DNA from: Histomonas meleagridis 2922-C6/04-290x
Lineage: Eukaryota > Protista > Parabasalia
Length of the DNA stretch: 64,000 bases
Direction: 5' to 3'
NCBI GenBank assembly: GCA_020184695.1
Contig: JAANOX010000235.1
Location: 102,419-166,418 of the forward strand
Below, in pieces: positions 1 through 64,000 of this stretch; the first letter of the stretch is position 1; the number at the start of each line of letters is the position of its first letter. The notes under the pieces were generated by a model, which saw only the letters and a program-made list of their open reading frames with translations, did not search any database and had not been told where the DNA came from. The position numbers were made by a program, and so were the translations under genes.

Positions 1-64
1 TTATTAAATACAAAAATTTAAGTTTTTTTCAAAACTACTTAAGGTATTAAGCATTTATCTTTAC

Positions 65-1807
65 ATGAAAAATACAAGTGAATCAGAGTGTCTTCTGAAC
101 GAAATGAACGACCATAAAATGATACCGTCAAATCTTTATTATTATTTAAAAAAAATTATAAATAAAGAAGACAAAGAAAATCAGAAAGAAAATCATATAT
201 TGGAGATTCTTCGAAATGATAATTTAGAAGAATTACAAGAAATGTCAACGCAAAATAAATTTGACTTCAATCAAACAATTGAACCATCACCTTATGAAAA
301 ACATTCATTTGTTAATCATAAAAATGTTTCATTAATTGATTTTTGTGCATTTTATAAGTCAATTAAATGTTTTAAGTTTTTTTATTAATTAATGGATCAA
401 ATGTTAAAAAAATACATTAAAATATGCGATTGCAGGCGGAAATTTAGAAATTATTCATTTATGCATACAAAATAATTCGACTATTAGCTATGTATTAGAA
501 ACGGCAATTCAATTTCAACGAAATTACGTGTTTTATTATTTTTATGATGAAAGAAATCAAAAATTTGAAGAAAGAAAAAACTTAATCTTTAACAAAGATA
601 TAAATGAATTAGGAATACAATGCTTAAAACACATTAATTATGAAATTTTATCTTTTTTAGAGAAAGAAGGTTTATCAAAATTAAATCTTTCACTCCAAGC
701 TGGTGCATTAAGTTTGCATAATCTTCCATTTATACATATATTTTATGAAGGAAAAATGATTAAAAAAGAACTTTTTTCCCAATTTCTTGGATATGGAAAC
801 CCTATGGTAGTGAAATGGCTCATCAAACAAAAAGGAATTAAGATTGAGAATGACGATGTTAAATTACATAATTCTATGTGATAAATATTTATTTAAAATT
901 TCATTAATTTTTTTGAAAAAGCATTTTTTTATGGGCATCAAAGTATAATCATGAACAATTAATTAAGTACTTTTTAAAACATGGAATTGATATTAATGTT
1001 AAAGATATTTATTTGTTTTGTTTAATATTTATTTTAATAATTTTATATTTCAAAATAATATTTGGAAATTATTTAATACAGCACTTATGAATGCATCTTA
1101 TAATGGTCATATAGAAATAGTTAAATTACTTCTTGAACAAGAAGGAATTGATATTAATGCTAAAGATAATATTTATTTTTATTATTTCATATTTCAAAAT
1201 AATATTTGGAAATTATTTAAATTAATTGAAACAGCACTTATGAAAGCATTTTTTTTTGGTCATACAGAAATAGTTAAATTACTTCTTGAACAATAAGGAA
1301 TTGATATTAATATCAAAAATATTTATTTGTTTTATTTGATGTTTATTTTAATAATTTGATATTTCAAAATAATATTTGGAAATTATTTAAATTAATTGAA
1401 ACAGCACTTATGAAAGCATCTTTTTATGGTCAGATAGAAATAGTTAAATTACTTCTTGAACAAGAAGGAATTGATATAAATGCAAAAGATATTTATTTGT
1501 TTTATTTAATATTTATTTTAATAATTTCTTATTTCAAAATAACATTTGGAAATTATTTAAATTATTTGAAACAGCACTTATGAATGCATCTTATCATGGT
1601 CATACAGAAATAGTTAAATTACTTCTTGAACAAGAAGGAATTGATATTAATGCTAAAAATAATATTTATTTTAATAATTTGATATTTCAAAATAATATTT
1701 GGAAATTATTTAAATTATTTAATACAGCACTTATGTTTGCATCTTGGAAAGGTCATACAGAAATAGTTAAATTACTACGTGAATACAAAGGAAATGATAT
1801 TAAATAA
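65..1807 (+). pseudogene. DUF3447-domain ankyrin-repeat protein, interrupted (locus 1)
   Basis: LRNDNLEELQE..IDFCAFYKSIKCF..AIAGGNLEIIHLC signature, also present in the 32766 gene. Then ankyrin units TALMxASxxGHxEIVKLLLEQEGIDINAKD at 1078-1167, 1231-1320, 1401-1490, 1571-1660 and 1724-1807, plus a degenerate unit at ~920-1006. Homopolymer frameshifts near 380 and 410, in-frame TAA at 1294-1296, and spacers between all repeats. Confidence 0.8.
858..1723 (+). repeat. Tandem ~153-170 nt units: ankyrin coding block plus T-rich spacer
   Basis: Spacers at ~858-919 (62 nt, boundary uncertain), 1007-1077 (71), 1168-1230 (63), 1321-1400 (80), 1491-1570 (80) and 1661-1723 (63). The last five share ATTTCAAAATAAYATTTGGAAATTATTTAA. 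Confidence 0.9.
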
Positions 1808-4800
1808 ATCATTTTTTTTTTTTGTTATTATTAATGATATGATTTTTTTTTTTTGAAAAATACTACAATTCAGAAGATAATGAGATCTCATTCATTTCTC
1901 TTGTAAAAAGTCATTTCAAAATAATAAAAAAAGAATTTTCAGATAAGAAATCAATAAAAATACGAAGAATAACAATTGTATTAATGAGTGTTCTCAGAGA
2001 GTTCCTCAAACTTCAAATCATGCAATATCTTTTCAACAATAATTTTATGTTAATAATGGCATCGGCAGTAGATTGCAAAAATACCCTCGTTATGAAATTT
2101 TGACTGTTCAATCTTTCCAAATGCGATATGATTTTCGACCATACTTTTTCGGGAATTTTGGAATATTTCCTATATAGTAATATTGTATGTAGATATATTT
2201 ATTTTCTAAACTATTACCTTGATCATTTTTATTGAAATTTTGAGAAAAAGTGAAAATACATGAAAAAAACAACTTCTCCAAGATTTATGCAAATGCAACT
2301 TTTTATATGAAGTGGCGCTCTTCTTTATTTATTTGTGAATAAAAAAATTTGATTATTTTTTAAGAATATTTTTTATTTAAATTATTACGAATGATCAATA
2401 TTCTGGTGAATTGAAAAATGCAGATAGGAAAAGATTATTTTTAATCCGTTTTTTGTTCTTCATTATATTTTTTCTCTTTTTCCTTGATATTGAATATTTC
2501 TATGAATAGCTTGTGATTTTTTGTTTTCGTATTTTTATCATTATCGAATGTTTTTTTATTAAATTTAAATATATTTTTTTGTCTTTTTCATCATGAATGT
2601 AGAAATTTGAAGTAATTTATGATATTTTACAATATTATTTGTTAAATCTATCATAATTATATCATATTTTTACATATTTTTTATTTTTGATAAATATCAA
2701 TCATAAATAAATTAAAAATAATATCTGATGTATTTTTCTTGTTTTAATTTTTCTGAGTCGTTAATGAATCAGACATCGATCGAATAGTATTATTAAATTT
2801 ATATATTTCGAGTTGATATCTTTTATCTCCATTATCTTTATTCATAAAAAATGATCGATTTATCATATTTAAATTCAGGAATACCGGATATAAATAGTGA
2901 GGCATCTGTCAATGGTGATTTTTATATTTTATATCATGACTATATGGTCATTTTTGAATTTTTCGATCGAAAAAGCCAATTTGTGAGGTTAACGACATCA
3001 TTTTCTATATGCATTGAAACATTGAATTAAGAAAAACCGTACATATTCAAATTACGAATTTTAATTCAAAAAGTTAACCAATGAATTGTAAATTATTCAA
3101 TTTATTTTTTTTTGGGAAACATTTCTGAAAGAATGGTTTTATTCATCTCTTAAATTTTTATCAAATAATAATATCGAAAAATTAAAGTCTCATTTTCTGC
3201 AACCAATATATTTGTGAAGCCAAATAAAACTATTTTAATTACAAAAATTTTGATTGAAAATGATCACATATCAAAAAATATATAAAAAACCAATTTTTGA
3301 GTACTTTTTGACCATCGAAATATAAATATCTTGGTAAATCATTAAAATTGAAAAATATAATATTTATATTTTAATATCTACTTTATTTTAATATTATAAC
3401 TAGAAAAAAAAGACCAACACAACTTCACAGAGCTTTTTAGATACGATTTAAAATAAAGTGATAATAAAATGAAGAAAATTGAATGAAAAAAATCATTCTT
3501 AAGATTTCAAGAACTACCATTTATAAAAAATCATATACATCAAAAATAATTAAGATTGGTCTTAAAAAATATATATTTTGAAAAAATCGGTTTCGAAATT
3601 TCCATTTCGATCTGTAATTTTTTTCTCAATTTGAAGACAGATTTTTACTTAAGTGATGATAAGGACTTAATAAAAATCAAAAAATTCATCAGAATATGTA
3701 AATTTTCCCAGTTTGAGTACCTCTAAAATAACACAATTTAAAAAATTCAATTCTTTCATAGGAAAGTTAAAACAGGTAGGATATTTAATTTACTTCTGTT
3801 CTCAGTTAACATTTTTGATTTATAAAAAATTGAAGAAGCAACAAAAAGTAGAAATTGTTGGTCAAATTTCCGCAAACATAACAATCCATATTTGTATTTC
3901 CACAAAATATTCATCTCTCTAAGGTGGATCTCTTTATCGCAAGTTTTCACAACTTTTTTCTCTTTAGTACTCTTCGATCACTGGGAGTTTTAATGAAAGA
4001 TTTGGAGCAATATTTTCAGGATCACAAAAAGAAACATCATATACTTCAAGTATTTCTTATGCAAACATAACTTATTGTGGAGCCAAAGCTTAAACTGCTA
4101 GTGTATGTTTCGAGTTCACAGTACATGTTGGAGATTGCTTCTTTTCAGGTTCCAATGGCAAATCGCCAAGTTATATCTCTGTCTATAGCACAGAATGCCT
4201 CATAAAAATCCAAAATTGTGTGTTTTTGATAAACTTCAGAATGAGGCCATCGGCGAACGATACAAAGGAAATACAGTTTTGAAAAAAAATAATACATTTA
4301 GATAATTTATTATTTGCATTTAATTCAAATTGTGATAGAAAATTAATTTTTAAGTAAATGATCTCAACGTGGTAACCATTGGAGCACTACTTATAACTTT
4401 AATTATTTTTAGCAAGTTTTTTATAATATCGAAGACCAAAGGAAATTGAGAAAGAAAGAGACGAAAGCGTAAAGTCAGATAACCCAGTACTCATGAATTT
4501 AGTAGCATAAACGATTATTTCTGGATTAATAAAATTTATTTATCATGAAGTTAGTTAAGTGGTTCAAATCTAAAAGGCAAAAATCAACTTGACTCAATAA
4601 TTTCCAGATCCATTATTTTGTTTGTTACTATTCTTTTATTCTTGGACTTGCATTTCAATGTCCATATGTATCAAATATACTTAAATTTTGGTTTCAAGAA
4701 TTCTCAAATTTGCATTGTGATGTCAACATGTATGTTTTTTCATTTCTTCGATATTAATTTATTTCTTTTTACCTTACACTAAAAACAAAAAAATCAAAAA

Positions 4801-5380
4801 CACGTAAACAAAGTTACTTACATGCAGTTAAATTATTTTTCCATCATAACCAACAATCAAAAGAATTGGCGCTTGTTTTACTTATCGATTTTCTATATAA
4901 TACATTTGTTTTATTACACACTCCGCGTTGGTTACTTACCTGAAAAAGAAGAAAATAAATGCGAACTCATCAGAATTTGGAATTTTGTTTAAAATTTGTA
5001 TAAATAATAATATTATCACCAAATTCCTTATATTTTAAGCAAAAAATCTTTAAAATATACTGATTTTATTAGCAAATGAACGGAATCAAAAGAAGATTTC
5101 ATCTTGAAGTAACATCTCAAAGCATATTCATAAATGATATTCTTCATTTAAATCTGATAATTATTAAATAAAACAATATTTTGTGCAAAATCATAATTGT
5201 CAAATCCTTAATGATATATTTCAGCTGATGACTAAATCCAAAACAAACATTTCAAATAAATATATATATAAATTGATTGCACTGTTTCTTATAAAATCAC
5301 AAGAAAAATATTTTAATTTAATTTGTGATTTATTTCATTTCAATAACATTTAATCAACATAAAATATATAATTTATTCAT

Positions 5381-7268
5381 TTAATCGACTTCTTCAACAC
5401 GTGGTCCTGATGAGTGTCCACTATTTGCTGATGCTCCACTTCCTCCTTGCATGTTCGCGCCTGGCATTCCGCCTTGTGCGCCGCCTGCCGCATGTTGATA
5501 AGCCGATTGCATAATTGGCATCAGTTTGCCTTCGAGTTCCTTCTGCTTCGCTTCGATTGTAGCGACGTCTGCGTCTTGGTTAGCGTCGATCCATGCGAGC
5601 GCGTCATTGATTTCCTTGTTGATTGTGTCCTTGTCTCGATTGTGACAATGCGTTAGCGAACTGCTCTTGATTTAATGAGTTGCGTACGCCGAAGCAGTAC
5701 CCTTCGAGTGCGCTCTTCCCTTCCCCTTTCTTACGCACTTCTTCATCTTGTGCTTTGTACTTCTCTGCGTCTGCAACCATTTTGTCGATATCTGCTTGTG
5801 AAAGACGTCCTTTCTCATTCTTAATCGTAATCTTCTTAACGTTACCTGTCGACTTATCTTGTGCCGAAACGTTCATAATACCATCTGCGTTAACATCGAA
5901 TGTAACTTCAATCTGTGGCACGCCGCGTGGTGCTGGCGGAATGCCTGTTAAATCGAATGTACCAAGCAAGTTGTTATCGCGTGTTCGTGAACGTTCTCCC
6001 TTCATAAACTTTGATTGTAACTGCAGGCTGGTTATCGGAGAATGTTGTGAAGACATTTGATCTTCTTGCATGGGATTGTTGTGTTACGTGGAATCAGCAC
6101 TGTCATAATTTCACCTGCTGTTTCGATACCTAATGAAAGCGGTGCAACATCTAACAATAAGATATCTTTGATTTCTTCATGTGTATCGCCTTTGATAATT
6201 GCTGCTTGAACTGCTGCGCCATATGCAACTGCTTCATCAGGATCAACACCACGACATGGCTGCTTACCGTTGAAGAAGTCTTGCAACAATTGTTGGACAC
6301 GTGGAATACGCGATGAACCTCCAACAAGAACAATATCGGTGACATCGACCTCGACATGTTCGCATCTCTTAAAACTTGTGCGACTGGATTCATTGTTGAC
6401 CTGAAAAGTTCATCATTTAAGTTCTCGAACATTGCACGTGAGATGTTATCCATAAAGTCGTGGCCTTCATATAATGAATCGCAGACAATTGATGCGGATG
6501 TGGCTGTGGATAATGTTCGCTTAGCACGTTCGCATGCTGTTCGTAATGTACGGAGTGCACGTGGCGATTGTCTTAAGTCGCATTTGAACTTCTTTTGGAA
6601 ACGATCTGCGAAGTAATTAACCATACGATTATCAAAATCTTCACCGCCAAGATGTGTATCACCTGCTGTGGCACGCACTTCGAACATGCCGCCATCGATA
6701 TCAAGTAATGAAACATCAAATGTACCGCCGCCAAGATCGAAGATAAGAACATGACGTTCGTTATCAGATTTTTCGTTAAGACCAAATGCAATAGCAGCGG
6801 CTGTTGGTTCGTTGATGATACGAAGAACATTTAATCCGGCAATAACACCTGCATCTTTTGTGGCTTGACGTTGACCATCGTTGAAATATGCTGGAACTGT
6901 AACAACAGCATCAGTAAGATTTCTTCTGGATAGAATTGTTTGGTTTCACCCTTCCATTGAACTTGAATCCTTGGACGATCTGCATCACCACGAACAACCT
7001 TGAATGGCCAATGTTGCATATCTTTTTGAACAACTGGATCACTAAACTTACGGCCAATCATACGCTTGGCATCAAATACTGTGTTTGTTGGATTCATGGC
7101 TGCTTGGTTCTTTGCGGCATCACCAACAAGTCTTTCATCTTCGGTGAATGCAACATAAGATGGGGTTGTACGATTACCCATATCATTTGCTATAATATCG
7201 ACACGACCGTGTCTGAAGACACCGACACAACTATAAGTTGTACCAAGATCAATACCAATTGCTGACAT
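5381..7268 (-). pseudogene. HSP70: Cytosolic HSP70, frameshifted
   Basis: [42 protein letters not shown] and C-terminal GPRVEEVD-stop (TAA at 5381-5383). A deletion near 6920 and 1-nt indels near 6350, 6060, 6000 and 5636 split it across frames. Confidence 0.92.
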
Positions 7269-7276
7269 AATAAAAA

Positions 7277-7281
7277 AATGA
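7277..7281 (-). promoter_or_regulatory. Initiator (Inr, TCAYW) of HSP70
   Basis: TCATT on the minus strand, ending 8 nt before the ATG. Matches the known trichomonad Inr. Confidence 0.55.
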
Positions 7282-7964
7282 TCTTATGAAGGCATTTTTT
7301 GGTTGAGCATTTAATGATTCAATTTAAGTATTCGACCATTTAAAGTATTGAAATATTAACGGTTCCTATGATGATGGTAACAAAATAAAAAGTTTAATTA
7401 ACTATATAAATATTTTTACTTAAATATTGAAATATATTCTAGTTTTCTAAAGTTATAGTCAATTGAAATCATATTAAAGCATTAATTTATCAAAAATGTT
7501 TTAAATATCCAAAAGACAATTATTTGCGATATTTATATTTTTTGATAAATTTATCTTCATTAAAAATCAACAACAAAATAATCTTCTTGAATGCTTGAAC
7601 TAGATAATCTTATTGCAAATGTGTTTATAGTCTCATTTTGTTCTTATGTTTCATTTCCATTAATTTCCAATTTTTGATTTCGAATTCAAATTAACAATAT
7701 AAGTAATGTTACAATAATAAAAATAATAACAACACAAACAATAATTACAATTGTTATATTTTTTTGCATATCATTTCCATTAATATATGTGAAGAAATTC
7801 GAATAATATTCTAATACGTTGAAAGAAACAATATCTGTTTTTTTGCATCTTTTTGATATCAAATAATTTCAAAAAAATTATCACAAAATTTTTGCATTTT
7901 TATGATGTAAGCAAACATATTCTAATTCAAAGAGTTTTAATTCAAATAATTTTTCTAATATTTA

Positions 7965-9845
7965 TCATTTATGAAAAGTAAATTTTTCTTGATCCAAATT
8001 AAATGAAAGGAACAATTTCAGCAAATCTTCTTTTGACCTCATCATTTCCCAAATAGTTCTAAAGAATGAATTCCAATTCATGACTTCTTCAGTTTTCAAA
8101 CACTTAAAGAAGTTTGTATCTCTGAAAGCAATTTTTTCGAAAAAGAGAAACACTTCCATCAAAAGTTCCTTATCCATAACATTAAACAAATACACAAGTG
8201 CTGCTTGGAAAGCTGCTTCTCCAGCATTTTTATCATAATGATTACAAAGTATTCTAATATTAGAAAGTATTTTTGTAACGAAGATAAACAATTTACCCAA
8301 AGAATTCATATTCAAATGATTATTCAAAAGTGCCTCGCAATTTCTCTTCATAACATTTGAATGCTTTACATTATCTGGACATTCGTATTTCGATTGAACA
8401 TTTTGTAGAAGTGATTTAAATGATTTAATAAGAGAATTAATTTTACCGAAGGCACTAATATTTAAATGATTAAAAACGCATAAGTAAGCACAATATGAAA
8501 GAGGTTTTTGTTCCAAATTTCGATTACAAAATATGTTTTGAACACTTTCATCAATAGTTTTCGTTCTACTTAATCCATTTTCTAAAAATTTATTTATAAT
8601 TTCAGAGAATATCATATTTCTATATTCTAAAATACGGTTTTGATATTTTTGATATTCATTTTCATAAAATTTTAATGTGATAATTTCTTCATGTTCGTTT
8701 GAAAGCTTTAAAATTTCGTTTTGTTGTTGATTTAATTTATTGTTATCATCAAAGAATATCGATGGGAAAATATGTCGATTTGTACCATATGAATGAAAAA
8801 AATCTATGGAAAGTGGTGAGAAAAGTGGTCTATTCCCAATATCGCGTTGAATACTTAAAATTTCATATTGACGAAGTTTGAAAAATGGAATTTTTAATAG
8901 AATTGAAATATCGATTGAAGAAAATATTAATGTTTCATATTGTAATGAACATTGCGTAGAAAATGAAGGTAAAACATCATAACATTTCCCATGTCGTTGA
9001 TCTAAAAATGCTAAACATATCAAAAGACATTTATCCTCAATTTCGCATATGTTTGTAAGGTATTGATATACTCCTTCATTAAATTTAAAAAATGTGGAAT
9101 TTTCATGGTGATTTTTCCATAATAAAAAAGATTTTTGTAGAAAACCATGAACCAAAAGTTTGAGTTTGCCTTCAAAATTTGAAGTAATTAATTCACGAAT
9201 AACTAAATAATGTGGAACTGGAATAATCTTATTTAATGATTTAATGGTGCTACAAAGCTCTGATAGAATTTGACCATTGGTAATTTGAGAAAAATCAGTA
9301 AATCGTTGAGAAAAACAGTCCCAAAGGATATTTGTATAATAATTAAGAGAAAGAAGAAATGATGATATCATTGGAAATAAATGTGATTTGGGAGCTTCCA
9401 TACTAATGAGACCTAGAAGAAGCTGTGACGCTGTTTCACAGGATTCATGTGTTGAAAAAAATCCAAATAATGCTGGAAATGTGGAAAATGCAAAAAGTGT
9501 ACTAGAAAATGAATCTGTACATTGAAATATGGAGAAAATAAAATCACGAGGATTAAGAGATACCATCCTTATTATTTTGATAATAGCTTGGCTAGAATCT
9601 AAATCAAGTATATCTAGGTCATAATCTTGACTAAAAAATAAATCTTGCATGATTTCGCTTTTTGATATTTTCGGATCTCCTGATATTCGTGCAAAAAGTG
9701 AATAATATAATAAATAATTAGATCTTTGAATAATCACATTTTGCATTTGAATACTTTGCAATCTAGACAGTACTGCAGACTTGTATTTTTTTGTCCCTGT
9801 AATTTTCTGTTTTACTTCACAAATTCGTGCTTTGTTTTTCTTCAA
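7965..9845 (-). CDS. Hypothetical protein (~600 aa); start uncertain
   Basis: Long uninterrupted ORF; no motif recognised. Confidence 0.7.
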   Translation of the reverse strand: MKKNKARICEVKQKITGTKKYKSAVLSRLQSIQMQNVIIQRSNYLLYYSLFARISGDPKISKSEIMQDLFFSQDYDLDILDLDSSQAIIKIIRMVSLNPRDFIFSIFQCTDSFSSTLFAFSTFPALFGFFSTHESCETASQLLLGLISMEAPKSHLFPMISSFLLSLNYYTNILWDCFSQRFTDFSQITNGQILSELCSTIKSLNKIIPVPHYLVIRELITSNFEGKLKLLVHGFLQKSFLLWKNHHENSTFFKFNEGVYQYLTNICEIEDKCLLICLAFLDQRHGKCYDVLPSFSTQCSLQYETLIFSSIDISILLKIPFFKLRQYEILSIQRDIGNRPLFSPLSIDFFHSYGTNRHIFPSIFFDDNNKLNQQQNEILKLSNEHEEIITLKFYENEYQKYQNRILEYRNMIFSEIINKFLENGLSRTKTIDESVQNIFCNRNLEQKPLSYCAYLCVFNHLNISAFGKINSLIKSFKSLLQNVQSKYECPDNVKHSNVMKRNCEALLNNHLNMNSLGKLFIFVTKILSNIRILCNHYDKNAGEAAFQAALVYLFNVMDKELLMEVFLFFEKIAFRDTNFFKCLKTEEVMNWNSFFRTIWEMMRSKEDLLKLFLSFNLDQEKFTFHK

Positions 9846-10551
9846 CTTTTTTTTTCTTTTGTGTAATGTACATAAAATAGTAATTTGAATGTTGTCAAGA
9901 AATATTGAATCAAAAAATATCGTCTAGTAAGTGGGAGTTCAAGAAATGAAAGGTAACATTCCAAAATGTTCAAAATAAATGGGAAATGATTATACCAATC
10001 AAGGAAGTAGTTTTTGGCTTTTCATACAAGTGATAGATTTTTATTTTAATTTTTCAAAGTAATTATTGTATCGAAAAAAATACGAAACTAAAACAAAATT
10101 TCTGAATTATTACTATAGCTTATTTTTATAAAAAAATGTAAGAATCATATTATCTTCTTAAAAGTTATTTTATAATTAATAATTTAAATTACGGTTTCCT
10201 GAATTCGAAATTTTTTTAACTTTTTTTTATTTGAAATCAATTTAAACCAGTGCTGTTTGCAAACAGTCATAATTATATTTATTTGATTAAATTTCATTGA
10301 CATTGGAAAGCTGGAAGAAAACCACAACCAAATAATCACAGAAAAAACCCCGTTAAAACAAACGATACAAAAACATTTGACTACTTTATTTTATTTGCTG
10401 TTGTTTATATATTTTCATCAATTTTCTGAGCAAATCTGGCCTTTCCTCTGTAATTTAGTGGTTGAACACAAAGGTTTTTCAATTCGGTTTGATCACTTTT
10501 TCAGAATTTCGAAAACGATGGCCGACCAACATCGTTTTTATGAAACTGATC

Positions 10552-10556
10552 TCACT
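10552..10556 (+). promoter_or_regulatory. Initiator (Inr) of carbamate kinase
   Basis: TCACT ending 6 nt before the ATG at 10563. Confidence 0.65.
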
Positions 10557-10562
10557 TTTACA

Positions 10563-11495
10563 ATGAGGATTGTTATTGCCCTCGGAGGTAATGCTCTTCT
10601 TCAACGCGGTAAGAAGGGAACTTTTGAAGATCAACAAGAGGCTGCTGCTCTTGCCATGTCTCAAATTGTCCAACTTGTTAAGAATGGCTACGATCTTGTT
10701 CTTACCCATGGAAATGGTCCACAATGCGGTGCTATCTTCCTCCAAAACGTTAACAGCGAACCAGAAATCCCAGCAATGCCATTACACGTTTGTGGTGCCA
10801 TGTCACAAGGTTTCCTTGGTGAAATGATCCAACAAGAACTTGATGCTGCTATCAAGAAGGAAGGCCTTAACAAGAAGAGCGTTTCTATTGTAACCCAATC
10901 CTATGTTGATCCAAATGATCCAGCATTCCAAAAGCCAACCAAGCCAATTGGCCAATTCTACACAGAAGAAAAAGCCAAGCAAATGCAAAAGGAAAAGGGT
11001 TACACAATGATGGAAGATGCAGGCCGTGGCTGGCGTATCGTTGTTCCATCTCCAGTTCCAGTTTCATTTGTTGAACAAGATGCAATCAAGTGCCTCGTTA
11101 ACAATGGCTTCATTGTCATTTGCTCTGGTGGTGGTGGTATTCCAGTTATTGATGACAATGGCCACACCAAAGGTGTTGAAGCTGTTATTGATAAGGATCT
11201 TGGTGCATCAGTTCTTGCCGAAGTTACCGAATCCGAAGCCTTCATGATCCTTACTGATGTCCAAGAAGCTATGATCAATTTCCGCAAGCCAGATCAACAA
11301 GCTCTTCGTGATGTTACTGTTGCTCAAATGAAGGAATACATTGCACAAGGTCAATTCTACTCTGGATCAATGCTTCCAAAGGTTCAAGCATGCATTAGAT
11401 TCGTTGAACGCACTGGAAAACCAGCCATCATCACATCTCTTGATCATGCTCTCCAAGCACTCCGTGGTGAATGCGGAACAAAGATCCTCCCATAA
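10563..11495 (+). CDS. arcC: Carbamate kinase (arginine dihydrolase pathway)
   Basis: MRIVIALGGNALL, LTHGNGPQCG, KPTKPIGQFY, GVEAVIDKD, GSMLPKV. True start placed at ATG 10563 after the Inr, not at the ORF-track start 10377. Confidence 0.95.
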   Translation: MRIVIALGGNALLQRGKKGTFEDQQEAAALAMSQIVQLVKNGYDLVLTHGNGPQCGAIFLQNVNSEPEIPAMPLHVCGAMSQGFLGEMIQQELDAAIKKEGLNKKSVSIVTQSYVDPNDPAFQKPTKPIGQFYTEEKAKQMQKEKGYTMMEDAGRGWRIVVPSPVPVSFVEQDAIKCLVNNGFIVICSGGGGIPVIDDNGHTKGVEAVIDKDLGASVLAEVTESEAFMILTDVQEAMINFRKPDQQALRDVTVAQMKEYIAQGQFYSGSMLPKVQACIRFVERTGKPAIITSLDHALQALRGECGTKILP

Positions 11496-11609
11496 GTAAA
11501 AAAGTTACAATAATTTTGTTGTTTTCCCATGAATTTTGAATAAATATTTTAATTTGCAAATGGGAACTAATTTCATCAATAGGTGTCATCCATTTTCGAT
11601 TTTTTATTT

Positions 11610-12524
11610 ATGTCTCAATCTTTAATAGAATCTAATTCTATTAAGCAAATTGAGCCTGTTTCTGATTTATTAACTTATTCGAATCTTTATCAAATCCTTT
11701 CAATATAAATGATAAAAAACAAAAAATGCTTAGTTATACTTCATTACTATCTGATTCAAGTTTATCTTCGCGCTTTCAATCAGGATTTACAGATAATATT
11801 AATCGTGAAGGTACAACTATTTTTTCAGTCACTGACAAATCTTCCAAAAACAGATATGCCATTAAACTTATTAGAAATATTAAAGTTGAAAATATTTTTA
11901 ATGAAATCTTCATATTATCAAAAGTTTCACATACTAATATCATTAAATTCTTTAACATTTGGTTTGAACATAATTCACAAGATGACATCTTTTCATTACA
12001 TTCAAATGGAATTATGTTCTAAATTAACAATTATCGATTCATGTAAAAAAGATTCATTTCACGACAAACTTCAAAAATGCATTATGGTAACAAAAGGTGA
12101 TAAATATCTTCATGATAACAATATCATCCATCGTGATTTGAAGCCTGATATTATTATTATTATTGGAAACGATGGCCTTCTAAAAATCATTGATTTTGGC
12201 ATTTCATCATTTCATATGCTAATAAATGATGATGCTATTGAATATGGAACAGTGCCTTATGATTCTCCTGAACATTATGAAAAGGAAAAGCTTAGTCCTA
12301 AAGTTGATATTTATAGTATTGGAATCATTTTCCTCGAAGTATTTGGGTCATTTAATACTCAAATGGAAAGAGCACAAACTATAATGAAACTTAAGGAAAA
12401 TGGCGAAATGAATATAAATATTGAAGAAAACTTAAAATCACTTATCAGGAAAATGACTAATAAGGATTCAAGCAAAAGACCAAACGCTGATGAGGTAATC
12501 AGTGCACTTGAGTCTTTGCTTTAA
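11610..12524 (+). pseudogene. Protein kinase, eIF2-alpha-kinase-like C-lobe, frameshifted
   Basis: YAIK (11726 frame) and YIQMELC, HRDLKP, DFG, DIYSIG, FNTQMERA (11709 frame). Frameshifts near 11700 and 12000; catalytic-loop Asn absent (KPDI). Confidence 0.75.
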
Positions 12525-13190
12525 AACAAACAAAACTACTAATTAATTAAAAAAAAAAATAAATAGTTATAACTAAAATATAAAAGCCAATTAATATATT
12601 GGAATCGTATATTTAAGTAAAAAACACATTATTTTAATTGTTTTTAATTGAAATTTAGCAAAAAAAAAGTTCTTTGGGCGAATGTTGTTCATAAAATTAG
12701 TCTGGTTTAAGGTTATAAGTAAAAAATCTTCTCTCTGGAGAATATCATTGTTATACCTTCTCTAAAAATATAAATAGAATCATTTTGTTATATAAAAAAA
12801 CTAGAAAAAGAAAGATTCGAAGAACCTCAAGAACTTTTGTTTATAATGAGGAGAATTATTTCACACACTCCTATTGAAACTATAACTTATTTAATGAGTA
12901 CACACAAAGATGTAAAGAAGTCATCCAGAAAAAAGGTAGCTAAAATTAATAAACTAAACATAATTTCACATATTTTTGAATATAAATTTATATTTATAAT
13001 GAGTAGGATTCAAAACTTAACCGGACACCCTATATTTTCCCATAATCATAAGACATCATAATTACACATTTCTTCATGTTTACCACCAATAACAAATTCT
13101 ATTTCTATATCTAACACAAAAACAAATTTACATATAAAACATCATAAGTTAAAAAACAAATTCTAATTTAAATGATATTTAAAATATTAT

Positions 13191-14432
13191 TTATTTTCCT
13201 ACCGCCAATCTATATAAGAGGTCACCTATCCAAACACAATTCAATAGCAAATAAATCACGATCAGCACCCAATGCCCCTTTGATATATGATTTCTCAATC
13301 TAATCAACATTATTGCAGGTACCGACGTATGTAATGGGGACAAGAACATATACAAAACCTTTTGCACTATGTTATAAACTTGATCATTAATTGTTGATAA
13401 GAAAATACTTACAATATAAAGCACAATACTAAAAGCAGCCCACATTAGTATTGGTATTTTACCTTCGCTTCCTGATAACATTACCATTGACTTACAAGCA
13501 GCTGCTGTAGGTATTGGTAATGTACATATGAATGATAATGCCCATAAAATTAAGCCAATTTTTGTCGTAGGATTCGACGAATCTGTTTCTAAAAAGAAAT
13601 TAGAGACAACATTAGGTAATGCAATGTATTGGAAAAGGCCACTTAAGAAATTATATACACCAAAAACAATTAATGATGATATAGTCGAATTTCTCATTCG
13701 CTCATAAGTAACACCTTTCATATTAGAATATGCAATGTTGATATAAGCAAAACAAAAATATGCAAAAGTATGATCACGTAAACAATTCGTGAATTGGCTA
13801 AAGGATTTATAAAATGTAAGACCATAAAAATATGATGGTTTGGACTTGGAATTATAAATACTCCAATAAATACTAATAACAAATGTACATAGAACCAAAA
13901 TATATTTGACATCGGAATAAATGGCTAAAATTGAATCTTTGGTCGAAATTAATGTTGGTAAAAGAAGAATAAAACATGAGCATAATGGAAAGATATATGG
14001 ATCTGTGGCAATATCTGATGTGGTACCAATGAAACTACCAAGAAATCCGTTGAAAAATGTTCGCAAATATTTGATATTATCATTTAAAACGGATATACAA
14101 GCTAAAATTATACAGACACTGATAGCCCAACTGAATGGATTGCCTGTTTTTGCCCACATTTTTTCTGGACATAATTCTTTGGTTTTTTTCATTACAAATA
14201 GAATCATGTAAATAGAAAAACTATAAAGAATAACACATACAACATTTGCAAGTAAAGGAATTAAAGCACCTCCATCATAGTAACGAGTCATTGTTGCAGG
14301 TGAAATGCTTAATATTGAATTAAGAAAAATAAATGATGCTTGATAAATTGATATTGATGAAACAGAATTTGGCTTTAGAAGAACAGTATCTTCATTTTCA
14401 TTATTTAGGGAGTGGATCATACTTTGGAACAT
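13191..14432 (-). CDS. Amino-acid transporter family membrane protein
   Basis: About 10-11 hydrophobic segments and an N-terminal FIFLNSILS helix typical of Aa_trans. Start taken as MFQS. Confidence 0.65.
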   Translation of the reverse strand: MFQSMIHSLNNENEDTVLLKPNSVSSISIYQASFIFLNSILSISPATMTRYYDGGALIPLLANVVCVILYSFSIYMILFVMKKTKELCPEKMWAKTGNPFSWAISVCIILACISVLNDNIKYLRTFFNGFLGSFIGTTSDIATDPYIFPLCSCFILLLPTLISTKDSILAIYSDVKYILVLCTFVISIYWSIYNSKSKPSYFYGLTFYKSFSQFTNCLRDHTFAYFCFAYINIAYSNMKGVTYERMRNSTISSLIVFGVYNFLSGLFQYIALPNVVSNFFLETDSSNPTTKIGLILWALSFICTLPIPTAAACKSMVMLSGSEGKIPILMWAAFSIVLYIVSIFLSTINDQVYNIVQKVLYMFLSPLHTSVPAIMLIRLRNHISKGHWVLIVIYLLLNCVWIGDLLYRLAVGK

Positions 14433-14496
14433 TTTGTATCTTTTAAAACGAATCAATATTCAAAAAGTGGAAATCTACAGTTCCCAAAACTTTTCA

Positions 14497-15189
14497 ATGT
14501 TTTATACTAAAACTGTAATAAATCGAATGGCAGCCACAAGAATTTTCTGGGATGGTATATCAAAATTAAATGATCCAAAATTTGTACAAGACACCTCCAA
14601 TTGGATTGAAAGTTTTATTAATACCCCAAATGATTTATTAATTCACATCAATTTTAATACAGATATTAATTTCTCTATTAATCAAAATTACTCATGCTGT
14701 GTCTCATTTTCGTTTGCCCTTGATGAACAATATATTTTAGCAATACATATTTCTCCTATTTTTTCAAAATATCTTTTTTTTACACCTCCATTCGACAAAC
14801 TTAGAAAAGCCATCACAGATAAACAACACCGTATATTTTTTATATCAAAAGAAATCGCTGACGATTCGATATTGCTTTTTCAAAAGATGTTTAAATTTCA
14901 TATTCCTAAAGCATTTATATTATATGAAACAACTAAAGAATGGGAAGAAGCATTTTATTCGACGTCAGCTATAGATAGGCTTCATGAACTTTTGGATCAA
15001 GTTGACATCAATAGGGATGAGATTAAAAATAGTATAAGAAAAGCTTCAACAAATTTGTCATCTCCACACCTCCTTCCCAGTGATGAGAGATATCAACTTG
15101 TTTTAACTATAATCATACTTCACCAAATGATGTTTGCAATAAAGAACAATGAATTTATATCAAAAACAAGAATTCCAATTGGAATGTAA
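14497..15189 (+). CDS. Hypothetical protein
   Basis: Open frame, first ATG at 14497, divergent from the transporter. Confidence 0.6.
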   Translation: MFYTKTVINRMAATRIFWDGISKLNDPKFVQDTSNWIESFINTPNDLLIHINFNTDINFSINQNYSCCVSFSFALDEQYILAIHISPIFSKYLFFTPPFDKLRKAITDKQHRIFFISKEIADDSILLFQKMFKFHIPKAFILYETTKEWEEAFYSTSAIDRLHELLDQVDINRDEIKNSIRKASTNLSSPHLLPSDERYQLVLTIIILHQMMFAIKNNEFISKTRIPIGM

Positions 15190-15411
15190 ATAACTTTAAT
15201 AAATTATTTGTTGTGTTTTATAAAATTTATTTGAATATTAATTTTATGAGATTTAATGTCATCATCTTTTCAAAGGTAATAAAAGAAATTCTCAGTTTGT
15301 TTAGCAGAACCCCAAACAAAGTAAAAATTTATATCTATTAAAACAATACTGTTTTAGCTTTTATGTGTGTCTTTTGTATGCGACCAAATATCGACAGAAA
15401 AATATTTTTAG

Positions 15412-16008
15412 ATGAATACCACCAAAATTGCTGATATTGAGATACCAGAAGAATTAACAAGAGCGCAAAAAGCAGAATTTTTCGTTTTAAAAAGAATGCT
15501 ATCTAAGCTTGAAGGGCAATGGAATGAATTAATAGAAAATTCAAATCCTGAACAAATCCAATATAATCACATACTTGAAAAAGAATATGAAACAAAGTTT
15601 CAACAAATCGAAGCGCTTAGAGAGCTAAATCTTCAAATTGCAAAAAAGCAATACGAAGAAGAAAAAGCTAAAATTGAAGCAGACTTTGAGGAAAACAAAA
15701 AAAATTTATTTAAACAAATCATCCACGGATACCATAGCTATTATGTTACAATAATGAACCACCTGAAAGAACTGATGGGTTCTGATTTTAATTCATTTTT
15801 ATCAGCGAATGAAATTGATTTCCCTCAGATTCAAGAAAAAACAAGAGGAGAAAAGAAGCCAATGCATCAACCTGAAGAAGTCAAACTTGTGCTTACACAT
15901 TATGATAGTGAAAAGCAAATTAAAAAGATTATCAGTTCAGCTGCAGAATCAAGAGCAGCCACAACAACAGAATCCGATGGAGGCGAAAGTCATAGTCATA
16001 GTGAATAG
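15412..16008 (+). CDS. Coiled-coil protein, Sds3/BRMS1-like
   Basis: Heptad-rich segment LRELNLQIAKKQYEEEKAKIEADFEENKKNLF resembles Sds3-like proteins; similarity judged by eye. Confidence 0.45.
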   Translation: MNTTKIADIEIPEELTRAQKAEFFVLKRMLSKLEGQWNELIENSNPEQIQYNHILEKEYETKFQQIEALRELNLQIAKKQYEEEKAKIEADFEENKKNLFKQIIHGYHSYYVTIMNHLKELMGSDFNSFLSANEIDFPQIQEKTRGEKKPMHQPEEVKLVLTHYDSEKQIKKIISSAAESRAATTTESDGGESHSHSE

Positions 16009-16784
16009 ATTATTAAAATTGTGTTTTGCAATACATAAAAAATAGCTAATTTATCAAAGAAATTAATTTTTATAAAATTTACTCGTTTATTTTAATATAT
16101 TTCCCAAAAAAATTATCCTATTGGAAAAATTCTTCAAACTAACGTCTTCTTCGAAAAGTGCTGGTAATTTTTTTTTATTTGTTTTTTTCATTTTTATTAT
16201 TTAGTGTTATCGTATTTGTTTATTATAAGAGTAGTCACTCGAAAATATAAATCGCTAGCATTATACCAGTAAGACGTTACTGAATTTACATATTTGAATT
16301 TAAATTTATTGACTAAATTCAAGTAACACTTATAAATTTACATTTTCGCCATTAATAATATATTTTTCTTTTGATTGCAAGTTCTTAAAATTTACCATTA
16401 TGGTGTCAGAATCAAATTCATTTTTTTTATAAGAATAAAAGTCCATGTTCAAAAGTCATTTTTCACGGGGGTTATTTGAATCAAAATTAATACGACATAA
16501 CGATTTGCATTGAATTTGTAGACAATTCTTATTCAGCCATGATTCAAAAATTTCTATGTGGTTATACAACGATATTTTATGTCAAAAAATTATTCGGGTT
16601 TAATTGATATAATTACAAACATAAGTTTTCAACCAGTAACTCATCTCATTCATCACATAAATTGAAAGATAATGATTATCATTTTCTTTGATAATTCTGA
16701 TCGGATTTCTTCATGATCTCGTAAATAATAAGTGAGATGATCTGCTTTTCAATCAATTATTGCGGTTATTCAGCAAAACAGAAA

Positions 16785-19700
16785 ATGAGCTCGTACAACA
16801 AATTCTGTTCAACTGTTGCAAAATTTCAGATAAAAACGCCGGAAGAAATCATGTCTTTTAGCAGTTGTGCGGATAAAATTACACCAAGAGGCTTCAATCT
16901 TTATCAAGAATATATGATATTAACCAGAATAAAACCTGTGTTTAAAGAGATCTATGACATGATCCCTTTAACTGCAGGTGGTTCTCAACCAATGCTTCTT
17001 ACAAATTATAACAAAATTAGTCAATTGTTGAACATTGTGAAAGGCTTAGTTGCTGAATCTGATAAAGTTTCTCCAAAAGAGCTTCAATGCCAAGGAGTCA
17101 TAGCAGAAATCGAGACAAATATTTCTAAATTTGGAGAATATGTTCCACATCTTACATCTTCAATGGCACCTACATACCAGGCATACATTCCACAACTTCA
17201 AGAATTCCTTCAGAACTCAATGGTTCTTATTGACAAAGCCATAGATTTGACATCCAAAAGTCAAGCTGATTCACTTAAGTCATGTCCCCCAATTAACCTC
17301 GAGCAAATTCCAAATGCACATCTTGAAGTTGCCTTAGCGTCAACGCTTACGTCCTTAATGATAGATCTTATTTTTATTATTTCAGCTGAGCAAATCAAAG
17401 AGTCACAATATGCCACAAACATCAAAGAATGGATTGACCACATTACCAAATCAATTGTTGCTATTTTTGCCAACATTAATCAACCATCACATATTATCAT
17501 AAATAACATACGAGTTTTATCCTGGATCAAACCCTCCATAATCTCAATATTATCACTCATAGAATCCACATGTCCTAATATGGATGATTTTCTTTATGCA
17601 TCAGTCCATGCTATTACACTTCAACAACTTTATTATACATTAGAAACTACAGACACAGTCAATTCCACAATCGAAATTGTACGACAAATTGGTTTATCAT
17701 ATGCTAATAAGCAACAAATGAAGAATTTCATTCCATCATTAAAAGCAATATTAGCAATTGTTGGAACACGTATTGAAGAAGGAAGTTTCATATATAGTGG
17801 GAGTAGTATCAAAGCAACATATTCCACATTAATTGGTGTTATGGAAATCTTTGAGAAAGAGAGTTATGAATCACAAGCGATTATAGCATATACAATATGT
17901 CGTCTTTATGCATTAACAATTGGAAGTTTTAATGGTGGCGACATGATATTATCAAAGATTTCCACTGAAATATCGGAAATATTAAAGAAAATCTTTGAAG
18001 AAGAACTTAATTCGGTTGCATTAATCCAAAAGGCTTATTCAACAAATTTATCTTCATTTGATGAGAAAGTATTAGGACAATTAAGTTATCATGTATCACA
18101 ACTTAATTCCATACAAAAGATTGATCCGTCATCGAATTTCTTTATCGAAACAATTCGTAGAGCTCATGATTCAATCGGATCATTACCAATGGTAATATTA
18201 CGAGTTATAGATAAATGTACAAATAATAAGATCCAAACCATATTTCAGAATGAACATAGTAACTTATTAACAAATGCAGAATGTTTCACTAAATGGACAT
18301 CCGAATTATTATTAACATTATCTACAAATGTACAATTAAGAGTAGAAGCAGCAAGTAATACATTATCATATTTACAAACACTTAAAATCGATTTACCAAA
18401 TGGAATTCCGACAATATTATCAAATATTAATGGTTTAATGCAATCTACACCACAATATATCTTAATGGGCTTTTCTGATGTTAATAAGTTATTAGAGAAC
18501 TTAAATATTATTCGACAAAATTCTACAGCAATTTTAACTAAGTTATCAGAATATGAACAAACAAAAATATATACATTATTATCATTATTAGTTAAAGCAT
18601 TTAAGATATATACAAGTGATTTTATCTCATGTGCAAATCAATTAACAAATTATATAATGTTTCAAGAAGTAGAAGATTTAGTTTCATCATTAACATCATT
18701 ATCTACACAAATAGTACCAATGATTACTGAAGCAAGTATTAAATTTAAACAATCACAAGAATCATTTTATTATTTCTTTTCTAAACCTTATTCTGGTATT
18801 AATACGATATGTTCAATTATACAAAAATATCCAAACTTAGCAGGTACATTAATTAATTTCCCGACAACAGCTAAAACTATTTTAGAAGTAGTTTGGCCTA
18901 TAGCTGCAGAAGTAGCACAAAAAATACCTACTGCAGATACTAATAACTTATTAATGTATACTAATACATTACCTAAGAAATTAACTGACTTATCAACAAC
19001 ATTATTAACTATGCCTCAACCACAAGAAAATGTTAATATTCCTGAAGAACTTCGAGAACTTACTAAGTTAGAACAAAGTTCACAAAAGTTATCACCACAA
19101 TTAAAATATTATGCGCAAATATTATTAGGTTGGGTTAAAGATGGAAAGACACAAAATGCTTTACCATTAGTTAAACAATGGTTTAAAGCAGTAATTAATC
19201 CTTCAAATGATTATAATGATGCATGTCAAAAGTTCCTTTTATCATTATGGAAATTATTATCGAAATCTTCAGATACTAATCAATTTTTAGATTCATTTTG
19301 TTATTTCTCAGTATCTATGGGTAAACATGAAAATGCATTTGGTGAACAATATACAGAATTTGTAAAGAAAAGACATACGTCAATATATAACTCAGTACAT
19401 ACATTATTAAATGGTGAAAAACATTTAACACGATTTGGATTAAAAGTTATATCAGATCTTGTACAAATAATGTCAATTAGTACATATTCATCAATTAAAT
19501 CAGAAGATATTCAAACGACATTAAAATCGGAATATATTAATGTAATATTAGCAATTAAAAAATATTCGGAAAATCATAAAAGTATTAAAGTTACAATAGC
19601 AGTAGTACAAAGTATTAATCAATTATTAACATTATTTTATATTGCAGAATTAAATAATCAATCAGAAAAATCATCAATTAATAATGATACATTTAAACCT

Positions 19701-21860
19701 ATACTTACTGCTATAATGAATAAGAAAGAAACACAAGAATTAACTACATCAATTATCTCAAAGATATCACAACGATTATGGGAATTATCACCAAATCTTT
19801 ATACAAAATTAACAAAAATGACTGAAGCTGATATAGTATGTGATGAAATTTATGATCGAGTCGAAATATTTAGATCAGTTGGTAATAATATATTAAAACA
19901 ATCAAATATTAAAGAAGCACAACAAGAAGAATTAATTAAATATTTAAAGTCTTATATAATATCATCATTAGAAGCAGGAGAATTATCATATCATTCAATC
20001 CAATTAAGGAATCTTAAGAATACAACATTAACAAATTCATTTGTTGAAAGTTATTCAAAGATATTTTCAACACTTTATAACTTTTCATCAACTACTTTAA
20101 CTATATTAACTAATACTGAATCACTTAATATGAAATTACGTATGCAAAATCGTTCAATAGCACGTGAATTAGATAATTTCATTAATTATTCCGAAAATCC
20201 TCCAAAACCTGAATCACCAGAACCAGGATTTAAGACACTTATGCAAACATTATTTGTTACGTTATCTACATTAATGATTCATATTTCACGTACTATAATA
20301 TCAGCTACTAAATCTATTGTAAATGAAATGTATGAACAAAAAGATAAAACTATCCAAACTGATTTAAATGAATCAATTAAAGAATTCGAAAATATTTCAA
20401 CTACTATTCGTTCTAAAGCTTTTGGACCTTTAGCTATGGACTTTTCGACAAACATTGTACAAATTGATTCGACACTTAAACAATTTGTTAATAATTCCAT
20501 AAATTTAGACTTCAAAAATGAATTACCAGTAATAACATTATTACAACATATCCAAACTATAGGAGAATCATCATTACGATTATGTCAAATAGCACCAACG
20601 ATTATTGATAAATCAGTTGGACCAGATCAAATTAGTGCTGATAAGATACCGAATAAATTCGAGTTACCAATAATGCCCGAAATTAATTTGATACCTATTG
20701 ATGCATATCAAGAATTAATGGAAGAGAAGCCTACATATGAAGGATTAATTGATACATATAAGAAAACATTTAATAATACTGAAAGTCAAAATGAAGAACT
20801 TGTTGAAATCACATTAAAATTATTTAATGGGTCTAAAACATTTGTTAATTTATTATTACAAGTCGTTGTCTCAAGTTATGATAAACATTTACAAATCCAA
20901 TTACAAACAGAAATTCATACATATGTAACAAATATTAATAATATATTACAATCGACAAAAGATTTCTTATTACGTAAATCGAATTATGAAGAAAACCTTA
21001 ATGAATCAATTGAAGTCTTTGTCACACAAATACCAAAATTAATATCATTAGCAGAACAAATCTCTAAAGTAGAAGAACCAGCAAATAATAATGAAGTTGA
21101 TGAAGAAGAAAAAGATGAAGTTACACGAGAACTTGCAGCTACATCACGTGCAATTGAAGAGATGACGACACGATTAGCGAACTTTGGAAATCAAATTAAC
21201 ATTGAAGATAATGAAGATGATGAAGATAATTATCAAGAAGAAGAAGTTGGTGAAGATGTAAACATTGATGATTCAACTAATGATACTGAACGAATCACAA
21301 ACATTGAAGCAGAACAAGGTACATTACCAGCGTTTGTTATATCACATGCAACGCCAATATTACAAAACACTTCATTAATCCTAAAACGTGCACAAGAAAT
21401 CACACAAAAAATTATCGAAAATGTTGGACATATACAAAATGAAAAATTAATTATTAAAGTTGCACAAGATTTATCGGAATCTGCAGAATTACTTTTGATC
21501 ACTGCCGAAATATTAATACAAGGAACAGAGAAAGAAGCCGAATATAAAGTGGTGACTGCCGCAAAGATTATTAAGGCTTCGATTTCATCATTGGTGACAC
21601 AAGTGTTGGCAAACGGCGGAGATAGTGAAGGAATTATGAATAACTATGTAAGAAACGTGGCAATACATACAAATAAGATCATTAGAAAGGCAACAAAGAT
21701 TATTAAAGAAGGTTACGCAGTGGAAGAGGCAAAACAACCAAAGAGAGTCACCGCAAACGCAATGATCGGAAGATTGAATATCCAGAATAAGATTAACCAA
21801 TACCAGAAATTGCTTTTGGATGAAGAGGCGCAACTTAAGCAATTTAGAAAGAGATTCTAA
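16785..21860 (+). CDS. Large helical-bundle protein with C-terminal I/LWEQ (talin/HIP1R-like) domain
   Basis: ~1690 aa intact ORF. C-terminal LIIKVAQDLSESAELL..VVTAAKIIKASISSLV..MIGRLNIQNKINQYQKLLLDEEAQLKQFRK matches THATCH-domain architecture, after an acidic linker. Confidence 0.65.
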   Translation: MSSYNKFCSTVAKFQIKTPEEIMSFSSCADKITPRGFNLYQEYMILTRIKPVFKEIYDMIPLTAGGSQPMLLTNYNKISQLLNIVKGLVAESDKVSPKELQCQGVIAEIETNISKFGEYVPHLTSSMAPTYQAYIPQLQEFLQNSMVLIDKAIDLTSKSQADSLKSCPPINLEQIPNAHLEVALASTLTSLMIDLIFIISAEQIKESQYATNIKEWIDHITKSIVAIFANINQPSHIIINNIRVLSWIKPSIISILSLIESTCPNMDDFLYASVHAITLQQLYYTLETTDTVNSTIEIVRQIGLSYANKQQMKNFIPSLKAILAIVGTRIEEGSFIYSGSSIKATYSTLIGVMEIFEKESYESQAIIAYTICRLYALTIGSFNGGDMILSKISTEISEILKKIFEEELNSVALIQKAYSTNLSSFDEKVLGQLSYHVSQLNSIQKIDPSSNFFIETIRRAHDSIGSLPMVILRVIDKCTNNKIQTIFQNEHSNLLTNAECFTKWTSELLLTLSTNVQLRVEAASNTLSYLQTLKIDLPNGIPTILSNINGLMQSTPQYILMGFSDVNKLLENLNIIRQNSTAILTKLSEYEQTKIYTLLSLLVKAFKIYTSDFISCANQLTNYIMFQEVEDLVSSLTSLSTQIVPMITEASIKFKQSQESFYYFFSKPYSGINTICSIIQKYPNLAGTLINFPTTAKTILEVVWPIAAEVAQKIPTADTNNLLMYTNTLPKKLTDLSTTLLTMPQPQENVNIPEELRELTKLEQSSQKLSPQLKYYAQILLGWVKDGKTQNALPLVKQWFKAVINPSNDYNDACQKFLLSLWKLLSKSSDTNQFLDSFCYFSVSMGKHENAFGEQYTEFVKKRHTSIYNSVHTLLNGEKHLTRFGLKVISDLVQIMSISTYSSIKSEDIQTTLKSEYINVILAIKKYSENHKSIKVTIAVVQSINQLLTLFYIAELNNQSEKSSINNDTFKPILTAIMNKKETQELTTSIISKISQRLWELSPNLYTKLTKMTEADIVCDEIYDRVEIFRSVGNNILKQSNIKEAQQEELIKYLKSYIISSLEAGELSYHSIQLRNLKNTTLTNSFVESYSKIFSTLYNFSSTTLTILTNTESLNMKLRMQNRSIARELDNFINYSENPPKPESPEPGFKTLMQTLFVTLSTLMIHISRTIISATKSIVNEMYEQKDKTIQTDLNESIKEFENISTTIRSKAFGPLAMDFSTNIVQIDSTLKQFVNNSINLDFKNELPVITLLQHIQTIGESSLRLCQIAPTIIDKSVGPDQISADKIPNKFELPIMPEINLIPIDAYQELMEEKPTYEGLIDTYKKTFNNTESQNEELVEITLKLFNGSKTFVNLLLQVVVSSYDKHLQIQLQTEIHTYVTNINNILQSTKDFLLRKSNYEENLNESIEVFVTQIPKLISLAEQISKVEEPANNNEVDEEEKDEVTRELAATSRAIEEMTTRLANFGNQINIEDNEDDEDNYQEEEVGEDVNIDDSTNDTERITNIEAEQGTLPAFVISHATPILQNTSLILKRAQEITQKIIENVGHIQNEKLIIKVAQDLSESAELLLITAEILIQGTEKEAEYKVVTAAKIIKASISSLVTQVLANGGDSEGIMNNYVRNVAIHTNKIIRKATKIIKEGYAVEEAKQPKRVTANAMIGRLNIQNKINQYQKLLLDEEAQLKQFRKRF

Positions 21861-21974
21861 AAGTTACCTCGCAATCATTAATCTGTTTTCTTTTTGATTT
21901 TTTTTGTTTTACTTCTTTCTGCTGTATCTTAAACTACTGAAATAAATAAATAATCCGAAATAAGATTCAGGAAT

Positions 21975-22605
21975 ATGCTTCGGTATACGTCTTTTGAGGA
22001 TATGGTTTCTTTAGAGAGCTTTAAAAAGATAACTTCTATTAGATTTCAATTTGTTGATTATAAGAAAGGTAAAAGAGTTGGTGGAGGATTCTTTCCTTAT
22101 ATTAATATTACTGATATTGATTTAACAAGATATGGAATTTTTAATAATACAAATGATCCTTTAATAAATGAACCTTGCATAGTTAAATCATTTAAAAGTA
22201 TTTCCACGCAAATAACTTGCTGGAATGATATCTTTATAAGGTTTTTTACCAGTAATTTTATTAAATAATAAAATTTTATTAAATAATACTGTATATTTGT
22301 TAGCTTTTTTATTATGATCAATAAATGTTGCTTTATTTTTGAAAAAAAGCTACTGTAGTATTATCTATTATCGAAGTAATCTTTCCAATAATCATGCTAT
22401 TTATTTTTGTTGTTAAGACAGTATCATCATCTAAAATACTACCATCATATAATATTATATCACCATATTCATTATATGATATTCCTGTTAATTTATTATG
22501 AATATCAGTTAAATTATCATTCGATAAATATTGATCATGAGTATGATTTGTTAATGAAAAGATTGTTGTCAACAGGTATCTTTTGATATGTCTATCGTTT
22601 GTCAA
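21975..22605. other. Gene fragments, possibly of virus-like/Maverick origin
   Basis: Short ORF RVGGGFFPYINITDIDLTRYGIF (21975-22268, +) recalls proteins of large DNA transposons or viruses (from memory only); second fragment on the minus strand. Confidence 0.3.
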
Positions 22606-22950
22606 CAGATTTTTGGTGCCAAAAATGTTCCCGAACAGTAACTATTATGAAGCAATTCTAATGAAAATGAATAGTGTTTAAAATGTACAAATTGAAAAAA
22701 TACATTTGAATAAAATTAACAGATGAACAATGATGCTTGTACTTTAAATTACTTTAAAATGTCATAAAGTAATCTTCTTTATCATCATTTCATAGCTATG
22801 AAATAAAAAATAAACTTAAAAATAAGCTGATTTTTGATACCATAAAGTGATAACCTTTTAAGATTTGGAATGTAATACATTTAAGTCGAATAAATTTTAC
22901 GCTGACATCCAAACCTTGATGATGATTAACAAAAAAATTTAAATAAATAT

Positions 22951-23607
22951 TTACAATATCAAACAACATTTTGATTTTGCTTCTGAAGACTTTTGTGGAG
23001 TTGCAATAGGTGCCTTTTTCTCTGAGTTAAGAAGCTTTGGTTCTGCTTCTGTATCTGTGTAAATGATGTTTGACTCCGTCACGCCTTTGTCCGTGTTTAC
23101 GTCGTCAGCTTTTCTCCATTTTGGTTCATCTGTTTCCTCTATTTGAACAGAAGGTTGAGGTGTCGGCTCTTTTACTTCCTCTTCCTCCTCTTTTGATTTT
23201 TCTTTCTCTTTTGATTGAGGTTCAGTTTCAGATGCAAAACTGATTTGACTCATATCATTCTGTTTTTTGGCTTCTGATTGATCATCACTGGATGAGCTTG
23301 TATCATTTTGAATATCATCTTGAGTGCTTTTTGCTATTTCTTCTAAGTCTTGCATTGTTGATTCACCAAATGGAATATCTTTGGGATCATGTTTACTAAT
23401 CTCACTTGTATTTTCATCATCACAATCATCAGCTATTCGGCTAAACCCATCGGGCATTTGAGATATTGAGCCTCGCCGACTTGAAGGATCAATTTTTGTT
23501 GGTATTTCAGAAGAGGATGATGAAGTGGGAGCATAACTTTCAGGTTCGAAGTAAGATGACTCCCTGTCATCAATCTTGACATCTTTATCACCCGTTTCAC
23601 TTTCCAT
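22951..23607 (-). CDS. Acidic low-complexity protein with C-terminal CaaX (CCLIL)
   Basis: 218 aa ORF ending KSKCCLIL, a prenylation/palmitoylation-type motif. Confidence 0.75.
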   Translation of the reverse strand: MESETGDKDVKIDDRESSYFEPESYAPTSSSSSEIPTKIDPSSRRGSISQMPDGFSRIADDCDDENTSEISKHDPKDIPFGESTMQDLEEIAKSTQDDIQNDTSSSSDDQSEAKKQNDMSQISFASETEPQSKEKEKSKEEEEEVKEPTPQPSVQIEETDEPKWRKADDVNTDKGVTESNIIYTDTEAEPKLLNSEKKAPIATPQKSSEAKSKCCLIL

Positions 23608-24028
23608 GTGCTGTTTTGAAATTCAAGCTTGAATGAAGCCTATCGATGTTTACGTAAACCATTGAATTATACACACAAATTTATCATCAATGCAAAATGC
23701 AATATCATTGCTTTGGAATACACTCAAGTCAAAGTCTAGAAACGTATTGGCGAATTCAAATATTTCCTCCAATTTTAAAAATTATATACTTTTAGATTTT
23801 TGTATTGATTGATTGAATTTCAAAATATTTATAAATAAAGGACTAAACACAATAATTACATCCTTATATTCTAACTAAGCTATTAAGCTCTATGCTTTTC
23901 ATAAACATTTTATTTTTCAACTTCCTTTCACATGAAATTTTTTACGAAGAAGACTTCTTTCATTTGATAAAATCGAAAATTTTCATCATGAAATATTTAT
24001 TCAACATAAGCTTTACATAATGTTTACT

Positions 24029-25192
24029 CTATACAGGTGGGTCATCTTCCGGGAACCAAATCAAATTCATTGGGTCAATTCTTGGCTTCTGAGGACTCGC
24101 CTCAAGTTTGCTTATTGCCTTTGCCAACGCCTCCTTATTTATATCGAGTTCATATTCTCCTTTTACGAACACTACGCATTGTATTTCCTTTAATATTTCG
24201 ATTATATCATCCTTTTCGATCGAAGTCAATCTTTCTATTTGATCTATTGATTGGATATCAGATTTATAATCTCTTAATAACTCAATTATAGTATCTCTAC
24301 TATACGAATGAAATGCGATCTTCCCTAAATCGCTAAGAGGACGCTCAGGACCGCCGGAAACCTTTTGACGTTTTGCGAGCTCATAACTAAGCGAAATCAA
24401 AAGTCGGCCATAGCCTTTCTTTTGATATGGAGGAAAAACCACAATGCACGCGAGAATATTGCCTTCTTCGCTTGCAAGTTCACGGCTATAATATGCTGCG
24501 GCATGCGCGCCCTCAGAATCACACTCACATAAAACATAAAAAACAAATCCTTCAACATCATAGTATAATGTTTTGTGGTCTAAAAATAATTTGGCAAGGA
24601 GACAAAGTGATTGACACGCAAATTTTTGATGGCGCCCTTGGAGTTCAAAGATACTAATGTTGCCTTTGCGATATATTTCGCGGCCTGGTGGAAATTGTTC
24701 TTGTTTTTCGGCAACATGTTGATCTAAATTTTCTTTGGTATCAAAGTATTGAAAACATTTCTCGCAAATATAAAGATGTGGGAGATCTCCAAATGGTTTT
24801 GGATATGGAGAAAAATACCAGGTTCTGATGGAATATTTTCCAATTGTAATCGTATCAATGTTTCGGATTTTGGTAACTTCTTTATGAAGCTCTTCGAAAT
24901 GTTGTATTTCAGCTGATTGTTCATCTTCATCTCCTGATGAGCCACCAATAAGACGTCTTGAATATCTGGTTAAAACTCGCTCTTCTTGATGATTTGGATG
25001 AGCCTCTGCGTCGAATTTGGATAGATGACTTGTTAGAACCCATCGATCTAAACGTTTATCTTGATGCAAAAAATGAATATATGCTTCAGTTTGATTATTA
25101 CGAAATTGGAAAATTTGAGCCTCCATTTCTTCTCCCATTTCTTCACAGAAACAAGAAACAAGATCATTGATTTCGAACTCGGATTGATTCAT
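24029..25192 (-). CDS. MYST-family histone acetyltransferase (Esa1/Tip60/MOF-like)
   Basis: Tudor-knot YIHFLHQDKRLDRWV, TWYFSPYP, C2HC finger CEKC, PPGREIYR, LLAKLFLDHKTLYYDV, PPYQKKGYG, GPERPLSDLG. Confidence 0.95.
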   Translation of the reverse strand: MNQSEFEINDLVSCFCEEMGEEMEAQIFQFRNNQTEAYIHFLHQDKRLDRWVLTSHLSKFDAEAHPNHQEERVLTRYSRRLIGGSSGDEDEQSAEIQHFEELHKEVTKIRNIDTITIGKYSIRTWYFSPYPKPFGDLPHLYICEKCFQYFDTKENLDQHVAEKQEQFPPGREIYRKGNISIFELQGRHQKFACQSLCLLAKLFLDHKTLYYDVEGFVFYVLCECDSEGAHAAAYYSRELASEEGNILACIVVFPPYQKKGYGRLLISLSYELAKRQKVSGGPERPLSDLGKIAFHSYSRDTIIELLRDYKSDIQSIDQIERLTSIEKDDIIEILKEIQCVVFVKGEYELDINKEALAKAISKLEASPQKPRIDPMNLIWFPEDDPPV

Positions 25193-25259
25193 GGTATTTT
25201 TAGGTGAGGTGTTGTAAGTTATTCAAATAAACGTTCTTCTAACCGACCATGACTGTCAT

Positions 25260-25272
25260 AACCGTTTCCTTT
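25260..25272 (+). promoter_or_regulatory. M3 (Myb-like, AACCGTT) plus M5 (CCTTT) core promoter of RPL23
   Basis: AACCGTT at 25260-25266, CCTTT at 25268-25272, ATG at 25279. Matches motifs known from Trichomonas vaginalis promoters. Confidence 0.6.
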
Positions 25273-25278
25273 TAGAGG

Positions 25279-25701
25279 ATGTCAAAGAGAGGACGTACAG
25301 GTCAACAAGGCACCAAGTTCGCAATGACACTTGCTCTTCCAGTTGGGGCAGTTGTTCAATGCGCCGATAACTCTGGTGCCAAAACAATGTTCGTTATTTC
25401 AAAGCGTGGACATAAGGGAAGATTAAACAGACTCCCAGCAGCAACAGTTTCCGATCTTATCGTTGTTACAATTAAGAAAGGTAAACCAACACTTCGTAAG
25501 AAGGTTATGTGTGCAGTTATTGTTCGTCAAAAGAGATTATGGCGTCGTAAGGATGGTGTTGTAATAGGATTCGAAGATAATGCAGGTGTTGTTATTAATG
25601 ATAAGGGTGAAATGAAGGGTTCTGCAATCACAGGTCCAGTTGCAAAAGAATGCGCTGAGCTTTGGCCAAAAATCGCGAGTGTTGCACCTGCAGTTTTCTA
25701 A
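25279..25701 (+). CDS. RPL23: 60S ribosomal protein L23 (uL14)
   Basis: [46 protein letters not shown]. Confidence 0.97.
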
Positions 25702-25981
25702 AGAAAACTCTTTGATTATTTTATTTTTTTTGTAATTTCTTAGAAAAAGAATTATATCATTAATCTTCTTAAGAAAGAAATCATTTAAAATGTGATTCTG
25801 AATAAATGAGCATCTATTAAATGCTATCCAACTAAAGACTTTTTTGTAATTTAAAGTTTAATATATTATTAAATTCTTTTTTTTTTTTTTTTATTAAGCA
25901 AAAAATTTTAATCACACATCAATTCTTGTGCGACCAAAATTAAATGCAAAAAATATATATTTTCCCGGAAAAAATTTAAAT

Positions 25982-26260
25982 TTATGACAAAATAAAAAAT
26001 TCATGTTTTGTAATTTTTGCACCACATGTTGGGCACCTCTTTGGTTCGGGTAGGTTATCAAAGCAATCTAAGCAAACAGCTGCGTGATAGCAAGGGTAGG
26101 TCATCATTGAAATAAGATTTTGCTGACATATTCTACAATAACCAAATTTGGTGACACGGCACGAACACACACCAATTACTTCTGGTTCTGATGAATCTGA
26201 TTCACTTCCTGATGAAACATAAATTACTTCAGACATGTGATATAAAAATATATTAGGCAA
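25982..26260 (-). CDS. RING-finger (C3HC4-type) protein
   Basis: CRIC..PCYH..CLDC..CPTC spacing. Confidence 0.8.
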   Translation of the reverse strand: MPNIFLYHMSEVIYVSSGSESDSSEPEVIGVCSCRVTKFGYCRICQQNLISMMTYPCYHAAVCLDCFDNLPEPKRCPTCGAKITKHEFFILS

Positions 26261-27064
26261 TGGCCGTTATTTCAAATTCAATTCTTATAAGTGGCTTTGC
26301 CCGTATCGTTCATGTATTTCTAAATGTAACCGTTTGTCGTAAAAAGAGAATTGTGTTCCTCAGTAAACATTGATCAAGGAGTATATTATCACAAACATTA
26401 ACACCTGCCACTAGCATACCAAAGAAGTGATGCATTAATTTTTGTTTCTCTCTTAAATGTATTTTAAATGACTTATATTTGGAAATCAATTACTGTTCTT
26501 TGAAACCACAACTTTCATTTTTTGAAGAAACGAAAACTAATTTAAGATATGATTTTGACTTTGAAGTGAAAATGTTGTTTTAAACCTATATCATCTCAAA
26601 AAGCAAAAAAATAGGGATGTTTAAAAACATTCTTCTAAAAATCAAAAATATTTATCGTTAATGGACGAAGTTTTTCAACATGTGAAAAAAGTTGGTTCTT
26701 CGTTGTTCCTAGGAAGTAAGTGACTTCCCATGGTGAAGGAAGTTTGAACGGTTGACATAAAAAAATTGAAATCTTTTCAATGGAAAAAAGTTGAGTGAAG
26801 GAAATTTCAATGTTGTGTAAAAATCATCAACTAAACAGTTATATATTGATTCAAGGAATTAAAACTATTTCTGAGTATGATTTATATCTTCAAATTTTAT
26901 GTGAAACTAGGAAATCCGTTACATCTCTTCCCAAAATCAATGATTCACTTAGATGTGATTTTCATCATCTTAATCAAAATTCTTCAAATTTAATGTCTTT
27001 TTTGTACAAAAAAAATTTGTCAAATATTTTATTTATTGCTATAGTTTTTCTTATCTTATATTTA

Positions 27065-28730
27065 ATGTCAAAAACTTATTTATTAATAATTTATCGAATT
27101 ATTCCAAAAGAGAAAATCAAATTTAAAATTTTACCATTTTTATTCATTTTCTTTTTTGAACAAATATTTTCAGCATATGATGGTAATACTAAAACACTTA
27201 CAATAATTAATTTAAATGATTATAATACGAGATCTACATATAAACAGGATACAAAATATCTCATAATTCAAGGAGGAATTAATATAATAAATTCCAACTC
27301 ATTTTTAGAATGGCCTTCTTTAATTTCAGTTGATATAGGGAATACGATTATATCGATTGAATCTAATGCTTTTGATAAATGTCAAAATCTTGAAACAGTA
27401 TTTATTGGTGAATCTGTCGAAACGATTGGAAGTCAAGCATTTTCTAATTGTATTAAATTAATCAATATTACTATTGGAAATAATGTAATAACGATTGGAA
27501 GTAATGGATTTTCATCATGTTCTTCATTAATAAATATCACGATTCCAAATTCTGTTACATCGATTCAAAGTTATACATTTTCTTCATGTATTAAATTAGA
27601 AAATATTATTATTGGAGAAAATATAAATTTTATTGGTGAATATGCATTTTTTTCATGTATTTCATTAAAAAATATTACAATTCCTAAATCAGTTTATACT
27701 ATTGAACAAAATGCATTTGCTAATTGTACTAAACTTTATTTTATTAATGTATCTCAAGATAATTCATATTATTCTGAACGAGATGGAATTCTTTATGATA
27801 AAAATTATACAGAAATTGTTTATTATCCATTAGGAAGATCAAATGATACAATAAAAATCTCAGATTCACTTATGAAAATTGGAAATACAGCATTTAAACA
27901 ATGGACAACATTAAAGATAGTATATATAGGTGAAAATATAACAACAATTGGAGCATATTCTTTTGAAGAATGTATTAATTTAGAAATTGTTATCTTTGGA
28001 GATAAAGTAAATTCTATTGGAGCTTCAGCATTTTCTAAATGTTCATCATTAATAAACATAACAATTCCTGACTCAGTTGCAACGATTGAATCCTATGCGT
28101 TTCAGTACTGTTCTTCATTAAGAACAGTTATTATTGGTCAAAATGTAAGTTTAATTGGAGATTCAGCATTTTCTTATTGTTCCTCATTAACAAATATAAC
28201 AATTCCTGATTCAGTAGCAACGATTGAATCTGGTGCATTTCAGTATTGTTCTTCATTAAGAACAGTTATCATTGGTCAAAATGTGAATTCTATTGAAAAA
28301 GAAGCATTTGCACAATGCAGCAATCTCACATGTATTTACTTTTTAGGTTATATAACTCCAAATGTAGAAGATGATGCTTTTGATAATATTGAAAATAAAA
28401 CTGTTATGGCATCCGACTTATATCAAAATGAAACATTTGGAGAACTTAACATATCCAAAGGAACGCCAATTGATGAATGTGATCAATATCCGTGGTCAAC
28501 ACACACATTTACTAAATCAAATACATATACAAATACATTTACAAATCCCTTTTCGAAATCAAATACATACACCAAATCAAATACATTCACTAAATCAAAT
28601 CCATTCACTAAGCAAAACTACTGAAATCCTTTCTGAGTCTTCATCAGACAATGAAAAGCAAACCATACATATTGATGATGAATTTAATAATGTAATTCGA
28701 CATGATGAAGATCAATGGTTAATACATTAA
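27065..28730 (+). CDS. BspA-like leucine-rich-repeat surface protein 1 (frameshift near 28615)
   Basis: 23-aa TpLRR units (ITIPDSVATIESYAFQYCSSL), FTKSNT repeats, then the tail ..DEDQWLIH in a shifted frame. Start uncertain. Confidence 0.85.
28505..28611 (+). repeat. Thr/Ser-rich FTKSNT-type stalk repeat
   Basis: Imperfect TTCACTAAATCAAATACA 18-nt units. Confidence 0.8.
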
Positions 28731-29151
28731 CCTAAAAATAAAAAAGAATAAATTTTAAAATAAACGTAATTAATGATTTTAATAATATTTGTTTTGATGT
28801 AAATTTTAACTAAATGTTTTTAATGTATTTTTATAAATATATTCCCCATAAAAATGGAAGAACGATAGACAGATAAATTCAATTTCATTTTGAAAAGTTG
28901 GCAATTTGTGAAAATTTGAATACTTTATTTTACATCAGGTTCTCACCGAACTAGGATGCGCACGCAGCCAAATGCTGTTTCAGCTCTAATTCTCTTACCT
29001 TCATATTGTTTGAATGCAGCTGAGCATGTTATTCCATTAATGGATAAACATGAAATATTACAATTCAACTTGATTATATTCTTAATCAAATTCGTTGTAA
29101 TAACAATTGAAATGGAATTCCAAAAAGCAATTTCATCACATTATTTTTAGT

Positions 29152-30545
29152 ATGCACAACAAATTAAACATTATTTCCAAGATATCTAAAGTTTTCATTA
29201 TTAATAGTATTGAATACTTCAATGAAAATAATAACACATTAATAATTCATGAATATTCTCAATTTAATAACGAATATAAAAATATTACGGAATATGTTTT
29301 TATATACTGTAATATAACAGAAATACCAGAAAATGCATTTTAAGGATGTATTTGAACAATATCATTGTACCGAATTCAGTTACATCAATTGGAGTATTTG
29401 AATTTTCATCATGTACTAATTTAGATAATATTACAATTAGTGAAAATATTACAATTATTAATTCTTATTTATTTAATGGATGTATTAAATTATATAATAT
29501 TAAAATCCCAAATAACGTTAAAGAAATCGGAAGTTCAGTATTTTCAGGATGTTCTAATTTAAATAATATTATAATACCAAATTCAGTTACATCAATTGGA
29601 TCATTTGCATTTTCATCATGTATTAATTAAGATAATATTATAATACCGAATTCAGTTACATTACTTGGATCATATGCATTTTCAGGATGTATTTCATTAA
29701 ATAAAATACAATTAGCGAAAATATACCAATTATTGATCACTGTGTTTTTAATTCATCTATTAATTTAATTAATATTACTATTCCGAATTCAGTTACATTA
29801 ATTGGTCAATATGCATTTTCATCATGTAAATCACTTTATTTTAATTAATTTTGGTGAAAATGTTCAAGAAATTCAAAATTATGCATTTAAATCATGTATA
29901 AACCTTCATTGTATTTTCTTTGGAGGTAAAACAGAACCAATTATTGATGAAACGTCATTTATCGATGTACCTGCACGAATTGTTATGCTAACACCATTAT
30001 ACAATATTTCTACTTTTTTATAAATTTAATGTTACACAAGGAACAATTTCAATATGTTTTTCAACAACATATACAATTCACTAAATCAAATACATATACA
30101 TTTACTGAGTCAAACTCATTCACTAATTCGAATACATTTACAAAATCAAATACATTTACAAAGTCACTTCCAAATGGTGCAAACTTTTCACTCACTCTAT
30201 CATATACAGAATTTATATCGAACACGCAAACAATTTCTTTAATCCATTCTCTTCTTCGCACTTATTCTCTTACACTATCTGGTACATCGCAAACGAATAT
30301 ACAATTATACAACATATTATAATTATTATATGAATTGCTTCACTTTAATATATTCATTATCTATCGCATTCGTGTTAATTGTTATAGCAATCGCTATTTT
30401 TCTTGTTAAGAATAATAAGAAAAAAGAATTTTCTTCGAAAAAACATGATACCAAAAATTCGATAACTTCTTAAACACCTTTGGTAGAAGAAGTAAACAAA
30501 GAAATTGAAAATTTGGCTAAAGATGATGAAGACCAATGGATCTGA
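29152..30545 (+). pseudogene. BspA-like LRR protein 2, disrupted
   Basis: IIIPNSVTSIGSFAFSSC units, stalk repeats, TM helix (IYSLSIAFVLIVIAIAIFLV) and tail DDEDQWI; multiple in-frame stops and frameshifts. Confidence 0.85.
30077..30166 (+). repeat. FTKSNT-type stalk repeat of BspA 2
   Basis: Same 18-nt unit as at 28505-28611. Confidence 0.8.
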
Positions 30546-31014
30546 TAGCCAAATAATATTTAGTTTCATAAAAATGGGTTCATAAATTTCTATTTTTATT
30601 AGACATTTTTTAGATTAAAAATTCATTGAATCAAATAATTTGAGATTTTACTTTAAATTAATTTAAATCCCTTTTAAATATTTTTTTTTTATTCATGTAA
30701 ATATTGCTTAAATTTGTAGTTTTTACAAAATCTCATAATTTTTTTAGGGATTTTTATTGTAAACTGTTATACTAATTGTTTATCTCATTGCTTCCTATTA
30801 AAATAAAATTATTTATATGAAATATAAAAAGAGTTTTAAATTTGTCAATAAATCAAATCAGAGTCTTTCGATATTCGAAAATTAAAATTTAATGTCTCAT
30901 ATTCAAAGATTAAATAAACAATTACGGTCTGAATTATGAAAAAAAGTTATTTATGATGAAGCAATACAGGCGTTTTATGATTATAAATGATATTTCTTTC
31001 AAATCATATTACTC

Positions 31015-32136
31015 TCAAAACAATAGTGAATTGAAATGTTTTCTTGTCGGTCGAGTCGAAGGTAACTTTCTAAAAATCGGGTACAAAATTCTTGCTGCGC
31101 CATCCACCTCATCAATTGGCGGCACAATCCAAGGCCTATTCTTTTCATAATATTCATCCACCGATATCCAACCTGGGTCACATCCATGAATCGAGAATGG
31201 TATTCCATTATCAGTCATCAATTTAGCTTCAGGCAAACATCTTGTTAACATATGCAATGCAGCCTTTGCCATATTCGTATGTATATGTTTATCATTTTTC
31301 GATATGCTGAAATTACCTTCGCGCGCATGCACCGTTATGAAATATGGCGCTGTTTTCGATTTCTTCATTAATGGAATCATCGTTTGGAAAAATAGAGCTG
31401 GCGCAATTGCATTAATACGCATCAGTTCTTCCATTTCTTCCTGGCATATGTCATAGATATTCATACACCACGTATTGGTAAATTCACTTTTTACAAATTT
31501 GGCATCGCCATAACGATTCGTTTCTTGTGTAGAAGATTTAACTTCATCGCGTTGTTTCTCACGAACACGAATGGTTTGCGCTGCACAAAAGATAACATTT
31601 GTGACCGATTCATGCTTGTTTTCAATAAATCGTTTAAATTCTTCAAAAAGTGATTTGAGATTAGAATTATCCAAATCAAGACCTTTGTCATAAATTTCAA
31701 GTCGGTGAAGCCATTCTTGACTGTCTTCATACCCCTTGAAAAGTTCATATGTTTGTTGAGGATATCTTGATGTACCAATTACTATCGAACCAGCTCGAAG
31801 TAGTTTCAATGTAACTTGATGCCCAAGCTTGGTTCGACAACCAATAACAACTGAAACTTGGTTTGGTAATGGACATGAATACATTCGATTTTCTTTAAAT
31901 AGTTCTCCACATCTTATACATGAAAATGGATAAACTGGGTGTGGTGTGCGAGCAAAGGTACCACACCCGTAGCAACGGAAATATCGGTTGCCTGAACGAT
32001 GAATACTTTTAGTAGTATATGGAATCGTTCTATCCATCTTATCTAATTCATAACAGGAAGAACAAAATTGTCGTGTAACAGCGTTGTTTCCACCAACTTT
32101 TTGGAAAAAGTCAATGATTTCTTCTTGGGAAATCAT
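31015..32136 (-). CDS. Atypical short-chain dehydrogenase with N-terminal Cys-rich segment
   Basis: CYGC..CIRC, then Rossmann VSVVIGCRTKLGHQVTLKLLRAG, HTNMAKAAL and DPGWIS. Start taken as MISQ at 32136. Confidence 0.8.
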   Translation of the reverse strand: MISQEEIIDFFQKVGGNNAVTRQFCSSCYELDKMDRTIPYTTKSIHRSGNRYFRCYGCGTFARTPHPVYPFSCIRCGELFKENRMYSCPLPNQVSVVIGCRTKLGHQVTLKLLRAGSIVIGTSRYPQQTYELFKGYEDSQEWLHRLEIYDKGLDLDNSNLKSLFEEFKRFIENKHESVTNVIFCAAQTIRVREKQRDEVKSSTQETNRYGDAKFVKSEFTNTWCMNIYDICQEEMEELMRINAIAPALFFQTMIPLMKKSKTAPYFITVHAREGNFSISKNDKHIHTNMAKAALHMLTRCLPEAKLMTDNGIPFSIHGCDPGWISVDEYYEKNRPWIVPPIDEVDGAARILYPIFRKLPSTRPTRKHFNSLLF

Positions 32137-32765
32137 CACTTTTTTTCGATCATTTTTTCTTTTTTGATTTTTCTTTATGCGTTTAAATAAATAATAAAAC
32201 ATTATAAGGAATATTATAGAAATTACAAGCTGATAAGTTGAAAAGTTGAACATGATTGGAACTTCAACAAGGCAGCATTTCTTTTCAAAAAAAAAAAAGA
32301 ATTCTTGAGGAATTTGTATTGTGTTCTGAATAAATCATTCAAAAAGTGAACAATAACAGACAATTGATCGTTATAGACTGAAGGAAGTCTATCGTTGCCT
32401 ATATGAAGCAGCAAAGGCAGATTAAATATAATTTGGCACATTGAACTTCACAAAAACAATGAAGAATATTTATATTTATTATAGATGAAAAATTATATGT
32501 CAGTAACCCTCAAAAGATGAATAGAGAGTGTGTAACAAAATAAATGATATTTATTAAAATTTATTCAATTCCTTGAAGAAAATGGAATTTTATCAAAAGT
32601 TAAAAGCTCACAGCAAAAAAAAATGTGAAAATATAGTATTTAGAACTGAAGATTGTTGTGGACCGCCCCAAAACCGTTAACAATATGAGCATAGGAAAAA
32701 TTTGTTTTGTGTAACGGCCGTTAATAATGCACTTTTTTATAAACAGTGAAATCACATAACATATT

Positions 32766-34780
32766 TTGCAAAACTCTCAAAGCACTGTATATTCTTTTCT
32801 TCAAAGTATAGAAAAAATTGTTTTCAACTTAAGTGAAAAGAACATTGAAGAATCAGTTCAATCTATTAATAATTTATTACCTGAAGATTTTCAGAATACT
32901 TCTATTTTAATTATTTGTGAACTAGTTTTTACTGCATTCCCTAGTCAAAGGAAAGATGCTGATATATATCTAAAATTTCTAAATTCAATCGAAAACCTAG
33001 AAAAATTGAAAACAAATACAAAAATAATGTGTGTTTTTGCAAAATTCTTAAAACTAATGTTTACTCAAGAATCTTTTTATCTTCTTCAGAAAATGTATGA
33101 TATGGAATTTATTGAATCAAGTTTTCTAGAAAAAATTAAAACTTGTTATTTTGCACATTTAAATACAAAAGAAAATATCAAAAAATTAGAATTTTCATAT
33201 CCTAAACCAAAGTTCACAGATTATTTTCTGATAAGTCTTGAAAAACTTTCCAAATCCGATTGGAAACTACATAAGGAACTAATTAAAGAAGGAGTTAATC
33301 CAAGACAAATTGCAAAAATTCTTCGAAATGATGATTTGGAAAAATTACAAGAAATTTCAACACAGGATAAATTTGATTTTAATCAAATCATTCAACCATC
33401 ACTTTATGAAAAATATGAATTTATTAATAAAGAGAATGTTACATTAATTGATTATGCAGCATTTTTCGGCTCAATTAAATGTTTTAGATTTTTAAAACTT
33501 AATGGAGCAAATATGAGAAATACATTTCAATATGCAATTGCGGGAGGAAATATAGAAATTATTCATTTATGCGAAGAAGATAACACAACATTTGAAAATA
33601 TATATAATGTGGCAATTGAATTTCATAGAAATGATATTTTTCGTTATTTATATGAAAAGAAAACTAATGAAATTAGCAATTTAACAGATTTAGGAGTTAC
33701 ATGTATTCAAAATTATAACTATGAAATCTTTTCATTTCTAGTAAACGAAGGAATGGAAATTAATCACGATATTATATATGATTCCGCTTGTGTTGGTAAC
33801 ACTTTTCTAGTTCAATACTTCCTTGATAATGTATTTGTTCCTAAAATAATTTTAAATGAGTCAATATATTCAGAAAATCTCGAACTTATAGAATATTTAT
33901 TAAACAGAAAAAATGTTCAAAAAAATGCAACAAATGATGTTTATTTTGATCAATTGTTTTTTCGTTGATATCATGGGCGTTTTTTCAAAGAATTTCGAAC
34001 ACCACTTTTTATCGCTGTAACTATAGGTTCTTATGAAATTGTTAAATTAATTCTTAGTCATAAAGGAATTTTACTTAATATTCAAGATATTTTTGAGTTT
34101 TTTTTGACGTTTGTTTAACTCTTTAACAATTTCAATTTATAACTTGGAAATTCATCACTTTTTTTAAAACTGCACTGATTAAAGCATCTAAGAAGTATCC
34201 TGCAATTGTAGAATTATTACTTCAACAAAAAGGAATAGATGTAAATATTCGGGATATTTATTGTATTGATATTGCGTTTATTTCATATATTTGGATGTTA
34301 AAAGAAAATTTAAGTATATGATTTACTTAATTAGATCAGCTCTTATGACTGCAACTCTTGCAAAACGTACAGACATAGTAAAATTGCTTCTTCAACATAA
34401 GGATATTGATGTAAATACATATGACATATATTCTTATTTTTTGATATTTATTTCTTATTTCCGAGGTTTTTTAAATAAACTGAATTTATTCCTTTTTTAG
34501 GGACAGTGCTTATGATAGCTGCTGAATATGGATACACTGATATTGTCAAATTACTTCTTGATCACAAAGATATTGATGTATTTATTGAAGATGTTATACT
34601 TTTTTATTTAGGATTTTTTATGTGGACTTATTGCTTGATTTGAATATTTGAAAAAATTCATTTATAATATTTGCTTCAGCATATACAAGAGCTCTTAATA
34701 ATGGAAATGATGAAATTGCAAACCTTATAGCAAAAAAAAGTGGTATTTTTGAAGATTATTCTGACAAAGACGATTTTTAA
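32766..34780 (+). CDS. DUF3447-domain ankyrin-repeat protein split by spacers (locus 2)
   Basis: 400-codon ORF with LRNDDLEKLQE..LIDYAAFFGSIKCF..AIAGGNIEIIHLC. Stop-free ankyrin blocks at 33999-34088, 34169-34255, 34336-34425, 34503-34592 and 34676-34780. No ATG seen at the ORF start. Confidence 0.8.
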
Positions 34781-34988
34781 GATTTTTTAAATGACTTTCT
34801 TTATATTAGTAATTTGAATTCAAGATATATCTTTTTGATATAAATAAAAAGTTTATCATAATTTCTTCTAATAAAAAATGTTACCCTATTTTAATGAGTG
34901 AATCCAATTTTTTTGGTGCTATTCATACAAATCTACAATAAAAATGGAAATGAAATTTGAGGGCACCCTTTCTCGTTCAGAAAATTGA

Positions 34989-37190
34989 ATGAGCGCTTTG
35001 TTAACGTACAAGAAAATGGAAGTGGATTTAAGTTGGGTTGATTCTCATAAACCAATTGTTTTGATGAATGGATTAAGGTCTTTTGAAAAATTAGTTTTGA
35101 CGAGAAGGATTAACGAGGAAGATATACAAAATATTTATCCACATCTTGTTACACTTTTTTGTTCACCAAGTATTTACATTAGAAGCTTAGCGTTAAAACT
35201 TTTTCATCAAATTTTAATAACAGATTTAGACAGTATTTCATTAACACCTTCACCATTTCCAAATTTATTTAAATGTTTGATTTCACCAAAACAAGAAATT
35301 TATAGCAATGCCATTTTATGTATTGATTTATTATTTAATGCAGAAAGTTCAGATATTTGGTATCCTCTGTGCGAAAAAATTTTATTCAATTCAAAATCCT
35401 ACAGACAAAAAGTCCATATTATGGAATTATTATCAAAACATAAAGGTGTTATTCCACTTCGTACATTGGTTAAACTTCTTGATGACCCAATATTTCAAAT
35501 TCAAAAAATAGCTGAAGAGATGATCAATGAATATGATACATCAAAAATCCAAGAAGAGCTAAACAAATCAAAGAACATCCAAAACAACAAACAAAATGAA
35601 GCCAAAAAGAAGACCAATCCACTGAAAAATCCACGCTTGTATAATTTTTCACCAACAAAACGGTCTCAAGAAACGAAAGAAAACAATAAAAAACAAAATA
35701 AAATTAATGTTAATAAAAAGCAAAATTCCAAAAGAATCAAAGAACAAAGCATTAAATCGACATCTTTTAATGATGAACATAGTTTTTATGTAAATAACGA
35801 GAAATTCTCAAATATTTCTGATAGTGAAAATGAAACAATGAACATAACATATAATAGCATAATAAAAGAGGAAAAATCAAATTGTTCACAAAACCCTATA
35901 AAATATAAAGAAAATGAGTCTCAAACATCACATAGTAAAAAGAATATTCAACAATCACCAACAATGCGAAACAAATTTTCAAGAATGATAAAACAGCCTT
36001 TAGCAATTACACTTAAAGATATGAAAACTCTTGATTTCCAAACCCGAAAGTTAAAATTAAAACAGATATACTATGCTTTAGTAAACAATCCAAACCTTAA
36101 ATATTCACCTGATCAATTACTTGATTGTGTACTTACAGCATCACAACCAAATAAAATTATATCGAAACTTATAATTAAAATTATTTCTATAATCATTGTT
36201 GAATATCCTGAAATAATTCCTATTTTTCTTGATGAAATTACTGCTTTTCTTATCCAAACTAAACAATTATTTCAAGCTAATGATGAAGTTTGTGATGAAT
36301 TAATTGAAGCATTATTAGTAGAAATTTCAGCAGAAGATTTACTTACATCAATTCTAAATAAAATTGGATCTAATACGCATAACATCGAAAAAATAATTTT
36401 TAAGATTTATCAAATAAATCCAAACATTAAACTTAATAGAAATGATTTATATCATTTATTGAGTTTTCTTTTTTATGGTGTTTATTCTTCAAATCAAAAC
36501 AATGAAAATATAATTGTTATAGTTTTTAAGCTGTTTCAAATAATATCTGAAAATCAACAAAAACTTTTTGCTGATTATGTTTATCAAATGCCTTTTGATA
36601 AACGAAAAATATTAATGAGTTACATTCAACCAAACATTGATAAACAACAAACTAAAGATATTCTAATTGGTTATGATAAAAACGAAGATCCTTTCGAAGT
36701 GATATTAAAAGAACTTAAAACTAATAACGAATGTAATTTTTATAAATTAGTAAACGCATTTAAATATGCAAAATTTCAATCAGAAGAACATAAATTTAAT
36801 GTTTTTAAGAAACTTATTCTGTTTCTTTCTCATTTATCAGATGAAACAATTAATGAAAACATCGAATTTATTGAAAAAATTTGTTTACATTTTGATTCGC
36901 CAATGTTTTTATCTATATTGGAAACAAATAAAATAACTCCACCTTTGATCACTGGTTTAACTATTTTCTTATGGAATTGTAATGAATGTGTGTTTAATGG
37001 TGCTGAAAAGTATTACCCAGTTTTATATAACTTGTTTTGTAAAATGGATGGGAAAAGAAGATCAGATATAATGTTAATTTGGTATTTGATTCAAAATGAA
37101 ACACATATAAGTTATGATGAATTTGATAAGATTCCAAAGCCTCATCAAAAACTGATGCTTCGTCTTCTTGATCAGTTTGATAATCAATAA
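34989..37190 (+). CDS. Hypothetical protein with N-terminal HEAT/TOG-like helical repeats
   Basis: 733-aa ORF; helical N-terminus, basic low-complexity middle. Confidence 0.55.
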   Translation: MSALLTYKKMEVDLSWVDSHKPIVLMNGLRSFEKLVLTRRINEEDIQNIYPHLVTLFCSPSIYIRSLALKLFHQILITDLDSISLTPSPFPNLFKCLISPKQEIYSNAILCIDLLFNAESSDIWYPLCEKILFNSKSYRQKVHIMELLSKHKGVIPLRTLVKLLDDPIFQIQKIAEEMINEYDTSKIQEELNKSKNIQNNKQNEAKKKTNPLKNPRLYNFSPTKRSQETKENNKKQNKINVNKKQNSKRIKEQSIKSTSFNDEHSFYVNNEKFSNISDSENETMNITYNSIIKEEKSNCSQNPIKYKENESQTSHSKKNIQQSPTMRNKFSRMIKQPLAITLKDMKTLDFQTRKLKLKQIYYALVNNPNLKYSPDQLLDCVLTASQPNKIISKLIIKIISIIIVEYPEIIPIFLDEITAFLIQTKQLFQANDEVCDELIEALLVEISAEDLLTSILNKIGSNTHNIEKIIFKIYQINPNIKLNRNDLYHLLSFLFYGVYSSNQNNENIIVIVFKLFQIISENQQKLFADYVYQMPFDKRKILMSYIQPNIDKQQTKDILIGYDKNEDPFEVILKELKTNNECNFYKLVNAFKYAKFQSEEHKFNVFKKLILFLSHLSDETINENIEFIEKICLHFDSPMFLSILETNKITPPLITGLTIFLWNCNECVFNGAEKYYPVLYNLFCKMDGKRRSDIMLIWYLIQNETHISYDEFDKIPKPHQKLMLRLLDQFDNQ

Positions 37191-37706
37191 AATGTATATT
37201 TAGTGTTGCTTAATTTTTTTAACATTTTGAATTTGGCTTAAAGATTGATCATTACCAAACATTATATTACAGTCACTTTCCTTTGTTGGATAAACAAGTT
37301 GTTGGTTCTCTTTTAAAATCCTATTTTGTGAAACCGATCAACTTATGAATTCTAAATGCGTTCCGCTTTGTTGATCACTCGGAAACGAAGTTTTGGGGAT
37401 CTGATCCAAGATTACTGCATTTTTACCCAAAACTTTTATCATGAGGAATGAATGCAACAAATAGATATAATTTTCTTGGTGTTCTCTTATTGAAATCCCA
37501 CCAAAAGGAGCCATCTCAATGAATAAGAAGCATTTCACAATTACTTCATTAGAGCACTAATTTACATATTCTATAAAGGATAATAAGAAACAATAGTTAC
37601 AATTTATTATTTCCTTCATTCAAAACACAAAAGTTTCATTTTAATTAATTCAAAACATTTCAAACTTATAAAGAAATCCAAGGTTTAACATAATATTAAC
37701 ATATTG

Positions 37707-40700
37707 TCAGTTCGCCAAATCAGATATCACATCTCTTTCCTGTCTTTCATTACTTCTAATTGTTTGGAAGTCGAAACAAATCATTGGCTTCAGTTCGCCC
37801 ATCTGATCAGTCCTCATCATTATGTTGACTCCTTTACTTTTCAGGTCGTTTAAAATTTTTTCTTTTGCTTCTTTTTGTGATTTGCATTGTACAAAGTATG
37901 TATGCGAATAAACGCATTTAGTGTTTTCACCAACCCATGACGTATAACATTGTTCGACATTATTTGCATTATCTTCATTTTCATTTTCATCGACAAATAA
38001 TTTTTCGATATTTGACCGCCATTTATTTCGTTCGAAACTTGTAGAACTTCCTTTAGGTACTAAGAACTTCAATAACAAGTTACCAAATGGCGCATATAAC
38101 ATTACTGCATCAAGTCCATGTTCCTTATTGAAATCCCATATAATATTTGAAGTTTTACATGAAAACTTCATCTTAAACTTGTCAATAGTCTTTTGTATTC
38201 CCATTATAATGTTATTTTTGAATAAGAATATTTCGATTTTCCCTTTGTTCAAAAAGCTTTCCATACTTCTCCCGAAAAACTCGAAGTGCTCGACATATAG
38301 TCCTCCTTCTTCATGCATTAAAGTTTTTATTCCCCAATTTTCTGATTCGGAAACAATCGATGGAGCGAATTTGTTATTCGAGTTCTTTTTAGGTTTTGAG
38401 AAATTTTTCAATTCAAATTGACCGTGCGTCAGTAAAACGTCATCGACGTAAAATGGCATAGTTTCGCCGTGTATCGTCGTAACGAATTTAATTGTTTGAA
38501 GTTCTTTTTGAGACTCGACGATTAATTTCCTCTCATTAATAATCCTAACAATGTATGCGAATTTTGCGTGAGCCTTACGTAAGTTTGGTAAGTCCAAATG
38601 CTTATCAGGTGTTGCATTAATGATAGCCTTAATTAATTCAGGATAATAAGTAAATTGTTGAGTCGGTACAATTAATGCGTCATCAACAGTTAGTTTAGAA
38701 TAACCACTTGGCAAATTTAACAATTCGCTTAATACTGGTGAATTTCTAATGATTAAAATCGTTTTATCATAAATAGCGGCTATTTGTAAAAATGGCAAAA
38801 ATGCATCTGCGAAATATAACAAAAATGATCCTATTTCTGTAGAAGGCTTTAAGTTGGAACAAATGTCCTTAAATCTTCTTGCAAACAACCTTAACAAACG
38901 ATGCATTTGTTTCACTTGTTCCATATATAACCGTATTGTTGGGTTTGTACCGAATTTTTCGGAGAAATTACAAATGCAATTTAATATTGGAACAGCATTT
39001 AATTGCGTGCTAAGTAATTCGTTGATAGCACTTGCTCTTTTTTCAGGAGATTTAACATAATCGAGAATTTCATCATTCCCATTTTGTCTTGCGTACGTTG
39101 ATATTACTGGGTCCACAATAAAGTTTGCACCATTTTCGACCAAAACTTTAACAATTTCTTTGTTTTGGCTATTGATTGCATGATGTATAGCAGATAATCC
39201 ATCCGGACTAACTAATGAAGGGTCTCCTCCCATATCGATAATTATTTGTATGATTTTTACCGCTTCGTTTTTGTTTTCATATTTTTGATTTATCGCATAT
39301 ATTAATAAGCAAATTCCTTCTTTGTTATATACATTTGCGGAATATCCTTTTGAGAAATGATCATTTAAACTATTTAATGTTATCGGACTATTAAATATTG
39401 GAAGTTGTTCATATTCCGATATCACCAACGAACAACGTGTGTTTTTTAATTTCGATGAGAATTGTAATGGCGTATCATTATCAATATCCTTTTGACTTAA
39501 AAGTTCTTTAATTTGATCGAACTCTAATAATGGCTTATGATTATTTTTTGTACTAATTAACTCTGTAAGTGCTTTAACATTTTTATTATCTGAACATATA
39601 TGTAATATGTTTTGTTTCTTACTATTAGTAACATAAATATGCGCTTTGTTCTTAATTAGTAATTCGAAATTAGTTCGGAAGTCATCAGATTCATGTTTTA
39701 ATAATTGGATTAACGCTGTTTCCCCTTCATGATTAATACAATTAATCGGAATCTTTGATGTTTCGATTGATGATTGAAGTCCTAATGTAGAATTTAATAA
39801 CGCAGAATAATGTAATATAGTATTACCCATTTGATCAATCGCTTTTGATAATTGTGGACATGCTTTTAAGATGATATTTCGTGACTTATCACTTTTATGT
39901 GTGGTCGTTCGAAAGATTAATGGTTTCCCATGATCTAAAATTGAAGGATTCATTCCATAATCTTCGATAAGTATTCTTAAGACTTCTTCTTCCTCTTTAA
40001 TGACTGATGAGATTAAACATTTTTCTGCATTGGGTTCAAAGTCTGTGATTTTTTGCGTTTTCATCTTGTTTAAGATCGTCATCGCTAATTCGGTTTTGTT
40101 CTCTTCAATCGCATTTTGTAATAACGTTTTATGATCTTTGGCTAATACTTTTAATGGATATGTGCCTTTCGATAATAAGTGTTCCATCATTAATGATGCT
40201 AAATGACTATCATATGTGATGAGCTTCTTACTAATAATTGATACTTCATAAAATTGCTTCGGATTTAAACTCATCACTGATTTGACCATTTCGACATTTT
40301 TGGATGCAACAGCACATGCAATGATTGTACGACCTTTAGCATCAAGTGTCTCAAAGTTCGGTATCCCAACACAAAACATTTGGAAAAAGGCATTAACGTC
40401 GCCTTTAAGTGCTGCAAAGTGATAAGCGGTGGTTTTTCCAGTGAAAAAGTTCGGATTCGCTCCTTTTTCGATGAGCGCAGAAATAAACTGGATATGCTTG
40501 TAAGAGATGGCATAAAGTAATGGAGTCATTTGGTGGATATCTACAACATCAATAACTTTCTTGTTGTATGATTTAAGAAATAATATATTCCCTTCAATCG
40601 CTGCTTTATGAATATCACACAATGTAAAGGATTTGCCAGTGGTCCCCCATTGAGTTGAACGCGCAACGACATCGGAAATTAAACTGTTTTGAGATCGTTT

Positions 40701-41495
40701 ATTGATAACGGCACCATGTCCATAAAGATATTCAACAATCTCTGGAGAGGTGGCCATCTCTATTGGCGTCTTCTCCATTTTTGGATTCTTTGATTTAAGA
40801 TTAATATCAACTTTGAAATTATTATTTGACGGAATTAAAACTTTAAGCATTGGAAGATTGTTGGCTTGAACTATATAATGAATAAGACCAAAACCATCGT
40901 CGTCATATGAGTTAACATAACTAATATCCATAGCTAACATGATAACTTTGAATGAATTTAATGAATCATTATTAAGACATAATTTACCAATTTCAACAAA
41001 ATTGGTGGAAATGTAACGAATGGATGAGTATGGTACAAGAAGTTCTTTGAGTCCAAAAAAATAATTTGTTTGTATGGCAAGTTTGATTGGATTGATTTTT
41101 TTTTCGTTCTCAACAATAGCAGAAGCTCCATTGGCTATTAAATTCCTAATTGCTTGAATGTTCTTTGTTTTTGTTGATATAAATAAAGGAGTTTGTAAAT
41201 GTGAATCAACTGCATTTAAATAAATAAATCCGCTAAGAAGAATTCTCCAGTTGGTAAAGTTTGGTGACGCTGCTAAAATATGAAGTAGATTTTGCTTTTG
41301 ATCATCAACTAAAAAATCTAAACCATATACAGTTGTAAATGAACTCTCAATTTGTTGTTGGAGATGCCTTCTATCTGAGTTCATGCATATATCAATGAGT
41401 GTCGAAATGTTTGCTTCCGCAAAAGAAAAACTCATTCTTCTCCTTGAATTGTCACAAGAAAAGTTTGTGTGAAAAACCGATTTTCCCCCGTTCAA
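37707..41495 (-). CDS. Ankyrin-repeat RhoGEF (DH, probable PH-like) protein
   Basis: Many uninterrupted ankyrin repeats (TPLLYAI, TAYHFAA, SAIHHAI), then DH motifs ELLSTQ..LIVPTQQFTYYPELIKAIINATP..LRKA. Confidence 0.85.
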   Translation of the reverse strand: MNGGKSVFHTNFSCDNSRRRMSFSFAEANISTLIDICMNSDRRHLQQQIESSFTTVYGLDFLVDDQKQNLLHILAASPNFTNWRILLSGFIYLNAVDSHLQTPLFISTKTKNIQAIRNLIANGASAIVENEKKINPIKLAIQTNYFFGLKELLVPYSSIRYISTNFVEIGKLCLNNDSLNSFKVIMLAMDISYVNSYDDDGFGLIHYIVQANNLPMLKVLIPSNNNFKVDINLKSKNPKMEKTPIEMATSPEIVEYLYGHGAVINKRSQNSLISDVVARSTQWGTTGKSFTLCDIHKAAIEGNILFLKSYNKKVIDVVDIHQMTPLLYAISYKHIQFISALIEKGANPNFFTGKTTAYHFAALKGDVNAFFQMFCVGIPNFETLDAKGRTIIACAVASKNVEMVKSVMSLNPKQFYEVSIISKKLITYDSHLASLMMEHLLSKGTYPLKVLAKDHKTLLQNAIEENKTELAMTILNKMKTQKITDFEPNAEKCLISSVIKEEEEVLRILIEDYGMNPSILDHGKPLIFRTTTHKSDKSRNIILKACPQLSKAIDQMGNTILHYSALLNSTLGLQSSIETSKIPINCINHEGETALIQLLKHESDDFRTNFELLIKNKAHIYVTNSKKQNILHICSDNKNVKALTELISTKNNHKPLLEFDQIKELLSQKDIDNDTPLQFSSKLKNTRCSLVISEYEQLPIFNSPITLNSLNDHFSKGYSANVYNKEGICLLIYAINQKYENKNEAVKIIQIIIDMGGDPSLVSPDGLSAIHHAINSQNKEIVKVLVENGANFIVDPVISTYARQNGNDEILDYVKSPEKRASAINELLSTQLNAVPILNCICNFSEKFGTNPTIRLYMEQVKQMHRLLRLFARRFKDICSNLKPSTEIGSFLLYFADAFLPFLQIAAIYDKTILIIRNSPVLSELLNLPSGYSKLTVDDALIVPTQQFTYYPELIKAIINATPDKHLDLPNLRKAHAKFAYIVRIINERKLIVESQKELQTIKFVTTIHGETMPFYVDDVLLTHGQFELKNFSKPKKNSNNKFAPSIVSESENWGIKTLMHEEGGLYVEHFEFFGRSMESFLNKGKIEIFLFKNNIIMGIQKTIDKFKMKFSCKTSNIIWDFNKEHGLDAVMLYAPFGNLLLKFLVPKGSSTSFERNKWRSNIEKLFVDENENEDNANNVEQCYTSWVGENTKCVYSHTYFVQCKSQKEAKEKILNDLKSKGVNIMMRTDQMGELKPMICFDFQTIRSNERQERDVISDLAN

Positions 41496-42656
41496 ATTTA
41501 TTCCACCGTTAACTCATAACAAAACAACGAACTTGAAACATCTTTTTGAATACGAGCTTAATTAGTTACGATCAATTCCAATACAAATTGAGGCGGGTTG
41601 TTAAGTGAAGTAACTTAACGTGTTTTTTAGATTACAGTAAAATTTCACAAAAAGAAATTGACTAAGTTTATTCGAGTCCCAGAATGAGGTTACATGCAGA
41701 ATTAAAACAACATACCTAATATAAATTTGTATTGTCACTTTGTTTTATATTCTCTGTTCTTCTATTTTATAGAAAATAATTGGAGGTAGCGACCGGTTGT
41801 GAAATTCTTGTACTTTAAGGGTCGCTTCCAGGTACGATCAAAATCAACTTTTTCAATACTTCCGATTAAACCCCTTAACGTACAGGAATTAAACAAAAGT
41901 GGGTATTTTAAAGGGTCTACTCGAACGACGATCAAAATTAACTTTTTGAATATTTGGGAAAAATCTTTGTTTTTTTTTATCGATTTTTTAGTATGAAATT
42001 AATCCTTTTAAATAATTTTTTATATCCTTGATTACCATCGGCTAAACTATGTATTGATAATATTTAATTGAATTTTCATTGACAGCAATTTGATCTTCAT
42101 TGCATAACTGAGTGTAATCCAATATATTATATTAATTTTAGAAGTTTATTACCAATACTTTCTTTCAGATTATTTATACTTTTTCATGTCCATTGTGAAA
42201 GAATGAATTAAATAGCAATTGCATTATTCATTCCAAACGGGGGTCATCAAAATCAAAACCTTTTAACTATGAAAAGCCTCAATCATAAGTTATTAATGAT
42301 TGATTTGAGAAACACGTTTAATGAAGAAACCGTTAAAGTGAAATGTATATAAAAAAGCTTTTTTCTCAATTGTACCCAAATTTAATGCCATTTACAACAA
42401 TGTAATACTTATGATATGTCAGTGTTTATTCAAAATATAATTATATGTTTTAATATTCAATGATTCAGAGATAAACATATAATTTAATTATTTCTTTTTA
42501 TTACACATTTTCACGAGAACGTTTATACAGACATCACCAACAAAAGAGTAACGTTACTCTTTCAAAATTCATACAAACTGTTTCAAAAAAACAATTGAAT
42601 AGGACGGTTAACCGTTGCTTCACTTCACCCACATTTTTTGATTTAGAGAGCTATTA

Positions 42657-43541
42657 ATGAGCTCTTCTGCAAGTTTTCAACAATTTGATGAAGGGCACAA
42701 AAAGGCACGTGACACATCTAAAATAGTGTTAATCGTTATTAACGTTATTTTCCTATTAATAATTATCGGACTTGTTGTTTCCCTTTTCCTAGTTTTAACA
42801 AAAACAAAAGCAAAAACTGGTTTACCAGTTTCACAAGTACAAATCATCCCAATTCTTGGCAGTTATTATGGGAACGAAACAAAAGGTGCTGCATCACTTC
42901 AATTCAAAAATGATATGTTGCATTCGAAGTACTATACGATGAACGATTATTACAACATGAAATCAGAGAACGGGCTGCACATTCTTCATCATTTCAGGAC
43001 TTATCAGCAAACTTCTTCATATACCTGTGGTTGTGGCTGTATAATAATGGCGCTTGATTATCTCACACACCAAAATTCTACATTAAACGAGTCATATTGT
43101 GCAGAAATTGCTGACATTGGCACCGACATCCACAACAACTCATACGGAAAGCTTGGAGCTCCGCCTCAAAGCATTGAGAATGCTTTAATAACTCTTGGCT
43201 ATGAGACGATATCAAATCGAAATGTTGGAGAAATGCCTTTCAACGATGAATTGTCGTTTAAGAATTGGGCGATTCAGATGATTGACCAAGGATATCCAAT
43301 CATTGTTCACCACATGGACTGGGGCGGTCACTATCTTGTTATCATTGGAATTGATACAATGGAAACAGAAAGAACAAAAGATGACATTGTAATTGTCGCG
43401 GACCCTTCTGATTCAACTGACCATCGGCAAGATGGATATAACATATGGGGATTGGAGAGGTTTTATAGTTTATGGGGAGTTCCTTCCTATAATTACCCAG
43501 GTATTGATATGAGATATGAGTTTATTGTTGTGAAAGGATAG
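42657..43541 (+). CDS. Membrane-anchored C39-like (papain-fold) peptidase
   Basis: N-terminal TM helix; QQTSSYTCG (Cys), GGHYLVIIG (His), VADP (Asp). Confidence 0.75.
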   Translation: MSSSASFQQFDEGHKKARDTSKIVLIVINVIFLLIIIGLVVSLFLVLTKTKAKTGLPVSQVQIIPILGSYYGNETKGAASLQFKNDMLHSKYYTMNDYYNMKSENGLHILHHFRTYQQTSSYTCGCGCIIMALDYLTHQNSTLNESYCAEIADIGTDIHNNSYGKLGAPPQSIENALITLGYETISNRNVGEMPFNDELSFKNWAIQMIDQGYPIIVHHMDWGGHYLVIIGIDTMETERTKDDIVIVADPSDSTDHRQDGYNIWGLERFYSLWGVPSYNYPGIDMRYEFIVVKG

Positions 43542-43663
43542 AAAACAAATTGAGCAAAAACACATGTTAGTAAATAAAAAGTTTGATATAAGTCAAGTTA
43601 TAGGAAAACTGATGTTTCTTCATTAATTTTCATCTACAAATTATTTTTTGATATTTTGGTGCG

Positions 43664-43960
43664 ATTTATTTCATTTGAAACTTGTAGAACTTCTTTGGAC
43701 TTTAAGAACTTTAATAACAAATTATTAAAAAAGCATATAGTATTACTGAAATCCCAATTAGTATTTAATGTTTGACATGAACATTTCTTCTTGAACTTGA
43801 CAAGAGTTTTTTAATTCCCATTATAATGAAATTTTACCATAAAAATATTTAGATTTTTCTTTCGTTCATACTTTGAAATAAACTCGAAAAGCTTAACATA
43901 AAATTCTTTATTTAGCATTGGTTTTTTCCAATCCTGATGCAGAAATTGTCATATCAGTTT
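43664..43960 (-). pseudogene. Degraded copy of the RhoGEF 3' region
   Basis: Aligns with ~38020-38350 (shared GAAACTTGTAGAACTTC, TAAGAACTT.AATAACAA, ATTCCCATTATAATG, AAACTCGAA), with indels. Confidence 0.75.
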
Positions 43961-44121
43961 ATATAAGTTTAAAAACATATATAATAAATGGGCCAAAATA
44001 TTTTTAATGACTTTAATTAAACATAAACAAAAATTATTTTAAATTTTTATAATTTATTAATTTATTAATCAGATAAAATAAACCTAAAATAAATTGATTA
44101 TTGAGAATCCAATTCATCAAT

Positions 44122-45300
44122 TTATCCAATTATATATTTACTATAAGGGATATACGAAATAATTTTAATTACAATATAAGTACAAATGAATGTACATATT
44201 GCAATTGCAGGTACGCATATCACACAATGCTTTAAATTTGGGTCGAACAACATATGGAATCCATCCAACACCAAAATATGTGCCAAGTACATTCCATATG
44301 ATTTCAGTGCTATATCCTGAAATATCTTAACAACTATTTTATTATTACATTGGATTTTCCTTAACAAAAGAAACAAACCAAAAGTCATGCAAACAACATT
44401 AATTGTATCATAGTTCCAACTTAATTCCAAATCGAAGGCGCTTTTAGTGCCAATAGACAACAAATATTCGAAAATAATTGTCGTAGCTACATAGCCAACA
44501 ATAACAAATATTGCTCCAAGCCAATACAAATCATATTGGCCAAGATGGAGCTTAACGAATGAGCCTAAAACGGCATATCCAACATGCCCTGTAAATGGAA
44601 GTAGACTTGGAGTGTTATTCCATGATGCTTCGCCCCAAATATTTGGAAACTTTAAGTGAATATATGGAATAAAACCTGTAATAGCCCAAAATATTAAATA
44701 ATATATAAATTGCCCTTTGGTTGCAATTTTAATCCATGGTGAAATAATTGGTGCAAATAAATAAATGGCTAATAACATATAGATATACCATAAGTGACCA
44801 ACTTCAGTACCAAAATTAACAAGAATTTTAGGTATGGATAAAAATGCGTCTTTCAATGTTATCCGTCCACGAAAATAAAAATAAAATGCATAGACAATAC
44901 ACCAAAAGACAAACGGATATAAAACACGTGTTAACCGAGTTTTTAAAAAGGTAGGTATGTCGGTTTTAATAGGATACAATAAATATCCTGAAATCATTAC
45001 AAACAATGGTACACACGTTCGTAAAAGTGAGTTATAAAGTCCAACATATATTGGATCATCTCCTTCTCGAACAGTTAAATCAGGGCGAATATAATAATAT
45101 TCACCTGAATGTATTTGCATAACCATGTAGCAAGAAATAACGCGAATGAGATCAATTCCAAAATATCGTGGTCGTTGTGTTTGCTGATCTTGATTCGTTG
45201 AATCAATTTGAAGACTAGAAAGATTAGAATTTAGTTCAATATTTGTATATGCTTGGTTTTTTTCATGATCGCCCAAAAGATTCTGATTGTCTGTGGGCAT
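44122..45300 (-). CDS. Acyltransferase family 3 (OafA/WecH-like) membrane O-acyltransferase
   Basis: IDLIRVISCYMVMQIH, VPLFVMISGYLL, RVLYPFVFW, GHLWYIYML, SYGMYLAH; ~10 TM segments. Confidence 0.9.
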   Translation of the reverse strand: MPTDNQNLLGDHEKNQAYTNIELNSNLSSLQIDSTNQDQQTQRPRYFGIDLIRVISCYMVMQIHSGEYYYIRPDLTVREGDDPIYVGLYNSLLRTCVPLFVMISGYLLYPIKTDIPTFLKTRLTRVLYPFVFWCIVYAFYFYFRGRITLKDAFLSIPKILVNFGTEVGHLWYIYMLLAIYLFAPIISPWIKIATKGQFIYYLIFWAITGFIPYIHLKFPNIWGEASWNNTPSLLPFTGHVGYAVLGSFVKLHLGQYDLYWLGAIFVIVGYVATTIIFEYLLSIGTKSAFDLELSWNYDTINVVCMTFGLFLLLRKIQCNNKIVVKIFQDIALKSYGMYLAHILVLDGFHMLFDPNLKHCVICVPAIAICTFICTYIVIKIISYIPYSKYIIG

Positions 45301-45664
45301 AAAGACCTCACTTTCTGTATCGGTTATTTGGCAAATTATGTAAAGTTTTAAAAATATCAGAGATCTTTTCTCATGCTTGCTTAATTCATTTCATAATAAA
45401 ATCTATTATTCTTACGCAGGCTGAATATAATTTCAATATATTCTCTTGATATAAAATTTAATTTTGATTTTCCAAATATATTTCCATTTGGATTTTTCCA
45501 AATATAATCATTTAACAAATGTAAATTGAAAACATTATTCTACCTAAGTATTTGGAAAAGTATTTTTCTTTTCACTTTAAACAAAATCTAATATATTCCA
45601 TGAAATATCAACACAAAGAACACTACAATATCCTGACCAATTATATATTCAAATTCCTTTTCAA

Positions 45665-46459
45665 ATGAGCCTTCTTTCTCGAGCATTAGAATGTGCCAAA
45701 AAATCTTTGGTATCAAAAACTGCTTTTATGCTTTTTCTTAAAGATAAGGAGAAGGTGATAAAAGATCATGGATATGAGTTTATTTTTCATTATTTTGACA
45801 AATCTGTTTATAAAGAAAATAAGCCTATTGAAACGCATACTGTAAATGACCCGCTTCTACCTCCATATCCTGAAAATGTTGAAGTTGCTCATCTTGAATC
45901 TGGAGCAGATCATTATGTTTTCATTAATAAATTTATGGTAGCTCCTGGTCATGTCGTTATTTCTGCTGCAAATCCAAAAGCGATTCAAGGAGATGATCTT
46001 GATGAAAAAGATTGTAGTGCTTTATCTCAAGTAATTAATGGATATAATTTCAAAGGTATTGCATACTATAACAGTGGCGTTCAGTCTGGGTGCTCACAAA
46101 TGCACAAACACATGCAATTTGCTCCTCTTTTAAAGAAGCCGATGTTTGATGTAATGAAAAACAAAGAAAAACTACCATATAAATACTTTATCACAGAACT
46201 AGGAGACATAACTCCATTTCATATATATAGCGCGTACATGGATTTGAAAAAAAGAGCAAATTACAATGGATCATACAATTTTGTAATTTCAGATGGAACA
46301 GCAATAATGGTTCCGAGAAAGCTTGCAGGACATCCATTGGGAGTAAATATCAATTCCTTAGGAGTGTCAGGACATTTTTTCCTATTTGAAGATTGTAATC
46401 CAAAAATCTTAAAAATGCCGTTTAGAATTCTCCAGGATCTTTGCGTTGAAGACAAGTAA
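45665..46459 (+). CDS. Ap4A phosphorylase / ATP adenylyltransferase (APA-like)
   Basis: NKFMVAPGH and YNSGVQSGCSQMHKHMQF (HxHxQ); CCTTT (M5) at 45656-45660. Confidence 0.85.
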   Translation: MSLLSRALECAKKSLVSKTAFMLFLKDKEKVIKDHGYEFIFHYFDKSVYKENKPIETHTVNDPLLPPYPENVEVAHLESGADHYVFINKFMVAPGHVVISAANPKAIQGDDLDEKDCSALSQVINGYNFKGIAYYNSGVQSGCSQMHKHMQFAPLLKKPMFDVMKNKEKLPYKYFITELGDITPFHIYSAYMDLKKRANYNGSYNFVISDGTAIMVPRKLAGHPLGVNINSLGVSGHFFLFEDCNPKILKMPFRILQDLCVEDK

Positions 46460-46590
46460 CCATTTTTTGTAAACTATATAGAAATAATTAATTTTTAATC
46501 ATTGCATGCAATTTATTAATATCTGTACTACCTTGGCACAGGCAATCGCTGCTCTTTGTAAGTCCTTTGTTTCCTTAAAATTACCAAAAT

Positions 46591-47538
46591 ATGGTGTACT
46601 ATTATGAAGAAATTAGAAATCAAAATTTTGGAGCTGGACGTTTGACAATCTTTGTTCGCAATAAAATGAAGCTCAAAAATGGGCAAATTTGTGCAGCATG
46701 TGTAATATATCCAGAACTAGAAAGCTACCAATGGATTGTCGCTAAGATAGAAAAAAAAGGTGTTGGTAAAAAGTATGTTGTACGAGATGAATACCCAGAT
46801 GATCCAAAGTATGAAATTTATACAGTTGAATCCAACAGGATCACGCCATTTCCATCCAGTAGTACAGATTACAAACCAGGCGATAAAATACTCGCTTTAT
46901 GGCATGATGAAGAAACAAATCAATGGTCAACAATGTTTTACACTGCCACAGTTGTTGAGAAAAAGAGTGCAAACAAATTAGTTATACTTTACAAAGGCTC
47001 AGTAGAACCAACAATTATTGATACAAATAAAGTCACAAAATTTCCACCCGGATTCGATCTACAAACAGAATCTGAAACAGAGGAACCACCAAAGGAAACC
47101 GAAAATACAGAAAAAGCAGATGCAACAACTGAAGCAAATCAAGATTCAACAAATTCTCCAAAGGAGAAAGAAGAAGCAGAGATACAAGCAAAGATTCATG
47201 AAAGCCAGGAGAATAGAAGAATCAATTTCATGTTCAATAAGCCAATGCAAGTCGAAAAAACTCAAATACAATGTCTAAAAGATGAAGATTTTACAGAACT
47301 TGCGGGACCAAAGAAGGAGTTTAAGAGAATGGAGACACAGAAAGGAACCCCTTTGTTAGATTCTTTAGAAGATCCAGAATTATTTTCTCAAAACTATTAT
47401 ACACATATTACAGGAAGCGGTCGATTATCTGCACCAAAGTCACACCTCAAAGGTTATTCTGCATTTGTTAATGGAACACAAGGTGAATGTGGTAGGTTGG
47501 GTATGATATTTGGTGAATGGAGTATGCTCAATAAATAA
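46591..47538 (+). CDS. SGF29-like double Tudor domain protein
   Basis: YVVRDEYPDD..ITPFP..YKPGDKILALW..TMFYTATV pattern. Start may be the later MKLK ATG. Confidence 0.65.
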   Translation: MVYYYEEIRNQNFGAGRLTIFVRNKMKLKNGQICAACVIYPELESYQWIVAKIEKKGVGKKYVVRDEYPDDPKYEIYTVESNRITPFPSSSTDYKPGDKILALWHDEETNQWSTMFYTATVVEKKSANKLVILYKGSVEPTIIDTNKVTKFPPGFDLQTESETEEPPKETENTEKADATTEANQDSTNSPKEKEEAEIQAKIHESQENRRINFMFNKPMQVEKTQIQCLKDEDFTELAGPKKEFKRMETQKGTPLLDSLEDPELFSQNYYTHITGSGRLSAPKSHLKGYSAFVNGTQGECGRLGMIFGEWSMLNK

Positions 47539-47608
47539 AATTGATTTGAACATCAAACATTTGATTTAGCGGTTTTAAATTTACAAAAAGTGCCAAATTC
47601 TCGACCAA

Positions 47609-48082
47609 ATGCAATCAGACGAAGAAGAAGAAATATATTCAGAACCCCAATCAGAATATGATGAGCTCTCAAGTTCTGATGAAGAAGAACCAACTGACCG
47701 TTCTTTTGGACAACAATATGAGGCACTTTTAAATGCTGAAGTTCCATCCGGAAAATGTCCAATTCTTTGCTTTTCTAAAATACCAGCAAGGATAACAAAA
47801 ATGAGAGAAAGAGAAAATAAAAAAATCAGAGAAGGAAGACAATTGGTTCAGGCTAAAAGAACATTATTAAATGCTACACACAAAGGAATTGAAACATTTG
47901 ACGAAGAAAGAGAAAATAGACTCAGAAAGAAAGCAACAAAAGGTGTTATTCAACTTTTCAATTCTGACGCAAGAGCTCAAAATAAACCTGAATTACATGA
48001 ACCAGTGAAAGAAGAAGATGTTCCTAAAAAGAAAGAAGAGTTCCTTCAGCTCTTATTGGAAGCTGCAGGTAGGGAGGAGTAA
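47609..48082 (+). CDS. RRP15-like ribosome biogenesis protein
   Basis: ERENRLRKKATKGVIQLFN motif; acidic N-terminus. Confidence 0.65.
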   Translation: MQSDEEEEIYSEPQSEYDELSSSDEEEPTDRSFGQQYEALLNAEVPSGKCPILCFSKIPARITKMRERENKKIREGRQLVQAKRTLLNATHKGIETFDEERENRLRKKATKGVIQLFNSDARAQNKPELHEPVKEEDVPKKKEEFLQLLLEAAGREE

Positions 48083-48384
48083 ATTATTAAAAATGATAGA
48101 AATCATATATATTAAATGCCACTGTTTACAACTTCACACTATAATCTTTTTAACTTCGGTACAATTCATGATTTTTAACAATATCCATATTTTAAATTGT
48201 TAATTTTTGTGATTGATTTTTTTTTTTTTTGATAAATATTTTTTATACAAAAACATAAAGGGTATAAGCTGTAATTGCTTTTTTATATGTAAATTTAGAT
48301 CGGAAACATTATTAAACCAAAATGTTTTACTGACGCTGAAGAGACAGACATAAAACGGTTATAGAAAACCGTTAAATTGACCAC

Positions 48385-49278
48385 ATGCTGTCCTCATTCT
48401 TAAGGAAATTTTCAAATCCTTTTGCCAAGAAACGTCCACTCCCAGATGTTGGAAGAATCATATTAACTGCTTCATGCAAAGGTGGTGTTGGTAAATCAAC
48501 TGTTGCATTAAATACTGCCATATCTCTTTCCGAACTTGGTAATCGAGTTGGTATTCTTGATGCAGATCTTTATGGACCATCCATACCGACAATGACATCC
48601 ACAACAGGAAATACACTTCAAAGAACACAAGATGAACTTTTCCTTCCAATTCCTGCCTATGGAATTGAAACCTTATCCATTGGAAATGCGATCAAGAAGG
48701 ATGATGCTCTTCTATGGAAAGGACCACTTGTTGGTGGATTAATAGGTGATTTATTAACAAAAACCCTTTGGCCGCCATTAGATTATTTGATTGTTGATAC
48801 ACCTCCAGGTACTGGAGATGTACAACTTTCACTTTATCAAAGCGTCAAAATTGATGGTGCAATTTTAGTTACATCACCACAAGAAGTTGCTATAGCAGAT
48901 GTCATACGTAACATTGATATGTTCAAGAAAATGAACATTCCAATCCTTGGTATTGTTCAGAACTTTGATGGCTTCGTTTGCCCTTGCTGCAACAAAGTAA
49001 CAAAAATATTTAACGGTCGCGGCGGAATTGATCTTGCGGAAAAGTTCAAGTTAGAAGTACTAGCATCGCTTGCAGTAGACCCAACACTTGCAGAAGCTGC
49101 TGATGCTGGGTTCCCGGCTGTACTTAAGAACCCTAACTCGGATTATGCGCGCGCATTCAGAACACTCGCATTGAGAGTGATGACAAAGATGCCAAAAGTT
49201 CCGGAAGAAGAAGCTAAAGCAGAAAAAGAAGAGCCCGTAAAAGAAGAGAAGCCAACAAAAGAAGAAAACCCAAAATAA
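48385..49278 (+). CDS. Mrp/NBP35/Ind1-family Fe-S scaffold ATPase, probable hydrogenosomal presequence
   Basis: CKGGVGKST, DADLYGPS, DTPPGTGD, CPCC; N-terminus MLSSFLRKF. Confidence 0.9.
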   Translation: MLSSFLRKFSNPFAKKRPLPDVGRIILTASCKGGVGKSTVALNTAISLSELGNRVGILDADLYGPSIPTMTSTTGNTLQRTQDELFLPIPAYGIETLSIGNAIKKDDALLWKGPLVGGLIGDLLTKTLWPPLDYLIVDTPPGTGDVQLSLYQSVKIDGAILVTSPQEVAIADVIRNIDMFKKMNIPILGIVQNFDGFVCPCCNKVTKIFNGRGGIDLAEKFKLEVLASLAVDPTLAEAADAGFPAVLKNPNSDYARAFRTLALRVMTKMPKVPEEEAKAEKEEPVKEEKPTKEENPK

Positions 49279-49345
49279 TTAAATCATAAATAATTTCTAA
49301 CGTTAGATTAATATCGATTTCAATTCCATGTTATTCTTTGTTTAG

Positions 49346-49630
49346 TTAAAGGAAATTATGCATAATAACATCAACCTTTTCGAGAAATGATTCGTAGTCA
49401 CGAGACTGCCTTAAATCAATAGAGTAACGTGCTGAAAGCATGTCGGCAAGCTTTTCATCAATTGTTTTGCCTCCAATTGACTCGTCAAAAAATGATTCTA
49501 TTTCTTCAACTGTATCTTGTGCAAATTTTGATATTGTAAATCGAGTTCCCTTAGAACCAATATCTAAAAAGCCAATGGTTGAAGTGTTCATTCCCATAAA
49601 CAGCTGATGAAGTAAAAGTTGATGGAACAA
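49346..49630 (-). pseudogene. Fragment resembling an HSP70/HSP110-like ATPase domain
   Basis: FLDIGSKGTRF..SIGGKTIDEKL resembles the DLGGG..LGGEDFD region; short and isolated. Confidence 0.4.
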
Positions 49631-49918
49631 ATTGAATTGCGTTGATTTTGGCTATTGTAATACTTATTTAAATAATCATTTTTCGTTAAATAAGAACACG
49701 ACTCAACCATTCGTCTATAATAAAATGATATTGTCAAATCATATTATTGTGTTGCATTTATTAAGCATAAGTCCAATGTTTATCTTTAATACAGAATGCA
49801 GATTCACAAACTTTTAACCATTTCTTGAAAATGCAATTTAATTTATTCAAATGAGGAGAATGCTAAAAGAGGATAAATCAGTACATTAAACTTTTATTGC
49901 AACAAAGTTATTTTTCGA

Positions 49919-50878
49919 CTAATTCCTTATGTTTGAATCGAGCAATTCTATGAACATTGCTCTTTCCTTATTCAAATCCACTGTCGGATCTGACACAAAT
50001 TCGCAGTACTCTTCCTGCGACATCTGCGAAAGCTTTTTCTCGGAATTTTCGACAATATTATTATTTCCAAGTCCATAACCGCCTGGCAAATAACTTGATG
50101 TGAAAATCATATCTTTGAGATTTGGGTCCAAATCTTTAATTTCTTGCTCAAGAGCCTGCGTTTCAAACTTATAAATGTGCGATGCAATATATTTAATATG
50201 AATATCAATTCCGGCTCCAAATTGATTAGTTAAATTAAGTCCTTCAAGTGCCTTTTGAGGATCTAATGTATCTATATAGTCATCCTCAAGTTGAGGCAAA
50301 AGAAAATCGATTTGAAGTTGTGACGCAATTATGTACATAAATTCGGGATCATAGTGTAAACGGTCGCTGAATTGAATTCTGGCGGTTGTAAATATTTGGG
50401 CGATGCATTCGAAGTCGCCTTGCTTAGGATATACACTGAACTCCCTTATGGTTGGATCTTCTTTAAGTAGTGTTCTAATTTTACGAGAAAATGTTGCTGC
50501 TAATATGGGATTAACACTATAACGTTTAGAATTATGAATAAAAGTAAACAAGTCAGAACCTGGCGGTGGGTTAGGAGTGAGAAAGTGGTTGAGTGCACAA
50601 AATGTTTTTTCAGGTCGTTTTGGTTTATACATTTTTAAAGAAAACGGATATCCATTAATTGTTATAGTAGAATATCGAGAAAGAGCTTGATTTAAATCAC
50701 CATTTGAATCAAAATATATTCGGAAACATAATTCACTATTAAAAAAAGTTGATCCAATTTTCTTGAATTTTGTGTTAGCAAAACAAATTGCTATGTCATC
50801 CTTAGTAATCATTGGAGTATTTCCAACCAAGATCGCAGAAGTTGGTAAATCTTCTTTATTTTGGTTTGAATTTGACAT
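49919..50878 (-). CDS. Hypothetical protein, RRM-like N-terminus and BTB-like segment
   Basis: ILVGNTP..FRIYF RNP-like pattern; FIHNSKRYSVNPILAATFSRKI BTB-like. Confidence 0.5.
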   Translation of the reverse strand: MSNSNQNKEDLPTSAILVGNTPMITKDDIAICFANTKFKKIGSTFFNSELCFRIYFDSNGDLNQALSRYSTITINGYPFSLKMYKPKRPEKTFCALNHFLTPNPPPGSDLFTFIHNSKRYSVNPILAATFSRKIRTLLKEDPTIREFSVYPKQGDFECIAQIFTTARIQFSDRLHYDPEFMYIIASQLQIDFLLPQLEDDYIDTLDPQKALEGLNLTNQFGAGIDIHIKYIASHIYKFETQALEQEIKDLDPNLKDMIFTSSYLPGGYGLGNNNIVENSEKKLSQMSQEEYCEFVSDPTVDLNKERAMFIELLDSNIRN

Positions 50879-50951
50879 TAATTAAAAAAAAAATAATTCG
50901 AACAAAGCCATTCAAATATTTTCTATTATTTACATAACGGTTTATTCTATT

Positions 50952-53021
50952 TCATTTATCGAAACATTTCGAATTTATTTCTTCTTCTATTAGTCTTAAA
51001 TAATTAGGCAAAAGGAAAACTCCGTCAGACGAAAACTCTTCTGCTATTTTTTCTTCTCCGTCCACTTGTATTGTCATTTTATCCAAAATATCAAGGAATT
51101 GTATATTTTTATCATCTTCGTTCAAACATTGTTGAATTTTCCTATTGAACGAAGTTACAATTTCCAATCTTCCGATTGGCATATAATACATTGGGTGTAT
51201 CCAAATCATAAAGTTCTTTTTCTTTCTTAAGTCATTTATGACGTTTATCAATGATTCTATTTGTATTTGTAGCACTTCATCAAGTGTTCTAATTTCAGTT
51301 TGATCATTAAATGTAATTAACCATTCACTACAATCGATTTCGCAACCCGCGAAAACTATCAAAGAATCATTCGGTATCTCATCGATAGCTTTTGAATAAG
51401 AAAATTGGATCCACGATGTATTTTTTGATACGAGATCAGTCGGATGTAAATGTTCAATTAAAACAGGCTCGAAAATATATTTTTCGTCTTTATATGTAAT
51501 CGTTCGATATGCCATTGTTAAACTATGTTCATCACCAATTACATATATCTTTTTCGATGTTTTATTAATTGGTGTTTCAATTGATTGTATTAATGAATAA
51601 ATATATTCATGCAATATAATCTCATCATTTAAAACAGTTTTGGAAAAGTCATATTTCCCAATAATTTTTTGTAATTTTGTTGAAATACTTCGACATCGTT
51701 CAATTTGGCCATTCGAAAATAAATAAGTTTCGATTAAAATTAATGACCAAATCGAATCAAGTTGAACAAGTTTAAAAGGGCATTCTAAAGTACCTTTTTG
51801 TTCAACATAATTCGAATCATTATTGCCATTATCATTATCTTGTGTAATTGTAGATAATTCATCATTTTGTTGTCGTAAATAATCCATTAATAAATTAATC
51901 ATTTCATTACATTGTTCAATTCCTAAACGTAATGAAATAAAATTACGAAACGTGCCAACAAAAATAGCAGGATCAAATGGAAGAATTTTAAGTGCCCTTC
52001 GGAAGAAATAATCAGCAACTTTACATGAGCCATGTGTATAAAGAATGTTCCCAACATAAAATAGAATGTGCGGATTCTTCATCCCATCGCCAAGTTCTTC
52101 AGCAAGTACAATTGCTTGGCGATCATTAATGATATGATTACCAATGAAACGACAACTTTGTTTATGATCAGGATCAATAGAAAAATTCTTGATTATGATA
52201 TGTAATGCATCTCGAAGAAGTCCTTTTTCGGCATATATCTGAGCAAGAAGAACAGACGCTTTTAAGTTAGAATGATTGGATTTATAAATAGGATAAATAA
52301 GTGTATAGGACTCATCAAGTTTCCCAAGCATAAAAAGTGATTTGGCAATTGAATGGTTTATGCTCTCAAAATCAAGAGGACGGTTTCGAGGAATGAGAAG
52401 AAGGCGCTTGAAGTACTCAATGGCTTCATTATGAGCACCTACTCTTTGTTTAGCTTTACCAAGGAGACTTAGACATGTGTAATCATTGGGAAAATGACGA
52501 TATGCATTTAGAGCAACTTCGACTGCTGATTTGAATCTATGGAATTTAAAATGTAAACGAACTTGAAGTTGATAAGGAATTGGAGACCTAGGATCTAACT
52601 TAAGAGCTTTTTGAATGTTTAAACTTGCAGTTTTAGAATCTTTATTATTGATTGCAATTATAGTTTGTGAAATAGCATCATCAAACATCTGTTTTTTGTT
52701 GTTAGGATCAACTTCAGGTTCTTCAAATTCGGGTGTAGTTGGAAATGATTGTGATAGAATTAAATCAAAACGAAGAGAACTATAATTGAATATAGATGTT
52801 GATAAATCTGTAATTTCTGTAATTTTGCTTCTAAGAGGAAAGGTAAAATCTTCCATATAAAGTTTGAAAATTGATGGATCAAAAGATTCATCATGTGTTT
52901 GATGAATTATTTCTGTAAATCGATCAATAATATTTTGAAAAGTAACGTTCCGTTCTGTTGGTGTAATCTTAATGAAAACATTATTTGAACATTTGCTTTC
53001 CAAGAACAAAAAAAACTCCAT
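50952..53021 (-). CDS. TPR-repeat protein
   Basis: KALKLDPRSPIPY, LGKAKQRVGAHNEAIEYF, YFFRRALKILP repeats. Confidence 0.75.
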   Translation of the reverse strand: MEFFLFLESKCSNNVFIKITPTERNVTFQNIIDRFTEIIHQTHDESFDPSIFKLYMEDFTFPLRSKITEITDLSTSIFNYSSLRFDLILSQSFPTTPEFEEPEVDPNNKKQMFDDAISQTIIAINNKDSKTASLNIQKALKLDPRSPIPYQLQVRLHFKFHRFKSAVEVALNAYRHFPNDYTCLSLLGKAKQRVGAHNEAIEYFKRLLLIPRNRPLDFESINHSIAKSLFMLGKLDESYTLIYPIYKSNHSNLKASVLLAQIYAEKGLLRDALHIIIKNFSIDPDHKQSCRFIGNHIINDRQAIVLAEELGDGMKNPHILFYVGNILYTHGSCKVADYFFRRALKILPFDPAIFVGTFRNFISLRLGIEQCNEMINLLMDYLRQQNDELSTITQDNDNGNNDSNYVEQKGTLECPFKLVQLDSIWSLILIETYLFSNGQIERCRSISTKLQKIIGKYDFSKTVLNDEIILHEYIYSLIQSIETPINKTSKKIYVIGDEHSLTMAYRTITYKDEKYIFEPVLIEHLHPTDLVSKNTSWIQFSYSKAIDEIPNDSLIVFAGCEIDCSEWLITFNDQTEIRTLDEVLQIQIESLINVINDLRKKKNFMIWIHPMYYMPIGRLEIVTSFNRKIQQCLNEDDKNIQFLDILDKMTIQVDGEEKIAEEFSSDGVFLLPNYLRLIEEEINSKCFDK

Positions 53022-53070
53022 TTTTAGTAGCTAATTGGAGACCGTTAATATCGACATGTGATGCAAAAAA

Positions 53071-54276
53071 ATGAGCTCTGCCTCTGCTGCTGTCCAAGCC
53101 ATATTAGATTCTCTTGGTATCAGCATTTCAAAGGCAACTCTTATAACTTCTATTACTGATGATGCTGAACGTTACATTCAAAATTTTCTTTCTTCAGTTT
53201 TACTAATTTCTTCAAATTCAAGATCTCAATGCATAACCTCACAACATATCAATCGAACACTAAAGGCAACACGTCAGCCATGTTTATTTGGATATTCAGA
53301 ATCAAACATTCCAATTGTTAGTGTTTTTTTTGATCAGTCTGAATTAATTGTACCAAAAGAAAATACTGTATTAACAAAAAAATTAACTGAGATGGAGAGA
53401 GAGCCATTACCAACACAAAATTCATATCAATTTGATTATTTACTTACAGAAGGAGTACCAACCCACAAAAAACTTCTTTCTAACCGCCGAATCCTAGTCA
53501 AAATTCCGAAACTTATTGAACGCTCTGCGTCGGTTACTCCTTTACAACCAAGCTCAGCGCCTTCAAACATAGATCTCACAAGAAAGCACTCGGTTTCTAT
53601 CACTGATAGGGTTTACGACCATAACCAAAGTGCTGGCGATGTTATTACTGGTGAATTACAACTTTTTTATGTGAGAATTATTAACTTAATGCACGAAGAT
53701 CTACTTAACTCAAAAGAATCAGCATTGAACTGCTTAGTAAATGAAAGTGGATTCCAACAATTACTTCCATATTTCCTTCAATTTATATATGGACAAATGA
53801 TTCTCAATTATCAAGATGTTCAATTAATGACAATTCTAATTCAGATGACAAGAGCATTGGCAGCCAACAAGTATCTGACTTCGGATCATTATGTTCATTG
53901 TTTTCTTAAAATTGCTTTTTCTGGATTACTCGGATTTGGCTTCACTACAAAAGAATATAAAGAAGACTTTTTACTACGCGAAAATGCTGCTGAACTTATA
54001 TCAATTTTAAGTGACAAATATGAAAGATCATATCCGTCGATAAAATTGTCAATATTCAACTCACTGATCAAAGCGTTATTTGATCCGGCGACAACACTAA
54101 ACGCTCACTATGGTGCTCTTTGCGGGATAGAAGCACTTGGGGTTAAGGCAATTGAACATATTAAACCTCATTTGAAGTCTTATGAAAAGTTTATTGTTTT
54201 TGCAAATAAAAACAAAACCATTAAAGCAACAGAAATGATTGTGAACAAAATTAAGTCAATGTTGAATGACAGGTAA
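53071..54276 (+). CDS. TAF6: TFIID subunit TAF6
   Basis: N-terminal histone fold plus LLPYFLQFI, LRENAAELI and HYGALCGIEALG HEAT motifs. Confidence 0.8.
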   Translation: MSSASAAVQAILDSLGISISKATLITSITDDAERYIQNFLSSVLLISSNSRSQCITSQHINRTLKATRQPCLFGYSESNIPIVSVFFDQSELIVPKENTVLTKKLTEMEREPLPTQNSYQFDYLLTEGVPTHKKLLSNRRILVKIPKLIERSASVTPLQPSSAPSNIDLTRKHSVSITDRVYDHNQSAGDVITGELQLFYVRIINLMHEDLLNSKESALNCLVNESGFQQLLPYFLQFIYGQMILNYQDVQLMTILIQMTRALAANKYLTSDHYVHCFLKIAFSGLLGFGFTTKEYKEDFLLRENAAELISILSDKYERSYPSIKLSIFNSLIKALFDPATTLNAHYGALCGIEALGVKAIEHIKPHLKSYEKFIVFANKNKTIKATEMIVNKIKSMLNDR

Positions 54277-54562
54277 TGTTTGTTTTTGTTTCTTGAATAA
54301 ATTGTTATTTTAAAATGTTTTGGATTTTTTATACTGAAATTTTTTACTTATTATTATTGATTGTTAAAATAGAAAAAAAAAAAATTAATAATATCTTTAT
54401 TATATATAATATTTGTGAAAAATTCATATTAATGTACATAATTTATGAAGTTTTGAATTTTAAAAATAAAAAAACCTTTAATATCAAATAGTAAAATGAA
54501 ATACAAACAATAATTTTTCGGTATTTATAAATTTGTTCTAAACTTTGAAAAGGCTTCAGACT

Positions 54563-54636
54563 TCCTCCCTAACTCAGTTGGTTAGAGTGTCAGACTGTTA
54601 ATCTGGAAGTCGTGTGTTCGAGCCACACGGGAGGAG
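54563..54636 (+). tRNA. tRNA-Asn (anticodon GTT), intronless
   Basis: Acceptor TCCTCCC/GGGAGGA, D stem ACTC/GAGT, anticodon stem TCAGA/TCTGG with loop CT-GTT-AA, T stem GTGTG/CACAC with TTCGAGC loop, discriminator G. Confidence 0.95.
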
Positions 54637-54637
54637 A

Positions 54638-54644
54638 TTTTTTT
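54638..54644 (+). terminator. Pol III oligo(T) terminator of tRNA-Asn
   Basis: T7 one base after the discriminator; a further T6 at 54648-54653. Confidence 0.7.
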
Positions 54645-55506
54645 ATGTTTTTTGCACCTGATGGTTTTTTGCATCAGGAAACCAGATATTCAGAATCTAC
54701 TGTCTATGAGGAACAAGATGATGCCATTTCCGATCGAAATGAAAAAATTGATAATTATTATATCGAAAATTTGGACACGAAAAACGACCCAAATCGCCAC
54801 GACGGCTCATCCCCGCCTCTAGAAGACTTAGAAGAATGTCCCAATATCGAAATCGGCCACAACGAAGAAGAATTATATGATCAATGTTAATCCAGATCTC
54901 CCTTTCCAAAACGAGATACTCTTAATTCGGGGAGCTCATTACAATCCTAACTCAGAACCACAAAATGAATTCACACCAACACCACCATCAGAATGGATCA
55001 TAATCACAGCAGACTCAACCATCTCAAATTTCCTACCGTCAAGATGTAATCACAACCGAGGAATTATTCTATCATGAGGACTAGCAAGAATTAATCAAGT
55101 AAACCTCGAAATTAACTCGAATTTACCTCCCATCTTCCCAACGATAGAAGAAATTCAGAAAGGTGTGCTTGATTTACGTTATTTTGTAGGACCAAACATA
55201 CCTCAGTCAAAACCAAAACCGATCCAATTATTTTTTAACGACCAACGTATTCAATCCATTGTCAATATTGCAAAAGCCACTATCCAAAATTATGTCATTA
55301 CTTATAAGATCAACATGAATAATACTCGAAATACCTGGAACTTATTCCAATTTGTTACGAACGATAACTCGATCAAGAATAGTCAAATCAATAACATCCA
55401 AAAAACTCAAATTAACACTAATAATTCACTACAACAAACACTATACATGGAACAAAATAACTTGAACTTAACGAATGAGAGAACAAATCAACAATCCAAT
55501 GAGATA

Positions 55507-56100
55507 CAACATAACATAGTAAATCATAAAGTCAATGTGAAAGAACAGACAATTAACACTGAAGCAAAGGTAGTCAATCATACTGTCGATATTAAAGAAC
55601 ATTTAATTAATACTGAAGCAAATGTTGTTAATCACAATGTTAATATTAATGAACATATCATTCAAACTGATGCAAATGTTGTACATCACGACGTTAAAGT
55701 TAACCAACATCTAATTAAATCTGAAGCCAATGTCGTTAATCATAATGTTGAAGTTAATCATCATTTAGTCAAATCCAAAGCTGAAGTTACTAATCATGAT
55801 GTTGAACTTGAAAATCATACAATTAAATCCACAGCTAAAGTTGTTAATCATGATGTTGAAGTAAATCATCATTTAGTCAAATCCAATGCTGAAATTGTTA
55901 ATCATGATGTTGAAGTTAATCACCATTTAATGAAATCCACAGCTGAAGTTACTAATCATGATGTTGAAGTCGAAAACCACACTATTAAATCCAAAGCTGA
56001 AGTTGTTAGTCATAATGTTGTAGTAAATAAAGAAAGAATCGATACCGAAGCAAACGTTCAAGAACTTAGAATCAGGATACACAAAGATGTTCAAACATAT
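55507..56100 (+). repeat. Eleven 54-nt (18-aa) coding repeats in copy 1
   Basis: Consensus xAxVVNHDVEVNHHLIKS with exact 54-nt period (e.g. EAK at 55561, EAN at 56047). Confidence 0.92.
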
Positions 56101-58110
56101 GATGTTAAAATTCCTGAAGTTAAAATAAACTATAAAAAGCGTCCCTAAACAATTAACTATTTCTGAAGCTCTTGCTAGAAAATTTAATACTAAAACAACA
56201 TCAAGTTCGGAAACAAATGATACATATACTTCAGATGATGAATCAGATTCATCTGATTCGTCGGATGAATCAAATACAAACAATAACGATAATTCGGACT
56301 CAGATCCTTTTGACGATGAAGAAACAAATGAGATAAATTATGATGAACTAATTGAAGATGTTAAAAAGATCGAAACGAAACAAGATGTAATAGATCTTAT
56401 AAATAAATGGAAAAACACAGCTAATGCACCAGGTTGGAAACACGAAGGAACTCACATTTCACAACATCCATTGTTACATATTATGTTACGAGAAAATAAG
56501 TGGTGTTACCCAGGTCTTTATCCTTGTCAATGTAAATGCAATAAAGTTCTCCCTTCAGGGAGTGCACTTAGAGCTCATATGGATAAAGAACATGTATGTA
56601 TAACAGATAAGAATCATATATATGGTTGTATTAAAAAATTGTTACAGATCAAAGACATATATTGGGAAATTCATGAAAATGAAAATAATACGAAATATTA
56701 TACAAATAATATTATTGTTTGTCCTTGCCCGGGATGTAAATATTTCACCGACGCCTATAAATCTCTTCTGTCTCACACACGGCATCCCATAAGGAATTCG
56801 ATAATAATAAAGAAGAATTAGGATGGTATTGGACAATGATAATAACATATGCGAAAACTAGAAACATCTTACCTAATGCTTTAAACATATTACAAGATAA
56901 AAAAGGATTCATTTGTAAAATATGTAATATACATTGGGGTTCAAATAATATTGGTATAGTTAATCATATTAAAAAAAGCAACATCCAAATTTTGATTATG
57001 AAGGTGGAGACATTAGATATAGAAGAATTAATTGTAAATCAATCATAAAATTTGGATATCAATAAAGATGTACAAGAAAGAATTGATGAAGACATAAATA
57101 AAATGAATGAACAAGTTGATAGATATAGGATAGCAACAGAAAGAGAAAGATCAAATGTTAAAGAAGAACCATTAATTATAAATGTTAGACAACGATTAAA
57201 TGCTAATAGAAGAAGAATCAGGGAAAACAACTTAAGAGTTAATAGATTAAGAGATCAACAACTTAACCAACAAAATACTAATGAGACAATTAACACAAAC
57301 ATAAATAGTCCACAAACTTCTGAACATGAGGATAATTATAATAGTTCAGAATATAGTTATTCTGAAGAAGAATCATCAAGTGACAATAAAGAAGAAACTA
57401 ATAATACGAATTTAAATATAAATTACCTTAAAAATCTTACAAGAGAACAATTATTAGAAGTAGCAAATAAATGGACTGAAGAATGTAATGAACAAGAACT
57501 TCAAATGATCTCATTACCAAAAATTCGGGGAAAGAATAAAACAAAGATCATCAGAGAAATCCCCAAACTATTCAAATATATAATAAAACATTTAATTAAA
57601 ATATGTGAACCATTAAAATGATAGACCAGAAGACGAAAAACTTTGATATTTGGGAAGGTTGTTTATCTAAAATCAATCTATTAAATAGAGAAGAAATTTG
57701 TAATACTTTAAAAATTACTGGAAATAAAATGTTACATAAAACACAAGGGATAGTTAGAAGTAACAGAAATAGAGAAATTAATATGGAAATGGAAACAGAA
57801 ATCAAAAATATTTATAAATTTAGCACTATCATTAGAAGAATTCATCACTTCTATCATAAACAGCAAACACAAATGATATTTAATATGATTAATAGGTTAA
57901 AAGATAAACTCATCAAACTTCTACCAAACATCAAAGATGAATTTAGAAATTGCATTGAAATAAATTTACCCAATGACATTGATAATCTAATGAATATGAC
58001 AACAGATTATTTAGAAGGTAAAACTACAATATATAGAAGCAAGAATTAATACGTTACAAACGAATCTAGGAGCTAGAAGAAAAGAGAATTACAAAGATTT
58101 AATACAAAAC

Positions 58111-59424
58111 ATGTATAGAGAAGATCCTAGAAGATGTCTTAGATGGTATGTTATTCCCAATACTACACCAGAATGTAAACTAGAACCAGATAAATTTGTT
58201 GAAACATATGGAAGAACATGGAGCCAAGAAAAACTAATAGAAAACAATGAAGAACTTATGTTAGATAAAATTATTGAGGCGGAAGATAATAATAGTTTAA
58301 TAACGGATTTATATGATGATGAATTAATTGAAGGGGCTATTATGTCGAGATCGAATATCTCGGCATATGGCCCTGACGAGATTTCAAATCTAATTTGGAA
58401 ACTTGGAAAGAAATATACAAGAGAAATGATCAAAAACACAATGTGGGTTACTATGAAATCGAAAAAATGTCCACAACTTTTAAAAAGAGGAAAAACAGTC
58501 ATGATATATAAAAAAGGTGATATTAATGATCCCCATTTTTGGAGACCAATTACTATCACTTCAACGTTCTACAGAATTTGGATGGTCGTTATATCAAGAG
58601 CGTTCCAAAACCTAAATAACAGACATAGATTCATATATAAGTCTCAAAAAGGTTTTATGCAATATCTAAATGCTACATCGGAACATTCGGTTATGTTAAA
58701 TGAGTTGATTCAACATGTTTCAAGAAATGAAGGATCAATTTATATAACAACTATCGATTTTGCAGATGCATTTGGATCAATATCACACGCTCAAATATTC
58801 AAATCAATGAAAGAAAAAGGCTTCATCAATCACATCGTTAATTTAGTCAAAGCATCTTATAAAGACACGACGACAAAGATTCAAATCCCATCGAAAGGTT
58901 CTTCAGATACGATTCATTTCAATTGTGGAGTTAAACATAGATGTCCCCTTTCACCAATCATTTTTAACATTTGTATAGACGCTTTATTAAATAAATTAGA
59001 ACAACAAACTATTGATGGATTCCATATTAAAGATAAAATCATCTGTGCACAAGCATATGCAGATGATTTAGTTCTAATCTCAGATACTAAAAGGGGAATA
59101 AACAATTTAATCAACACAGTGGAAAGATTCTGCAAATATGCGAAAATGGAAATACAACCACAAAAATGTAGAACCTTCTCTTATATTAATCATAACAATA
59201 ATCGTTCTTCAGCTGCTACAGAGTTTAAAATTGGTGATAAACTTATCCATATAATTAATATTAGAGGAGGTACTCCATATCTTGGAATAATGACTGCTTT
59301 AATGAAAAATACGAGAACAAAATCAGCAGCTTCGGAAATTAACAAAGCAATATCAGATGTAGGTAGCATTGGCTTAATCTATCTTGTTTTGTTAAATTAT
59401 GGTATTCTGCAGATAACGAACTAA
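58111..59424 (+). pseudogene. Reverse transcriptase domain of copy 1
   Basis: Non-LTR RT motifs including YADD; the canonical GVxQG motif has decayed to GVKHR. Confidence 0.9.
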
Positions 59425-59930
59425 GAGAAATTTTTCGTTATTAATGTTGAAACGAAAAATGTTTTAGATATAAAGTTAATATGGAGAATCCTCAAGAAGC
59501 TAATGATTTATTTTTTGGTATAAATAATCCTAATTACAGAAGAAATTTATACGGAACGTCAAACATTTTTAGCCGTGTAATTTCTATATTATGTAAAAGG
59601 AATATTTATTTGAAACTGAACAATACCGAAGAAGAACCAATTAGTATAGCATTAAATGATATTATAACAAATACTGATGAAAATAATTTCCTGGAAATAA
59701 TGAATAATTATTTTAATGAGTAACACTACAATAAATTAATATCTTCTGGATTAAGAGGTCATACATTCAAGACACTAAAAGATAGCAAAATATCCAATCA
59801 CTTTATTCCTTAATATTCTTGCTTATTAAATGATGAGATCATCAAATTTGCGGTAGAAGCAAGAACCAATAGCTTCTACACAGGACAATATGCAAGATTA
59901 AATAGTAATGACCTAGAAAATATTGGAAAT

Positions 59931-60437
59931 TGTAGATATTGTCAAAGACCAGACTCATTATAACATCGATTAAACGATTGCAAACATTTATTGAACAAAT
60001 TTAAACCTAGACATGATGCAATAGTCCGTGAATTAGTAGGAATGCTAATATCAAGAAGTAACAGATTAATCCATCTTGATAGTGTACTTCTAATTAATGG
60101 TAACAGAATAACCGGTGAAAACGATACTAAAAGACCTGATATTTGGTATGAAACAGATGATTCATATTATCTTATCGAAGTTACTGTCCCCTATGGTGAT
60201 GTAAGTGAAGAAAATGAATTGTCGTTAGAGGTAAGGTACAACGAGAAGAAAGAAAAATATGCGGAGCTTTTAGTAGATATCAAGAATCAATTTGGCAAAG
60301 ATGCCAAACTCTTTGTCATAGTGATTTCTTCACTTGGTGCATGGTACTCGGAATCTCTTAAAGATTTAAGGATCATAGCAGAAACAAAGGAAAACTTTAA
60401 GAGATTTGCTAAAAGAATGGTAATCGCTACACTATAG
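59931..60437 (+). pseudogene. CCHC knuckle and restriction-like endonuclease of copy 1
   Basis: CRYC-x7-H-x4-C (internal TAA), RHDAIV, KRPDIW, LIEVTVPYG, KKEKY. Confidence 0.88.
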
Positions 60438-60794
60438 TACTCTAGAAAGATCCTAATGAATATCTATAGTGAAGAGAACAGAAGGAACAATAGTTCTGAA
60501 GAAGACAGGTCGGCGTCATCAACTTCATCAACGTCATCATCGGAGGAATACAAGGAACATGAAGAGACAGAAGAGTACCTCGTCAACCCTAATGAACAAG
60601 CTGAAATAAAAGATATTCAAGATTTACCCGTGGAGTCAACAACGGATACAGAAGATGCAACAACGGGACAAGAGATGTTGTGTTCTACATCATCATCCTC
60701 TGGGGGTGAAGATGGTGATGAGAACAATGATAACATATTAACCCAAACCCCAACCTTTTAAATCACTTACTTTTAGTATGCTTGAGTAATAGAC

Positions 60795-60809
60795 CCACAC
60801 GGGAGGAGA
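60795..60809 (+). repeat. 15-bp direct repeat of the tRNA-Asn 3' end (probable target-site duplication)
   Basis: CCACACGGGAGGAGA is identical at 54623-54637 and 60795-60809. Confidence 0.9.
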
Positions 60810-63800
60810 ATGAATTTTTTTGAAACTTCTTTTTTGCCCCCGCAAACGCGATATTCGCGTTCTCCTCCAGGAGAGGACTACATCGATGTAAATTTTGACC
60901 GGATTCGTAAAGTTGACCCTCAATCTGATGCACATCAAGTTTTTCAGAACGACCATGGACAGTCACCAGATACAAGAGCAACCCCAATTATCATAGAATC
61001 TACCGAAGAACCACAAGTAACAGTCCCACCACAAGATTATGAGATAGAATTTATTCGAGAAGCACCATTTCCACACAAGATCGTTCTAGCACGAGGTATT
61101 CACTACAATCCACAACCCACAACACCTCAAGGTGAGGAATTACCTATTCCACCAGAATGGGTAATTATCTCATCAGATCCGACTATCATAAATCTTTTAC
61201 CAATAGATTGTGGAGAATCTCGAGGTCTTATTTTATATAGAGGTCAAGTCACAATAGAGTCAGGAATTTTAGTTATACATGAAAATACTCCAAGGATTCC
61301 CCTATCGTCCAGGGAAATTGAACGAGGTCTACTTGATTTAAGATATTTTGTAGGACCAAACAAACCTTGTCAAATGCCCTTGAGATATAATTTAAATGAT
61401 CCAAAAATCAGTTATATCTTTAATATCGCAGTCAATTGTCTTAAACAAAAAATCTATATTAATCAAACATTGATCAATATTAGTAACTTTTGGAGAAATA
61501 CCAACATTCTTACCGATCATTTAATCATCAATAATGGAAATATGAATCATGAAAATACATTAAGTTCTAACCATGAGAGTATTCTTAACCAAAACTCAAC
61601 AAATTCGACTTTAGTTACCGAACCAAATGTTCAAGTACATGAAATTAATTCAATATTCGAAACTGTCACATCTAATTCTACTGTTGTTAATCATTCTGTC
61701 AACCCAATAAACGAAACAGTTACATCTAATCCTATGGTATATTCTCATAATATTGAACCTCAATATTAAACAATCACCTCTAAGCCAATAATTAAGGAAC
61801 TTGAAATTGAACCGGAAAATCAAACAATTACATTTACACCTACTATTACAGGAAATAAAATTGAGCCAAATAATCAAACAATCACATTTACACCTACTAT
61901 TACAGACAATAAAATTGAGCCAAATAATCAAACAATTATCTCATATCCAATTATTAAACAACATGAAGTACAACCTTATTATGAAACTATTGTTTCTAAC
62001 GCTACAATTTTGAATCATAATATAAATGTAAATAAAGAAGAAATTACTTCAGAGGTTTTAATTAAAGAACATAACTTAAACATTAATAAAATTCCAATTG
62101 AGACTACTGCAGATATTCAAGAAAATATTATACATGTAAATAAAGTTAAAAAAGTTATTGATGTTGATGTCCCAGAATTTGAAATCCGTTATAATAAAAT
62201 ACCTAAAGATTTAAATATGTCAAAAATAACATCATTTAATTATTCTAATTTATCTAGTGATGAAGATAGTTTTAATGATGATTCAGATATTAATACTAAT
62301 CAAAATTCAAATGATAATGAACCAAATAACTTAAATAGTAATAATCATAAATCTGATTCAGATAGTGATAATGAAGATAATTCCACTAAAGAATTAGAAT
62401 CAAATTTATAACAAGAATTAAATTAAAGAGATTAAAGGTTGTAAAACTTGTGATGATATTAATAAATTAATTGATTATTAAAAAACTAAACAAAATTTAA
62501 ATATTTGGAAACATGAAAAGTTGAAATTAGCAGAACAACCAATCGTTCATATCATGATAAGAGAAAATAAATGGTGCAGACCAGGACCTTTTCCTTGTCA
62601 ATGTGAATGTGAAGAAACATTTAAAACTGCTAATGTATTATTAAATCATTATAATAAAAAACATAATCATAAACCTGACACTTATCATTTATATGGTTGT
62701 TTTCGAAATTTAATTAATAGAGATTTAATTTGGTTATTAAAGTTCGAAGATAATGACCAAAACTATTATAGAAATAATATAATTTCTTGTCCAATTCCTG
62801 AATGTAAATATTTTACTAATAATTTTAAATCTTTACTTTCTCATATTACTCATAATCATCAAGATTTAGATAAAGAAAGAAATACTATTGGTTGGTTATG
62901 GGCTATCATAATAAAATATGTTAAGAAATATGATGAAATTCCTTCAGTAAGCAATATTTTAACTAAAAGAGAAGGTTTTATTTGTAAGCAATGTAATATT
63001 TGCTGGGGTTCAGATCTCAAAGGTATTTGTAATCATGTTAAAAAACAACATGCTTTATACAGTTTAGAAGGTGCAGAATTACCTTATTCTAAAATTGAAT
63101 GTTATCCTATTTTAAGGACTGAATTTGATGAAGATTTATTAAATAAAATTAATCAAGATATTAAAAATAATGAAGATAAAATTATACTTAATAAAACATT
63201 CAAAAAAAATGAAAGTTTATCCATTAGATAAAATCCAATAGATTTAACTGATAAACAAATATTAACAAGACAACAAAGATTAAGTCGTGAGAATACCATG
63301 AGAAACATTTTGAATCGTAATTTACGATTGGAAAAATTAATTAAACGAAAATGACAAGAATATGAATGAAAATAATAATGAAAATAATGAATATTTTAAT
63401 ATTGATCCTAACAAAATTGTTATTCCTATAGATTCTAATAAGATTGAAGATTTGAATTATAGTTATTTAAATAATTTAGAAAGAGAACAATTATTAAATA
63501 TTGCTAAACAATGGACTAACTTAAATTTATTCCAAGAGAAACAAAATATTTCATTACCTAAAACTTGGGGTAAAAATAGAAGTCTGATTCAATCTGAAAT
63601 CCCTAAATTATTTAAAAATAAAATTGATCCTTTAATTAAATTATGTGAACCTAAAAATGATAGACCAATAGATGAAAACTTTTATATTTGGGAAGGTTGT
63701 CTTTTCAAAATTAATCTCTTAATTAGGGATGAAATTAGAGATATACTTAAAATTCCTTTAAATAAAATGTTACATAGAACAAATACAGTAGTAAAAAGTA

Positions 63801-64000
63801 CTGAAGAAATATAAAGAATTAGGAATTTAGAAAAAGATAATCATAACCTTAATAAATTGACAATTTGGATTAAGAAAATATATTATGAACTTTGTCATAA
63901 GAATAGAACTCAATCTATTCATAATATGATCAATCAAATTTCTTTAAAGATTTTAAATTTAATCCAATTCCTCCAGGATGATATAAAATCTTTATTAAAT
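60810..64000 (+). mobile_element. Second, divergent copy of the retrotransposon family, truncated by the window end
   Basis: Colinear homology to copy 1 (FL..TRYS, RGxHYNP, LDLRYFVGP, 18-aa repeats, HIMxRENKW, three C2H2 fingers, IWEGCL); in-frame stops. Confidence 0.9.
61620..62159 (+). repeat. Ten 54-nt (18-aa) coding repeats in copy 2
   Basis: Same register as copy 1; near-identical pair at 61821-61874 and 61875-61928. Confidence 0.88.

Follow-up and report, generated by a model that had tools for sequence, protein, structure and literature searches.

The window, a 64,000-nucleotide stretch of Histomonas meleagridis DNA, holds as its sole tRNA gene an intact tRNA-Asn(GTT), which matches Rfam RF00005 at 61.7 bits (gathering score 29) over model positions 1-71 of 71 and which ARAGORN places at 54562-54637. 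Directly behind it stands a degraded retrotransposon, E1, in the same orientation as the tRNA, followed by a copy of the tRNA 3' end and by the 5' part of a second, related element, E2 (Table 1). The first-pass annotation had described a complete tRNA-Asn(GTT) trailed within 1 nt by an element of ~6.16 kb, with the last 14 nt of the tRNA and one further base reappearing at the element's 3' end; both statements hold at base level, the element measuring 6157 bp and the two repeats being exact copies. It had missed that E1 is broken and dead, and that a related element starts at 60810.

Table 1. Features of the tRNA-Asn(GTT) locus, in window coordinates
Feature	Position	Strand	Evidence or remark
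Intact tRNA-Asn(GTT) gene, insertion target	54563..54636	+	Rfam RF00005, ARAGORN
Left 15-bp repeat, tRNA nt 60-73 plus one base; still within the functional tRNA gene	54623..54637	+	
Seven-T run directly 3' of the tRNA	54638..54644	+	Sequence read; element ORF ATG at 54645
E1, degraded single-ORF RLE-type non-LTR retrotransposon, 6157 bp	54638..60794	+	Same orientation as tRNA
54-nt tandem repeats, Asn/His/Val-rich 18-residue unit, variable N-terminal part of ORF	55517..56030	+	TRF, translation
Zinc-finger region, three C2H2-type fingers, presumed DNA-binding module	56345..57048	+	Pfam, clade alignment
Reverse transcriptase domain	58021..59370	+	RVT_1 E=1.8e-27
CCHC zinc knuckle between RT and nuclease, broken by a stop codon	59931..59981	+	
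Restriction-like (PD-(D/E)xK) endonuclease domain	59991..60437	+	L_protein_N E=4.6e-05
Acidic Ser-rich C-terminal tail, stop codon 60759-60761, 33-nt 3' untranslated end	60456..60794	+	
Right 15-bp repeat, orphan tRNA 3' fragment	60795..60809	+	E1 3' junction = E2 5' junction
E2, 5' 3.2 kb of second related element in tandem, degraded	60810..64000	+	Cut by window end, which is the contig end

The repeated 15-mer, CCACACGGGAGGAGA, comprises 14 nt of tRNA, running from the last T-loop base through the 3' strands of the T-stem and acceptor stem to the discriminator, and one further base. It occurs at exactly two sites in the window (54623-54637 and 60795-60809), where allowing one mismatch adds no further site, and none of 100 dinucleotide-preserving shuffles of the sequence gave any 15-mer match. 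The run of Ts with which E1 opens would serve as an RNA polymerase III terminator for the tRNA-Asn gene; a T-run of 4-10 begins within the first 7 nt of every related element and comprises at least five Ts in all except L015.

E1 is collinear with the intact 2101-aa protein P0178 of a relative (locus L016), at 33-60% amino-acid identity. Measured against this protein, it has suffered at least six frame changes, eight in-frame stops and an 81-residue gap; it is a dead copy. Its reverse transcriptase (RT), 60.7% identical to that of P0178, is spanned by an open 437-aa ORF at 58111-59424 and contains the AYADD (YADD) motif. The Pfam zf-C2H2 matches to the N-terminal fingers of E1 are weak and below cutoff; the three C-C-H-H patterns are kept by 70% or more of the 27 full-length proteins aligned from the clade. 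The CCHC motif is likewise kept across the clade and aligns with the linker of the R2 protein. In the restriction-like endonuclease (RLE) region, the motifs RHD, PD, E-x-T and K-x-x-K-Y are all present, the alignment to the R2 RLE conserves PD, E and K, and L_protein_N, a family of the PD-(D/E)xK fold, is matched above cutoff in intact P0178 (31.4 bits). An APE nuclease domain was absent from all Pfam scans of E1 and its relatives, which returned RT and RLE only, with no integrase or transposase domain, and which in E1, L010 and P0178 revealed no peptidase domain of the Ulp1-like cysteine protease kind. That protease is restricted to nematode NeSL elements and one Utopia element and is not universal in the NeSL clade. 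E1 has no terminal repeats beyond the 15-bp target repeat.

Judged from its sequence, the layout of E1 is that of an R2/NeSL-type non-LTR retrotransposon, with zinc fingers, RT, CCHC and PD-(D/E)xK nuclease in R2 order. An RT with YxDD, a C-terminal RLE behind a CCHC motif and the lack of both APE and LTRs are the marks of RLE-bearing non-LTR elements, and the single long ORF with N-terminal zinc fingers is seen in the intact relatives, that of E1 being broken. The RVT_1 match and the PD-(D/E)xK-like C-terminal piece agree with the initial assignment to RLE-type non-LTR retrotransposons. Compared with Rfam, the interval 54000-64000 yielded no self-cleaving ribozyme; beyond the tRNA it gave only miRNA and U6atac matches below threshold, which we take as chance. 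A tRNA-like 3' end finds no support: when the last 110 nt of six elements were folded together with the tRNA fragment, no structure proved significant or was common to them.

E2 is collinear with E1 in patches at 65-82% nucleotide identity; its ATG comes directly after the right 15-mer, and its ORF contains frame changes and stops. The order in the window is thus tRNA, E1, 15-mer, E2, head to tail, and the syntenic locus in the other H. meleagridis assembly, GCA_020186115.1, covered on WSYJ01000009.1 to position 268912, ~280 bp past the window end, shows the same arrangement. A second Histomonas locus, L005, is headed by a copy of E2 at 95-98% identity (E2') and provides four further elements in the order E2', 15-mer, E3, 15-mer with two mismatches, E5, 15-mer, E4. 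Because the Histomonas array elements are 25-35% apart at the DNA level, they represent separate insertions and not recent duplicates; neighbours in the window and in L005 fall into distinct subfamilies, differ in their 5' leaders and are 65-75% identical. Every Histomonas copy examined at the two loci is defective. The Histomonas evidence comprises six junctions at these two loci, and the junctions at both carry the tRNA-Asn 15-mer, as expected from the earlier suggestion of a tRNA-Asn-specific family. The last member of two arrays is an element fragment lacking its 3' part, an outcome that simple target-primed reverse transcription (TPRT) does not predict.

Relatives of these elements form ~100 metagenomic clusters at 50% identity, which make up one clade and are nearly all known from metagenomes only. 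Clade proteins are 1700-2600 aa long, and the intact relatives encode a single ORF of 2003-2588 aa, with RVT_1 in all. In a word-indexed protein search, the E1 RT ORF gave eight matches, none of them named, the E2 N-terminal ORF retrieved the query itself only, and the RT-to-RLE part of P0178 retrieved unnamed metagenomic proteins only; the RLE alignment, run against bacterial and archaeal genomes and against viral contigs, matched nothing there. The tree places all tRNA-linked elements in one clade (SH-aLRT 100) and joins the Histomonas elements with L016 and L001 (SH-aLRT 100).

Every recoverable 3' junction, in the window, in L005 and at nine metagenomic loci, is followed by a tRNA 3' fragment. 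A tRNA 3' end is thus common to the six Histomonas junctions and the nine metagenomic loci, and among the recoverable 3' junctions no copy lies at an unrelated site. L016, with its intact 2101-aa ORF, is flanked on both sides by the identical 15-mer. L012 and L013, each with an intact 2003-aa ORF, stand directly behind tRNA-Ile(GAT) in the same orientation as the tRNA, which is complete at L012 and cut by the contig end at L013, and at both loci the 14-nt tRNA-Ile end is repeated at the 3' junction. L014 lies directly behind a complete tRNA-Arg(ACG), again in the same orientation; it is solitary, and the 14-nt tRNA-Arg end is repeated at its 3' junction before a T-run host flank. This is a clean 14-bp target-site duplication. 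The earlier proposal of a 15-bp duplication that regenerates the tRNA gene is therefore upheld by this solitary copy with host flank as far as the duplication goes, but its size, 14-15 bp, is only a minimum. That the 15-mer might instead be an internal part of the element is contradicted by the repeats themselves, which are of Ile type behind tRNA-Ile and of Arg type behind tRNA-Arg. In the Asn, Ile and Arg cases alike, the repeat begins at tRNA nt 60, the last T-loop base, and at least three more acceptor sequences occur among the tRNA ends in the clade. The contigs of L001-L004 contain neither a tRNA nor the 15-mer; the last letters of L001, where its contig breaks off, are ...GTAAACACAC, suggestive but not conclusive.

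Starting from these structures, which are observed directly and recur from locus to locus, we consider it highly likely that E1 and E2 belong to a Histomonas RLE family that would insert sequence-specifically and with a single orientation at the tRNA-Asn(GTT) 3' end by R2-type TPRT. The three N-terminal zinc fingers may position the protein on the tRNA gene, whose bottom strand the C-terminal RLE would nick across from tRNA nt 59/60, at the T-loop edge in the B-box region; reverse transcription, primed by the freed 3'-OH, would start at the element RNA's 3' end. Given a top-strand nick at the discriminator base or a few bases past it, repair of the 14-15-nt stagger would then duplicate tRNA nt 60-73 (+1), the left duplicate completing the tRNA and the right one remaining as an orphan fragment behind the element. 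With the T-run at the element's 5' end acting as its putative polymerase III terminator, the tRNA gene would stay usable and could therefore be hit again; repeated hits would set divergent elements head to tail, each parted from the next by the 15-mer, in arrays whose order of insertion we infer. If the family is indeed tRNA-Asn-specific, complete 3' ends of its members would be trailed by CCACACGGGAGGAG.

A different origin of the tRNA fragment deserves consideration, though we think it rather unlikely as the source of the repeats: it might be copied from the element RNA instead of arising from staggered nicks, the 14-nt tail annealing to the nicked target as a guide. Read-through tails are known to guide priming of the R1/R2 type, and template jumping is known of the R2 RT. 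With few exceptions, element 3' ends stop at ...(G/A)TAAA(A) immediately 5' of the tRNA fragment, and as this A-rich ...TAAA end resembles a poly(A) signal, transcripts might run through the downstream fragment. An RT that passed from one RNA's 5' end on to the 3' end of the following RNA could also build a whole array in a single event; arrays abound, and several metagenomic contigs carry near-identical neighbouring copies. The 65-75% identity between neighbours of different subfamilies in the window and L005, however, fits separate events better, solitary L014 is fully accounted for by plain duplication, and no conserved RNA structure includes the fragment (z-scores -1.8 to +1.1). Copying from an RNA tail is in any case compatible with TPRT into the tRNA gene and not exclusive of it.

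Growth of the arrays by unequal crossing-over or gene conversion, after a single insertion at a tRNA, would account for head-to-tail order with identical spacers, and the truncated fragments at the ends of two arrays suggest some rearrangement. We nevertheless regard it as improbable, given that array members are of different subfamilies with their own 5' leaders at the divergence noted above, and that the same position is occupied behind three tRNA species in separate lineages, which requires independent targeted insertions. Scarcely any weight falls on a chance repeat, for which the expected number of matches is 0.00, or on integration by a recombinase. Integrase-mediated bacterial islands at tRNA 3' ends are also marked by a short direct repeat that regenerates the tRNA 3' end, but these elements encode RT and RLE only, with no integrase or transposase domain, and their host is a eukaryote.

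The preferred reading, site-specific TPRT behind the tRNA gene, invites comparison with R2. The closest solved structures are R2 proteins (R2Bm 8gh6/8ibw, R2Tg 9dou, and 9nl2/9nl3), to which both RT and RLE align. With R2 the family shares a one-ORF layout (zinc fingers at the N-terminus, RT, CCHC linker, PD-(D/E)xK nuclease at the C-terminus) and site specificity for a multicopy RNA gene, which R2 enters by TPRT. Whereas R2 interrupts and inactivates its 28S copy, the Histomonas element comes to lie beyond the final base of its target gene; furthermore, neither a Myb-type domain (no Pfam match at E<=0.5 in P0178 or E<=0.1 in E1) nor a 5' self-cleaving ribozyme was detected, and the clade proteins are about twice as long as those of R2. 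Membership in the R2 clade was considered and set aside, the target being a tRNA gene instead of 28S rDNA and a Myb match being absent. Towards the NeSL clade there is a single pointer, a score difference and not a phylogeny: the Caenorhabditis protein P0105 scores 248 bits against the clade of the tRNA-linked elements, compared with ~174 bits for the solved R2 proteins.

Dictyostelium TRE5/TRE3 and yeast Ty1/Ty3 also find safe sites at tRNA genes and spare these genes, inserting at variable distances up- or downstream of any tRNA gene through contact with polymerase III factors and with APE or integrase enzymes. The elements described here differ from them in a base-precise junction, in one tRNA per lineage and in an RLE enzyme.

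Targeting of a tRNA gene by RLE elements has precedent in one Trichomonas family: NeSL-1_TV of Trichomonas vaginalis, a parabasalid RLE-type non-LTR retrotransposon, is reported to be specific for tRNA-Pro (Kojima and Jurka 2015, PMC4640811), in line with the first-pass annotation. NeSL-1_TV is probably the nearest described relative of the Histomonas family, which differs in its target, tRNA-Asn in place of tRNA-Pro. The same source lists the planarian LIN15_SM and LIN25_SM, RLE-type elements related to NeSL/R5 and specific for tRNA-Arg and tRNA-Glu, which share with the present elements a tRNA-gene target; the 3' flank of LIN15_SM starts in the anticodon arm, so it inserts inside the tRNA body and splits the gene, which is kept whole here (PMC4640811). 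Dada DNA transposons, whose strict targets, tRNA and snRNA genes, offer multicopy sites where insertion does no harm (PMC3706591, PMC8869645), share this strictness and choice of site but employ a transposase and no reverse transcription.

No description of the Histomonas tRNA-Asn family was found in the literature searched, and it is the first retrotransposon family of H. meleagridis for which we found any record. TPRT has its model in the site-specific RLE retrotransposons, R2 among them, which are also under development for gene insertion at safe sites; the majority of those known destroy whichever gene copy they enter. The Histomonas family, by comparison, would land one base behind the tRNA gene, rebuild the 14 bases cut through and bring a terminator; the host would lose nothing, which would explain why the same tRNA gene is hit again and again. 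The safe-harbour character initially proposed agrees with the tRNA being left intact; because the window copy is dead, any engineering interest lies with the intact relatives.

Relatives occupy the corresponding position behind other tRNA genes, which points to a little-described mobile group that lands where it is harmless. Whether this extends to the whole clade we judge to be about evenly balanced: it may be a large and essentially undescribed RLE clade, probably parabasalid, with a fixed cut point on the tRNA (nt 59/60, next to the B-box, on the bottom strand; shortly after the discriminator on the top strand), repeated switching between tRNA species, a gene that is rebuilt and supplied with a terminator, and a target reused to build arrays. 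A single cut position shared by at least three different tRNAs, together with closely comparable intact proteins, makes the change of target by an RLE element testable, and L012, L014 and L016 are naturally intact members for biochemistry. If the reading is true, the clade would offer, as a natural series, insertion enzymes that spare the gene, are precise to the base and have been retargeted.

The single tRNA gene of the window, a tRNA-Asn(GTT), was called by ARAGORN at 54562-54637 and matched the Rfam tRNA model at 54563-54636 (61.7 bits). A 15-mer, CCACACGGGAGGAGA, occurs at 54623-54637 and again at 60795-60809; no other site in the window carries it, even with one mismatch allowed, and shuffled versions of the window gave zero matches. 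In the Rfam alignment this 15-mer takes in the last T-loop base, the 3' strands of the T-stem (CACAC) and acceptor stem (GGGAGGA), and then the discriminator G with the base after it. The tRNA, the element behind it, and the repeat had all been located and described correctly in the first-pass annotation, as ARAGORN, Rfam, and the 15-mer count agree; its single element does lie between the two 15-mers (E1), but a tandem second element (E2), starting at 60810, had been overlooked. The locus order is tRNA-Asn, E1, 15-mer, and E2, which continues past the window edge, here the end of the contig.

E1 (54638-60794, 6157 bp) holds many plus-strand ORF pieces and no long ORF. It is collinear, from an ATG at 54645 through 60497, with an intact 2101-aa relative (P0178, encoded on metagenomic contig L016), against which its reading frame shifts at least six times and meets eight stops, with a gap of 81 residues. 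The order of its features, zinc fingers, reverse transcriptase (RT), CCHC motif, and restriction-like endonuclease (RLE), is the layout of R2-type elements, and R2 proteins (9nl3, 9dou, 8gh6) are the best matches among solved structures, with both the RT and nuclease parts aligning. This layout, these structural matches, and the broken ORF identify E1 as a dead non-LTR retrotransposon of the RLE type, oriented like the tRNA. Tandem 54-nt repeats in E1 (55517-56030) and E2 (61804-61938) encode an Asn/His/Val-rich 18-residue unit; they lie within the N-terminal third of the protein (~560 residues), which is poorly conserved and in which the clade proteins have no recognisable domain. A sub-threshold Rfam match (42 bits; gathering score 90) to the plant microRNA family MIR9563 in the RT coding region (59163-59281, minus strand) was dismissed as chance. 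The other window genes, mostly intronless, include BspA-type LRR, ankyrin-RhoGEF, and TAF6 genes and fit a trichomonad. An exact-sequence look-up placed the E2 N-terminal ORF in a cluster with a protein labelled Histomonas meleagridis, and the window's host genes are present on contigs in two NCBI assemblies.

Features of the window, of the second Histomonas locus (L005), and of metagenomic contig L009
Feature	Sequence	Position	Strand	Remark
C2H2 zinc-finger matches, weak	E1	56471-57048	+	Pfam
RVT_1	E1	58111-59424	+	437-aa piece; Pfam, E=1.8e-27
CCHC motif	E1	59931-59981	+	broken by a stop; mapping on intact 2101-aa relative
L_protein_N (PD-(D/E)xK nuclease family)	E1	59991-60437	+	ORF piece; Pfam, E=4.6e-05
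BspA-type LRR	window	26795-28624		typical trichomonad gene
Ankyrin-RhoGEF	window	37707-41495		typical trichomonad gene
Large ORF, 1707 aa	window	16737-21860	+	no Pfam match at 1e-5
Large ORF, 733 aa	window	34989-37190	+	no Pfam match at 1e-5
Large ORF, 626 aa	window	7965-9845	-	no Pfam match at 1e-5
E2'	L005	5-5843		then exact 15-mer
E3, internally deleted	L005	5859-8517		then 15-mer with two mismatches, 8518-8532
Further element	L005	8533-11507		then exact 15-mer, 11508-11522
5' fragment of yet another element, ~330 nt	L005	11523-11850		distal end of array
5' element fragment, ~214 nt	L009	3185-3385		distal end of array

The ATG of E2 directly follows the second 15-mer and starts an ORF of 319 aa, the product of which is similar to the E1 N terminus; the segment 60810-64000 is collinear with E1, in patches at 65-82% nucleotide identity, and also has frame breaks. 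Both elements are present at the syntenic locus of the other H. meleagridis assembly, which is 99.3% identical to the window. A different contig, L005, begins with a copy of E2 at 95-98% identity and holds an array whose members are of different subfamilies, which argues for separate insertions rather than recent tandem duplicates. All copies at the two Histomonas loci examined are defective.

A scan of JGI metagenomes with an RLE alignment returned three loci. When the RT-to-RLE part of one intact relative served as the HMMER query, about 100 representatives matched strongly (E<1e-65); many of these are single proteins of 1700-2600 aa, and all those looked up derive from metagenome assemblies. 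A distant RT match (28% identity; L002, 5390-7459) beside a DUF5641 gene was set aside, as it suggests an unrelated LTR/Pao-type retroelement rather than a member of the tRNA-linked family. The fetched contigs with relatives (L008-L016) agree in carrying tRNA 3'-end sequence at the element junctions. L016, with its intact ORF, has the identical Histomonas 15-mer at both ends, in tandem with differing neighbours, and L015 has a near-identical repeat (TCCGCACGGGAGGAGC) at both ends. In L012 and L013 an intact 2003-aa ORF begins immediately behind a tRNA-Ile(GAT), complete in the former and cut by the contig end in the latter, and the 3' junction repeats the last 14 nt of this tRNA before another element. 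(The anticodon GAT of the L012 tRNA, at 18-90, is usual in bacteria and seldom found in the nuclear genomes of eukaryotes.) The 2038-aa ORF of L014 begins immediately behind a complete tRNA-Arg(ACG), whose last 14 nt recur once, at 7245-7258; a T-run and unrelated sequence come next. This insertion stands alone, with host flank and a clean target-site duplication. Junctions that look like tRNA 3' ends occur in L008, L009, L010, and L011, from which the source tRNAs are absent.

Behind tRNA-Asn, tRNA-Ile, and tRNA-Arg alike, the first base of the repeat is the last one of the T-loop, and the base preceding the repeat is not the same in the tRNA and at the element 3' end. The sole exception is L011, where the repeat takes in the T-loop (TTCGACT) and starts near nt 53-54 instead of nt 60. 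That scaffold is probably chimeric: bacterial-type genes (DUF4956, Cthe_2159, PGA_cap; 1-2865) are joined there to a short element 3' piece and a full element. Because the repeat varies with the tRNA, it is part of the target and not of the element, contrary to the possibility that the 15-mer is element-internal; the cut position appears to be conserved across different tRNAs. The proposal of tRNA-3'-end-specific insertion is supported by the shared junction type and by the clean duplication in L014.

In a tree of the RT-to-RLE region built by maximum likelihood (64 rows; broken copies were read through, each break being given as X), the tRNA-linked elements all fall in one 48-row clade (SH-aLRT 100). 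Other RLE-type proteins, among them a Filamoeba protein that has zinc fingers and a Myb domain, lie outside it. The Histomonas elements group with those of L016 and L001 (support 100). The elements behind tRNA-Arg and tRNA-Ile lie on other branches, so the target tRNA has switched within the clade.

Every element carries a run of 4-10 T beginning in its first 7 nt (at least 5 T in all but L015), and in several the ORF start is itself ATG-TTT-TTT or similar. This run is a predicted polymerase III terminator for the tRNA gene, which it would keep functional. Nearly all 3' ends (L005, L008-L012, L014-L016) close in ...(G/A)TAAA(A) right before the tRNA fragment, while that of E1 (60762-60794) differs, ending in ...GTAATAGAC. 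The A-rich end is a candidate poly(A) signal, in which case the RNA would end within or just past the tRNA fragment; it may instead be a feature recognised by the RT. An Rfam scan revealed no ribozyme at the element 5' ends, and no conserved RNA structure emerged at the 3' ends.

The simplest account would be R2-type target-primed reverse transcription (TPRT) with staggered nicks, one in the bottom strand opposite nt 59/60 and one in the top strand at nt 73 or shortly after, so that fill-in of the stagger would duplicate nt 60-73(+1). The likely readers of the target are the three zinc fingers, which are conserved in a set of 27 full-length clade proteins. The bottom-strand nick would fall on the border of the B-box, a feature common to all tRNA genes, and this may explain the fixed geometry while the tRNA changes; arrays would arise because the tRNA gene is rebuilt and can be hit again, and new copies may enter either there or at the orphan fragments. 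In a rival variant, also compatible with the data, the downstream tRNA fragment would be transcribed with the element and guide priming, or arrays would be made by template jumping. TPRT is expected to leave copies truncated at the 5' end, not the 3' end, and the two independent arrays of L005 and L009 are at odds with this expectation, since each ends distally in a 5' element fragment, beyond which lies unrelated DNA rather than a tRNA fragment and host flank.

Retrotransposons of the RLE type specific for tRNA genes are already known: Kojima and Jurka (2015, PMC4640811) describe the Trichomonas vaginalis element NeSL-1_TV as specific for tRNA-Pro genes, and give tRNA-Arg and tRNA-Glu as the targets of the planarian elements LIN15_SM and LIN25_SM, respectively. 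According to the supplementary junctions of that paper, LIN15_SM inserts within the tRNA body, whereas the window element lies behind a complete tRNA gene. The window element may plausibly belong to the NeSL clade. The literature searched yielded no description of Histomonas retrotransposons, tRNA-Asn targeting, or such arrays. The window element is a new addition to a known kind, and the evidence carries the finding beyond a single copy, to arrays and to a clade in which several tRNAs are targeted with one and the same cut geometry.
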